A program made the position numbers and the translations under genes. A DNA stretch of 62,769 bases, the filler included, from Aduncisulcus paluster (Eukaryota), in NCBI GenBank assembly GCA_024181965.1. It is 6 parts of 6 records of this genome, joined end to end, with 100 filler letters (N's around TTAATTAATTAA, not from the genome) between each part and the next. Parts side by side here need not be neighbours in the genome. Positions count along the whole stretch, not along the records: positions 1 to 10,993 come from BQXS01011133.1; 5 more parts are not named here. One strand, written 5' to 3'. The notes below the pieces were generated by a model that saw nothing but the letters and a program-made list of their open reading frames with translations, ran no database searches and was not told the origin of the DNA. Shown here one piece after another: positions 1 through 62,769 of this stretch. Every line of letters begins with the position of its first letter. Position 1 is the stretch's first letter.

Positions 1-3000
1 TTTGTGTGCGTAATCCAGCTTACCTTCTACAGACACCTCTTGTAGCTGTGACTTGGGGATCATTGTGATATGCTCACTCTTCAAAAATGGCCGAGTTCCA
101 CCCGACATCTCCTTGTTCTTTACGAAGATTTCAAAGGACATCACTTGAGAGAACATGTCATCGCGTTCTTGTTTAATTCTAGATATTACTTCATTCTCTT
201 CCTCAATTACAGGCATTATTCTTTTTTCCAGGGAAACACTCTTCTCAACCACTGATTGTGCTGTCATTTGTTCGATAGAAGCAATTTTCTCATTGTCAAA
301 TTCCCCAACCTCTAACAATTGAACAATAAATGTTGAAAGACGATTATACGTTGAGTCAGTGTTTGAGTGATCAGAGAATTGATTATCCATAGCCTCAGTA
401 AACTTTGTCCCTTTTACCATTTTGAAGAAAACATTATTATGAAGTGATTCTTTTCTGACAATCAGGCTATTCTGGAAGGATTTACAATTGTCTTCATCAC
501 TAAATAAGTCAATAAATAGAATTCCAAGTCTTGAGCCATTACAGTTCTCCACCACTTCTCCCCATCTCTGATCTTTTGGAGCAGCAACCGCAGAGAAGAA
601 TTGAACGGACATTCCAGGACTTATCATGAGATACTTCGCATTCTTTTCTTCTTCCTCAAATCCACACATATACGAAGCGAATGGGAAAACATCCAGAGGA
701 AATGACATGTCATTCATCACAAAAGCATCAATAAATCGTTGTAATGCCACAATTGAATGAGGATCTTTGAGCGATTTCACAAGGCGTTGACTCTGCCGAG
801 TTCCAAAGGTTACAATAGAATATGGAATTTTGAAAGAGTTGAGCATGAGACAGATAGCGACAACAAATACGATCACACTATTCTTAACAGGTTTTACATG
901 TTCTTCAATGTCAACCAGGAGAACGACGGGGTGCTGCGGTACGCCTTGATATTTTCTAAATTGAAGACCAACTTGAGTCATCAAATTATCAACAATTCTT
1001 CGAGAATAACAGAAGGAACAGATTTTGTTAATATGGAGATCAGTAATCCACTCTTCATATTTGGAGCTAAACTCTTTCAAGTTAACATATTTAGAGGCAC
1101 CATACGAACCCTTTGCCTCGATAACAACCTTTTCAACAAAATCTTGCATAATCCTGGTTTCTTCAAGAGATCCAACTTTCATAGTGTCAAGATTATTTTT
1201 GAGGAATAAATACATTTCGTCAACATTTCGTTCAATTTTGGCTCTAAATCTCAGATCAGTGGCGTATTTAGCATCAACACGCTTGACATCTCTTCCAAGA
1301 GCACTCAAAGCATTACGACCAAGATGTTCTTCCTCTTCCTCTTCTTCTCCATCCCTGCGTGAAGTCAACTTCATTGCATCATCCAGTCCAATAATCCTAG
1401 TCATTTGCTCCAAACATTGTTGCTTGGCGGATTCGGATACTTTATGAACTCTGGCTACCCCCAGACCATTGGTTTGTGTGAGAACCATCACAGGTTTTGC
1501 AGTAGCTGTCTCAATCTTCCTTCTTGTTGTGTGCCCATGTTCATCGTAAGCGTGTGGGTCAGTGTGTTGATGATTAAAACGAACCTTTGGACCAGAATCC
1601 TGTCTTTGCTGAACATATTTTGCCCCTTGATGTAACAAATTTGTAAACCCATGAGCACGGTTTTGATTGGCATAGCGTTGTAAGTTTTGTTGATGAGCGA
1701 GAGATACACCACTAGGATTAGAACTTGACGCTGGAGAATGACTTGTTCCATCTGAACCAACCATATCATGATCTTCACCTTCAATAAAAGACTGGCATTC
1801 GGGATACCAAGTCTTTTCTTCTGCAAAATACTGAGAACATTCATTGTGAATCAATCGACTGACATCTTTATGGCGTTGATATGTCAATGATCTCATAGAA
1901 TGAAGAGTGTTTTGAATGGTTGTTTTTGTGAGTTCATAAAGTTTATCTGTAATAAACATTGGTAATCCATCCAAAGAACAGAAATAAAGAGTTTCAGCAA
2001 AACCAAGCATTTGTTTAATATCATCAAATGAATACAATCCAGTCTGTGTTCGAGATACCTTATCAACTCTCTTGCCTAAGGATATATATAAGTTGATATC
2101 CATATGGAAAGAGGAGATCATATCGACAAGATCAAACAATTCATTCAAAGTTGAGGAAGCATTGATTTGAGAGATTGCATTGATTATTTCATCCACTCTC
2201 TCCAATGGAGGTTTCAAATGTGAAGTCTCTCCAGTTTTCACAAAGGTAGGTATTTTAGGAATCTCAAATCCAGAAAACTCAGAATCCGATACAACAGATC
2301 CATTGACAAAATAAACATGGGTTGCAAGAGAACCACCAGAGAATACATAGGGTTTCAATCTATTGGTTGTTTCGATTCCTCGATGAATTGGTTTAAATAA
2401 ATTGATCATATCGGGCGAAATTACTTTCATTTGCCTAATGGCATGACCAATACGAGCACAATGATACGGATCAGGCGAGAAATTTTTTAGAGAACTCATT
2501 GAAATCAATCCACAAGGGGTATCACCAACCATAACATAGAATTTATCGCCATAAAATGAATGAGTCGGACTTCGTTTATATTTCAAAATGAAACCCCGAT
2601 TTGCGATTGAATCAGGTGGAATATCAACATTCATTCCCATCTTATCACCATCCCACACAGAGATCTCAAACTTATCTTGATGAGGAGGAATGCACTGGAC
2701 AGAAACAGGGCCAGATAGAGGAGTTGTTCCAGTGTTTCCAATGGTGAACACACATTCTTTTTCAAATTCGCTTGAACGCATCACGAAAAATTTGAAACGC
2801 TGAGGTTTCTTATCTTCAGCAATATATACAAGGATTGGACCAGGAGCATTATAAATATGTGCTTTGGTTATTCTCACTGAAATATCTCGTGTATACAACT
2901 TTAAAGAACCACAAATGTTAGTTCCAGATTGAATGGACATCAACCAATTTGTAAGAACCAACCCATCTTTCATGGTAACCGAATGCTTATCTGAAGCTTC

Positions 3001-6000
3001 ATTTCCAGGCTCAGTGACAACCTGGAAAATATCTTTGAGTTTTGGGAATCCTGCAGGACGCTCAAAGAATAATGCAGATCGATCAAGAGATGGATTGAAA
3101 TGAACAACACTTCCATCAATTCGACAAGTTTCCGGCACACAAATATGAATAGCATTCGGTAAAAGGGCGGTCGAAATTTTCATCACGAGTTGAGAAATAA
3201 GCCGATTGGAAGATTGATGAATGAGCTGAACACAGTGCTCCTCAGAAATTTCCTTTGGTGTTGTCACTGATTTAAAACTAAAAATATCAATCATCAAACC
3301 GTTTGAGCCTCGTTTAGCATCAATTTCCAAGGAACAATCAACAGGTGAAACAACTTGAATATAACAATCATAAGGAATCATCCCTCGAATATGGAGAGAA
3401 TAAGGGCGTATAGAATGAGAATAATCCTGAGGAATAAACGGTGAGAGATAGACAGAAATATCACTACATGAAAACTCTCCTTTTGAAATTCCAATAGATA
3501 GCAAGTCAACTTTCTCAAAACTGCTCAAACCATAAAATTCCGTTCTTTCTCTTCGGAGTGATATCTTCGGTGTTTTGAACCATCTTGAATTGAAGTTGTC
3601 ATTTTTTGACATCAGCCCATCCACAGATTTCTTTGAACGTTTTAATTGTTCCAAATCAAGAGAGCCTTTAGAATATTCTTTTTCAATTGTATATCCATCA
3701 CTCAGTTGTAAAGTTGTTTTCACTCCGTCAGAACATAAAATTTTCTGAGAAATACCTTGCCTAATTTTGGTCACAAATTCACGTGTGTTAGTCGATCTAT
3801 AAAACTCTGTCACTAAATCGAAGAAATCAATTTTAGGTTTGACAGGCTCTGGTGTCATCTTCGTTTTTGATAAGTAATTAAGGGAAACCATTTTGATTGA
3901 AACACCACTTCGTTTAGTGAGATAATAATGTAACCCATTGACACATAATAAATGATATTTCCCACTTCTGCCCGTCACATTTGTGCTATAGTCATTCTTC
4001 AGGTAATCTCCAAATATTGGGACCAATATGGATACTTTCTTTTGTTTTGCACTAACATTCAGATTATGTACTTTAAATTCATTATATACACTCCTTTGAA
4101 ACCCCCAAGAATTTAATAAAGAAGAAGAGGAAACAATTTTTATCTCCAACACTTCATCAGTGATTCCGGTCACATCGAAGTCAAATCGTACAAAGTTTAA
4201 CCTACCTTTAACTTGGTATTTCAAATGTTCCTTTTTTGGACAGAGTGAGAAAAACGGAGAAACAAATATTTTTTTCCCCTCACAACGAAATCCATCCACC
4301 TCAGGAACACTTGAATCATAATAAATATAACATTTTGCAGGACCAGTTTCACCAATCATTCGATAAATTGTGCGAAGATATCCATTTGCGGTGGCTTCAA
4401 GCTTCTCTTTCCCCAAGACTCTATCAAACTGTTTTCGTTCCTCATTGTATCTTTTCATTTCTTGAGAATAAGCATCTTTGGCCCTTAAATTGGAAACATC
4501 CTGAATTTCTTTAACCCAAGCCATTACTTTAGTTTTCCAATCGTCCATTCTACTTTTCAAATCAGCAACCTCACTCTCTTTTTTATCCAACCCTACCTTA
4601 AATGCTGCAGAAACGAGTGCATACATCTCATTTTTAACCATGGAAGCATAGAATCGTGGATATACAAAACACATAAATTTATCATCAAGATTCAAACCGC
4701 ACGAATACAAAAGACTTAAGTCCTCAAATAGTTCCATAACTTTTTCAATCATCTCATTCAGAATCTTTTTCAAGAGTTTTTCAATTTCTCTTTCCAATCT
4801 CCAGATATCTTCAACACAATTCAAAACTTCTTCGACGTGGGTTACCAAAACATTTGAAAATGAATCGATAATCATTGTATATACTTGGTATTCACGACAA
4901 GAAGTATCAGCATTCTCACCAGCGGTCAAAGCAATAACGGATAACTCGTTATTCAGAGAGGTTCTATTTTTGGCCTGGACACAATTGAGAATGTAGGTGG
5001 CAGCAATATGTTGCATGAGGTTTTTAATACTCTTGTCTCTCTGATGGGAACACAGTCCATTAAACATATGATCAAGATTGAAATCAGCTTTGATCTTCTC
5101 AAGCTCTTTCACACCGAATTTTGCAATTTGTTTGGATAAAATAAGAGGAAGAATCGAAATTCCAGTGAAATTATCAGTACTCGAAGAAGCGGATATAGTT
5201 GGTTTCAAAAAGGTTTCGAATGATGGAGACAATCCGGGGGAATATTTCTTGGATAAATAGACAAAAACGGCATTATAATGCGCCAGATCAGGAATCAAGC
5301 CTTCTGAAACAGATCTAAAAATAGACCATAATTCAGAAATAGAATATGTTTCAGCCGATTTCTTATCAGATTTGGACGCTTTGGACGGTTTTGGAGAAGA
5401 AATTGGAACAATTGTAAGACCAGAATCCATAATATCCTCATAAAACTGATCAAGAGATTCATAATCGATATCAATACAAGATATCAAGAAAGTTTTCTCA
5501 TCTGGCATGAATGATTCCCTTTCATTACAATTTTCAAACATTGAAACAAGTATTCCTACATTTTTCTTGTTTGGAATATTAAATGGTAAGGTTATTCCCG
5601 CGGGGGAATTCAACACTTCAATTGGTAATATATCCAAATTGCTATAAACGAATTCAATGCATGCCTGAGCAAACAAACTTCTCGACAAGAAATCATACAC
5701 AGGTCTTGGAGAACCATCTTTATAAATCATCCAACCAAAACCCTTGACCCGCCCAATATAATTCTTGAAGTTCTTGACACACAAAATATCGACCCAAGTC
5801 ACAAAAGCCTCAAGCAATTGTGCCAACATGTCAGGATTACGCCCCATGAAAGGCAATGATACGATTCTAAGGAATATTCCACATCCTTTCTTGAAATTGA
5901 CTTCAGAAATAATAGATTTCGAAGGTTCTTTGAATGATGATTGGACATAATTGATAAATTGAGAAACAATAATCTGGTGCTTTCCTGAGGTTCCAAGTTG

Positions 6001-9000
6001 TTTTCTAACTTGATCCACGACACGGGCAACATGACGTAAATAGAATGATACAAATTGAAGGAATTCATGATTAAAAAATCTCTTTTCTTTCAGAGGTTGA
6101 TATTTGATCCCTTTGGTGACAACATCAATGATGAATTGCCAACAATCAGGAATCTTTCTTTTACCTTCAGACAAAAGCATGGGAGCTTCAAATTTATGAA
6201 GTTCACACAATTGCTCAAAATACTTTAGTTGATACTGATATTCTATTTTTATCTCAGATGCATCAACTTCAAAATCAGGGTCTCGGAGTTGTTTAATCAA
6301 CAGATCCAAATTATGAGCCATTCCTTCAAAATCTTGCCAATTCGACCCTTTTCCTTTTGCATTTTTCTTACATTTCTTTTGCAATTGGAAAAAATCTGAG
6401 ACGAATTGATTCTTTTCCTCTTCGATAGCGGCTTCTTCGATTCGATTTTGAACTCCAAGAGTGAAATCATTTATATATTTCAACCATTCATCATGAATTG
6501 AATCCAAGTCAATCCGAGGTCCAAATACTTCCCGAAATGAATTGTGCACAATTTCCAAAATATCACGAATTCTCTTCATTCTTGACTTTGTGCGTTCCAA
6601 AGAAGATGTGTCATCTTTCTCTGAATACATTATTTTATCCCAAGTGTCAACACTGTTCTCTTGTTTTGCAATAGTGAATAATCTATTCCATTCAGAAATT
6701 AATTCACAATCAGGTTGGTTACGCCTATTAGCTTCACAGGCACAAATTGCGTGTTTTAGAGAACTCACCTTTTTCTTATCCAACTTATTGAAAAAGATAC
6801 CCATAAGTTGATTCTGATGCAGCTGTTTATAAATGGCCATGAAATACAATTTCCTTTGAATAATATCAAATGACGATTCAATACAAGATCTAAAACAGTC
6901 GAAATACTCAGGTTTGAATAATACCATTGTCAACAAACATGGTCGAGGAATTGGGGATTGGATAAAAATAGAACAATCTTCAGATTCTAATGAATGGTCA
7001 GGTTGACATTCATTATTGAAAATGGGGAATAATAATGATCTTGAAGGAACAATACTTTCAAAGTTTAGACCCGGATTAGCTTCAGAATCTTCTTCAATCT
7101 TGATGGATTTCGCCACAAAATTATCAATTCTCTGAGAAAGTTTCTGTCCGAGTAAATCGATTTCATACAATATCGTTTGACAAATTTTGACAAAGTTTTG
7201 AGGAATAATACGTTTGTTCGACTTTCCGAGATAGGCATTTCGTAAACTCATTTGCTTAGAATTTGGAGCCGCAGTGATGAACATTATGTCAAAAATGGTC
7301 ACACTAGATCGTGGAAGAAAAACAACGACACTGTTTGAGTAAGGATCAGTGTTCTTTCTAAAATTAGAAATATCGAGATTGGAAAGAATTATCCTCATAG
7401 ATTTCCCCAAATATTGCGAACGCTTCAGAATCCGGAATTGAGGTGCAAGTTTTATCAAATAATGGCAAATTGAAGAAATTTGAGGAAAGAATTCTGGCTT
7501 CACAAAGTTATTCAATTTTGATGATCGTTTCTGAATAAATACCTTATTCATCATGAATAACAATGTCATACAGAACTGATTGAATCCCATTCCTTCCCGA
7601 ATGATATCAATAAAGAAATCCCTTTCGGTGAGAAACTGTAAGTCTCCAAAAATAGATGTATCATTGAGAAAGAGGGCAGAAATGATATTGCACACGATTT
7701 GAAGGAACTTTGCAGATGTATTATTCACACTTTGTTGCCTCAGATGGAACATTTCAGGATTCAAGTAATCTCCAGATTCAATATCAATGGTCTTGGATAA
7801 AATATGGTAAGCATTTCTGTAGATATTGGAAAACATTATACTTGGACAAGAAGAAGAAGAAGCGGAAGAAGATAAAAACCCTCTGATATCTTGAATGGAA
7901 GGAAAAAGTGAAGGAACAATTCTTTTATCAGAATCCATAATGAAAGAATCAATAATGTTAACNNNNNNNNNNNNNNNNNNNNCAGATGTATTATTCACAC
8001 TTTGTTGCCTCAGATGGAACATTTCAGGATTCAAGTAATCTCCAGATTCAATATCAATGGTCTTGGATAAAATATGGTAAGCATTTCTGTAGATATTGGA
8101 AAACATTATACTTGGACAAGAAGAAGAAGAAGCGGAAGAAGATAAAAACCCTCTGATATCTTGAATGGAAGGAAAAAGTGAAGGAACAATTCTTTTATCA
8201 GAATCCATAATGAAAGAATCAATAATGTTAACAATATGGGGAAGATTATGATGATCCATATTATCGCAATAATAATCGAATACGGTGTAGAATCTACACA
8301 AAGAAGTGTGAATATCAGTGAGTTTGGCCGACCTTTTCTGACTAGTCAATGCCATGGATGGAGTTGGGTTGGCCAAGTGCATACAACAGTGAGTAACACA
8401 ATACAATTCATTCATTTTGGCCCGAACAATGCGGACATTCAATTCATCATGGGCCACACAGGAGATTGCATTCTTCAAAGCGATAAACAGTTTGGCTGGT
8501 ATTATAGAAAGTTCATCCTTTTCTTCTTCGCAAACTTTGACATCTCCGATCATATCAATTTTCTTCCTCTTGAGAAGACGCTTGAGAAGAGCAAATCTAT
8601 TCCGGATATCAGCAGCAATCAAATCTTCATTTTCAGAAGCATTGGAAAAATCAGCCAAAAGAGCAAGATGAGTGCGAGAAGAAAGTTGAATTTCAGGAGA
8701 TGTCGTATTTTGATATTCAATAAACTTTGAAATATAGGCAAAACATAACAAAGATTGCTCATACGAATAAGACTTCAAAAGTTCTTTGAAACATAAGGCT
8801 TCAACAAATGAAATGCCCATCGATAAATCGTACAAATTATCCTCATTCTCAAATGAAAATCCAATTTTAGACATAGGATCCAGAGTTTTGATAATGAAGT
8901 CACTATCTTGAGAAACGCTCATATCACCGTAATACCGTTTCAAAACGAAATACAACATTTGGGCACAATCACGATCAGGATATTCAGCACATAATATCTT

Positions 9001-10992
9001 GAATGAATTCAAAGTATGGAAAAATGCTCTCACACTGAATTTTTGTTTGTCTTCAAGTGACACTGATTTTTTGGACCAATGTTTTCTAAATTTAACAAAG
9101 CTTTGAGCCAACACACTTGAATAAGCATGAATTTCGTTTTTGGAAAGGTGAAGAAGATCGTCTTGAGACAAAACTCTTATGGCGATATCACAGAGGTCAG
9201 ACTCGTTGGAATAGAAATCCTCAGTCGAAATCAAGACACATCTGGACTGGAAACTAGCTGGAATAATGGTAGCATTGGCACTGTATGGATCAACAGTCAT
9301 AAAAAGTCTAAAATCAGGATGAATGGGAATTTCTCCATTCTCGATTTTTAGTCGCACTCCAGGCTGTTCTTTCAGAAAAACAGTATTTGCGTCCTTCTCG
9401 TAGAGATCAAGGCGCATATCTTCCTCTGTTAAACTGTTTAGACGTTCAAATACATCAGACTTGGCAGCCTGGAGAGATTCCAAAGCAACCCAATCTCCAT
9501 TCTTCATCGCAGAAATCAAGGGAGATTCAACAAATCCAATATTCATAACGGAACTTGAGTTATTCTGGATGAATTTAGCATTTTTGAACAACGGACTCAA
9601 GGATTCCAAATGTTTCAGAGCAAATTTCCTTGCCGTAACATTTCCACCAAGTAATTTATACAAATGACGACGAAGTTTCTTCAATTTTTTGCCATATGTT
9701 TGGATATTGAGACAATCAAAATGTGATTCTTCTTGTTCATCTTTTTCTGAAGTTGTTGACGAGGAAGGAGTAATGATCTGCTTGATGGCAGTTTGAATAG
9801 TTTGTCCGAGATCGAGAGCAGATTTGGAAACAACAGGTTCATTCCTTCCAACGACATTCCCAACTTCAGAGTCACAGTTAAGCTGAATAGTATGGAGATT
9901 CTTTCGACATAACTTGGCCAAAATCTGTAATATTTTAGACTTGCCAGTTCCAGACATTCCAGATAGGATAATTGCCCGCTGTGTGGCTAGAATTGAAGAT
10001 ATTTTCTCAGTGACCTCAAGTTGTTTCTGTCCAAGTGTGTGAGCTAATGGACGTTCAAAAGTTGGAATATCTTTCTTTTCTAAGGCAGATGACATTACCA
10101 TTTTGGTTGAATGTATCCGACGGGCCTCTTCTTCCTCTTCTTCACTTTCACTGAATACAGCGAATGCATCTTCCTCTTCTTCCTCCTCCTCTTCCTTCTT
10201 CTGCATTACTTGAAGCACAGTTGCATGACCATCATCATGATCTTGCTCTGAAGTCCTCAATCCAGGGTAAATATTCACCGAACCACAGTTGATGATAGAA
10301 TTCCCAATTTGGACGAGTCTTTGTCCATTTGAAATGAGTTCTTTCACCGAGATCTGAGCATTCGAATCCTCAACGGCCTGGACATCTTTGGGAACATCCG
10401 CAATCTTCAGATCACGAACAAGGTTCTGAATAAGGTTTTTACGTGTGAATGAGTCAAATTTGGCAAACAAAACAAGAGATACGATACTCATAAAGGAAGG
10501 CGGTGAGCTAGATGTTCGAGTTGCTTGATACAATTCAATGACTTTCAATACTTCTCTCAGGGAGTAAGAGTTAATTAAACCATGTTCCCTGCTCTTTTCA
10601 AGGGACATTACAAATGCCGTGGTCATAATACTGAACATTTCGGTGACATTTTCCCCCCCAATTCGAGATTGTATGAGTTCACTCATGATATCTGTCATTT
10701 CTTTAAGGGAATAGTTGTTGATGGGCAAAAATATCACAGAGTCACGAACAAATCGTGGAATCTCCAGTCTAGCACCACTATATTGCATCGGATTGAATGT
10801 AGCAATGGCCAACACATGAGAACAATCCACCAGTGATCCATTTGGTAAGGTAATGAATTTGACTCTATTCGATGAAAAAAGGGGAAGGAAAACATCCATC
10901 ACTTCTCGAGGAGCTAAGTTGAATTCATCCAAGACCAGTAGAAGTTTCGGAGGTCTTTGATACTTCCTAAAGTCACATTCTTGATATTCCAT
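1..10992 (-). CDS. Giant midasin-like AAA+ ATPase with degenerate VWA domain (partial at both ends, >=3,570 aa after collapsing a 270-nt gap duplication)
   Basis: Absent from the ORF track because the frame runs off the window without a stop. Manual translation gives LLLVLDEFNLAPREVMD...IATFNPMQYSGAR (Walker B/sensor 1, ~10770-10950), Walker A GMSGTGKS (9937-9960), FVESPLISAMKNGDWVALE...FERLNSL...IHPDFRLFMTVDP (midasin-type AAA module), and VWA-like VVLLVDIEEH...IPYSIVTFG...VKSLKDPHS...LQRFID (~720-930). All segments I translated share one frame. Confidence 0.85.
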   Translation of the reverse strand, partial: MEYQECDFRKYQRPPKLLLVLDEFNLAPREVMDVFLPLFSSNRVKFITLPNGSLVDCSHVLAIATFNPMQYSGARLEIPRFVRDSVIFLPINNYSLKEMTDIMSELIQSRIGGENVTEMFSIMTTAFVMSLEKSREHGLINSYSLREVLKVIELYQATRTSSSPPSFMSIVSLVLFAKFDSFTRKNLIQNLVRDLKIADVPKDVQAVEDSNAQISVKELISNGQRLVQIGNSIINCGSVNIYPGLRTSEQDHDDGHATVLQVMQKKEEEEEEEEDAFAVFSESEEEEEEARRIHSTKMVMSSALEKKDIPTFERPLAHTLGQKQLEVTEKISSILATQRAIILSGMSGTGKSKILQILAKLCRKNLHTIQLNCDSEVGNVVGRNEPVVSKSALDLGQTIQTAIKQIITPSSSTTSEKDEQEESHFDCLNIQTYGKKLKKLRRHLYKLLGGNVTARKFALKHLESLSPLFKNAKFIQNNSSSVMNIGFVESPLISAMKNGDWVALESLQAAKSDVFERLNSLTEEDMRLDLYEKDANTVFLKEQPGVRLKIENGEIPIHPDFRLFMTVDPYSANATIIPASFQSRCVLISTEDFYSNESDLCDIAIRVLSQDDLLHLSKNEIHAYSSVLAQSFVKFRKHWSKKSVSLEDKQKFSVRAFFHTLNSFKILCAEYPDRDCAQMLYFVLKRYYGDMSVSQDSDFIIKTLDPMSKIGFSFENEDNLYDLSMGISFVEALCFKELLKSYSYEQSLLCFAYISKFIEYQNTTSPEIQLSSRTHLALLADFSNASENEDLIAADIRNRFALLKRLLKRKKIDMIGDVKVCEEEKDELSIIPAKLFIALKNAISCVAHDELNVRIVRAKMNELYCVTHCCMHLANPTPSMALTSQKRSAKLTDIHTSLCRFYTVFDYYCDNMDHHNLPHIVNIIDSFIMDSDKRIVPSLFPSIQDIRGFLSSSASSSSCPSIMFSNIYRNAYHILSKTIDIESGDYLNPEMFHLRQQSVNNTSXXXXXXXVNIIDSFIMDSDKRIVPSLFPSIQDIRGFLSSSASSSSCPSIMFSNIYRNAYHILSKTIDIESGDYLNPEMFHLRQQSVNNTSAKFLQIVCNIISALFLNDTSIFGDLQFLTERDFFIDIIREGMGFNQFCMTLLFMMNKVFIQKRSSKLNNFVKPEFFPQISSICHYLIKLAPQFRILKRSQYLGKSMRIILSNLDISNFRKNTDPYSNSVVVFLPRSSVTIFDIMFITAAPNSKQMSLRNAYLGKSNKRIIPQNFVKICQTILYEIDLLGQKLSQRIDNFVAKSIKIEEDSEANPGLNFESIVPSRSLLFPIFNNECQPDHSLESEDCSIFIQSPIPRPCLLTMVLFKPEYFDCFRSCIESSFDIIQRKLYFMAIYKQLHQNQLMGIFFNKLDKKKVSSLKHAICACEANRRNQPDCELISEWNRLFTIAKQENSVDTWDKIMYSEKDDTSSLERTKSRMKRIRDILEIVHNSFREVFGPRIDLDSIHDEWLKYINDFTLGVQNRIEEAAIEEEKNQFVSDFFQLQKKCKKNAKGKGSNWQDFEGMAHNLDLLIKQLRDPDFEVDASEIKIEYQYQLKYFEQLCELHKFEAPMLLSEGKRKIPDCWQFIIDVVTKGIKYQPLKEKRFFNHEFLQFVSFYLRHVARVVDQVRKQLGTSGKHQIIVSQFINYVQSSFKEPSKSIISEVNFKKGCGIFLRIVSLPFMGRNPDMLAQLLEAFVTWVDILCVKNFKNYIGRVKGFGWMIYKDGSPRPVYDFLSRSLFAQACIEFVYSNLDILPIEVLNSPAGITLPFNIPNKKNVGILVSMFENCNERESFMPDEKTFLISCIDIDYESLDQFYEDIMDSGLTIVPISSPKPSKASKSDKKSAETYSISELWSIFRSVSEGLIPDLAHYNAVFVYLSKKYSPGLSPSFETFLKPTISASSSTDNFTGISILPLILSKQIAKFGVKELEKIKADFNLDHMFNGLCSHQRDKSIKNLMQHIAATYILNCVQAKNRTSLNNELSVIALTAGENADTSCREYQVYTMIIDSFSNVLVTHVEEVLNCVEDIWRLEREIEKLLKKILNEMIEKVMELFEDLSLLYSCGLNLDDKFMCFVYPRFYASMVKNEMYALVSAAFKVGLDKKESEVADLKSRMDDWKTKVMAWVKEIQDVSNLRAKDAYSQEMKRYNEERKQFDRVLGKEKLEATANGYLRTIYRMIGETGPAKCYIYYDSSVPEVDGFRCEGKKIFVSPFFSLCPKKEHLKYQVKGRLNFVRFDFDVTGITDEVLEIKIVSSSSLLNSWGFQRSVYNEFKVHNLNVSAKQKKVSILVPIFGDYLKNDYSTNVTGRSGKYHLLCVNGLHYYLTKRSGVSIKMVSLNYLSKTKMTPEPVKPKIDFFDLVTEFYRSTNTREFVTKIRQGISQKILCSDGVKTTLQLSDGYTIEKEYSKGSLDLEQLKRSKKSVDGLMSKNDNFNSRWFKTPKISLRRERTEFYGLSSFEKVDLLSIGISKGEFSCSDISVYLSPFIPQDYSHSIRPYSLHIRGMIPYDCYIQVVSPVDCSLEIDAKRGSNGLMIDIFSFKSVTTPKEISEEHCVQLIHQSSNRLISQLVMKISTALLPNAIHICVPETCRIDGSVVHFNPSLDRSALFFERPAGFPKLKDIFQVVTEPGNEASDKHSVTMKDGLVLTNWLMSIQSGTNICGSLKLYTRDISVRITKAHIYNAPGPILVYIAEDKKPQRFKFFVMRSSEFEKECVFTIGNTGTTPLSGPVSVQCIPPHQDKFEISVWDGDKMGMNVDIPPDSIANRGFILKYKRSPTHSFYGDKFYVMVGDTPCGLISMSSLKNFSPDPYHCARIGHAIRQMKVISPDMINLFKPIHRGIETTNRLKPYVFSGGSLATHVYFVNGSVVSDSEFSGFEIPKIPTFVKTGETSHLKPPLERVDEIINAISQINASSTLNELFDLVDMISSFHMDINLYISLGKRVDKVSRTQTGLYSFDDIKQMLGFAETLYFCSLDGLPMFITDKLYELTKTTIQNTLHSMRSLTYQRHKDVSRLIHNECSQYFAEEKTWYPECQSFIEGEDHDMVGSDGTSHSPASSSNPSGVSLAHQQNLQRYANQNRAHGFTNLLHQGAKYVQQRQDSGPKVRFNHQHTDPHAYDEHGHTTRRKIETATAKPVMVLTQTNGLGVARVHKVSESAKQQCLEQMTRIIGLDDAMKLTSRRDGEEEEEEEHLGRNALSALGRDVKRVDAKYATDLRFRAKIERNVDEMYLFLKNNLDTMKVGSLEETRIMQDFVEKVVIEAKGSYGASKYVNLKEFSSKYEEWITDLHINKICSFCYSRRIVDNLMTQVGLQFRKYQGVPQHPVVLLVDIEEHVKPVKNSVIVFVVAICLMLNSFKIPYSIVTFGTRQSQRLVKSLKDPHSIVALQRFIDAFVMNDMSFPLDVFPFASYMCGFEEEEKNAKYLMISPGMSVQFFSAVAAPKDQRWGEVVENCNGSRLGILFIDLFSDEDNCKSFQNSLIVRKESLHNNVFFKMVKGTKFTEAMDNQFSDHSNTDSTYNRLSTFIVQLLEVGEFDNEKIASIEQMTAQSVVEKSVSLEKRIMPVIEEENEVISRIKQERDDMFSQVMSFEIFVKNKEMSGGTRPFLKSEHITMIPKSQLQEVSVEGKLDYAHK
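7713..8232. repeat. Assembly artefact: 250-bp duplicated overlap around 20-N gap
   Basis: 7713-7962 matches 7983-8232; the 270-nt offset preserves the reading frame. Confidence 0.95.
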
Positions 10993-10993
10993 T

Positions 10994-11093
10994 NNNNNNN
11001 NNNNNNNNNNNNNNNNNNNNNNNNNNNNNNNNNNNNNTTAATTAATTAANNNNNNNNNNNNNNNNNNNNNNNNNNNNNNNNNNNNNNNNNNNN
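10994..11093. other. Artificial contig spacer (N44-TTAATTAATTAA-N44)
   Basis: Six-frame stop linker in a 100-nt N block; the same structure occurs five times. Confidence 0.97.
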
Positions 11094-11121
11094 GGGCTTA
11101 AACTTTATCTAAATAACATAC

Positions 11122-11180
11122 CCAACTCGAAAAGAACAAAAATGCGAACCTATAACCCTCCAAATTTCATCGTCGGACAT
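11122..11180 (-). CDS. MAK16: MAK16 (60S biogenesis factor) exon 1; remainder off-contig
   Basis: ATG at 11180 reads MSDDEIWRVIGSHFCSFRV, matching the conserved Mak16 N-terminus (MSD..IW..I...FCS). It is followed directly by a GTATGT donor at 11121. Confidence 0.85.
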
Positions 11181-11608
11181 TTTGTGCTCTCAAATCATCG
11201 AAAAAGCTTGGTTGGATTGGATCGTTTTGTAGAACCCGCCATTCTTAATAAATATTTATTTCAACTCGTTATATTGCAATATTAGATATTATGATACAAG
11301 ATATTAACGACTCATATCATGTTAAGGCTGATATGAATGATGAAGATTTTTCCACATTGAATATGGATAGCTGATGGTTAAAAAAATCATATCCCCAATA
11401 GTTGGTTTTGCGATTAAAATAAATCAAACCAATAAGTCGGAATAACTCGGTCAATTGTTCAGATACAGATGATTCGATCAAGCATCCAAAAAATTCCCTA
11501 TTGACCGTTTTGTTGAATAAGGAATTAATTAATTTATTATTTTATATTTTTTATCTTCGAATCCATTCCAATTTTTAATTTATTTTGTGTAAATATCTTG
11601 TTTGAACA

Positions 11609-14600
11609 ATGCTAATTACCCATCCCCCTACTCTTCGTATTTTAAGTGCAGGATCTGTAGATCTTGCTCCTGTTGCAGTTTTAGAAAGTGATACTGATGG
11701 AACAGCATTATTTAATTGTCCAGAAGGAACACAGCGTCTATTTAATATCGTGAAATCGAAACTGGCCAGTGTTAATGATATTTTCCTTAGTCATGTATCA
11801 TCCCAAACTCTCCTTGGAATGCCTGGTTTGTTTTTGACACAACTTATGGGAGCTTCCTCCCAACCCGGTGCACAGGCCAAAGAAGATGCAGGTATCCCTC
11901 TCCTATCTCCTCGAGTCTGGGGTAATTGTCCAAAAGAATCCCCCCAATACAAGTTAATAACGCGTATGATGTCGGTTACTGCCCATCCTGGTAGTGTAAA
12001 ATGCATTGATCTCTCTGTCAATAGTATTGTCGCCAAGCCTTCCCTTGATGTCACTGAGAGTGTCAAGAACCAGGATATCGATTCATTATATTCTGAAATC
12101 AAGAAACAATATAAGTTAAACAATGAAGTTTCAACAACTATTCATAAGGGAACCAAAATTACTCCAATTATTGTTACTCGAATCGTTCCAGGATTAAAGG
12201 ATGATTCTGTTGCCGTATGTGACCCGACAGAATTCAAAGATGATAGAATCTTTAAGATTGTTTCGACCATTGTTGGATGGAGAATTGATATCCCATCCCT
12301 TCAGGGAAAATTTGATGGAAAGCGTGCAAAATCTCTCGGTGTTTCTGGTAGAAATTGTGGTAAGTTGATTGCTGGTGAGTCTGTCCCTGGTAAAGATGGC
12401 ATTACTGTTCATCCGAGTGATGTAGTTTCCCCTCCCACTCCTATCCGCCCCATTATTCTCTTGACAAATGTCTGGGATAGTATTGAGAGAGTGATGTGGA
12501 GTGAATCTCTTGAGGATGGAAATTCTATCTGCAGACGTGAGGTACAGAGAGTGTATGAAGAATACATGGGAGGTGACAGTGAGCTTGAATTGCCATTGTC
12601 CCTATCTGATTCATCATCTTCTTTCCCTTCTTCTCCCATCAGCCCTAGTTCCTTCACGCTTGCCCCTCTCGTTGTGCGTTTATCAAACAATCCAGAACCT
12701 CGTGATTCCACCTCATTCTCCTCATGGATTAAAGAGACCGAGTCGATATCTGAACATTGCATCCATTTTATCGGCAAGGAATACTGCACACAAAGGAGTA
12801 GAGTAATTGGTGAAGAAGAAGAAGAAGGAGATGAAGAAGAGACAAGAGGAAATCCTTATTCTTCGATGAACGATCTCGTTAAGTTGTGTGTTTCTCCTGA
12901 TATTCTTGATTCTCCATTGGGGACCCCTTCCCATTGCCCTTCATTTTCATTCTATGATTTGCAATCAATCTTCCCCTTTTCTCGCTTTTTACATACAGCT
13001 GTTGATCAGTTTGCTGGAATATCGTCCGAATATAACATTCTCTATCCATTGAGCGAGCGTATGAGAGATTGGTCCTCAATTGGTGTGACACCGATCGATA
13101 TGGTTATTCACACTGCCGATGAAAAAACAAAGATTTCCCTCCCAAGGCATTGCGATATCTGTGTTTCATTGTCACTACGGGGAAGAAAGAAGTCCGTTGT
13201 TGAAGATGTGATTGCACTCCCCGATGGGTATGGAGTATCCATAGTTTGTGATGAAGGAGTATGGACAGATGCACATGCATTCTTCGACGGAAGGAGGAAA
13301 GAGAAAGAGAAGGCAAAGAAGAACGGTGGGAAAAAGAAATCAAAGCAAACCAAGAAATCCCCGAGTAATCAAACTGAAGTTGCGTCGATAAAACAAGAGT
13401 TGGATTCCTCAAAGCTTATTCCAGAAAAAGATGTATTGTCGGATGCTGATGTTTATAGTATGTTATCTGACAAATGCAAATTGGTGTCTAAATCAGATAC
13501 TTGTGCAAAACCAAGTGTTGATGCATCGATTACAATGACATCTCTCGATCCCATTGTCATTCTACCTCTTGGTACAGGTGCTGCAATGCCTAGCAAGTAT
13601 CGTAATGTATCGAGTATGCTTGTATGCATGAAATCCAAGCCACACGCGTCTGATGATGATTCTGAACCCTCCCATTCTGTCTTCATGGTCGATTGTGGAG
13701 AAGGTGCACTTAATCAACTCCAAACCCTCTTCTCTCAGCATCAGCTCTGCTCTATTTTGGTATCTCTCCAAGTTATCTTCATCACTCATCCACATGCAGA
13801 TCATTTACTGGGTCTTTGGAGTCTAATCAGTGCCCGAAGAGAGGCCTTTACACTGCTTGGCAAGCCCTACGTTCCTCTTTGTATCGTCTGCAGTGTCCCA
13901 TGCCAACGTCTCGTCAGAATGTCACTCAGAGTTGATGAGGAGAGATGCATTGGATCTGAGAAAGATGTTGTATTCATGCATCCCGTGGCTTTTTTGCCCA
14001 AGATTGAATCCATGAAAACGTGTATTACATCACATTCTTCTGAATCCCCTTCCAAAACCATCTCCTCGAATCCCATTTCCGTGTACACACTCGATTCTCT
14101 TCTCCAAATGTCTAACTCTGAGTCGTTTAGATACCGTTGTTATGGTGGAACAGTGTGGGTTCAGCAAGACAGTTCAGGGAAAACTGTGGCTGGAATGTGT
14201 GAGCCTGAAGAAGGGATGAGCATGTCAGAGTGGGAAAAGGTGAAAGATATCGCCATCAAATGGCATCAAAAGGAATTAGATACTTTGTATTCATCATATC
14301 CTTCCTTTTCATTATTCGTCTCTTCCTTGGTGCAATCTTTTACCATGGTTCCTGTGAACCATTGTGCAGAAAGCTATGCTCTGGTTTGTGAGGGGGATAA
14401 TGTCGTCCTTGGATGCAGTGGCGATTGCATGCCATGCGAAAGCTTTGTAAGGGAGATGAGACGAAAGGGAAAGCGGACAGAGGACTGTCGTGTTGAACAC
14501 CAGAAGGGTGAAGAGGAAGAATTGCCTTACCTTGTATGTGTCCATGAGGCTACCTTGAATCCAGGCATGGAAGACATGGCCCTCGACAAGAGCCATGCGA

Positions 14601-14995
14601 CTGTTACGCAAGCGATGCAAGTAGCTTTATTATGTGAATGCAATGCTCTTTTACTCACTCACTTCTCACAAAGATACGGAAGAGGATTCCCCGATACTTC
14701 TATTCTTTCTCAGACAACAACTCTCAAAGAAATGCTCCTTGAGCTCGGAAAAGAGCGTCATAAGCAGGAAGATTCTTTCGATTTGGTGGTCCCCATCGAA
14801 TTATCGTGGTTTGATCTGGTGAAGCAAGGAATATACAGACAAGATATAAGAAATATTCATGAAATATCCAAAGAAAGAGGTGCTTTGACAATTGCTTCTG
14901 CTCTTGACCTCTGTATTTATACAAAGGATACAATGAATGTCTGGGAAAAATCTACAAAGGAATTGGGAGAGTTGTTGAGGATCTTAGATCTCTAA
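11609..14995 (+). CDS. ELAC2: Long-form tRNase Z (metallo-beta-lactamase fold)
   Basis: N-terminal LFNCPEGTQR pseudo-motif, exosite GKFD...LGV...GKLIAGE, LGTGAAMPSKYRNVSS, VDCGEG, HPHADH (HxHxDH), HEAT and LTHFSQRY. Confidence 0.95.
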   Translation: MLITHPPTLRILSAGSVDLAPVAVLESDTDGTALFNCPEGTQRLFNIVKSKLASVNDIFLSHVSSQTLLGMPGLFLTQLMGASSQPGAQAKEDAGIPLLSPRVWGNCPKESPQYKLITRMMSVTAHPGSVKCIDLSVNSIVAKPSLDVTESVKNQDIDSLYSEIKKQYKLNNEVSTTIHKGTKITPIIVTRIVPGLKDDSVAVCDPTEFKDDRIFKIVSTIVGWRIDIPSLQGKFDGKRAKSLGVSGRNCGKLIAGESVPGKDGITVHPSDVVSPPTPIRPIILLTNVWDSIERVMWSESLEDGNSICRREVQRVYEEYMGGDSELELPLSLSDSSSSFPSSPISPSSFTLAPLVVRLSNNPEPRDSTSFSSWIKETESISEHCIHFIGKEYCTQRSRVIGEEEEEGDEEETRGNPYSSMNDLVKLCVSPDILDSPLGTPSHCPSFSFYDLQSIFPFSRFLHTAVDQFAGISSEYNILYPLSERMRDWSSIGVTPIDMVIHTADEKTKISLPRHCDICVSLSLRGRKKSVVEDVIALPDGYGVSIVCDEGVWTDAHAFFDGRRKEKEKAKKNGGKKKSKQTKKSPSNQTEVASIKQELDSSKLIPEKDVLSDADVYSMLSDKCKLVSKSDTCAKPSVDASITMTSLDPIVILPLGTGAAMPSKYRNVSSMLVCMKSKPHASDDDSEPSHSVFMVDCGEGALNQLQTLFSQHQLCSILVSLQVIFITHPHADHLLGLWSLISARREAFTLLGKPYVPLCIVCSVPCQRLVRMSLRVDEERCIGSEKDVVFMHPVAFLPKIESMKTCITSHSSESPSKTISSNPISVYTLDSLLQMSNSESFRYRCYGGTVWVQQDSSGKTVAGMCEPEEGMSMSEWEKVKDIAIKWHQKELDTLYSSYPSFSLFVSSLVQSFTMVPVNHCAESYALVCEGDNVVLGCSGDCMPCESFVREMRRKGKRTEDCRVEHQKGEEEELPYLVCVHEATLNPGMEDMALDKSHATVTQAMQVALLCECNALLLTHFSQRYGRGFPDTSILSQTTTLKEMLLELGKERHKQEDSFDLVVPIELSWFDLVKQGIYRQDIRNIHEISKERGALTIASALDLCIYTKDTMNVWEKSTKELGELLRILDL

Positions 14996-15728
14996 TTTAT
15001 CTTCTGACTTGGAAATAGGCCAGTCTACCCCCTCCTTGTTCATTGAGTTGCAAGGTAAAATTTCAGTCGTTTCAAGGCTCTTCTTCTTGATCAATTCGTA
15101 TGTGTTTAATAAATACCATTTCCCATGGAAGTAAGCACAGCATGTTGTTTTAAGCAAGGAAGCAGATAAAGACAAACAATAATATTATTGATCTTCAAGA
15201 TTCTTGAAAATGTATTCAAAGAAATTGAAGATTGTGGGATATCAATGGAGTCTTTCTGAGTAAATGAGCAAGTAGAGCAAAATGGTGATGTCAATTGTTC
15301 CTATGGAGATCAAAAGAATATTCGAGAATAAAAGTGATAGAATGACAAAAATGTCGTCAGAGTAGCCATTCAGCATAAGATTCAAAAATATCTATAAAAT
15401 ACACCAAGTTCATATAAAAGTAAGCAAAGATATAACAACAAAATATTTATAATACCATATTATAAGTTCTATATCTTCAATATGGAAGCCAAAAGGATGA
15501 TTTTGGCTCGATCTTTTTTGTCATGGTCATATAATGGATTTTGTATGCTTCATAAATAATGAGTGAAAAATATATTAAGATAAGATTTTTATCTTAATGG
15601 AATTGATTCGGCAATAGCTGTCATTACCTGTCGTCTTCGAGTGATTTATGTTTCTTGGCAAGATTAAATATTTGACTCGGGGGGGTTTATTCAATTGTGA
15701 TTAGCATATTCTAATAAAGATTTATGGT

Positions 15729-15828
15729 NNNNNNNNNNNNNNNNNNNNNNNNNNNNNNNNNNNNNNNNNNNNTTAATTAATTAANNNNNNNNNNNNNNNN
15801 NNNNNNNNNNNNNNNNNNNNNNNNNNNN
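15729..15828. other. Artificial contig spacer
   Basis: N44-TTAATTAATTAA-N44. Confidence 0.97.
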
Positions 15829-15830
15829 AC

Positions 15831-17726
15831 TCTGATTCCATTGCTACAACTCGTGAAGGTGATGTTATGATGCGTGTTGCTGTTCCATCCCGCATTGCTG
15901 AAAACTTACGTCTCCCCCCCAGTCGTCTCCCTCTCCTCGCCACTCTTCTCTCCAATGATGCTGTCCCCTCTTGGTGTGTCGCTCCCTTGTTGGCCTCAGG
16001 CAAGGCTAAGGCTGCTCCTGTCATTGAGGATGATTCCTTGTTAGACGATCATCCTGAATCCCCCCACCACTCTTCTTCAGTTCTCATCATCCGTGACTGG
16101 TTAGAGAAACGTCATCTCGAGAAAGAAAGCGACATTCTTGTTGAGGCTGCCCGTTTCTGTTCCAAGGATGTCTCTGTTCGTTGTCTGATGCTCAAGCATG
16201 TTCTCGAAGAAGGTGAGAAGATCAAAGATGTCGACATTGAAACAATCTCCAGAGAAATCAAAGACGACCGTGAGAGTGGTGTTAGTGACCAAGAATCCCT
16301 CCGTGCTCTCCTTGCCAAGCAGAACCAGAAGACTACAGGAAAGGACAAAAAGAAAGGAGAAGAAGAAGGAGAGATTACCAAAGAGGACCATAGACCTCTC
16401 GTTGACACTCTCCAGCTTTTATCAATCCCACACACATATGCTAGGCTCCTTGCTATGTTCGAGGAGAGCATCGAGCTATTTAAACCCATCAAGCCAGTTC
16501 CCACAGTTGTGCGCCCCCTTGACTTCCTTTTGAAGCACGAGGACAAGAAGAAAGCTGAGCGTCGTGAAGCCATTCGTGTTGAGAAGAAAAAGAAGATCTC
16601 TCATCCTCTCCCAACTCCCCTGATTAAGGCTTACACTGCTGGTCAACTCTCTGTCAAATTGATGGAGGTGGCCATTAAAGGACACATGTGGCTGGAAGGA
16701 AATGGCGGTCTTGATGATTACCTGACCCCTATTGTTTCCAAGGAGATACCTAAGGATGAATCCTCTGATGTCGCCACTCCTACAGTAGCCCCTGTCTTCC
16801 TCTCTGCCCCTGCCCTTCTCCGTGATGTCCGTCGTGTTGCTTATGGTATCCTTCTTGACGGAAACAGCAGTGCCACCGTTGGAGAGTGGACTAGAGTGGA
16901 GAATGATAAGGTTGAAATGGAAGAAGTCACTCCCATTGTCTCAATTGAGCATCTCGGAGAAGAGGGCAAGCCCAAGGTCGTTATTCCCATCAATCATGGT
17001 ATCCTAAAGAAGAGTGCCGAGGAACGTTTGGCTGTCCTTGCTCATGTCTGTGGATTTACCAATGAGACGGAGGTTAAGCGTCTGCGTGACTGTGGAGAAA
17101 AACTTTCCCTCCTTGCTATGTGTCTTCGTCTCTGTATCATCAAGGGAGGTCTCAAGCAAAGTGATGTTGAGGCCATTGCTCTCCACTCTATATCTCCCCC
17201 ACCCGCCACTACCATTGTCTCAGCTTTGAGTCACAAGGGAATCAACAAGGACAGGGCCTTCTTCCGTGTTTGTGGAGTGTGGACACGTGCTCTCGAAGCC
17301 CTTCTCATGCTCAACGATGCTCTCTTGCGCCCCCTCGAGGTGTCTGCAGAGACGATGAGCCTCATCATGAATGGACAATCTCTTGCATACACCTTGACCA
17401 ACGCTGGTACTCACCGTTCTCTCTTTCACAAGTACAGTGATGTCGTGTATGGTACAAAGAGTGTTCTTGATGGAATTGGGACTAGGGATGATGGATTTGA
17501 TCAGGATGATGGCTTTGTGACAGTGAAAGGAAAGGTTGATAAGCGTGTGCAAGGAGATGACGATGCTCTTGAGAATGGACGCTTAGTGCTTAGAGCGGCT
17601 GTTCTTGGGACTAGCGAGGAAAAGAAGGTCGTTATTAGAGAGAAAAAGCACCAGAGAAAGAGGGAGAGGAAAGATAAGAAAGAAGAGAAAACCGATTCAA
17701 GAAAATCTATGTTCTCATTCTTCTAA
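15831..17726 (+). CDS. FAM120/asteroid-like protein, C-terminal part (5'-truncated)
   Basis: Frame is open from the contig edge. VRRVAYGILL...VGEW and ALLMLNDALLRP...NG resemble the FAM120/ASTE1 C-terminal region. C-ending codons are frequent. Confidence 0.6.
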   Translation, partial: SDSIATTREGDVMMRVAVPSRIAENLRLPPSRLPLLATLLSNDAVPSWCVAPLLASGKAKAAPVIEDDSLLDDHPESPHHSSSVLIIRDWLEKRHLEKESDILVEAARFCSKDVSVRCLMLKHVLEEGEKIKDVDIETISREIKDDRESGVSDQESLRALLAKQNQKTTGKDKKKGEEEGEITKEDHRPLVDTLQLLSIPHTYARLLAMFEESIELFKPIKPVPTVVRPLDFLLKHEDKKKAERREAIRVEKKKKISHPLPTPLIKAYTAGQLSVKLMEVAIKGHMWLEGNGGLDDYLTPIVSKEIPKDESSDVATPTVAPVFLSAPALLRDVRRVAYGILLDGNSSATVGEWTRVENDKVEMEEVTPIVSIEHLGEEGKPKVVIPINHGILKKSAEERLAVLAHVCGFTNETEVKRLRDCGEKLSLLAMCLRLCIIKGGLKQSDVEAIALHSISPPPATTIVSALSHKGINKDRAFFRVCGVWTRALEALLMLNDALLRPLEVSAETMSLIMNGQSLAYTLTNAGTHRSLFHKYSDVVYGTKSVLDGIGTRDDGFDQDDGFVTVKGKVDKRVQGDDDALENGRLVLRAAVLGTSEEKKVVIREKKHQRKRERKDKKEEKTDSRKSMFSFF

Positions 17727-18553
17727 ATGGATCCAATTTGTTTCTGAGTGATTTTGTGATTCTCCAAAAGTAAAATATTTTGAAATATTAATTTCACTCA
17801 GAATTATAGATATTGTGAATATTTATATTTATTTGGGTATGCCATACACAAAACAACATTTGAAGAACAGTTCTTGGTTTCATCACAATACATAATATAG
17901 ATTTGTTGCAAAAAATCCAATTTTTGTTTATGAATTTTTAAATTTACCTGATAATAATCCGATTATTTTCCCCAACTTGAGCTTCTTGAAGATGTCTAGA
18001 TCTATCGCTTTCCTTGTGCTACTGTTCCATTTTTATCTGTCCAACATCATTAATCTGTTTATTAAAAAAATATCCTTTTAAATAACACAGTTGAACCACA
18101 AAATTTTCCTGGAAAAAAACAACAAACAAACGTAAATAGCGGTTGTTGTCTTACCATTATAAAAAATACCATAAAAGAAAAGAAAAAAAAAAAAAAAAAA
18201 CCATAAAAATTACCAGATTATAACCATAATTAGAGCATCACATAATTGTAAAGGAATATTAAGTCAAAAGTAGAAAGATTAAAACAATGTAAATATCGCC
18301 ATGAATTAATTATAGGACTTATAAAAATAGATATATATTGATATAGATATATATATTAATAGATACCATATATATATATAGCACTTATCGAGGTTCACTA
18401 AATAATACGAGAAAAAAGAGAAAATACATGGACGCAAAGATAGATAGAAAGAAAGTAAGAAAGAGATTATAGAGAAGCATATAGAGCAGAAAAGCAATCA
18501 GAAAAGAAACCCGTAAAGATAGAAAAAAATCATTCAAATTCAATTTGAATCCT

Positions 18554-19603
18554 TCAAAACATGGGTCCTTTCCGTTGTATAAGAGATTTCACGAATAAAA
18601 ACAAATCTTGCAAATGTTCGTTCGACAAAGTAGGTAAAATTGCTAAAATTTCCTGTAAAGAGAGGAGATTTTTTTTTGGTTCGTATTCCGCTTCGGCTTT
18701 AGTTGTAACACGAGGAAAAATATGAGGTTCAGGCGAGTAACTCAATGAAGGAACACTGGAGTAGACAAGTGGATGAGATGTTAAGATATCTTCAGGCTTT
18801 GGAAAAGTTGAAGACTGATCAAATGAGCAAGATTCATGTCTCATGGTAGAAGTATGGGGAGAAATAAAAGGTTGGTCCCTCCAATTATGAGAAGATACCA
18901 TATGAGTGCGAGCAGTCTTCATTGTTGGGAAACTAGCCGCTCTTCTTGCCTTACCTTCAGAGAATTGATCATGTGGCGGGGAAATTGAAGATCGATAATA
19001 AGATCCATACTCAGGACATGATCGTTCTTCAGGAAAGCAAGAATCACCAGCATGATAATAGATGGTTGATAAAGAAGAATGAGTTCGAAGAGGATGAGGC
19101 GGAACGAAGCCTTGTGGGAATGAGCTATAGGAAGAATAACCAGATATTGTTGATTTACATTCACGAGTTTCACACCGATAGGGGATTTTTGATTCAGATG
19201 CATACTTTCCAACTTGATGAGAAGGATTGGATGGGGGATGTGGATGTTCAGAAATTGGACCATAATGATTTGAACGAGGCAATGAAGGATGTAATTGAAT
19301 GTCAAATCCAGAATCTCTGACTTCTCTTTCCCCCTTTATACCACTTTCAATGGGACTATCGATGGTCGATATCTTCGGTTTCCTACTTGTTGAAATTTCA
19401 GCAGAGAGGCGATTTTTGTTAAGAATATACCCATTAAACTGTTGTAATGCATATGCTTCCTCTTCAGGAGTTGAAAAATCAACATAACCATATCGACATC
19501 TTGGATATTTTGATAACCTCAATACATTTCCAAATTTCAGAGCAATTTCCATTATTGTTTTTTTTGGAGTCTTTTCAGGAATATTTAGCAATTTAATTGT
19601 CAT
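18554..19603 (-). CDS. RRM-domain protein with disordered Ser/Pro-rich tail
   Basis: IKLLNIP (RNP2-like), RYGYVDF (RNP1) and FNGYILNKNRLSAEIS. ATG 19603 is preferred over the upstream AT-rich extension to 19690. Confidence 0.8.
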   Translation of the reverse strand: MTIKLLNIPEKTPKKTIMEIALKFGNVLRLSKYPRCRYGYVDFSTPEEEAYALQQFNGYILNKNRLSAEISTSRKPKISTIDSPIESGIKGEREVRDSGFDIQLHPSLPRSNHYGPISEHPHPPSNPSHQVGKYASESKIPYRCETRECKSTISGYSSYSSFPQGFVPPHPLRTHSSLSTIYYHAGDSCFPEERSCPEYGSYYRSSISPPHDQFSEGKARRAASFPTMKTARTHMVSSHNWRDQPFISPHTSTMRHESCSFDQSSTFPKPEDILTSHPLVYSSVPSLSYSPEPHIFPRVTTKAEAEYEPKKNLLSLQEILAILPTLSNEHLQDLFLFVKSLIQRKGPMF

Positions 19604-20610
19604 TTCATTGATTGTTTGCAGCAAAAAATTCACCGAAAACTTTGTCAACAAAAATTTCGAAAATTTTGGTAAAATAATTCCCATATTCAACCATTAATTT
19701 TTTAGAACCTGTTCATTTCCTTTTTATTCAAAATATTCGTTTTTCTTCTTTTTTTTTTCCCATTAATTGAGGGGAAATTTTTCATCGATTTTCAAAGCGG
19801 ATGCATTGAGTCTTTTTTTGCAGTTTCATCCAAGTTTTCCTTTGGTAAATATCCAAGTTGAAAATATTTGGATATTTAATATCCACAGATTTCTGCAATT
19901 GGGTTTGATTGATAGTTTTTTTTTTGGATCATCATGAGTGATTGAACTAAGCTCGTTTTGATTCTTTCACTCAGTAGTTGAAGTTCAATTATATAACACT
20001 ATTATCAAAGAAATTAAATAATGGGTAATTCAACATTAGGTGTGGTGTTTGGTACAATTTCAATCTGTTGNNNNNNNNNNNNNNNNNNNNATTATTGTTT
20101 TTTTTGGAGTCTTTTCAGGAATATTTAGCAATTTAATTGTCATTTCATTGATTGTTTGCAGCAAAAAATTCACCGAAAACTTTGTCAACAAAAATTTCGA
20201 AAATTTTGGTAAAATAATTCCCATATTCAACCATTAATTTTTTAGAACCTGTTCATTTCCTTTTTATTCAAAATATTCGTTTTTCTTCTTTTTTTTTTTC
20301 CCATTAATTGAGGGGAAATTTTTCATCGATTTTCAAAGCGGATGCATTGAGTCTTTTTTTGCAGTTTCATCCAAGTTTTCCTTTGGTAAATATCCAAGTT
20401 GAAAATATTTGGATATTTAATATCCACAGATTTCTGCAATTGGGTTTGATTGATAGTTTTTTTTTGGATCATCATGAGTGATTGAACTAAGCTCGTTTTG
20501 ATTCTTTCACTCAGTAGTTGAAGTTCAATTATATAACACTATTATCAAAGAAATTAAATAATGGGTAATTCAACATTAGGTGTGGTGTTTGGTACAATTT
20601 CAATCTGTTG
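19551..20610. repeat. Assembly artefact: 520-bp duplicated overlap around 20-N gap
   Basis: 19551-20070 matches 20091-20610 except for two compensating poly-T length differences. Confidence 0.95.
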
Positions 20611-21436
20611 CTGGATGTTTGCTCAGTTTCCGCAGATTATAAAGAGTTGTAAGGCTAAAGAAGTAGAATCTCTGAGCGGATTGTTTATTTTAGCTTGGCT
20701 TCTGGGGGATTCTACGAATCTTATTGGGGCATTACTCACAAATGGTATTGCCACTCAGATAGCAGCTGGAATCTATTATTTCATTGTAGATATGATTATG
20801 ATTGGAATGTATATCATGTTTCGTGATAGTGATCCTTCTGATACTCAAATTAGAGCTAATTTACTCTCTGATGGGTCTAGTTCCAAGTCTGATAGCCGTG
20901 ACCCCTCAAATTCCTCTAATTCTGAGGAGAATGAGCATAATCCAGTGAAATATTCGGATGGATTTGAGTTTAAAGCGAATCTCTTCCCTCTTTTCTTGAT
21001 TTTCTTCGCCCTTTTCTCTGGTTCTAAAAGTATCTTTATCGGGGAAGAATCAGAGGCCATAGAGACCAGTCCTGTGAAAACTCTTGAAATTTCAACCGAT
21101 AGTTTTTGGTATAAGCTTGGAATTGTCATTGGATATATTTCCGCTTTTTGTTACCTGTCTTCTCGTGTCTTTCAGATTGTTAAAAACGCCAAAAACAAAC
21201 TAGTCGATGGTCTTTCACCTATCATGTTTGTGATGGCTGTCTTGGCCAATTCTTTTTACGTCGCATCCATTTTTGCCACCTCAACCGATGCTGATTATCT
21301 CATTAAGCAAATTCCATGGTTACTTGGAAGTGGTGGTGTCGTTCTTCTCGATTTTACTGTCCTTATACAGTATTTTTCATACCGTCAGCCTACGCTGTCT
21401 CCTTCCCTTGAAGAGGAAGAAGATTCGTCATTATAA
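20561..21436 (+). CDS. PQ-loop lysosomal/vacuolar amino-acid transporter (PQLC2/Ypq family)
   Basis: CWMFAQFPQI...SLSGLFILAWLLGD..NLIGA; second repeat YLSSRVFQI...GLS..MF..AVLAN..Y...PWLLGS; about seven hydrophobic segments. Confidence 0.9.
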   Translation: MGNSTLGVVFGTISICCWMFAQFPQIIKSCKAKEVESLSGLFILAWLLGDSTNLIGALLTNGIATQIAAGIYYFIVDMIMIGMYIMFRDSDPSDTQIRANLLSDGSSSKSDSRDPSNSSNSEENEHNPVKYSDGFEFKANLFPLFLIFFALFSGSKSIFIGEESEAIETSPVKTLEISTDSFWYKLGIVIGYISAFCYLSSRVFQIVKNAKNKLVDGLSPIMFVMAVLANSFYVASIFATSTDADYLIKQIPWLLGSGGVVLLDFTVLIQYFSYRQPTLSPSLEEEEDSSL

Positions 21437-21816
21437 TTATAAAATGGTTATAGTATTGAACAGAATTGTTACATACTCCGCAATAATACAATACAATATT
21501 TGGCAATTATTAATTTATTTCGATTATTTGAACTAAAATATTTTCCGCTAACTTGTAGTATTGTGGTTAAATTTTACTTTTTTTTTTTTAATTTGATTGG
21601 TTGATTTTTCTCTCTTTTTCCTCTTTCGTAATTTTAGTACATATATTTAACAGCATAATCTCATTCCGATTCTTTATCATATATTTTCGGTTCGGTTTGC
21701 TATCTACATTGTTGTACACTCGCCAAAATATTGGGAAGAGCATTAAATTGCTTTTAAAATCACATTGATAAATTATTATTTAATATTTATTTAATATTTA
21801 TTCCATATTTATATTA

Positions 21817-22917
21817 TTATTCAAGCTCAGGCATGTCCGAGTACGATTCATCATCATCCGTCGGGTCTTCCTTTCCTTCCTCTTCTTTCTCTTCCTCCTT
21901 CTTGGAATCTTTTGCAGTGTCAGCAATAATATCCTTCCATGGCTTGGCTATTCTCTCCCCACTTTCAAGTTGAAGTCGAAGAATAAATTCACCGGTTGAA
22001 TCTACTCGGATCGCCTCAGCAGTTGAACAAACGATCTCATACGGAGTTCTAAGCTGAAGCCAATTATCTTTCACACGGAGCCGAATATATGAAGGGTTAA
22101 GATCACACTCAATATTATCAGTACCGAGATGCTTAGGAACTAACACACGGAACTCTAACGCCTGAGTCTTATAGTTCTCAACCCATTTAAACTCACAGCC
22201 AGTGTCGTTATATTGAAGAACTTCTCCCCGAGCCAAGCACTCAGCTCGATGCTCAAGGAGATTTCTCTGATATTCATCCTTGAGTTCTTGTTTCCTATCG
22301 ATTGTTTTGGTTTCTTTTTCTTGTTTCTCCTCCAGTTCATCCTCCTCTTTATCATCTTTAAGAACAAAAGAAGGGATTTCTGTTGGTGGGAATGTGATTG
22401 TACCATCAATAATTTTTGATTCGATAATAGGAAGCTCATTTTCAGCTTCAATGCGTTCAGAAAAGGATATTTCTATTCCATCCAACGATGTTAAAGTCGG
22501 TATTGATGCGATAACATACTGTCGATAAAAAGGAACAGAAGTACAAGGATTTCCAGTAAGATATAACTCAGTCAATTCAGAATTTTTGGACAATTTAGAC
22601 AATTCAGAATAATTTGAAATATAATTAGCGGTGAGATCAAGCTTTTGGAGAGAGGAACAACGCTCTAATCCACCTATTTTGGTGATTCTATTCAACGCAA
22701 GATTCAGATATTGGAGATCAATTAATTGATGTAAATTTTCTATTTTGCCGATTCTATTATTTTGTAATAACAATATTTTTAATCTTTTACAGAATTCTCC
22801 GATGGATTCAATCTTTTCGATTTTAAATTGGTGAAGCGCAATCTCTTCAAGATCTGACAAGCACTTATCATTGTGTTCAGATCTTTTCCGCAATAAATCA
22901 GGTGTAATTCTCACCAT
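21817..22917 (-). CDS. DNAAF11: Dynein axonemal assembly factor 11 (LRRC6/TilB)
   Basis: MVRIT.DLLRKRSEHN...LEEIALHQ..IEKIE, SDS22-type LRRs, LRRcap GNPC....YRQYVI and a C-terminal CS-like domain. Confidence 0.92.
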   Translation of the reverse strand: MVRITPDLLRKRSEHNDKCLSDLEEIALHQFKIEKIESIGEFCKRLKILLLQNNRIGKIENLHQLIDLQYLNLALNRITKIGGLERCSSLQKLDLTANYISNYSELSKLSKNSELTELYLTGNPCTSVPFYRQYVIASIPTLTSLDGIEISFSERIEAENELPIIESKIIDGTITFPPTEIPSFVLKDDKEEDELEEKQEKETKTIDRKQELKDEYQRNLLEHRAECLARGEVLQYNDTGCEFKWVENYKTQALEFRVLVPKHLGTDNIECDLNPSYIRLRVKDNWLQLRTPYEIVCSTAEAIRVDSTGEFILRLQLESGERIAKPWKDIIADTAKDSKKEEEKEEEGKEDPTDDDESYSDMPELE

Positions 22918-23142
22918 TAATTTTCCTGATAATCACCAACAACCAAAATTATTGTTTCGATATCTAATACATCAAATAGATGGAAAGAGAGTTTGATAGA
23001 GTAAATAAAATTCATAAAAGCTAATATTTTACACAATTAAAAATGACGTTGGAATGTATATGCACATTGGTTTGTCGATTGCCTTATTTTCTTGTCTATT
23101 GGCATACGAGTTTAATATTTATATTCTTTTTGATTGTTTAGG

Positions 23143-24336
23143 ATGAATATAAACAATATTATCAAGGAAGATAACGTCGATTTATTAATTGAATATGTAT
23201 TCATTAAACGGCTTCTATCTCTTGAAGACCTCTCTCATATGGCACCAGGCCCCTGGAGAAACCTTTTAGAAAACATTACTAATATTATTCAATTGAATAT
23301 TTATGATATACGCAAGCGTGTTAAAGATACCTTTTATCTGTTACAAAACGTAATGAAATCGTTGGTTAAAATCATTGAATATTACCAAGAACAGAAAAAA
23401 GATGATTTTTTAGATAGATTCATGAAATTTGTAGGTTATGTATTGGGTAATTCGTGTGTAAACAAGCTCGTTGCTCACTTATTCTCCCATTCTGAGAATG
23501 TTTCAATTATTACTGCCGATACTTCTGATATCAACGTTTTTGAGGAACCTTTTCGACAGGCTAACTTTTGTAAAGGGAAGAAATGGGGTCTTCATTACCA
23601 ATTCTTATTATTCCTCCCTATGCTTCGATTCCTCGTTACAATCAAGCAAACTCATCTCGGAAAGACTATTTTAGACATTTTAGAGAGCGATTCAATGTCA
23701 TCATACTTCCGAAAAGCCACTGTATCAGTTCAAACAGAGTTGTTTTATTTCTGGGGCCGTCTTTCCCTTTCCAATGCTGATGAAAAGAAGGCCTTTGAAT
23801 GTTTCAAAAAGGCCACTTGTTTGTGTGATCCTGCCCATATTCATAATCGTCGTCATATTGGAAGATATATGATTATAACAGGATTGGGTGAAGGTTTCCT
23901 CCCTTCCTTTGAGCTCTTGAAGAAGCTCCATCTTGAGACTGAGCTTGGTCCACTTGTTCGTGCCATTCACAACGGTGATATCCCGGCCTTTGATTCTTGG
24001 ATGTTCAAAAACCAGGCTCAATTATGCATTGCCGGAGTCTTCCACCTTGTGTGTCCTCTTCGTGTCTGTGTTCAGGCTAGTGGTCTTAAGATCGTTTGGG
24101 ATATGGTCAAAGATGCTCCACGTGATAATTTTAAGCAAGTATCTGACCTTGCAAAGGCTATGAGCGCTTTATGGAAAACTGAAATAACTACCGATCATAT
24201 GACCCTGATTATTATCACATTAATAAGATGTAAATTAATCCGTGTGAATCTTATTATTGAACGCAAGGAGCCTGTCGTCACTTTCCCAAGTGAGAGACCT
24301 GTGTTCCTTGGCATGAAGAAAATATCAAACAAATAA
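23143..24336 (+). CDS. PCID2: PCI-domain protein, PCID2/Thp1/Csn12 family
   Basis: KKWG, YFWGRL...A.ECF..A..LC, N.R.I..Y.I...L..G.LPS..LL, PLV.AI..GD...FD, then a winged-helix end LI...LIR. A possible 5' intron lies at 23056-23141 (GTATAT...TTTAG). Confidence 0.75.
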   Translation: MNINNIIKEDNVDLLIEYVFIKRLLSLEDLSHMAPGPWRNLLENITNIIQLNIYDIRKRVKDTFYLLQNVMKSLVKIIEYYQEQKKDDFLDRFMKFVGYVLGNSCVNKLVAHLFSHSENVSIITADTSDINVFEEPFRQANFCKGKKWGLHYQFLLFLPMLRFLVTIKQTHLGKTILDILESDSMSSYFRKATVSVQTELFYFWGRLSLSNADEKKAFECFKKATCLCDPAHIHNRRHIGRYMIITGLGEGFLPSFELLKKLHLETELGPLVRAIHNGDIPAFDSWMFKNQAQLCIAGVFHLVCPLRVCVQASGLKIVWDMVKDAPRDNFKQVSDLAKAMSALWKTEITTDHMTLIIITLIRCKLIRVNLIIERKEPVVTFPSERPVFLGMKKISNK

Positions 24337-24522
24337 ATATAAATTCTTTAAATACGACCTACCTTATCTTAATAATATTCTTCCAAGAAGTATATGGATC
24401 TTGTCATAACATGAGTTCGTGATTTGACGTTTTGACACAGTTCAATGGCAAACGAGTATTGGCTTGCATTGAAAAAAGAATCTTCTTTTATTATCCAATA
24501 ATTTTAATTTTTTAAACTTACA

Positions 24523-25710
24523 ATGAGAAATAATTGTCCAGAAATTACCTGGACCGATTGGACGGATAAAACTGAACTGAATCGATACTGGATCTATGAA
24601 CACTGGGCAAATACCTATTTCATTCAGTCTTTTTTACAAAGAAGATCCCTTTCATTTGTTTTGATGTATATTTGGGAACTTGTTGAAGCTGTCTCTCTTA
24701 TTATTAAAGGAAATTACTTTGGAAGTGTTGATCCACCAGAAACTCTCGACGATTCCCTTATTATGGACCCATTTACTGGATTTTGTGCGTTAATATTAGC
24801 AGATGTTCAAAAAATGGTTTTTCGAATACCTCGATTCTTTGTTTATGAAAATGCTCAAAACCACATGCAAAATTCATACCGAGCAAAACATAATATTGAT
24901 GATAACAGTTCGCAAAATAATTTAAGACTTCCTGTCATCAAGGATGAATTAGACCTTCTCTTATACGCTCTTATTCATCCCTGTGATGAGGCAGTACATA
25001 CATTATTATCGGCATTTTTGTTTATTATTTTGTGGGTGTTTGCGAAATTTCCAAATTGGATATGGGAAAAATTCTATGGTTTCATGGGAGCTGGCTTATT
25101 GGGAATAGTAGCAGTGTGGGTTGGATATTTCGTCTTGCGAAAAAGGAAAGATATTGCTTGGGGAAAAGCAAGAGGACACTGTGAACCAATAGAATTCGCA
25201 ATGATTTGGACAATGACAGCTCTTTCATTCATGATACTCAGTGCTATTCAACCGATCCCACCAGGTGTTGGAATCCCTATTCAAACAGTAATTTTTATAA
25301 TATTGCACATTCTTATTTGGAAAGTAGTTACAAAAAAGAAATCGGATGAGGAAAGAAAAATCTCAGAAGCTCAAACATCAGCGCAAAACTTATCAATTGA
25401 TAATCCTGAAGGAAAGTTGCAAAATGAAGGAGGTATCATCAATATAAAGGCCAAATCAATGGACAATATACACAAATCAAACGTAATTTTGTCAAGAAGC
25501 ACATCGCCAGAACAAAAAGAGTTCGAGGCAACATTGTTTGAATCTATTTCACATACATATATTGATAGAGAAATTCATATTCCAGCTAAATATCCGAGCA
25601 GTATGATGGACATAGTCCCTTTTAAAGCACCAATAGATCAAGACATAGAAGAAAACGATTCCCTCGTGGTACAATCAATATCATTTGCAAAAAATATAAA
25701 AAATGACTAA
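24523..25710 (+). CDS. Multi-pass membrane protein of unknown function
   Basis: 395-aa ORF with about six hydrophobic segments and polar motifs EH...WELVE...ETLDDS..MD; hydrophilic C-terminal tail. Confidence 0.75.
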   Translation: MRNNCPEITWTDWTDKTELNRYWIYEHWANTYFIQSFLQRRSLSFVLMYIWELVEAVSLIIKGNYFGSVDPPETLDDSLIMDPFTGFCALILADVQKMVFRIPRFFVYENAQNHMQNSYRAKHNIDDNSSQNNLRLPVIKDELDLLLYALIHPCDEAVHTLLSAFLFIILWVFAKFPNWIWEKFYGFMGAGLLGIVAVWVGYFVLRKRKDIAWGKARGHCEPIEFAMIWTMTALSFMILSAIQPIPPGVGIPIQTVIFIILHILIWKVVTKKKSDEERKISEAQTSAQNLSIDNPEGKLQNEGGIINIKAKSMDNIHKSNVILSRSTSPEQKEFEATLFESISHTYIDREIHIPAKYPSSMMDIVPFKAPIDQDIEENDSLVVQSISFAKNIKND

Positions 25711-25837
25711 AAGATTCTATATAAAACTAATATCGGAAATAATTCAGTTTGTAACATTCAAAATGAAAGCAAACTTGTGTGTTTTTTTTTATTGTTATTT
25801 CTTGATAGTGAATTTAGTTTTTAATATCTAATTTTAT

Positions 25838-26383
25838 GAATAAATTCATACCATTATGGGTATCCCAAATATTTCATCCTCAAAATATTCAATTCACTCC
25901 GGTGACGAAGAATTCTGGTCAGAGATGAAATTAACCATTTACTAACAAATTACAACGGAAAAAAAGCGATAAATAATATAGTAATAACAATTTGTGGATT
26001 AATTATGAATGTCCTTTATCGTTAGATCAGTTTCAGCCAATTCATCTAGAGTAAGATTGCTGGAATGGAAAGGTATACTTTGATCAGAAATGCACCGTTT
26101 CAAGGGAGTTGAATAAATTCATACCATTATGGGTATCCCAAATATTTCATCCTCAAAATATTCAATTCACTCCGGTGACGAAGAATTCTGGTCAGAGATG
26201 AAATTAACCATTTACTAACAAATTACAACGGAAAAAAAGCGATAAATAATATAGTAATAACAATTTGTGGATTAATTATGAATGTCCTTTATCGTTAGAT
26301 CAGTTTCAGCCAATTCATCTAGAGTAAGATTGCTGGAATGGAAAGGTATACTTTGATCAGAAATGCACCGTTTCAAGGGAGTT
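25838..26383. repeat. 273-bp direct tandem duplication (no gap)
   Basis: 25838-26110 matches 26111-26383. The unit ends share TGAAT(C)AAATTCAT homology. Confidence 0.92.
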
Positions 26384-26631
26384 GAATCAAATTCATCCTC
26401 AACAATCCCCTCTCCACCCATCTCTATTTCATCGATCAATTCTTCCTCCTCTTCTTCTCCCCTGTCCTCTTCTTCCTCTTCCTCTTCTTCCTCTTCCTCT
26501 CTCTCTCCTCTCTCTCCTTCCCTTGAATCAACATATAGAGTACGAATTGCATCTTGATCTTCACCGTCTTCTCCAAGAATGTCATCCCAACCACCTTCTT
26601 CCTCCTCCTCCTCTTCTTCTTCTCTCTCCTC
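26272..26631 (-). CDS. Acidic C-terminal fragment of a gene truncated by the contig end
   Basis: Open frame EEREEE...GGWDDILGEDGEDQDAIRTLYVDS...LDELAETDLTIKDIHN* with TAA at 26274-26272; not in the ORF track. Confidence 0.75.
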   Translation of the reverse strand, partial: EEREEEEEEEEEGGWDDILGEDGEDQDAIRTLYVDSREGERGEREEEEEEEEEEEDRGEEEEEELIDEIEMGGEGIVEDEFDSTPLKRCISDQSIPFHSSNLTLDELAETDLTIKDIHN

Positions 26632-26731
26632 NNNNNNNNNNNNNNNNNNNNNNNNNNNNNNNNNNNNNNNNNNNNTTAATTAATTAANNNNNNNNNNNNN
26701 NNNNNNNNNNNNNNNNNNNNNNNNNNNNNNN
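26632..26731. other. Artificial contig spacer
   Basis: N44-TTAATTAATTAA-N44. Confidence 0.97.
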
Positions 26732-29242
26732 CATCGAGGAATGAACACAAGAGAGGCACAATGAAGGGACATTGTCCGATAAGACGAGGAGAAAGAGCGG
26801 ATCTCATCAAAACTTGATATTGGGACACGGACAAGGGGGACAGCTCAGAAGATGCGGATGATCCAGCTGGAAGGTGGAAGAATTTAAGAACGACTTTCAT
26901 CGATAAGTCTTCTCCATCCTCAGAAATATTCCTCCAATCCCCAACAAACACATTCCCAGCATTCCTATACTCCCCAACTCCTCGTTCAGCGCTCATCTCA
27001 CACACATCAGAGAACATCCCGAGGGCAACACCCTTTGTGAACACGAATGGAAGAACAGGAGAAGGCACTGGGTTATGAGTGCTGCCACAAAGTGAGGTCG
27101 ATTCTTGAGCAGTCACAATGCTGGAGAGATCAAGCTCAGATGGAATCACAAACCCTAATGATCCGAGAAAATTCGCATGACGCTGCAAAAGAAGGCATCT
27201 ATGGTACCGAGTGAGCATTTCCTGACGCGCAGAATCGATGGTTTCATTCAAACGTTGCAATTTCTTCTCGAGGGAATCAAGTTCGGATGGAAGATCTGCT
27301 TCATCATCTCCATCGTCAAATTGGAAGGGAGACGAGGGGCTTTGAATGGTGTCATAAGTGGATGATACCTTTGAGATACGTAGCTTAAGGGATTCAATCT
27401 CAGCAATAACACCAATTCTCATCTTTTTCTTATTCCCGATAATCCTTTTGAGTTCTTCCATCTCTTTACCAATCGTGGATAATTCATTCCCACAGATTTC
27501 AATAATCCTCACACTTTCTTTCCATCCCTGGAGTTCACGGGTTCGAATGACACAACATCTCAGAACGCGTTTGTATTCACATATTATCTTTAGATATGAG
27601 CAACTCAACGATACAATTGCACACAAAGCATCCACGACAGAGATGATCAAGGGTTCATAAGAAGTATCTCCTTGAAAGAATTTACGCTCGAGATTGACAA
27701 GTCCATTCAAAGAACCAATACACTCCTCTTCTTTCTTGCATTGTAAGAGAACCTTGTCCTCTTCATCAAGAAGAAGAATATCACAACAATTGGATCCATC
27801 ACACCTTACACACTCACCAGATACACGTCGAATCAGAGCCAATAACATGTCTTCTGTGCGAGAGGATTCAGAGTCACACTTCTTCACAACAGCAGATATT
27901 TCAGTGGCAAGAAGATCTATGGATTCTTGGAGGTTTCTAAATGTTGATTTATACTGAGATTGGAAGTTCTGCATGGTTGAATCGCCAAGCTCAGACTTTA
28001 TGCGTTGACATGATTTTTGAATTGAATCATGAGAAATGGAATTTCGTTCAAAACTAGAGCATTTGGAGCCATTAATAGAGAAATATGACACTAAAGAATC
28101 TGAATATTCCGTAGAAAATAATCGAGTCTTGGACTTTCCTTTTTCAAAATGTGAAGGAAGTTTATAGCTTGTTTTAGAGTGTTGATTATGTTCATTTCCA
28201 TCCTCTGATATCATTTTCATTGCCTTGGCTATTTCTCCCACTAAATCATGAGGAATCGAATCGCTCCAAGACTTATTCTTCAAGAAATCATAGTCTGGAT
28301 CTGATGGACACATCGTCATTTCTTTTTTATAAGCTGAGATATTCAATTCAAATCGAGAATACACATCGTGGAAATGCTGCAATTTCTCAGAAAATAATGG
28401 AGAAATTCCACATTTACGTAGTTCAAGTAAAGAATCAATCGAAGGAGGTGGTGAAAGGGAAGCTTCACAAAAATGATCTGAAACTTCTGAAAAAACCCTA
28501 AAACATAAGATTATCAGTCGTTGAATACATAAACGAGTGACTCGTTACGAGTCACTTTGATGACAGGAGTCACATGAATGGAATTGGTTCGAAAACAAAC
28601 AAGAGATGCCAACGCTTCAAGATTCTTAATTTTATCCACCAACTTTGATAAACAAGGTGTCGTCGATACTGGTTCAATGCATTCAGAAATAAGTCTATTT
28701 GGACAAACAAATGACATTGAAGTCTCTAAACCATGTAATATTTTAGAAATGCTTTCGTGAATTATATTATATTGAGTAAGAAGCTGAGATTTCTCATCTT
28801 CTTTCTTTAGGGCCTTAAGAAAACTAAATATTGAAAAGAATGATGCCTTGAAGGGATCTCCAATCCCAGATTGTGCAATATGAATAGACTTGACCAGGGG
28901 AATTGAGAAATTAGACAAATCAGAGAGGATAAAATACTTTTGAAAATGAGATAATAGAGTTGATCTGCTTTTAGTAAGGGATATATGAGCCGATTGAACA
29001 TCATCAGAAAGGCAAATTTCTTTGCCGGCTACGCGAAGCGAAAGATATGATATTTCTTTTTGAAGTGATTTAATTTTTCTTTTTAAATGTAAATTATCAG
29101 TTGTTGAAGATTGTTCAAGAACTTGAACCCTTGATAATAGGGAAACTCTCTCAACCTCTGAATCTTTAATATATTGTTTAAATTCCCTTTTAATGTCAGA
29201 AATAATTATCATTAATTCCTCATTTGAATGATGTTGACTCAT
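26732..29242 (-). CDS. Coiled-coil protein with C-terminal protein-kinase-like domain (3'-truncated); probably two exons, 29242-28549 and 28486-26732
   Basis: ORFs 28514-29242 and 26676-28382 join in frame via a 62-nt GTAACG...CTGAT...TTTTTTCAG intron (28548-28487). The end reads NVFVG...KVVLKFF...CPFIVPLLCSFLD, like kinase subdomains I-IV. Confidence 0.6.
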
Positions 29243-29904
29243 ATTTTTTCTTTATCTCAGAGCAAAATGCAGTTTTATTGTTTTGTCGTCAAAGTCCCAA
29301 TCATAATTCAAGTTGTTTCAATCATTCATTTTTATTTTATATGTTTTTCATGAAAACATTAAAATTAAAAAGCTAATAGCGTATAAATACCCTTCAATTG
29401 AAATATTATATTATAATTTCAGCAAAAAGTAAGTCGCAAAAAACACCATATCGACGTTATATTATCATAAAATTAGATAATATATTTAAAAAGCAACATA
29501 AAATATTCAAAATTGTTTGAACAGATTTTTTTTTTTCATGATTATCATTAATCGCGATTATAGAAAGGAAAATATATAAAAATATTAAAATACCAAATTA
29601 AATATAAAAAGATACTCAAGATTTCAATTTAAGGCTCAAGTTAGGAGCCTCAAAAATCGAGAGAAAAAATTGAGAAATCGTCAACAAATTGATCATAAAA
29701 TCTCATAAAAAAAACAATTAATCCGAAAATAGTATGGAAATAACCATAGATTGCAGCAACCCCCCCAAAAATTGAGTGAGTTAAGATCATCGATGTAAAT
29801 TATTAATAAAAAGTGTAAGAAAAATGGAAAACAAACAAAAAATAAAATAAAATAGAAAATCATTTGTGGCCTTGAGAATGAGAATGACAACTCCAAAATC
29901 CCCC

Positions 29905-32900
29905 CTAAAAGAAACTATAAGGTCTCTTTTCTCCAGAGTATCTTCTCTCACATGCCCTTCCATACCACCCTTCTTTGCACCTGCATGCCCGAGATCCATC
30001 AGCAATGGTAGCACATCCATACGAAGACTCGGGGCTGCACCAACAGATGTCACGCTCACAGAACAGACCACCCCACCCAACCTTACAGTCACAATAAAAG
30101 GGAGGCTCATTCTTGGATGGATCACCAGCCACACATGAGCCATGGTCAAAGCATTCCGATGAGGCTCTATTCTGACCATATCCAATCGCACACATGTTCC
30201 ATTGACACGCATCACCACTGAAGCCCCATGCACACAGACAGGAATGAGAAAGGGGATTACACACTCCAAGACCAGAACATGATACATCGGTGGAGGGATT
30301 GGTTGGACAGATACTCTGACATGCAGTTCCATACCATCCATCAATACAGGCAGAATAAATGTCACCATTAGCATCAATCACACACTGTCTATCTGGAATA
30401 TCCAGGCATTCAGAATACAATACTTCATCCATGGACTCACAAACAANNNNNNNNNNNNNNNNNNNNCAAAGCATTCCGATGAGGCTCTATTCTGACCATA
30501 TCCAATCGCACACATGTTCCATTGACACGCATCACCACTGAAGCCCCATGCACACAGACAGGAATGAGAAAGGGGATTACACACTCCAAGACCAGAACAT
30601 GATACATCGGTGGAGGGATTGGTTGGACAGATACTCTGACATGCAGTTCCATACCATCCATCAATACAGGCAGAATAAATGTCACCATTAGCATCAATCA
30701 CACACTGTCTATCTGGAATATCCAGGCATTCAGAATACAATACTTCATCCATGGACTCACAAACAAATAAATCTGAGCCGGATTGTGGATAATGTTTAAG
30801 ACTAAGCTCAAAACAACCAAGAACATAGGTTGAGGATTCCCAAGGTTTTATGCATTGTGTATTGGAATACACTGATGCCAAGGGGCATTGAGAGCAATAT
30901 GCATCATTCTGATTCGAGATATTTAGCTTCGCCAATATATTGAAAAGAGATATAAAATAGTCAGCTTCAATGTTACATATCATATTGGAACTAATATCAA
31001 GGAATTCAAGGGAGTCTTTCAATGAAAACAATGGAGATGGATCAGAGATATTATTATGGGAGAGGTCGACAGAAGAAAGGGATTGTGAGTGGATGAGAAA
31101 ATGGATAGAAGATAAATCACACTCAGAGGCAATCAAAATATGTAAATTAGGAAAGAGTTCCAATTGAGAAAGACTATTTTTAGAAAGGATTACTCCAGAC
31201 ATTTCAAGTTCTCTCATTGAATAATTAGAAACCAGTGTGGAATCAACAGAAAAGAGAGGAGAAAGATCAGAGATGCTTGTTCCACCAATCTTAAGGGTTT
31301 GAAGGGAATAATATCCATGTTCTGATGCCAACTGAGATATAGAGAGATTATTACTGATATCTAGATATTCAAGGGAAGGAAAAGAAGCAAAGAAATCAAC
31401 ATCAGAAATACTATTGCAAGAAATATCGACATACTCAAGACTATAAAGGGTAGAAATCGGAGAAATATCTGAAAGATCAGGATTATTTGACAATTCAAGG
31501 TGAGTGATTTGTCGAAGATGTTCAATTCCTCTAATATCAGACAGAGAAAAAGAAGAATATGATATTGTAACGGTTGAAGGGATATTCTTGAGAGCCACAA
31601 CAGAAATTTGAGGATTCCAATCAGAATATCCTAAAATAGAATGAGAAATATAATATCGAAGTTGCTCATCAATGACAACATCTACACAGATAGCCATATC
31701 AGTGATATCTGGATCATATCGACATTCCTGACCAAACGAACATCCTCCATCACATGTAAACGATTCCCCATGAAGAGAATCAATGCATTCAAACTCATAA
31801 GGAGACAAATATCGAGTAAAAGAATGTGAAGAACATACAATGTTCCACTCGTCACTGCCAAAATACGACTCAGAGCATATCTTGTTATCAACGAAAGGCA
31901 ATATATCATCCATCAACTCAGAACAATAAATAGAACAATCTTGAGAAACTTGAGTATAATCAAGCACAAACATTTCATTGGAATAATTGTGGAATTTCTT
32001 ACTCAGATTCTCAATATCATCTTTCCCACCACATATTCTATTGGCACTTATGTTTACATTCATCAATTTCTCCAAGAAGTAAAGTGTGGACACGTCAGAA
32101 AGCGAACATCCACTGATATCAAGAGATATAATGTTCTCAAGACCATATTGGGAGATCCCATGAGCATCGTAGATCCCTGGATTATCACTAATATTGATAT
32201 ATTCCAACGATTCCTGACTGAAACGAAGGTTAGGAATAGAATCTAAAGCACATCCACTCAAATCTAGGTACTCAAGAGATAGAAATAGGGATATATTTGA
32301 AATACCACGGATTATACCATTGGAACCAAGGGAAAAATGGGTTAAAGATGCCATTTGTATCGAGCTAAGACTGGAAATATCATTAACGCCAGTGTTAGCA
32401 AGGAAAAGTCTCTCAATATTGAATAAGTGGTATGAAATATGCACTGAAAATCCCTCAGAAAGGATGTTAGAGTTATTATATGCCAACAAAGTCGCAATGG
32501 AGGTTGGCAAAAGATCACAAGCATCAATATCTGTCGGGAAGGACACATATGTTGAGCTAATATCAAGATAAATAAGATTATCAAGGAGGTAGAGAGAAGG
32601 AAGAGATATAATTGGATTAGACGAAACATCCAAGTGTTCCACATTACTTAATGTTTGGACATAAGTAATATCATCAATGATATTTCCTGAAAGATCAATC
32701 CAAGAGATTGCTGAGAGATGCTCAATTCCTTCGATAGATGCAATTCCTTGCCCGGAACACTCAAGATTTGTTGGATAATCAATACTATAGTTGAGTGTCT
32801 TAAGGGAAGCAACACTGAACATCACAATCTCCAGACCATCGATCTCAGAAGTTTGAATATCACTTGATTGTGGAGGAAATAACTCAGAAACACACGAATG

Positions 32901-35900
32901 GAGCGAAGGATCATCAATAACAAGACTGCAAATGCCAGAAATAGACGGATCGGTGTCACTGGTGTTATTTTGGGATACAATGATGGATCTACACTCATAA
33001 CCATAAGCACATCCACCAATGCAACCCGAGAAACTATCAGAGATTGGTGGTTGAGTACATGTAAATGAATCTGCAGTAATATACCCTGAATATGAATCAC
33101 TTGAACAAACAATATACCAATTATTGGAACCAAATGCAGTCTCAGAGCACACTTTGTTCATAGAAAGAGCATCAAAACTTTGGAATTCATCTCCACAAGA
33201 ACACAGGAACTCAGAACTCTGCAGGAAAACAACATCAATCGAATCATTACCAATCTTTGAGGATAAAGTTGCCTGGATATTTGTTCCACAGATCGGATTC
33301 AAGGAAATATCAAGATATTTTAAAGACTTAGACATTTTATAAAGAGGAGAAGGATCGAAGATCATATTATCACGAATGCTAACAACTTCAATATCTGACA
33401 AATTTCTTAATTCGAACACACTTCTCCATCCATTTCCATCAGCATATAATTCTGTCAAGGAAATATTAGTGGCTATAAATGAAGGATCAGGGAGCATTGT
33501 ATAATTGATACTCAAAATACTTAAGTTTAAAAATAAATCAAATGAAACTGGTGAACTGAGATCACAATAATCCATATAGACCTCGGAAAGAGTAGATATC
33601 TCGGATAATAATGGTTCTAACGTTGTTATACTCGTATATGACACATCCAAGACACGAAGAGTAGCATTATCATGAGTGAACATTGGTAATTGTAAAGCAT
33701 TATGCCATCCAGAGATGTTCAAAGTCTCTAACACACTCAGCGAGGAGAAATCGAGAAGATTTAAGTCATAATCAGATCCTAAAGATGTAGAAACGTCCAA
33801 ATATTCAAGCCAAGTCAAGGCAGCGAGGGAATTGACTGAGGAATCCAGAGTACACTCAGACAAATCAAGATATGAAAGATTAAACAGGTAAGATAACAGT
33901 GAAACATCAGACAGAGCACTATTCCCACTCAAGTCAACCAGGGAAGCATGGATAACATGTTCAATTCCACTCAGATCACTAAAATCTTGGACATTCGTAA
34001 AAATAATATTGGTGTCAGATCCATCATGGCCTAAATATTTCAAAGAAGCAACACTGAATACATTGTCAGACAGTTTATCCTCCTCAGATATCATCAGTCC
34101 AATATTTTCACGCAAACGGGGGTCAACGATCACCGAATCACAATATCCCATATAAATATCAGAGCCCATTCGACATTCTTCGCCAAACGAACACCCGCCA
34201 GAACAGTTGGAAACTTCTGAGAGAGGCCGTACACAGGTGAAAGAGGAAGACTTTCCATAATTTGTGTATGAATCACTGGCACAAACAGGTAACCAATGGT
34301 CAGATCCTAGTATTGTCTCAACACAAACAACATTGTCACCAAAAAGGAAATCAGAATCGGAACAAGGACACTGGAAATCAGTCTTAGGAACAAATATCAC
34401 TTCAGAATCGGTATTAAATTGCTGAGACATATAATCTTGAACATCATTCCCACAGATTGGATTGTAGCTAATATCGAGATATTGCAAACCATTGAGGATA
34501 TATAGTGGTGAAGGATCAGAGATGAGATTGTATGATATATCAAGAGTATAAAGTGTATTTAAATCTTTAAGATCATACACAGAGGCCCATTGATTATTCG
34601 TGGCAATTAGAATACTCAAACTAAGACCGGTAACATGCATTGTTGAGAGACCAGTGGAACTGATATCAAGAGATTCGAGAAGAGGAAAAGAGAGGAGCGT
34701 GGATTCATGGATATCGTAGATAGAACAAGAAGAAACAGAAATAGAAGTCAAATTATGGAGAGCGGTGACATTTTTAACGAAACCAAAAGAATCAATACAA
34801 GTCGACGAAAGATTGATTTCTGTTAGATTCGTCAGATATCTCAATGGGGAAATATCCTCAACCATGGAACACCCAGCAAGGGAGAGACTTTCAAGTTGAA
34901 TTGCATGCTGAAGACCATTCAGGTCAGACAGAGAGGAATCTAGGAAGGAGAATACAGATTCCGCACTAATTGATCGCAAAGAAGCAATACTGAGCATCTC
35001 TCCGTTTCGATCTGTTGTTTTTATCAGTCCAGCCAAGTACTGTCGTAATAAAGTATCATGCACAACGATATCACAACCAAAGGAAGATGATTCAGGATCA
35101 ACGTTGCATTCATACCCATATTGACAACCTCCAACACACCCAGATGTACTCGCGATATCCTCATTGGAAACAGAACACAAAAACTCATCAGCCGAGAGAT
35201 ATAACATGACACTTCGGCTTGAACACACAGGATACCATTCGTTGGAGAGAGATATCGTCTCAACACACACTAGTTCAGATCCCAAAGCATCTATATTATC
35301 TAAACTAGGACAATGACATGTATTATTGGTCGAGATGATAGAAATATCCTCCGATTCAAACAGTGTGGACAGACTGTCGAATGTTCCACAAATAGAATTA
35401 TGAGAAAGGTCAAGTTCTTGGATGTGAGCTAAAGAAAGGATTGGAGAAGGATCAGAGATATTATTTCCACTCAAATCAACAATGGAAAGGAAAGGAAGCC
35501 GAGCCAATTCGTGAAGATATGTCAATTCAATTCCCTTAGCTTCAAGAGAAACTAAAGAATCTGAGACACAAGATAATGGAGAAAGATCTCGAATAGATGT
35601 ATTTGAAATCGAAATATGTTCTAAAAATAGATTATTTGAGAATATTGGTAATTCAGATACTCCAATCAATCCAGATATATCAAGATATTCCAACCTGGAG
35701 AGTGATTCGAGCACAGAAATATCCGTGACAATCTCATTGGACAAACCAGCAGAAATATCAAGATATATCAGTGACAATAACCCAGATATGGAAGTAATCG
35801 AAGAATCAAGGTTATTATTAGCACCAATATCAAGGTGAGAGAGGTTGAACAGAGTTGCGAGTATTGACACATCAGAGAAGGCATTTCCATTCAAATTAAG

Positions 35901-38900
35901 TCGAGTTAATGCTCCGATATGCTCAATTCCTGATATAGAAGTAACATTGGCTTCAATACACTCCAAAATTAACTCATTTGTCAAAGAATCTACCTGTAAC
36001 GATCTTAAAGAAGCAACACTATAAATATCAGCGCTAAAAATATCCTCAGAATCTGAATCAAATAAGAGAGCCACACACGAATGCAAACTAGAATCTGGAA
36101 TAACATCAACACACGAAGCACTGTCATCGTTGACATTCCTACGACATTCTTCACCATATGCACACCCTCCAACACATGATATCGAGGCGTTGTTATGGGA
36201 AATACACTTAAATTGCTCCAATGAGGTATATTCAGTGTAACTATGACTTGAACATACCGAAAACCAATTGTTGGACCCATGCATAGTCTCAACACACACG
36301 ATATTGTCTGAAATATCAACCATATTAGAATCCACTGAAGAATCATTGCAAGGACATTCCCAAAGAATAGGTTCAGAGAATAGCACAGTACAACTCATAG
36401 AATCATTCATATTGGCAGCAACGATCGAACCAACATCTTCTCCACAAATTGGATTATCTCTCAGGTCAAAAAAAATGATATCCATTCCGAATAAAGGCGT
36501 GGGATCTGAGATATTGTTGGATTGCACTGAGAGATATGATAACTCTGAGAGATAGCTTATGTCATGAAGGCTATACCACTCATTATTGTCAGCAAACAAC
36601 TCCACCAGATTAGAACAATGTGACACCGATTCAGGGGGGAGCATTGTTCTATTCATAGATAATACCTCAAGATTCTCAAATGAGTCCAAAATAGAATCGC
36701 TTGATTCAAAGGAACATGAATCAATGACTAATACAAGAATATTAGATGCTTGATTAATCACTGATTCTAAGTTAGATATTCCTGTTCTTGCTATATTTAG
36801 ACTCGTGAGAAACTCGAACGATGGCAATTTATCAACATTTGCAAATCCAGCTATTGATAACGACGTGAGCGATGATAATTGATTAAAGCTAGTCAAACAC
36901 TGAGAATTTATAGAAAGGTTAACATTATCGACTCCAATATCCAGATATTGAAGATTAGAAAGAGATGCCACCAGTGCAATGGATTCATTCAAGGGGTTAT
37001 TGGACAAATCAAGAGATGTGACACCAATAATGTGTTCAATTCCAGTAATATCCGAGACATTTGAATTTGAATAGTCGATTTCAAGACCAGAATCAGATGG
37101 AATGTTGTGAAGAGAAGCAATTGAAAATGCTCCATCATTTCTTATGTCATCAGAATCAACATAATTAATCCCAATAAAGTTCAAAAAATCCTCATCTTGA
37201 ATTATTCGCGTACATATAGGAACAAAGTCATAAGATCGACACTGATATCCATACGAACAACCACCATCACAGGGAATCTCGTCATTACATACAAAAACAT
37301 CACTTGACTCATAGATCATAACAGAATTACTTGAACAAACAGGAATCCATGAAGCAGATTGTGGAGCAGCTTGGAAACAGACAATATTTGCAGAAAGAGG
37401 AGCACCAGTTAAGAGGGAGTCACACATGCAAGACTGATTCCCAAAATAGAGCTCAAAATCATCCCCTTGATCGGAATAAGCAACAAACTTGGACAGATAG
37501 ATAAGATCAGAGGAAGAATCATCTCCTTTACAGATAAAATTGTCAGAGATATCGAGGAATTCAAGATTAGGAAGGTAAAATAGTGGTGAAGCATCCCATA
37601 TTCTATTTTTAGAAAGATCTATTTCGGAGACCGAAGGAGGAATATTACTAATGATTGAAATGTCACAATTAATCAGTCTAAGAATTTCAATAAAAGTCGA
37701 CATAGAATCAGGAATCTCTGAAATAGCACTAAAATTAGCAAATTCTAAGGTCTGAAGCAGTGGAAAAGATGAAATAATTGATGAAAATTCGTCATTTCCT
37801 ATCATTTCTGACTCCCCATGCACTGTTGAAATTGATAAAAATGTCAAATTAACCAGATTCTTTAAAAACCCTAAATTTTCGAACACTCCACTTTCTATTN
37901 NNNNNNNNNNNNNNNNNNNGGTGAAGCATCCCATATTCTATTTTTAGAAAGATCTATTTCGGAGACCGAAGGAGGAATATTACTAATGATTGAAATGTCA
38001 CAATTAATCAGTCTAAGAATTTCAATAAAAGTCGACATAGAATCAGGAATCTCTGAAATAGCACTAAAATTAGCAAATTCTAAGGTCTGAAGCAGTGGAA
38101 AAGATGAAATAATTGATGAAAATTCGTCATTTCCTATCATTTCTGACTCCCCATGCACTGTTGAAATTGATAAAAATGTCAAATTAACCAGATTCTTTAA
38201 AAACCCTAAATTTTCGAACACTCCACTTTCTATTTCAAGGCCGATCAGATTATTCATAGAAGATATCGGTGTAAAATCTGATATCATTGAGCCATTTATA
38301 TTCAATATTGATAGATTGATGGCATTATCCAACCCCCGTAAAGATGACACACTTCCAAGAGAAATATCATTGACATACAACGCCTGGTCATCTATTAAGA
38401 ATACAGATGCAACAGAGAACAGCTCAATTGATTCTCTATTCGTAGGTTGAATAATATCGCCGATGCTATATCGTAACACAGGATCCTCAATCACAAGCGA
38501 ACACACAGGCTGAAGCGATACATCTGTTTGTTGTCTACACTGATATCCATACTCACATCCACCATCACATGGATCCAAATCAGAGCATGTGAATGTGTCG
38601 TCAACAAGAGAAAAAGTAATGACGCTGTTGGAGGCACAAACAGTTATCCAAAGGGTTGATATTTGTAAAATAGCAGGTCCACAGACCAAATTATCTGAAA
38701 AGACATCCATTTCACTCATATTTGAACACATACAAGTCTGATCATTGAATAAGAGAATAGGGACCGATATAAATTTAGATATAAGCTCCTCTTCACTTTC
38801 ACTCCCTGAACAAACATAGTTATTAGAAATATCAAGATATGTAAGAGCTTCCAAGTAGAATAATGGAGAACAATCCCAGATAAAATTGTTGGATAGATCG

Positions 38901-40042
38901 AGATATTCAATATCAGGAAAATCCATGTCCAGATCCCAAATATCACATCCACTCGCATGCAATTCAATAATGTTGGACAACTCTAAGGAATTGACGAGAA
39001 TACTTGTGTTATCAATGTTCATCATCGAAAGCCAAGACATCTCATTCAACTCGGAAGCATCCTCCAAGAGTGGGTTATCAGACAAATTAACACCAAATAT
39101 ACCCGTAAATTGTGAAATACCAGTGATATTCGTGAGATTGTTCCCACTTAAATCAAGGATACCTTCATACTCAGTGACAGATGACTCCTGCAAATCACAT
39201 GATTCACCAAGATCAAGAGCAGAACATATAGCTTGATAAAATTCCTCATCTTCGAAATATATTGAACATATGTTCCCATAAAATCCACTAGAACAGGAAC
39301 AAACAAACCCAGAAGCACCATCTGAGACACACTGGCCTTGATTATCCATACAGCCCGAACATTGGTCAGGATACTCACATATTCCATCAATAACAACAGA
39401 TTCACTGGCATTTGGACATTCACTAAGGCAAGTATCATTGTAACCACAAACATAACCATCAGAACAATCAGAGCAGATGGGGAAACATCGTTCAGAAGAA
39501 TTACTCTCAAAGGAATATCCACTTGGACATACATATACAGAATAATAAAACGTAACTTCGGTCCATTTTCCATAGATATGTGCAGTAATAAGCGCATCTT
39601 GGTAAATTTCAAAATTAAGGGTCATTTTCCCCAAAAGAGTCCTTGCAACTGTATAATTAGAAAGTTGGTATTCTTCTTCGACACATTCATCAGTTTCTGT
39701 CATCGGAAGTGTTGTGTTAGCAAGGGCAACAGTATCATCAGCCCAAGCAAGAGCCATATTTAAATGAGCAAAAGCAATATTATAATCGTGATCACAATAT
39801 CGTGTTTTAACAGTTGAATGGGCAATTCCAGCAAGATGATATGTAGGAAGCGCACCGTCGATATCAATAGAATAAGAGGCTTCAATTTCACCAATACTAT
39901 GCCAATCGGCATCATATGTAACTCTTATAGTGTTTGATTGATCAGAAATAGAAGAATAAATGGGATTGTAAACGACATAGGCAAAAGAAGAGGATGGGAA
40001 AGTCCATAACGTCAGGATAAGAAATAATGACACAGTGGACAT
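29905..40042 (-). CDS. Giant secreted LRR/Cys-rich super-repeat protein with EGF-like domains (~3,160 aa once gap duplications are collapsed)
   Basis: Three ORF pieces join in frame after removing 335-nt and 320-nt gap duplications. Signal peptide MSTVSLFLILTLWTFPSSSFA; internalin-like LRR blocks (L..LDIS.N.I.D.SPL); seven GGCx[YF]GxxC modules; EGF-like repeats near both ends. Confidence 0.9.
30147..30766. repeat. Assembly artefact: 300-bp duplicated overlap around 20-N gap
   Basis: 30147-30446 matches 30467-30766. Confidence 0.95.
37585..38234. repeat. Assembly artefact: 315-bp duplicated overlap around 20-N gap
   Basis: 37585-37899 matches 37920-38234. Confidence 0.95.
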
Positions 40043-40229
40043 TAAAAAAGTTGCTGAAAATGGAAAATAATTCTTGATATTCCCCATAAGATGATATGAA
40101 ATCATCTTATCAACGCCAAAAAGCAAAATCCAAAACATCAAATCAAAAAAAAAAAAAAGAAATCTTCATAATGATGATGAAATGATTGGTCCAATATTTA
40201 TTTGAAGTACAATTTGAGCTAATATCTGA

Positions 40230-42869
40230 TTATTTATATCTATTTTTTCTAAAACGAGCCGATCCAGGACTCTTTGGTGAAGTAACCTTCTGTTTTTTCT
40301 TTCGCTCTTCTTCTTCTGCGATATCCCATAAAGTCCGCTTTTTCTCATCCATTGGTCTTGCCATATTCCCTATTGTAGCCAATGATCCCATTTGCCGTGG
40401 AGATCTCTTTATATAGTGGACGGAATGTGGAGATAGTGGTTTTGTCCGAGGCTGTGAAGGAGGCTTTGGATTAAACACCTGAGGCGAACGATGGATCGAT
40501 CTATCACTGTCTGAAGAGCGTGGTGGACTTGGTATGATTGATTTTTGCTTTTTAAGAAGCATTTCTCTCGGTGAGAGAGGACCTCGGGATCTTTCTGAGG
40601 TTGAAGGTCGAATGGGATTCTCTGAGAGACCTATATCAAACCTCTGCATTGGGACATCATTGCCATGTTCATTTAATTTCTCTATATTATCATGAACAAT
40701 AGATGTCGATTCTTTATCTTTTTCTTCTTCTTGTTTCTTTTCTTCCTCCTTTCCCTCTTCCTCTTCCTCTTCCTCTTCCTCTTCCTCTTCCTCTTCCCAA
40801 TCATCAAAGGAGAATTCGTGGTCTTCGCTCTCGTTAACGGTAGCACCATCAGTATTGGAGGGTTCAGCAAACACAGTCTGCGCAAGGGTACTCCTTTTCA
40901 CGGGAGTGGATGTATGGCTGGGTATCTGGCTCGAGATACCCGTGTTTTTCGGCTGTGAGACGTCTTTCAATGGCTTGGAGTGCTCAGATTCACCTGAAAT
41001 AGGGCGTGATTCGAGTTGCAATTGATCATCATCCTCGCTCTCTGTTAATTCAGAAAGGGAAGGACGTCCAAGCCAATCGGGAACTTTTCCATATGGATCT
41101 GAAGAAACGAAAGAGTGAGAATGTCGAATTCCGGCATTCCCTGATGTTGCCCCTGGAGGTGGAGATGCCGATTGTGCGAATTGCGATGGTCGATGTGTTG
41201 TATTTTGAGTTGTTAAGACAGGAGATCCGCTGAGACCCGTGAGGCTTGTTTTGGATGAGAAAGGATCGAAAATCTCTGGTGAATTAGAATATGACTCTGA
41301 TCGAAGCATGTCTTTCCGATTTAAGGGTGGAGAATGTCCATCGCGCTGAACTATATACATTTCTTTATGATCTCCGTGAGAGAAATGAGAGTCCTGGGGA
41401 TTCATTGATGGCATCACGTTGGTAACAGGACTTAAAGCTGGTGAAGACACGAATAGACTACCAAATTGAGCCTCGAGGGTTGAATTCTTCTTTTGCTTCT
41501 GTTTTGGCTTCTTCCCTTTCCTCTTTTTCATATCCCTATTGGCCTCTACAGCAGCCTTCTTCATCCTCACAATTCTGGCATCCCTACGGACGTGATCCTT
41601 CCTAATCTCTGACACATCCCTCCTCGGACAACTCTTCTTCTGGTGAAGGGTCGGAGGATCCACATAGGGCTCAGCAGTGGATACATACACAGGTTTGGAT
41701 GCTTCCTGAGCCTTTGAGGGTGGTTTGAACGGAGAAGATTGGATACTAGACATGCGAGCAATACCGCCACTCTCAAACATGAACAGAGCACTCCTGCCTT
41801 GGTCCATAGAATCTAAAAGGAGGGGGTCCGAGGAACCACGTGTGAGAATACCCTCAGAATGTGGTCTTACTTCCCACTGACGTGCACGCGGACTACGGCC
41901 AATTCGCATGATGATGCCTTCATCAATTGAAGCTGGGACAATCCCATCAGAGGTGTGTGATCGATTGGCTGGCGAAAATCTTGGATCCATATCATAATCC
42001 GGCATTTCGCCATCTTGTTCATCCAAAAATGCAGCGAATGTTCTTGAAACGGAATGAATATCAGGTTTTGAAGAATTAGCAAAGGGAGAAGGGTTAATCG
42101 ATCCACTATCAAGCAATACTTGGCGATCAGTGAACATGGCAGAAATTTCTTTCTTTCTTACCATCGCTTTGAGTTGTTTCTGTGCATTTTTAAGCTGCAC
42201 CGGGGAGGGTTCAGGAGATGAAAAGGGGGGAACTTCCACATCATAAACGTGTGCAGGAATCCCATGATGCGATGCAGACATCATTGAGACCGGTTTTCGT
42301 GATCCTGAAGATTGAGAATAAGAACTTGAAGAGGAAGAAGGTCTTGAAACATTATGATAACGAGGAGATTGTTGCATCATGTCAAGAAGATCTCTCTGAG
42401 ACAATCCTGCTATTTTATGTCTTTTTTTCGCATTGACCATTCGGGATTGCCGCGAAATGGTTCGAGTTACTGATGATTTAGAGGTATGAAATAATCCAGC
42501 TGATTTCGCTCTTCTAACAGGCCTACGCATATTTTCGGAACGATTTATCCGCGTCAAAACGGTTTTAATTTCCGGGTTTGCCATAATAGCCCCCTCAATA
42601 AGTGGAAGATGTCGATATTCTTGCTTTATCTTTGAAATATCTTTCCTACGAACATCACAGCGTAATTCTACCGGTCTAACATCTTCTTCCTCACGAACAT
42701 AAAAGCTTTTTTGTTGTTTATATATGTCAGAGGTTCGTTTTCTATAAATTGTGGCACTTTTTGAGCGTTTTGCATTTCTAACTCCCACATAATTAAATAA
42801 CACCGATTTTGGACCTTGAATATGTTTTTTCTGGCTATAACAACCATATTTATATGTTTGGGGCTGCAT
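40230..42869 (-). CDS. Large disordered Ser/Pro/Arg-rich hypothetical protein with poly-Glu tract
   Basis: Long ORF; the first ATG (MQPQTYKY) is at 42869. No family motif recognised. Confidence 0.8.
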   Translation of the reverse strand: MQPQTYKYGCYSQKKHIQGPKSVLFNYVGVRNAKRSKSATIYRKRTSDIYKQQKSFYVREEEDVRPVELRCDVRRKDISKIKQEYRHLPLIEGAIMANPEIKTVLTRINRSENMRRPVRRAKSAGLFHTSKSSVTRTISRQSRMVNAKKRHKIAGLSQRDLLDMMQQSPRYHNVSRPSSSSSSYSQSSGSRKPVSMMSASHHGIPAHVYDVEVPPFSSPEPSPVQLKNAQKQLKAMVRKKEISAMFTDRQVLLDSGSINPSPFANSSKPDIHSVSRTFAAFLDEQDGEMPDYDMDPRFSPANRSHTSDGIVPASIDEGIIMRIGRSPRARQWEVRPHSEGILTRGSSDPLLLDSMDQGRSALFMFESGGIARMSSIQSSPFKPPSKAQEASKPVYVSTAEPYVDPPTLHQKKSCPRRDVSEIRKDHVRRDARIVRMKKAAVEANRDMKKRKGKKPKQKQKKNSTLEAQFGSLFVSSPALSPVTNVMPSMNPQDSHFSHGDHKEMYIVQRDGHSPPLNRKDMLRSESYSNSPEIFDPFSSKTSLTGLSGSPVLTTQNTTHRPSQFAQSASPPPGATSGNAGIRHSHSFVSSDPYGKVPDWLGRPSLSELTESEDDDQLQLESRPISGESEHSKPLKDVSQPKNTGISSQIPSHTSTPVKRSTLAQTVFAEPSNTDGATVNESEDHEFSFDDWEEEEEEEEEEEEEEGKEEEKKQEEEKDKESTSIVHDNIEKLNEHGNDVPMQRFDIGLSENPIRPSTSERSRGPLSPREMLLKKQKSIIPSPPRSSDSDRSIHRSPQVFNPKPPSQPRTKPLSPHSVHYIKRSPRQMGSLATIGNMARPMDEKKRTLWDIAEEEERKKKQKVTSPKSPGSARFRKNRYK

Positions 42870-43007
42870 AAATATATCTATATCCAGCTCAAATTTGAAG
42901 ATAGAAAAATAACCGATAATATGACCGAAAAATATGGGAAACAATATTAAAATTTTTGATTTTATTAAGTATTTCACCAATATATAAATTTATCTAATGT
43001 AGATTCA

Positions 43008-44174
43008 TTACTTTCCAAATTTCTGTCGCCTCTTCCCACCAATAGCGGTGCTTGCTCTTATTACTTCCTTTTTAACTTCACTTTCATCAACTCCCCGTGG
43101 GGTTGACAGTTGTCTTGGACCTGATACCTGTGATGTTGATGGCCTTTCATGCCTCAACTGAAGTAGAAGAGCCTTATCTGTTCCTGATGGTGTCAAAGCC
43201 AAAATCCACTCCTTTGTAATCAAAGGGGCCTTGAACTTCGTATATTCACACTGCCAGAACATTGTTCCAAAGTTCAGAGAGAAGAGACGGACATAATCTG
43301 AGAAAGATCTTGCGATGAAGTGCCAATCATTCGAAAGATCTTGAAACCATACTTGTGGTTGCGTATGATGTTTGTCTGATGTGTGAGCTGTGAGAGGAGG
43401 CAACGTAGTTGAGTGAAGGGAGAGGAGAGAGTGTTGTTCATGCTGAAGGCTCTTCTTCACATAAAGAAGGGCCATACGCCCACATGAGCACTTATCATCG
43501 ATGCAGAAACATCCATATCTCTCAGCATTAGACTTAACATCGGAATATGATAGGAACAAAGAAGAATCATCAAGAGGGAGAGCAGAAAGAGCAGTGGTCG
43601 GGCGAGACGATGCAGAGGATGAGGGAGTAGATGCCCCAGAAATTAACGGCTTGCGCTTTTCAGTTGAAGAACTTCTTTTTTTTGAACTTGATGAACTTCG
43701 AGATTTCTTTTGACTATTACTTCGGCTTGAACTTGATGACTGAATTAATTCACTCTCTGTATCACTTTTCAATGGGCGTTTTTCTTCCGAATCTTCTTTT
43801 TCCTTCCTCTTGCGAATTGATTCCGAGTCGTCAAAAGACAAATTACAGGGCGCAATAATGGACGAGTCTGATCTCTCTGAATGAGACGAAAATGGGAAAA
43901 TTGGTTTGATTTCTTCAAGGGGATTAATATGAATCTGCCCTGAATGAGTCTTATGTTGAAACCTCTCTCCTTTTCCACTCCATTGAATATCTACTCCGTT
44001 AGACATTTGGAGAAATGCAATAATATCTCCAGGAAGCTTAAATGGAGTGTATTTTTTATGCCAATTTGTCACTTCTACTGATTCAATCGGACTATTCTCT
44101 TTTGCATCGACAGTACATACATATGGGTGACTTGTAAGAAAACCATATATTTTTTTGAGGCTAGAAATGGACAT
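43008..44174 (-). CDS. TPGS2: Tubulin polyglutamylase complex subunit 2 (SMI1/KNR4-like)
   Basis: KLPGDIIAF...NG..IQW, G.IHIN.L, GRMALLY and PQVWFQDLSNDWHFIARSFSDYVRL...G...WQ; Ser-rich insertion. Confidence 0.85.
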   Translation of the reverse strand: MSISSLKKIYGFLTSHPYVCTVDAKENSPIESVEVTNWHKKYTPFKLPGDIIAFLQMSNGVDIQWSGKGERFQHKTHSGQIHINPLEEIKPIFPFSSHSERSDSSIIAPCNLSFDDSESIRKRKEKEDSEEKRPLKSDTESELIQSSSSSRSNSQKKSRSSSSSKKRSSSTEKRKPLISGASTPSSSASSRPTTALSALPLDDSSLFLSYSDVKSNAERYGCFCIDDKCSCGRMALLYVKKSLQHEQHSLLSLHSTTLPPLTAHTSDKHHTQPQVWFQDLSNDWHFIARSFSDYVRLFSLNFGTMFWQCEYTKFKAPLITKEWILALTPSGTDKALLLQLRHERPSTSQVSGPRQLSTPRGVDESEVKKEVIRASTAIGGKRRQKFGK

Positions 44175-44397
44175 TTATAATATTACGTAACTATAAAGAT
44201 TTTTATGTATTATTGCATTATTTTCAGAGAGGAAAACGCCGATTTTCTTTCATCGGATGTATAAAGCATAAATTTAATTGCGGATAACATTTTTATGCAT
44301 ATCAGATTCTCTATTTTAGAATAAAGAATTGATATATGAATAATTTACAAGGCTTGAAAAGTGGAAAAATAAATTGCATTAAATCTATGTTTGGGTC

Positions 44398-47300
44398 ATG
44401 GATTATGGACACTGGTTGAATCTATATCAACGTCTTTTAGAAGAGCTTCAAAAAAATCTCCTTGAAAGTGTTTCATTTGCTGATGGAAAGAGAAAAGAAG
44501 TTTTAAAAAGATTACCTTCCATCAATCCATATAAAATAGATTCATATATTATAGAAATACTAATTCATTCATATACATCCAAATATAATGCATATCTCAT
44601 CTCAAATCCGACTCCAATCAATGATTTTACTCAACTATTGATAGACTTCTTTTCCAAGTCGAGAAAGAATTCTGATTCAATTAAAAAAAAAATTAGCGAA
44701 ATTTTAGAACTGTGGCAACTCAAAAACCCTATTTTATATAAAGATTTCCCAACCTTTCTACAATCATATTCTCTCCTCCCTCTACAATGTTCTCTTATTA
44801 ATTCTCTCATTTCAGCATTATCATATTGTTTTATATCCAAATTGAAGCTTCAAAAGATGCCTCAAGATGAGGAATTAATTGTTTCTCCAGAATATGATAT
44901 CGACCCCACTCTTCCAAGCTGGTTTGTAAGAATTATGCCATATTTAACGCATAAAATAGACATATCTAACATTAATAATATTTTTTCTATCATTTTCTCA
45001 GCATGTTTTCCTGATGATTCCTGCGTGAACCTTATTTGGGTCTTCTTCGAGTGTTTTGGCATTGAAATAGCCAATAATGCGTGTCTTTTGATTTCTGAAC
45101 TCACTCAAAATAGATCCGAAAGACATTTTGGGACCCTTTCAAGCTCTAGATCCTCCTCATCTTCCCTCTCCCCCCCAAGTTCCCATCCTCTCTCTTCAAT
45201 GGTACCTTTTCCCTTTAATATTATATACACAAATGAATACATGAAGAGACGAGGTGAGAGAATGAATTTATTTGAATGGATCTTCGTGGAGAAAGAGAGA
45301 AGGAGTAGGGTGGTGTGTGAAAGGAAAGAGAGAGAGGAAAAGAAACGAAAGGAACAAATGGAAAAGGATAAACAAGAACAAAGGGAAAAAGAACGAACTA
45401 AATATGATTGTGCCAGTGATTTTGCTCCTCTGTCTTCCTTTATGAGTAGTCCAAGTTCAGATGACTCTTGTAAATCTAGTACTAGATCTTCGCCCTTTTC
45501 CTCGGGANNNNNNNNNNNNNNNNNNNNGAGGTGAGAGAATGAATTTATTTGAATGGATCTTCGTGGAGAAAGAGAGAAGGAGTAGGGTGGTGTGTGAAAG
45601 GAAAGAGAGAGAGGAAAAGAAACGAAAGGAACAAATGGAAAAGGATAAACAAGAACAAAGGGAAAAAGAACGAACTAAATATGATTGTGCCAGTGATTTT
45701 GCTCCTCTGTCTTCCTTTATGAGTAGTCCAAGTTCAGATGACTCTTGTAAATCTAGTACTAGATCTTCGCCCTTTTCCTCGGGAAAAATTGGAAGAAATT
45801 CCCCAATATTCGGCGATGAGCATTTAAAACAGATGTTTCTGGAAGCCAATAAGACAATGAGAAAAGAAAAGGAGAGGAAACAGAGGCATGCGGAGGAAAA
45901 GAGGAGAAGGAGAAGAGAAGAGAAGAGAGAAGGAAAGAAAGGGAAAAAAGGAGAAAAGAGGAAGAAACGAATACAAAGAAACTCACATCTAGTGTGGCCC
46001 AAGGGAAATCTACGCCAATAGATGAGTCATTCGCTGATATTTCTCATAAAAGTCCTTATAAAACACAATATCAACCCAAAATAGAAGAGAATCCCAAGCA
46101 AAAAGAACACAAGAAAGAAAAGACAGATGATTCCAAGGATATTATGGGTTCCAAATCTGAAGATTTTTATCGAGTCGATGGAGATCTTATTGGTTACGAC
46201 GGAGATCTTGGGCATAATTATGATCAGTTCGATTATTCCATAGCTTATGGTCAAAATAGATCTCAATCGGACTATCCTTCAAAGTATGGCGGAATTGAGA
46301 AGTATGGCGGAATTGAGAAGTATGGCGGAATTGAGAAAAAAGATTCCAGACAAGAAATATCTCACCAATCAATGACTTCAAAATGGGAAGAGGAGGACGC
46401 AGCCTTTGAGAATGAAATGGGGGATTTTCTTGACAGTCAATCCGATTCTAAGCATGACTTCTCCCCTTCTCCTGATAAAAGTAAGCCTCTATCAATCAAA
46501 AGTAAGCCTCTATCAATCAGAATGGATGAGAAGGGTTGTGTGAATATAGATGAAAGAAATACAAGCACCAATGCAACCAAACGACGTCATATCTCTGAAC
46601 CTCTCTCTTCCTCTCCTTCTCCTTCTTCCTTCTCTTCCTTCTCTTCTTCTCCCTCTTCCTCCGTTCGCTATAGAAAGAAGAGGAAGCGGAAGATGCAATC
46701 GGTGAGTGACTTAGTGAGCTCGTATATGGTCGCGAAGGGCGATTATGCACCGAGGAGTGAGAAAAAGAAGAAGTCTCGCGCAAATTCAAACCTTTCATTG
46801 CTCAAAAAGGAGGCAAAAAAAATTGCAAAAGAAGAGAAGAGGAAGAAACGAATCCTAAGAAAACGAGATAAGCAAGAAATTATTACTGAGAAAAGTAACC
46901 CATTCTCTTATACGTTTTACCAACCATCGGAGATTTCTACTAACAAATTCAGCTCTTCTACCATCCATTCTATGNNNNNNNNNNNNNNNNNNNNCACCGA
47001 GGAGTGAGAAAAAGAAGAAGTCTCGCGCAAATTCAAACCTTTCATTGCTCAAAAAGGAGGCAAAAAAAATTGCAAAAGAAGAGAAGAGGAAGAAACGAAT
47101 CCTAAGAAAACGAGATAAGCAAGAAATTATTACTGAGAAAAGTAACCCATTCTCTTATACGTTTTACCAACCATCGGAGATTTCTACTAACAAATTCAGC
47201 TCTTCTACCATCCATTCTATGCTTGATAAACATGACCTCTCACCCCCTACAGGATCACACAAACTGCATAATTCAGAGCACCATGATTCATTTGAGACAC

Positions 47301-47419
47301 CTAGATCACCTTCTGACATGCATGGAGATGAATATAACCCATCTGTTGTCCATGACGCTTATGTTTACGGGAAAGAAGAGGATGAGGACATATCAGATCA
47401 GGGAAGCTCTGTGTTGTGA
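44398..47419 (+). CDS. Hypothetical protein, helical N-terminus plus charged low-complexity C-terminus; split by two gap duplications and one apparent frameshift
   Basis: Four ORF pieces. Removing the 277-nt and 247-nt gap duplications and one AGAAG unit at 45911-45925 gives a single 830-aa frame. KKKISEILELW weakly recalls a CID domain end. Confidence 0.6.
45251..45784. repeat. Assembly artefact: duplicated overlap around 20-N gap
   Basis: 45251-45507 matches 45528-45784. Confidence 0.95.
46282..46335 (+). repeat. Coding minisatellite, 18 nt x3 (KYGGIE)
   Basis: AAGTATGGCGGAATTGAG in three perfect copies. Confidence 0.95.
46748..47221. repeat. Assembly artefact: duplicated overlap around 20-N gap
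   Basis: 46748-46974 matches 46995-47221. Confidence 0.95.
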
Positions 47420-47660
47420 GTCATTTATCTACAGGATTACGATTTAATCATTCTCAATCGACAATATTTATTTATTTCTATTTTATTTTGGGATTATTAT
47501 TGTGTTGAATCCTTAGATTCACGACATGACAATCGAAATATCTCTTGGTTTTGACAAATCAACTAAAAAATCAGAAAAAGACTGATATGAACAAATTATG
47601 AAACAATAGCGAATAAAAAATATTTTGTAAGTATTCTAAATACAACTATGGTTCAAAAAA

Positions 47661-48245
47661 TCACTTTGTCATCATATTTTTCACAACTTCACACCTTACA
47701 AAAGTGCGGAGGCGTTTATCGGCTTTCTTTGACATATATGGGAATTGATTGGGTTTAAAAGATACTTCTGTCACTGTTTTTGGAGTGTCGAACTGATATT
47801 TTCTCCAATAACGCTGAGTTTGGTAGAAATGAGGATCAGACAAACGATCAAACGCACAAGCAGAGCTAGGCAACTGAGAAAGTCTATCTTCCTTCGAAGC
47901 TTTCTTTAAAACCTGTTTTTCAAAACATTTCTTCCCAGAGGGAACCTTTTTAACAACATAATCATCCAAAGTTTTGGGACGAGTTGGCTTAATTTCTCTG
48001 GTTGAAGTAATCCGTAACAAACGAGTATCATATAAAGTTGTATTTGGTCTTGTTCGAACTGTTGAAAATAACTCTCTTTCACAACCTTTGGATCTCTTGG
48101 GAACGGAAACATGTAAAGGTGCTGATTTAGCAAGAGTCTTATACATTGGGGGCTTACAATAAGCTCTATTTGGAACTGTTGAAGATAAATCAATTTTTTG
48201 ATGACCTGATATTGGCATTTTAACAAAAAAGTTGAATTTTTGCAT
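47661..48245 (-). CDS. Small basic hypothetical protein
   Basis: 194-aa ORF between AT-rich spacers. Motifs AFDRLS and SFKP resemble those in microtubule-associated proteins (weak). The start may be the second Met. Confidence 0.65.
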   Translation of the reverse strand: MQKFNFFVKMPISGHQKIDLSSTVPNRAYCKPPMYKTLAKSAPLHVSVPKRSKGCERELFSTVRTRPNTTLYDTRLLRITSTREIKPTRPKTLDDYVVKKVPSGKKCFEKQVLKKASKEDRLSQLPSSACAFDRLSDPHFYQTQRYWRKYQFDTPKTVTEVSFKPNQFPYMSKKADKRLRTFVRCEVVKNMMTK

Positions 48246-48395
48246 TCAAAATTTTCATAAAATTGTTGTCGATGATTTAAAGGAGGGATTGGTTTAAAAT
48301 CTATCTAATTAAAAAATATTTCCAATAAATTTTGTTCAAATCTTTCTAAATCTCCGAGAAACTAAAAAGTATCGTTCAACCCAATAATTCAAATT

Positions 48396-51300
48396 TTATT
48401 CGTATATTGTATCATCATCTGGATTCCATATACGAGGAACTTCTTCTGAGGATGGATGATCACTCCCTTTGAAAGATGAATGGCCATAAGATGACGATTC
48501 GAGGGATTCCGATATAGCCCGAGCTGTAACTCTCTGAGAAACTGCTGGAATTGGCATTGTCTGCCGAAAAACGATACTAGGAGTTCGCACAATGGAGTGA
48601 TGGGAAGATCTCCAACAAGAACCAGTCACATATATCCTCCAAGCAGAAAAACACTTTTTCTTCATCTGATTTTGGTGGAATTGGACAGCTTGAAGCCATT
48701 TCTCATCGGAATGTTTTTGATCAGTGAGTAATTTCACTTTTTTACACCATAGTTTAAATATTTTAGCGCAAATTCTTCGATTGCGAACACTTTCATGTCT
48801 TCTAATGAATCTATTGCACATTCCTCTCATTCGAGCTTCAATTCGAAGTCTTTTAGTGGTTGAATTATGGATATGTAATGAAGAAAATGCAGTTTTGACG
48901 AGATGATGATTATAATGATCTTTGGCTCGATTTTCTAACATTTGAGAGTGGAGGAAGAGACGAATATTCCCAATCCAATGATTAAATGATTGTTTAAGTA
49001 GTCGATTATCAACATATTGGCTGACAACCTCACTATTTTGTGACATTATTGCTATCTTTGTTCTTGATAACCACTTCCATAATTTAAGACAAAATTTGAC
49101 ACCTGCGACACCATCAGCAATGTAAATATCCCTTTCAAACAGACATAATCTCACACGATAACGCCAAAGAGACAGCGATGATTGGATAATACGATGGTTT
49201 TGATATGTTTGGATCCTTAATGTTCGAACCTTATTGCGAAGACTCTGTTTTGCCATCAAAGTAAGACAGATAAAAGCACGCCGTATGAGAGAATTCTGCA
49301 CTTTGACACTCATCACTTTGTACAAATCATGAGAGGTGCGTATCTTCTTAACCCAATGTTCAATGGAATGAGACAGGAGGGGATGGGCAATATTCAGAGA
49401 GAATAAACGTTCACATGTGGTCCGAATAGCATTGAATCGAAGTGTTTTAATCTTTATATATGTAAATAACTGGAACATGAGGGAAATATTACGTTTGGAA
49501 CTAACAATGGTCTCTGCACTTCGTATTTGTCGAATATACTGAGTTTTTTTATGCCAAATATTCAGAATTCTTTGGAACAGTAATCTTTTGCTGTTAATTC
49601 GAAGGAAATAATCTGTTTTGATCTGTTTAAATGTTTTCTTACATATATTTATGGTTGCTTTCTTCGAGAAATATACCAATGAATGTCGTAAATGACGAGA
49701 TTTTCTTGCTTTATCCTTCCAAAATGACAAAGTTTTCCCCAATACAAGACCTGAATGTTTCGAAGAAATTGTATTAATTCTTTGTTTCATTTCAAATCGT
49801 TGAATTGTACCTTGATGCCAGATATGAAGGATTCGTTTCATGGATTTTATGCATCGGATGGCATTATATGTATAAGCAGCTTGATTCTGAGTCGAAATCA
49901 AAGAAGAGAGGCCTTTCCATGCAAGGAAATATCTCCTTCTTATCCCTTGTTGAAGCCTATTCCTTGACTCTATTACCTTCTTTTTCTCAGCTTGACGAAG
50001 AAATGTCTTTTCTCTCCACTTTGAAAGTAAGGAAAACAATCGATTTTGAAAAACTTTTAAAGAACAAGAATTCAATCGAGCCTGGTATTTAGCCGAATGT
50101 TTCCATATATTGACACATTTTGTGAGTAGAATAGAATCATTTTTCTCAGAAATGATCGTATAACCATCTCGGAGTTCACGAAACCATTTCGCTTGCTCTT
50201 TCCATACAAATAGAAGAGCTCGAATCTTATCTTGAATAAATTTTTTCCCCAATTCATCAACACGTTCCCGTTCTCTATGTTTCTTACGGGTAGAAAATAA
50301 CCAGATACTCAACCACTTTTTTTGTAACATCAGACCAGATCTTTTGGTAACATAAGCAACAGAAACGGCAGCATCGGCCATGAATCTCCATGTTCTAAGG
50401 GAATCTCTAAGACGGGTCTTGAGAGTGTCGAGATAGAATTCAGAGGCGATTTTCCACTGTTCACGGTGGAGGACAGAAATAGCCTTCCAAAAACGAAATA
50501 TTCGGAAATCTATTCGTGTTTTTTTGGTTAAACTTCGGAGACCTTGTCTGATTCTTGTTTTTTTGAGCCAAAAACGGAATACATCACAAACAACGAGATC
50601 GTTATGCATAACACAAACCCTGCTCCCAATGTTATGAATCATGGCAACATGCTTATTTTTAGCTTCTATATTGCATTTCCATTGATTTATAATGTTTTGA
50701 AGTAAAATATTTTGATTTTTATACTCAAATTGAAGGAGTTTCAGGCGAAAATGTCGGCATCGTATTGCATTGGATCGTAATCCTTGGAAAACTCTCTCTT
50801 TAATCGCAGAATGAGTCATGTTGAAGGCAAGACGGAGTTTAATTCCTGCGATTATCCTCAATTTTGCACCGTGATGCCAATTTCTGAATACTTGTGCTAT
50901 AGTATTGAATCGTTTAGTTTCATAATATTTTTCTTCTCTAATGCGAAGAATACAATTTCTTATCACGCGGTTATTCCATTTTTTTAAGACAGAACGAAGG
51001 AGAAGATTTTGGGATCGATCATACATTTCATTTGCAATTCTCTTATGTTGCAAAAGACAAGTCCAAGCAAAAAACCATGCTTGTATGCAATTATGCTTCA
51101 TTTTCGCATCTCTGATATCCATGATCTTGTACATAGAACAGGTCACTTGCTGATGATATTCAGCTTGATATCTTTCTTGTATAATCCTTTGTTCCTCAAG
51201 TTTTCTCATTATAACACGATCATATAATGTGTGAAAAACGAGTTTTAGATTTTTTCTTGCTCTATTTTTGCAAAAGTGGGCGAGACAAAATGCTTTGTGA

Positions 51301-51644
51301 GCATCTTTACATTTCGGAATTGGATACGGAAAATAGTTAAAACCAAAAGCATATTTGGATTGTTTTCTAACCTGGTCGTATAGTATTGTTAATTCAACAG
51401 ATGAAAGCGAGATTGAAGATCGAGGTATTAAGGGAGAATATAGTTGAGAGATGTTTTTATCTATGTGTGCAACAAATTTTTCATGCTCTTTTTCATACAA
51501 TTTCGTAGTTCTACAAAACATGTTCGAAGTTCTTCGAGCTGTAAATGGAGGTTCTTTTGAAACTCTGAGTGTTGTCTGAAATACACATCGTGATGGTTGA
51601 AATTTTTCTTGTTTTGAATAAAAAGTTCTTAATAACCTATGCAT
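48396..51644 (-). CDS. SFI1: Sfi1-like centrin-binding repeat protein
   Basis: Basic helical protein with many regularly spaced [LF]xxW[KRH] repeats (VLKKWN, VFRNWH, IINQWK, SLRTWR, YFLAWK, CFSAWR). Confidence 0.8.
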   Translation of the reverse strand: MHRLLRTFYSKQEKFQPSRCVFQTTLRVSKEPPFTARRTSNMFCRTTKLYEKEHEKFVAHIDKNISQLYSPLIPRSSISLSSVELTILYDQVRKQSKYAFGFNYFPYPIPKCKDAHKAFCLAHFCKNRARKNLKLVFHTLYDRVIMRKLEEQRIIQERYQAEYHQQVTCSMYKIMDIRDAKMKHNCIQAWFFAWTCLLQHKRIANEMYDRSQNLLLRSVLKKWNNRVIRNCILRIREEKYYETKRFNTIAQVFRNWHHGAKLRIIAGIKLRLAFNMTHSAIKERVFQGLRSNAIRCRHFRLKLLQFEYKNQNILLQNIINQWKCNIEAKNKHVAMIHNIGSRVCVMHNDLVVCDVFRFWLKKTRIRQGLRSLTKKTRIDFRIFRFWKAISVLHREQWKIASEFYLDTLKTRLRDSLRTWRFMADAAVSVAYVTKRSGLMLQKKWLSIWLFSTRKKHRERERVDELGKKFIQDKIRALLFVWKEQAKWFRELRDGYTIISEKNDSILLTKCVNIWKHSAKYQARLNSCSLKVFQNRLFSLLSKWREKTFLRQAEKKKVIESRNRLQQGIRRRYFLAWKGLSSLISTQNQAAYTYNAIRCIKSMKRILHIWHQGTIQRFEMKQRINTISSKHSGLVLGKTLSFWKDKARKSRHLRHSLVYFSKKATINICKKTFKQIKTDYFLRINSKRLLFQRILNIWHKKTQYIRQIRSAETIVSSKRNISLMFQLFTYIKIKTLRFNAIRTTCERLFSLNIAHPLLSHSIEHWVKKIRTSHDLYKVMSVKVQNSLIRRAFICLTLMAKQSLRNKVRTLRIQTYQNHRIIQSSLSLWRYRVRLCLFERDIYIADGVAGVKFCLKLWKWLSRTKIAIMSQNSEVVSQYVDNRLLKQSFNHWIGNIRLFLHSQMLENRAKDHYNHHLVKTAFSSLHIHNSTTKRLRIEARMRGMCNRFIRRHESVRNRRICAKIFKLWCKKVKLLTDQKHSDEKWLQAVQFHQNQMKKKCFSAWRIYVTGSCWRSSHHSIVRTPSIVFRQTMPIPAVSQRVTARAISESLESSSYGHSSFKGSDHPSSEEVPRIWNPDDDTIYE

Positions 51645-51760
51645 TCTCCATTATTTTGCTTACAGTTTGCAAAAAAACCGATTTCAAAAATCCGGTCACT
51701 CCCCGCTTTCTGAACCCATACTAATAATGATGAAACAGATTGATATGTTTTAAATTCAAA

Positions 51761-51883
51761 ATTACTGAAATATTATTGTTCAGTGGTATCATATCAGATC
51801 TGGGCTTACTAAGCCGGGCTCTAAGCCCGTCGGGCTTCGCGGTCCGTGAAAAGGAGCAAACTGTTCTCACTTTGATTTCTTGG
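51761..51883 (+). ncRNA. Candidate structured ncRNA, or palindromic promoter-motif array
   Basis: Core 51801-51846 is 67% GC in an AT-rich spacer. Several hairpins contain G-U pairs that favour the + strand; Sm-like ATTTCTTGG at the 3' end. No family recognised. Confidence 0.35.
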
Positions 51884-52134
51884 TTATTAATTTATATATT
51901 TAAATTATATTTAATATTTTTATTTTGCAATATGTGATCTGCATGTCTGAGCGAGTGGAATTGTAATGATCTTATTGGATTGTTGGATTCAGAGAGGGGA
52001 AAAAATAAAAAAGGTCTTTAAAACATCATTTTAAATAGTTTTTGTCCTATATTTTGTTTCAAAATCTATCATGCTCATCAAAGCGAAATCTCTGTAATTT
52101 TTTGGCTTTACTTATAATTTAAAAATTAGAAAAT

Positions 52135-53589
52135 ATGGAATCTATTCGTATTTTTACGATTTTGGTGTGTGTTCTTGGATTTTTTTCCTTAGAACTCGTG
52201 GCAACTGCCAATGTGTCTATTGAAGAATGGAGAAAGAGAACTATCTATCAGGTTTTGACTGACAGATTTAATAACCTCAATGGTGGTTGGTGTACTGATC
52301 TTTCTCAATATTGTGGCGGAACTTATGATGGTATTATCAGTAGGATTGATTATCTCCAAGATCTTGGAGTTGATGCCCTTTGGATATCCCCAGTAATTGA
52401 TCAAGCTGAAGATAGTTCTTATGGTTATCATGGATATTGGGCTGGAGATTGGTATGATATCAATTGGCATTTTGGAGGTGATGATGGACTTAAACGCCTC
52501 GTCACCGCTTGTCACAGTGCCGATATTCTTGTGATGGTTGATGTTGTTGCTAACCATTCAGGGAATTGTAATGGTGGGAGATACGATTATAGTTGCGTTT
52601 CCCCATTTTCTGATTCTAGTTCTTATCACAGTGACGATTGTGATATTGAAGATTGGAGTAACCAGTACGAAGTCGAACACTGTAGATTATCTGGTCTTCC
52701 CGATTTGAACCAAGAAAATGAAAGTGTTCAGGATGAATTGTACAACTGGATCAATTGGATTGTTTCTGAATATGATTTTGATGGTGTTCGTATCGACACT
52801 GTTCCTGAAGTTAGAGCTGACTTTTGGGATGGTTATGTTTCTTCTTCTGGCGTATCATTCCTTATTGGTGAGGTTTTCAATGGTGATCCTGCTTATGTTG
52901 GACCTTACCAAGACCATGTTCCCTCTGTCTTCAATTATCCCATGTATTACACCATCAGAGATGTCTATGGTGGCGGAAGCAGTTGTTGGAACATCAATAG
53001 CAGACGTTCTCAAATCTACGAAAACTTTGCTGATCCATCCCTTCTTGGACTCTTTGCAAGCAACCATGATAATCCTCGTTTCCTCCATGATTATGACGAT
53101 CCTCAACGTCTCAGGAACGCCATGGTTTATGTTTTGGCTGGAGAAGGTGTCCCTGTTGTGTACTATGGTGATGAACAAGAATTTGCTGGAGGAAGCGACC
53201 CTTACTGCCGTGAATGTCTGTGGCCCAGTGGTTTTGACACTAGTGGAGATGTGTTTACCACCATTTCCCTCCTCGCTCATGCCAGGCAGAAGAACTATGA
53301 TAATTGGGTTTTAAGTGATTTTGTTGAGAGGTATGTTCTTGACAACCTCTACGTTTTCTCTAGGGGAGATGTCTTATTCGCTACCACCAACGTTGGAGAT
53401 AATTCTGGAACTGAGCATTTTGTCATTGATAATTCTCCATTCACAGCCGGAGAAAGTATCTGTGATGTTTTCTACCCTTCAACTGATTGTTTCGATGTCA
53501 ACTCTGATGGAACAGTCGATATCTGGCTCCTTAATGGTGAGCCCAAGGTATATGTTCGGGAGAGTGATGTTAACAACTTTCTCGGATAA
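52135..53589 (+). CDS. Secreted alpha-amylase, GH13 (Taka-amylase type)
   Basis: Signal peptide; WRKRTIYQVLTDRF, YHGYW, MVDVVANH, LPDL, DGVRIDT (nucleophile), GEVF and NHD. Confidence 0.95.
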   Translation: MESIRIFTILVCVLGFFSLELVATANVSIEEWRKRTIYQVLTDRFNNLNGGWCTDLSQYCGGTYDGIISRIDYLQDLGVDALWISPVIDQAEDSSYGYHGYWAGDWYDINWHFGGDDGLKRLVTACHSADILVMVDVVANHSGNCNGGRYDYSCVSPFSDSSSYHSDDCDIEDWSNQYEVEHCRLSGLPDLNQENESVQDELYNWINWIVSEYDFDGVRIDTVPEVRADFWDGYVSSSGVSFLIGEVFNGDPAYVGPYQDHVPSVFNYPMYYTIRDVYGGGSSCWNINSRRSQIYENFADPSLLGLFASNHDNPRFLHDYDDPQRLRNAMVYVLAGEGVPVVYYGDEQEFAGGSDPYCRECLWPSGFDTSGDVFTTISLLAHARQKNYDNWVLSDFVERYVLDNLYVFSRGDVLFATTNVGDNSGTEHFVIDNSPFTAGESICDVFYPSTDCFDVNSDGTVDIWLLNGEPKVYVRESDVNNFLG

Positions 53590-53979
53590 TTCTTATTATC
53601 ATCGTTGCAACTCGTGCTAGTTTGAAATTCTTATTGACTTCAATGTTTTGTGTCATTATTTTCACTTTTCAAATTTCCTTTGAGTAATTTCTTTCTTCTA
53701 TTTTCCTTTTTTTACTTTTTTTCCTTCTATGTACTTCTACGCTTTCTGAAAAAAAACAAATTGATTCTTCCTTGATCTCTTTGTTTTATCCTCAAATAAA
53801 ATTTTAATTCAAATATATCTTTGAATTAATGACTAATTTATTGAAAAATTTATCATTTTAATACAACAAATGTAGTTTTCTCAAGATGAAAGCTATCAAG
53901 ACTAACGGAGCCGAAAATGTGAGCTAATAAAGAATATCATGGAAAATAATCGAGCAACAAATACGATATTGATCGCTAT

Positions 53980-54120
53980 TTACATAATAGTGCAACAACA
54001 GCATCTACGAGGAGGAGGTCCGGGAGGGATTCCATGAGGACCATGATGGGGACCACCATGGTAGTGTGGTGGTGGTGGGCCATGATGATGTGGTGGTGGA
54101 GGACCGTGGTGAGGAGGCAT
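53980..54120 (-). CDS. 46-aa His/Pro-rich microprotein with Cys cluster and CaaX box
   Basis: MPPHHGPPPPHHHGPPPPHYHGGPHHGPHGIPPGPPPRRCCCCTIM*; below the ORF-track cutoff. Upstream intron 54326-54137 (GTGAGT...CTAAT...AACAG). Confidence 0.8.
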   Translation of the reverse strand: MPPHHGPPPPHHHGPPPPHYHGGPHHGPHGIPPGPPPRRCCCCTIM

Positions 54121-54551
54121 TTGCTAAGGAGAGATTCTGTTCGGAAGAAAAACAGAATTCGATTAGGTATGAATATATATGTGTGTATATCGGGTATATT
54201 CATGGGACAAATTAATTGGTATGCATTATTCACGATATATATTGCTTTTTATTTCAGAGATATAAGCATTTCTGGACAAATTGAATTTGGTGGGACAATA
54301 CCTCTCCCAAGGCGAGGGTTACTCACAATTTCTGCCGCAAAATAAACAAAACAGGATTCACTGATGCATATGAATATCGAGGATAGGAAAAGATATGAAA
54401 CGAGAAAGAGTTGGAAGATGGATTACAAAAAGGAAGAGAACAATTGAGTTTTATTATGAAAAGAGGGATATCAAGGGGATATGCATAAATTCAATTCAAA
54501 GAGGAGAATTAGAATAGCGGAAACAATAGGGAAGGGAAAGTGAAGTAACGT

Positions 54552-54651
54552 NNNNNNNNNNNNNNNNNNNNNNNNNNNNNNNNNNNNNNNNNNNNTTAAT
54601 TAATTAANNNNNNNNNNNNNNNNNNNNNNNNNNNNNNNNNNNNNNNNNNNN
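54552..54651. other. Artificial contig spacer
   Basis: N44-TTAATTAATTAA-N44. Confidence 0.97.
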
Positions 54652-55197
54652 TCACAAACATAGACATTTCCCAAAGCAGCGAGGGATTCACGGAACTTGG
54701 TGACAGCCTCCTTTTCACATCCCTTACCTTCTTCCTCGGGATAGAACCTCAAGTTCTCAAGAAGAATGATTCCACCCTTGGCAACAGCAGAAGTAGCCTC
54801 CTCGGTGGTGATCTCCTTCACAAATGTGACCTCAGTCTTAAGAAGAGCTGTGAGCTCGGCAGCAACAACCTCAAGAGAATACTCGGGGCAACGCTTACCC
54901 TTGGGACGACCAAGATGGCTCATAAGAACAAGACTGTGGGGCTTTTGGCTCATGATATGGTTGATTGTGGGGAGGGTGGCAGTAATACGTTCATTGTTGG
55001 TAATCTTGCCGGCTTTATCAAGGGGAACGTTGTAATCACAACTAAATTGGTGCAATCAAATATGAAATGAGGTAGGAAAAAGAGAACGATCAGAAAGTCG
55101 TCATAAAAGGAATAAAATAACAAGATCAATGGGCTACATACCGCATAACAACACGCTTACCTTCGAAATTAACGTCTTCAACACTGAGTTTGTTCAT
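54652..55197 (-). CDS. PGK: Phosphoglycerate kinase copy 1 (3'-truncated; intron 55141-55042)
   Basis: Spliced MNKLSVEDVNFEGKRVVMR|CDYNVPL...LMSHLGRPKG...LLENLRFYPEEE; 100-nt GTATGT...TTTAG intron. Confidence 0.95.
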
Positions 55198-55488
55198 TAT
55201 GGGTTCAAAAAAGAACAAGACACCATTGATGATGTTGAAAGGATTTATTTTTAGAAATCATCATTTTCCAGGGGTTGGCCCGAAAGAATAGCATGCAAAA
55301 AGAACGATATCTCACGTATACAATCACAGAAAGACATTTAGAACTCGTATATCGAGTTGATGAAAGCAACAATAAGGGCGAGAACTCGCCAAGAAAAATA
55401 CATCAAGGATGGAGGGATATTTTGAAATAATCCAGTAAAAACACCACTGCTTAATATATTCAGCGTTTTATTCCAATTTAACCTTTGA

Positions 55489-55563
55489 GTTCACATCCAC
55501 CACTGGCTGTGGCTTGATGCCACTAGCATCCCGGACGGAGTGGGCCACTGGCAGTGAACACGA
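55489..55563. ncRNA. Candidate small structured ncRNA (GC-rich hairpin)
   Basis: 61% GC over 71 nt. Nested stems GTTCAC/GTGAAC, CCACT/AGTGG and GTGGC/GCCAC; no convincing ORF. Confidence 0.4.
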
Positions 55564-55748
55564 GATGAAAAATATAATGAATAAAAGAAGTACCAAAAAA
55601 ATTCCGAGATGGTTTGCGACTCGAATTGTTGTGGGATGAGTTTCTGAAAAGAAGTTTCTAGTTTTGTGAAATTTGGGAGTAGGATCGAAAGATTAATAAA
55701 AATTTCTTTATTATTTGGTTTTTTCATTTTATTTATGCTCTATTTATT

Positions 55749-56978
55749 ATGGTTTTTGAAACTCAAGCATGGAGAATTGTAAGTTCAATTATTTGTGAAC
55801 AGTACACACAAAGTTTTATGGTCGATTTTGAAGATATTCTTGAATGGCCTGGGGATTCCGATGTGGTATGCTGTGTACCCTTTAGATGGATTTATATGAT
55901 CCTTGTTGTACTCTGTGGAATTGGTGCGATTCTATTCGGCTTCATCGTCTGGTGTTGTGGTATCAAACTTGAATTTGGAAATTTAGCGTTATTTTCAAAT
56001 AACCTTACAAAGTCTATTAAATTTGATGAGATATATTACCCAGGATTCAAATTGACCAATCCATGGGGCGATTTTGTAACATTTCCAACTACAATACAAT
56101 CAGTTAACATCTCTTCACTTCCAATCCGTCCAAAAGATAGTTCCGAATCAAATTTTTCTCTCTACATCATGTATCGTTTCCCCGAAATCACTCCCGAGCA
56201 AGGAGAGTATATAGTTAAAACATATTACACGATTGAAAATCTTGCTAAGCATCTTACTAATAGATTTAGACAAGTTTTAGTTGATACCGTTTCGCAATAT
56301 AGCCTTGACACCCATTGGCTCCCTGATGGTGATTCGTGTGATGCTGACAATCCTTGCCGTACCACTCTTCTAGACGCGTTACAGTCTTCCCTAGAAGATG
56401 TATGTAGTCCTCTTGGGTGTGATATCTATGAATTCTTGTTATACCCACCTGATGTGAGTGACGCTATTGAGGATAGTATTACCGAGCGGGCTGTGTTTGT
56501 ACAAGGCATTCAAAATCAAATTAAACGACATGGTGATTCAGATGAGGGGATCACGGGTCTTCAGGAGGTTGTCAACGAAAATAACGTCTCTGAAGCGCAA
56601 GGAGAATTGGATGCCAGAAATACGGAGCTTGAAGGAGACCTTGAAGCAAGCATGCTTATCACTGATGCGTCTTCACTTGGTCTTCTTGTCGAATCATATG
56701 GAGATTCTATCCCGATCTTCCGTATGCTCTGTGATACACCCCCTGACGGATGGAAGGATAAAATCAAAGATAACGAGTGTCTTCCCGATCCTACAGACCA
56801 CGCGGCTGACAATTTTATATACCAAGCCATGACAGAGTTTGATACTCTTGAATCTTTCATGGCATGTGACAATATTGTTGGTAGTGAGGATACTGTGTCT
56901 GATTCTGAACGGATCATGGATTTAAAGATTCTTGAATCTATTCGGAATGGATTCAATGAGGCCATTTTCGAGGTGTGA
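55749..56978 (+). CDS. SPFH/Band-7 family membrane protein
   Basis: N-terminal TM helix, PG..L.NPW..FVTFPTTIQSV, R.VLVDTVSQYS...R, then a coiled-coil segment. Confidence 0.65.
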   Translation: MVFETQAWRIVSSIICEQYTQSFMVDFEDILEWPGDSDVVCCVPFRWIYMILVVLCGIGAILFGFIVWCCGIKLEFGNLALFSNNLTKSIKFDEIYYPGFKLTNPWGDFVTFPTTIQSVNISSLPIRPKDSSESNFSLYIMYRFPEITPEQGEYIVKTYYTIENLAKHLTNRFRQVLVDTVSQYSLDTHWLPDGDSCDADNPCRTTLLDALQSSLEDVCSPLGCDIYEFLLYPPDVSDAIEDSITERAVFVQGIQNQIKRHGDSDEGITGLQEVVNENNVSEAQGELDARNTELEGDLEASMLITDASSLGLLVESYGDSIPIFRMLCDTPPDGWKDKIKDNECLPDPTDHAADNFIYQAMTEFDTLESFMACDNIVGSEDTVSDSERIMDLKILESIRNGFNEAIFEV

Positions 56979-57375
56979 CGATACTCGACGCCTCGGATAT
57001 CTATTATTGCTCCATATATGTGAACATATTGATTCATGTATTTAATATACTTGCTAACATCTCTCAGTCACTCTCTTTTCCACCCTTTGATTTATTTTAT
57101 TTTTCAAATATAACAACTTACATACCTGATTGAACTATTTCAGTGTGCAGCAAAGCTGTATCAACACATTTTGTGCGCAGAGTTTTGCCGTCAAATAAAT
57201 AAATGTAAAACAACTAAACATTACCGTTGTGATTTTTTTATTTTTATGGAATCGTCACAGAGTTGACTCAACTCTAGTCGGGCCAATTTAGACTGAGAAG
57301 CCGGAAATGGCGTTTTTCTTGGAATATCAAACGAAAAACTCACCAAATCTCAAATTTTTAGTTGTTATTTTCATC

Positions 57376-58095
57376 ATGCATCCAGGATCCAAACTTAGAA
57401 CTTCTGCAGCTTTGCAAGATATTGACCCAACAGGTGAATTGCGTCGTGAACGGGAAAAAAGGGAACAACGCCGTAAAAGATTTGAGGATTCATTCAAAGA
57501 AGCTATGTTAGCAATTGAAAATGATACAACCGTCATTGTAGACGATGATGATCCAGCCCAACGTGCTCCGAAATATGAAGAAATGCAACCTCAGGAAGGA
57601 GCCAAAGATTTTGATGACGATGAATTAGATGAATTTTTTGAAGGTGAAGACGACGCAGAACAAAAATATAGACTTAAACAAAAACAGGAAGAAGAGAGGA
57701 AGATCCAAAATATGAAAGGACTTATTTTAAAGGAAGCCCAAGCTTTTATTTATCATACGATGTTTCGAGTGCAACATCGAGTTCAAAACAAATCGTCTTG
57801 TAAGAAACTTGCAAGTGATCTCTCTGAGAATCTTTTTGATCTGTATGTTGAAAATAATCGAAAGCGTGGGAAAGATCCATATCGTTTTATCCTTACTAAG
57901 GTAATTGGAAAGAATATTGATTCTTATATTGAACTCTGGTTTGATGGTAAGATAGGTGAGAGGAAAGGAGAGGGGAAATTGGATTGTTTCCCTCCAGGAA
58001 TGTCATGTATTCTAAGCAGTGATGCGCATGAATCAGACGATAAGGAAGACGAACTTCTTGATCAAGATGAACCAGCAGAAGACTTCTTTTTCTAA
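57376..58095 (+). CDS. Acidic hypothetical protein
   Basis: Open frame 57307-58095; the likely start is MHPGSK at 57376. Charged helical composition. Confidence 0.75.
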   Translation: MHPGSKLRTSAALQDIDPTGELRREREKREQRRKRFEDSFKEAMLAIENDTTVIVDDDDPAQRAPKYEEMQPQEGAKDFDDDELDEFFEGEDDAEQKYRLKQKQEEERKIQNMKGLILKEAQAFIYHTMFRVQHRVQNKSSCKKLASDLSENLFDLYVENNRKRGKDPYRFILTKVIGKNIDSYIELWFDGKIGERKGEGKLDCFPPGMSCILSSDAHESDDKEDELLDQDEPAEDFFF

Positions 58096-58393
58096 ACTGA
58101 ATGCGTGTTTCGATTTTTATCCGTTCAGAAAGAATGTCATCATTTGGTGTTTTTACTGGATTATTTCAAAATATCCCTCCATCCTTGATGTATTTTTCTT
58201 GGCGAGTTCTCGCCCTTATTGTTGCTTTCATCAACTCGATATACGAGTTCTAAATGTCTTTCTGTGATTGTATACGTGAGATATCGTTCTTTTTGCATGC
58301 TATTCTTTCGGGCCAACCCCTGGAAAATGATGATTTCTAAAAATAAATCCTTTCAACATCATCAATGGTGTCTTGTTCTTTTTTGAACCCATA

Positions 58394-58762
58394 ATGAACA
58401 AACTCAGTGTTGAAGACGTTAATTTCGAAGGTAAGCGTGTTGTTATGCGGTATGTAGCCCATTGATCTTGTTATTTTATTCCTTTTATGACGACTTTCTG
58501 ATCGTTCTCTTTTTCCTACCTCATTTCATATTTGATTGCACCAATTTAGTTGTGATTACAACGTTCCCCTTGATAAAGCCGGCAAGATTACCAACAATGA
58601 ACGTATTACTGCCACCCTCCCCACAATCAACCATATCATGAGCCAAAAGCCCCACAGTCTTGTTCTTATGAGCCATCTTGGTCGTCCCAAGGGTAAGCGT
58701 TGCCCCGAGTATTCTCTTGAGGTTGTTGCTGCCGAGCTCACAGCTCTTCTTAAGACTGAGGT
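58394..58762 (+). CDS. PGK: Phosphoglycerate kinase copy 2 (3'-truncated; intron 58450-58549)
   Basis: Same sequence as copy 1 in the opposite orientation. Confidence 0.95.
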
Positions 58763-58862
58763 NNNNNNNNNNNNNNNNNNNNNNNNNNNNNNNNNNNNNN
58801 NNNNNNTTAATTAATTAANNNNNNNNNNNNNNNNNNNNNNNNNNNNNNNNNNNNNNNNNNNN
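58763..58862. other. Artificial contig spacer
   Basis: N44-TTAATTAATTAA-N44. Confidence 0.97.
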
Positions 58863-58879
58863 AATAGAAACGATTTCAC

Positions 58880-60061
58880 TCAAGGGGTTGATTCAGATGT
58901 CCCTGATGAGATTTGATTATCCTCAGTGCAACTCTCTTGAATGGATGTCACAACTTGCATAATATCATCATCTAATTCTACTCCATTTTCCCTACATATG
59001 TGAAACATTCTTACAACAGTGGCTCTCAACAAAGTCAGATCAATTTTAGCGAGATCAAGAAGCCTGAATAAAGTAACATTATCACACGATTGAGTTTCAA
59101 ATGAAGAAAGTGTATCCGAATCAAACATCAATTTACGGCCAGCCTGCCCACTAATCTCGGTCCCACTAGCACTGACATGAGCATTGGAGACACCACTATG
59201 TGGGAAAGATGAGGTCTCTGTCTCCGAAAAGCCAATGCTCTCCCCTTCACCATCTCCAGACTCGTCTCCAACAGGGCCAGCGTGATGCCTCGATTCTTGT
59301 TGTTGCTGATGATCTCCCTTATATCCTTTAGAAATGCTTTTAATTGGGGCTGATACTCCTCCCTTATCACTTTGTCCTGTTGGATGCTGGCGTCTAGAGT
59401 CAATAGCTGCATGTGATGACGATGAAGAAGATTTCTTGCATGGAGGGGCACTGGACTTCTTGGAAGACGATTGTTTCACTGCAGTCTGTACCTTGTTTGG
59501 TGGAATTCTAGGATTAGAGAAAAGGAAATGATGGAAGGGACCAGATTCGTTACCATCGAGAGGAGAAGCTCGCACTTCATGAGCCTCTCTCTCTTCGCTA
59601 CCTTCAACAGAGGCTTCAAGGGGACGTTGACATTCCTGAGATGAGCGGCTATCAAGTGCGGAACGGTGAAGTTCAGCTTTCGAAGTCGAGAATGTAGGAT
59701 AAGATATCCTTTCTTTTCGCCGAGAAGAAAGAAGTGGTGATTGTAATGAATCTCTAATTGATAATCTTGGGGAGGATAAGAAGGGTTCCTTAATTGGGGC
59801 TTTCGCTGATGCCGATATCTTGGCAGATAATGCAAAAAAAGAAGCTGAGATGTCTCTATCTTCTAGAGCAGTTTTTTCACTTGGTGAAGTCAAGCTTTCT
59901 CCATTTTGTTGTGTAGATGATGATGATTTTCTAAGAGAATCTTTATATTTAGCCCACAAGTCAGATAACCTTGGCTTCGACCCTTTTGAACGGCTAAATA
60001 AAACATCATGGGCTTGCTGCCGCATAGATTTCGAATATTCTGTTTTATCTTCGGAAAACAT
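58880..60061 (-). CDS. Ser-rich hypothetical protein with short helical C-terminal domain
   Basis: 393-aa ORF; no family recognised. Confidence 0.75.
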   Translation of the reverse strand: MFSEDKTEYSKSMRQQAHDVLFSRSKGSKPRLSDLWAKYKDSLRKSSSSTQQNGESLTSPSEKTALEDRDISASFFALSAKISASAKAPIKEPFLSSPRLSIRDSLQSPLLSSRRKERISYPTFSTSKAELHRSALDSRSSQECQRPLEASVEGSEEREAHEVRASPLDGNESGPFHHFLFSNPRIPPNKVQTAVKQSSSKKSSAPPCKKSSSSSSHAAIDSRRQHPTGQSDKGGVSAPIKSISKGYKGDHQQQQESRHHAGPVGDESGDGEGESIGFSETETSSFPHSGVSNAHVSASGTEISGQAGRKLMFDSDTLSSFETQSCDNVTLFRLLDLAKIDLTLLRATVVRMFHICRENGVELDDDIMQVVTSIQESCTEDNQISSGTSESTP

Positions 60062-60379
60062 TCAAAATAATAAATCAGTAGTGCCAAAATGCCTCACTTT
60101 GACTTATTCGCATATCTTCATTTTGAATTTATTCAGACCCTTATAGAATTCATTTACCGTTCTTTCTAATCAATAATTTTCAATTAAATTTTATTGTAAT
60201 TTCACGATTTCGCAAATTAACCATATCTCCTACATTTATTTAATCGAACAAACATGATTATATTGTACAAATATAATATGTACTATTTAGATTATACCAT
60301 ATTGAAACGTACTCATACACTTGCTATTTGACAAATTCTAGAGAAAAAAATCATCAATATCGTTTTTACTTGCAAAATC

Positions 60380-62083
60380 ATGGGAAGCTCATGTTCTAAA
60401 GTTGATAAAAATACAGATAATGCAGCTAGTTCTCCTTCAATACCAAAAAATATTGATAATATTGAAGATATCAAAGTAGAACAAAAAGATGCCACGTCTC
60501 CCACAATTTCCAATCCCAAAAAGAGTGAACATAATGAATATGATGTTGAAGAAGAAGAAGAAGAGGAAGAAGAAGAGTCTGAGACAACATCTTCCTCTTC
60601 CTCAATATCTAACAAAAGATCTTCAAAGCCTGTTGAAGTCGAATCAAAGAAAGTTTTCAAAGAGCAAACAAAAGCATCAGTCACAATAACAAAGTCAATC
60701 ACATCAATATCCTCTACCACCTCTTCTGATAAACCTACGATATCACCTCCAAAACCCAAACCTGTGAGTGTTCCACTGTCATTGATTGAAACTCTTCGTC
60801 AACAAAGTGAAGGTTCCATTCCATTGAAAAAAGAGTCATTTTTGGGACCATCTGAAGAGGACATTCGTAAAATGGAGAAAGAATCTAAGAAGATTCTCAA
60901 CGCCCTCTCAAAACCATTATCGCATGAAATTGCTTTCCAAGAGGTTGTTCGTCGAGTTGGCGGTGAGTTGAAGATTCTGGACGATCTTGTTGCTGAAATG
61001 GGCATTGAGGGAGTCACTGAAATCGATTTCTTAGCTGATTTTGGAGATTTATCAACGGTAGAAGCAAGAAGTGTGCGGCAACAAGTTGAAAGAATGAAAA
61101 GACTTGAGAGATTCATTGCCTCACCCATCCTGAATGAAATTACATCAGTGGAAGCTCGGTGTGAAATTATAGCATCATTACCATCATTACAATGTCTTGA
61201 AGAGCTATTTGTTTCTGTTGGCTCTGCCGCTGAAGCTGATTATTTGTCAACAGTATTCTCCCATCTTCCATCCCTCTCGATCCTTCGAATTGATTTCCGT
61301 GGATGCACTCCCGATATCTGCGCAAGGAGGCTCATATCTTCACTTTCTCATCTTGAAGAACTGACGAGTCTTAGTATCGGTTCCCTTGTGGATGGAGATC
61401 TCAGTTTGAAGGCTTTGGGATCAATAATTGCCAGTTTACCTTGTCTTCGAGAATTGAATTTGTTTTCTCTCAATAATGTTAATTACGATGGAATGCAGAG
61501 CGTATGTGAATGTATTGGAGATGAACTCGAAGAATTACGTTCATTTTCATGTGACATGGTGACCCTTGACGATGATATGTGTAGATGTATAGGTGACATG
61601 CTTAAGGAACGAAGGAAAACACTCCGACGTCTCACTCTCTCAGCTTGCTCCATGACATCTGAAGGAGTGAAGATTATAGCTTCTAGGGGACTTAAACATC
61701 TCCGGTATTTGACCGATCTTGACCTGGCGTATTCCGGCGTTGATTGCGACTGCATCAAGAACCTAATGGAAGCCATTGCATCCTGTTCTGAGCTCGAAGT
61801 CTTAGCTTTACAAGGAAATAAGATCGACGACATGGGAGCCTTGGTTATTTCCAAGGTTGTGAGTGACCAACTCTTGAAACTTGACGAACTCAATCTTTAT
61901 TCAAATTCAATTGGAAAAAGTGGAATGCGGGAGTTGACAAGAGTGTTATCAGAGCATCCCACGATATCTCGTGTCTATTTGGGGGACAATTCAAAAGCTG
62001 AAGATGATTCTGAGATTAAATCCTTGATGGAAAATGTCGAAGATGTATGCAGAAGAAGAGCTCACAAAATGCTTGGGGGATAA
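60380..62083 (+). CDS. Ribonuclease-inhibitor-type LRR protein with predicted N-terminal dual acylation
   Basis: MGSSCSK (Gly2 myristoylation, Cys5 palmitoylation pattern); ~28-aa LRRs such as LEVLALQGNKIDDMGALVIS. Confidence 0.85.
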   Translation: MGSSCSKVDKNTDNAASSPSIPKNIDNIEDIKVEQKDATSPTISNPKKSEHNEYDVEEEEEEEEEESETTSSSSSISNKRSSKPVEVESKKVFKEQTKASVTITKSITSISSTTSSDKPTISPPKPKPVSVPLSLIETLRQQSEGSIPLKKESFLGPSEEDIRKMEKESKKILNALSKPLSHEIAFQEVVRRVGGELKILDDLVAEMGIEGVTEIDFLADFGDLSTVEARSVRQQVERMKRLERFIASPILNEITSVEARCEIIASLPSLQCLEELFVSVGSAAEADYLSTVFSHLPSLSILRIDFRGCTPDICARRLISSLSHLEELTSLSIGSLVDGDLSLKALGSIIASLPCLRELNLFSLNNVNYDGMQSVCECIGDELEELRSFSCDMVTLDDDMCRCIGDMLKERRKTLRRLTLSACSMTSEGVKIIASRGLKHLRYLTDLDLAYSGVDCDCIKNLMEAIASCSELEVLALQGNKIDDMGALVISKVVSDQLLKLDELNLYSNSIGKSGMRELTRVLSEHPTISRVYLGDNSKAEDDSEIKSLMENVEDVCRRRAHKMLGG

Positions 62084-62311
62084 TAGATCGAAGATTATTA
62101 ATTCAATTAATTGGTTGCATTAAATGTCATTTTAAATCATTATATTGGCGTTATAAACATTGATTTTTCTTATTTTCTCAACTCTTCGGGTGCCAGCCTC
62201 TTCGAGTGAGAAATATTTGTCGTTATCAGTTCGTAGAATAAAGTCTTAATTAATATTAGTGTTAATAAACACTTCTTATTAAGAAATTATGTTCAATGAG
62301 AACTAAAGAAC

Positions 62312-62713
62312 TTATTCAGTGTCACCAGCCTTCTTGGAAGCGAAGTATTTGGAGACAGCCTTGTTTCCTTCACCGACAGCGTGCATAGCAAGCTCTCCAG
62401 GGAACTCAAGCTTGACGGCGGTAGCAACCTCATCAGCAGTGAGAGTGGTACGCTTGTTCATACGGACGAGCTCGGAAGAACGAGAAGCAACACGAGTGAA
62501 AAGATCGTTAACCATGGAGTTCATGATAGCCATACCCTTGTTGGTGATACCGAACTTCTCTCCGTGAACATCACGAAGAACACGGTAAATGTAAGAGTGG
62601 AAGGTCTCGATCCTCTTCTTCTTGGAGGTTCTCTTCTCACCGGTTCCCTTGGATTCGGTCTTGGAAGTCTTGGCGGTTTTGGTGGATTTAGTTCCTTTTT
62701 CTCCTCTAGCCAT
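62312..62713 (-). CDS. H2B: Histone H2B
   Basis: KKKRIETFHSYIYRVLRDVH...GITNKGMAIMNSMVNDLF.R...TAVKL..PGELA.HAV.EG.KAVSKY. Confidence 0.97.
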   Translation of the reverse strand: MARGEKGTKSTKTAKTSKTESKGTGEKRTSKKKRIETFHSYIYRVLRDVHGEKFGITNKGMAIMNSMVNDLFTRVASRSSELVRMNKRTTLTADEVATAVKLEFPGELAMHAVGEGNKAVSKYFASKKAGDTE

Positions 62714-62769
62714 TTGAAATGATTTTAACTACAAATATTAGTCAAAGAAGAGGCCTGTAGTGGAGATGA

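Follow-up and report, generated by a model that had tools for sequence, protein, structure and literature searches.

The question raised by this locus is whether the giant AAA+ protein encoded in it is the midasin (MDN1/Rea1) of Aduncisulcus paluster or a paralogue with a different job. The window, that is the whole stretch of 62,769 nucleotides (filler included) that was analysed, begins with the entire contig C11133 (positions 1–10993), which belongs to a eukaryotic assembly of 29.6 Mb in 23,235 contigs. On the minus strand positions 1–10992 form a single frame of 3,664 codons with zero stops, and the remaining five frames contain 179–384 stops apiece within bases 1–12000. The lone minus-strand frame which the initial annotation had seen in the first 11 kb is thus real, and it amounts to 3,574 codons when an assembly artefact is subtracted. 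We assign the following features to the contig and its border:

1–10992, minus strand: open frame from the middle of a gene that spans at least 5,950 aa, neither end being closed (from overlaps at the 5′ side and a run contig reaching past base 1)
1–303, minus strand: spacer past VWA1; the paralogues continue from here to VWA2, a GIFT-like domain and often VWA3
304–1050, minus strand: VWA1, degenerate, with DIEEH (912–898) for DxSxS and SPG for [TS]DG (family profile)
2293–4332, minus strand: region placed like the tandem Ig-like β-sandwiches of the family, by position and sequence pattern in the target
4333–9015, minus strand: long linker, probably mostly helical as judged from its sequence, with approximate boundaries
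7713–7982, no strand: assembly artefact (duplicate of 250 nt plus 20 N; 90 spurious codons), from self-comparison and run contigs
9016–10053, minus strand: AAA6, with Walker A GMSGTGKS (9960–9937), a long helix-2 insert, Walker B LES without the catalytic Glu, and an arginine finger (Pfam and midasin chains)
10423–10992, minus strand: C-terminal half of AAA5, with an intact Walker B LLVLDE (DE 10929–10924), sensor-1 ATFNP and the lid; the Walker A is on contig C320 (family profiles)
10994–11093, no strand: artificial separator of N44, TTAATTAATTAA and N44; genes past the separator are not genuine neighbours

The artefact is an exact 250-nt duplicate with a 20-N gap at 7963–7982. Contigs of both public runs omit these 270 nt and otherwise match with 0 differences, the two runs being from one sample and possibly the source of the assembly itself. 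Since the run contigs skip the 270 nt, 90 codons are false and the shorter length of the frame is the real one. In this assembly further loci (L053, L040–L046) also show gaps of 20 N between exact duplicates, as well as frameshifts within GAA-rich repeats, and the public annotation splits long genes there.

The ATG at 10992, at the contig edge, encodes an internal Met and is not a start codon. Extension of the contig in both directions, which had been proposed as a check, was successful at the 5′ side only. Contig C320 overlaps the 5′ end of the target gene over 487 nt with no mismatch, and contig C12392 in turn overlaps C320 exactly over 266 nt. Pieced over these three contigs the target reaches at least 5,950 aa and has six AAA modules and a plausible start on C12392; its 5′ part contains a frameshift within a GAA-rich repeat of C12392 (in the assembly sequence). 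At the 3′ side no overlapping contig was found, the own contig being the sole match of a DNA search with window positions 1–250. A run contig reaches 2,931 nt beyond base 1, leaving space for about 975 further codons, and the whole protein would have roughly 6,500–7,000 residues. Five orphan tail contigs (C5634, C5562, C11806, C11930 and C11945) hold VWA2, GIFT-like and VWA3 pieces. They were rejected as the 3′ end of the target, as they have no overlap with it and a GC3 of 0.49–0.59 versus 0.28–0.36 in the target; their GC3 resembles that of a fragmented fourth paralogue (0.45–0.51). A VWA2, a GIFT-like domain and a VWA3 are therefore predictions for the target, because its own 3′ end was not seen.

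A separate canonical MDN1 was sought in the same genome and is indeed present. Contig C10794 carries an MDN1-type gene with an open stretch of 5,507 aa, two midasin lids (AAA_lid_5, AAA_lid_7) and an acidic tail with 50–75% D+E. As the contig ends inside this acidic tract, the terminal MIDAS of the gene could not be located. Besides this gene the genome has at least four copies of the family to which the target belongs, the target included. The further copies, at least three, are on C10984, on C10888/C10823 (two contigs joined by a 275-nt identical stretch, a link that probably spans an intron), and in one fragmented gene richer in GC3. Two of the three are deposited at NCBI as hypothetical proteins of Aduncisulcus paluster. 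The fragmented fourth paralogue lies in overlapping near-identical pieces (C10256, C12132, C4865, C8314, C5249 and the five orphan tail contigs), suggesting alleles or recent copies.

A search with a paralogue tail gave three matches among 4,348 candidates, including a Blastocystis protein and an ENA protein. With AAA1–3 of the ENA protein as query we obtained 351 matches, of which the best 120 were taken for sorting: 97 belong to the family, 19 are yeast-type MDN1 and 4 are other midasin-like proteins. Organisms named among the family matches listed are Tritrichomonas foetus, T. musculus and Trichomonas vaginalis. In all, at least 98 giants were recovered, including proteins of Tritrichomonas, Trichomonas and Blastocystis, besides the copies in Aduncisulcus paluster, so the wider protist family of giant AAA+ proteins that had been put forward as a possibility does exist, its hosts being oxygen-avoiding protists. 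The common layout is a variable N-terminus, six AAA modules, a helical linker, Ig-like repeats (modelled on the member P0007), a degenerate VWA1, a VWA2 with intact MIDAS, a GIFT-like domain and usually a VWA3. Among the 98 proteins 77 extend to VWA2, with sizes of 4,905–7,310 aa, and the GIFT-like profile matches 69, with seven more recognized by eye; a third VWA motif is found by pattern in 62. The 21 proteins without a VWA2 match are mostly shorter and are probably truncated models. Like the family, the target has its degenerate VWA1 about 2,500 aa downstream of AAA6.

This shared layout bears on whether the locus could be a decaying midasin duplicate, a pseudogene or an assembly chimera. 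Degenerate motifs and the frameshift on C12392 would fit such a reading, and no RNA holder is on record. However, a stop-free stretch of 10.7 kb is spanned by a single run contig that shows no difference, the layout is common to 77 distant proteins, and the degeneracy is patterned and family-wide, so we regard decay or chimerism as very improbable.

Other sources were scanned for members. A metagenome scan yielded 17 loci, one being a family member and 16 having MDN1 as best match. In locus L085 the family gene stands alone on an 18-kb contig of 21% GC, capped at positions 1–45 by telomere-like CCCCAAT repeats; rumen-ciliate nanochromosomes have this form, and the contig may be one. Similar contig sizes, with one gene per contig, are frequent among the ENA rows, and ciliates are therefore likely a fourth lineage. 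The viral contigs scanned gave one weak locus (L075) matching no family profile, and in prokaryotic genomes, searched with one pattern, 3 of 60 stretches were confirmed, one being a MoxR protein of a myxobacterium with two modules. The other two, L102 and L103, are partial family frames from AAA3 that adjoin genes of bacterial type in two bacterial MAGs, on short contigs; they are probably assembly chimeras, with gene transfer as the lesser possibility. Four short contigs of the Aduncisulcus assembly (C1556, C3092, C5773 and C10433; GC3 0.13–0.52) each encode one bacterial-looking AAA protein, which suggests bacterial contamination.

Family profiles place the six AAA modules of the target in midasin order, the window starting just upstream of the Walker B of AAA5. 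Of the two midasin-type AAA modules claimed for the frame the type is therefore right and the count is not, as the window has half of AAA5 plus AAA6. The AAA6 region matches Pfam AAA_5 (E=1.5e-15), and midasin chains are the best solved relatives of the AAA region in the window (E=1.7e-33). The dynein heavy chain domains DHC_N, AAA_6-9 and the stalk (MT) gave no match above cut-off in the target pieces, with the true dyneins of the genome scoring strongly.

The distribution of catalytic motifs over the ring is peculiar. In the target the DE of Walker B is present in AAA1 and AAA5 only and AAA3 has EN; AAA1 has the Walker A variant GPTGTSKS and AAA2 has lost the Walker A Lys. The DE of AAA1 is found in 20/20 family rows, in all three own copies and in all four rows of a sister group (P0104, P0117, P0125 and P0108, from Hondaea, Mesostigma, Adineta and a JGI assembly, several of them annotated as midasin). 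The AAA1 Walker A Lys is likewise retained in 20/20 family rows, the partner arginine finger of AAA2 in 19/20 and the DE of AAA3 in 19/20; own and sister rows also have a DE in AAA5. In modules 2, 4 and 6 no family, own or sister row has a Walker B DE, and the arginine finger is mostly retained. Thus live and helper modules alternate in the ring; in the target AAA1 and AAA5 each precede an even module that has lost the catalytic Glu and retains the arginine finger. MDN1 differs: its rows (n=6) have DE in AAA2–5 in 6/6 and none in AAA1 or AAA6, and the sections on the ring in the published Rea1 account give complete catalytic motifs for AAA2–AAA5 (PMC11603028).

We built a ring tree from 1,366 concatenated columns and 33 rows (20 of the 98 family proteins, three own copies, four sister rows, 5 of the 19 yeast MDN1s and the own MDN1). 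Under LG+G4 the target, its paralogues and the family group together with an SH-aLRT of 100, and the own MDN1 joins the yeast MDN1s, also with 100; a quick tree of 24 rows under LG+C20 gave the same grouping with 100. In an AU test with 20 rows, placing the three own copies in one clade with MDN1 was rejected (p=1.4e-5). A tree of 72 modules puts every target module beside the family modules of the same position and the MDN1 modules apart; odd and even modules split as in midasin, with support of 81–85 on the question of an independent triplication of the ring. In ring and module trees the sister group joins the family against MDN1. All trees are unrooted and their MDN1 outgroup is narrow, consisting of yeasts and the own copy. 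The phylogeny that had been suggested as a check hence sets the target apart from the MDN1 orthologues, and together with the separate gene on C10794 it makes the target a midasin paralogue, as originally supposed, rather than the MDN1 of this genome.

The degenerate VWA domain near the contig end was correctly recognized in the initial annotation. A VWA1 profile from which the own-genome rows were left out matches window positions 304–1050 (E=1.1e-12), hhalign gives 95.6% (E=1.2e-8), and DIEEH stands as described in place of the MIDAS DxSxS, at the position of the VWA-type strand 1 motif. The frame, said to stay open for well over 100 codons beyond this domain, continues for about 100 codons past the profile match to the contig end at base 1. 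VWA1 and VWA2 are homologous (hhalign 94.8%). Only 10 of the 77 family proteins have a full MIDAS motif in VWA1, whereas Dx[ST]x[ST] is retained in 77 of 78 aligned VWA2s. Thus the domain is degenerate as claimed, and the notion of a protein lacking a MIDAS does not hold for the relatives, in which VWA1 heads a tandem pair. Because the DIEEH domain is the first VWA of such a pair, an intact MIDAS probably lies past the contig end.

In the paralogues on C10984 and C10823 VWA2 is followed by the GIFT-like domain. An AlphaFold model of C10984 (mean pLDDT 69, 15 alignment rows) retains the pre-MIDAS element of midasin in VWA2, and this domain superimposes on the Rea1 MIDAS with Z 15.9 (rmsd 2.7, 175 aligned), a score which other VWAs tie. 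The VWA2 family profile also matches the MIDAS region of 18 of 19 yeast MDN1s (26–38 bits). The second domain of the model resembles the IFT52 N-domain (Z 16.2, rmsd 2.9, 198 aligned) and also OST48 and ThuA-like proteins. GIFT-like domains have an inactive class I glutamine amidotransferase fold, and since the alignment contains no conserved nucleophile Cys we read this one as a binding domain. Pfam detected neither VWA1 nor VWA2 nor the GIFT-like domain, and searches with the VWA1 region returned itself only (1 of 1,337 candidates) or itself plus two own-genome paralogues; with the paralogue tail the ESM Atlas gave a VWA-containing cluster at 0.94.

One alternative is that the protein serves mainly as a structural scaffold whose ring is vestigial and senses nucleotide, and that it does not produce force to remodel clients, much as RNF213 uses its dynein-like core for regulation. 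A complete Walker B is missing in four of the six target modules, and a platform for binding would fit the three VWAs, the Ig-like repeats and the dead enzyme fold. The invariant Lys and DE of AAA1 with the AAA2 arginine finger, and the pre-MIDAS element kept in VWA2, argue against it and make a pure scaffold improbable.

Past the first 100 aa of the linker no similarity was detected even to the paralogues of the same genome (about 2,400 aa compared), and the family linker profiles gave no significant match to the target. The very long linker described at the outset is present, the distance from AAA6 to VWA1 being about 2,580 aa, yet this is just slightly above the sum of the Rea1 linker (about 1,700 aa) and acidic tract (about 600 aa) as given in the domain description of PMC11603028. 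The absence of a long acidic tract is clear: in the C-terminal half the maximum D+E fraction per 200-aa window is 0.19 versus 0.47–0.56 in 19 yeast MDN1s.

For the region before VWA1 a model of family member P0007 (pLDDT 76) shows three or more Ig-like sandwiches; the alignment of the target to this region of the family is below significance, and the ESM Atlas returned nothing usable with the β-region. In Foldseek chains of the ciliary central apparatus are nearest to the P0007 β-region, with E 5.9e-11 at best. Together with the likeness of the GIFT-like domain to IFT52 and OST48 this would suit an assembly chaperone of cilia, basal bodies or Golgi trafficking coats. However, VIA gives the β-region a Z of only 8–10, level with cadherins and MSP domains, ciliated model organisms are absent from the named rows among the matches listed, and Blastocystis, which is not known to have flagella, carries a member. 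We consider such a chaperone unlikely.

The N-termini of the family are variable. A kinase Pfam domain is found in 13 of the 97 rows among the matches listed, other members have long charged tracts, and residues 1–165 of the Blastocystis member P0006 form two ubiquitin-like domains. A ubiquitin-like domain is the ligand type of midasin's MIDAS, and in P0006 both are on one chain. These domains, the midasins as nearest solved relatives and the midasin-type MIDAS of VWA2 could point to a second factor in ribosome biogenesis, derived from midasin by duplication and subfunctionalisation, whose task would be to pull a ubiquitin-like assembly factor from pre-ribosomes. But the genome has its canonical MDN1, the D/E tract is absent and the pattern of live sites differs, and an essential single-copy factor would hardly come in multiple fast-diverging copies with ends exchanged. 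A ribosomal role thus appears distinctly unlikely.

With a probability of about 0.6 we therefore read the target as a single-chain, six-module midasin paralogue of the MoxR clade that acts as a non-ribosomal, ATP-driven remodeller gripping through MIDAS. With midasin it shares the six MoxR-clade modules in one chain, the odd/even kinship and the long linker, and its relatives share the MIDAS VWA with the upstream element. It differs in that the target lacks the D/E tract and the family has Ig-like repeats, two or three VWAs and a GIFT-like domain past the linker; in that the catalytic Glu is confined to odd modules; in being multi-copy with variable N-termini and a separate clade; and in that the first VWA of the target is internal and degenerate, unlike the single terminal VWA of MDN1 with its intact MIDAS. 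The sister group shares the odd-live/even-dead ring and the absence of a D/E tract, and in the gene models at hand, possibly incomplete, it has no match to VWA1, VWA2 or the GIFT-like domain. RNF213/mysterin is comparable in architecture, as a giant one-chain six-AAA protein with some dead modules outside ribosome assembly and transport. RNF213 is not known to contain a VWA, and its RING/RZ ligase module gave no Pfam match in the target pieces scanned, which do not include the 3′ end. NorQ-NorD, RavA-ViaA and an archaeal locus resemble the family in combining a MoxR-clade ATPase with a vWA co-chaperone and with domains of the Ig-like and GldG/DUF4350-like types; in the present case a single eukaryotic chain contains all these parts, and no signal peptide or membrane anchor was noticed. 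In the archaeal arCOG01314/DUF4350 locus, as listed in part of the survey PMC5898192, MoxR, Ig-vWA and DUF4350/GldG-like parts are separate genes.

The differently wired ring and the several gripping domains suggest that the protein probably remodels other targets than midasin does, and its job is presumably a different one from the removal of Ytm1 and Rsa4 from pre-60S particles by MDN1, as far as sequence can tell. In the Rea1 mechanism described in PMC11603028, a ubiquitin-like domain is held by the MIDAS via Mg2+ and the MIDAS docks onto the ring, and the MoxR-vWA pairs, as outlined in sections of PMC7159879, offer a second model. By analogy with Rea1 and NorQ-NorD, VWA2 or VWA3 would grip an acidic client residue via Mg2+ and the VWA module would dock onto the ring; ATP hydrolysis at two or three alternating sites could then pull the client, resulting in stripping or remodelling. 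VWA1, the Ig-like repeats and the GIFT-like domain may be a non-catalytic scaffold replacing the acidic tether of midasin, the swappable N-termini (kinase, ubiquitin-like, charged low-complexity) may regulate or localise, and the third VWA may be interchangeable.

Among possible roles we rate a fast-evolving surveillance or defence function highest, if only tentatively, because of the copy number, the divergence of the linker, the swapped ends and the patchy spread; it is weakened in that the analysis turned up no effector domain such as a ligase, nuclease or protease. A role in the cytoskeleton or in trafficking comes next and seems doubtful: the ciliary flavour of two folds backs it and the Blastocystis member weakens it. 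More speculatively, the family and the Hondaea/Mesostigma/Adineta clade might be a further old eukaryotic lineage of single-chain six-AAA proteins in addition to dynein, midasin and RNF213, with live and dead modules alternating in the ring. In anaerobic protists it might have expanded and moved between gut lineages as a modular remodeller that evolves fast and serves surveillance or defence, its exchangeable MIDAS domains selecting clients and its fused kinases or ubiquitin-like domains acting as a switch.

In the open full-text literature searched on midasin paralogues and MoxR-VWA systems no description of the family was found, a mention in a supplement or an older AAA+ classification being possible, and it is apparently new. 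The usual view of midasin is that of a ribosome motor with one purpose and one gene copy. The family is an additional branch with an odd-module firing pattern and a multi-VWA tail, and protist annotations as midasin mix different proteins. In PMC3495828 dynein and midasin are taken to have arisen from a six-module MoxR ring by a split that happened once. The family offers a direct test case for a midasin-like ring with two or three active sites and for MoxR-VWA machines outside the eukaryotic nucleolus, and several copies occur in Trichomonas and Tritrichomonas, organisms with existing genetics and proteomics.

The remainder of the window (11609–62083) holds ordinary genes from unrelated contigs, namely a tRNase Z (11609–14995) and genes for a PQ-loop protein, a DNAAF11-like, an Sfi1-like protein, an alpha-amylase, a Band 7 protein and an LRR protein. 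At 30378–40165 on the minus strand two long leucine-rich-repeat/cysteine-rich frames have common duplicated sequence around an N gap (37900–37919); they are probably a single surface-protein gene of more than 3,000 aa, cut by an artefact similar to that in the target.
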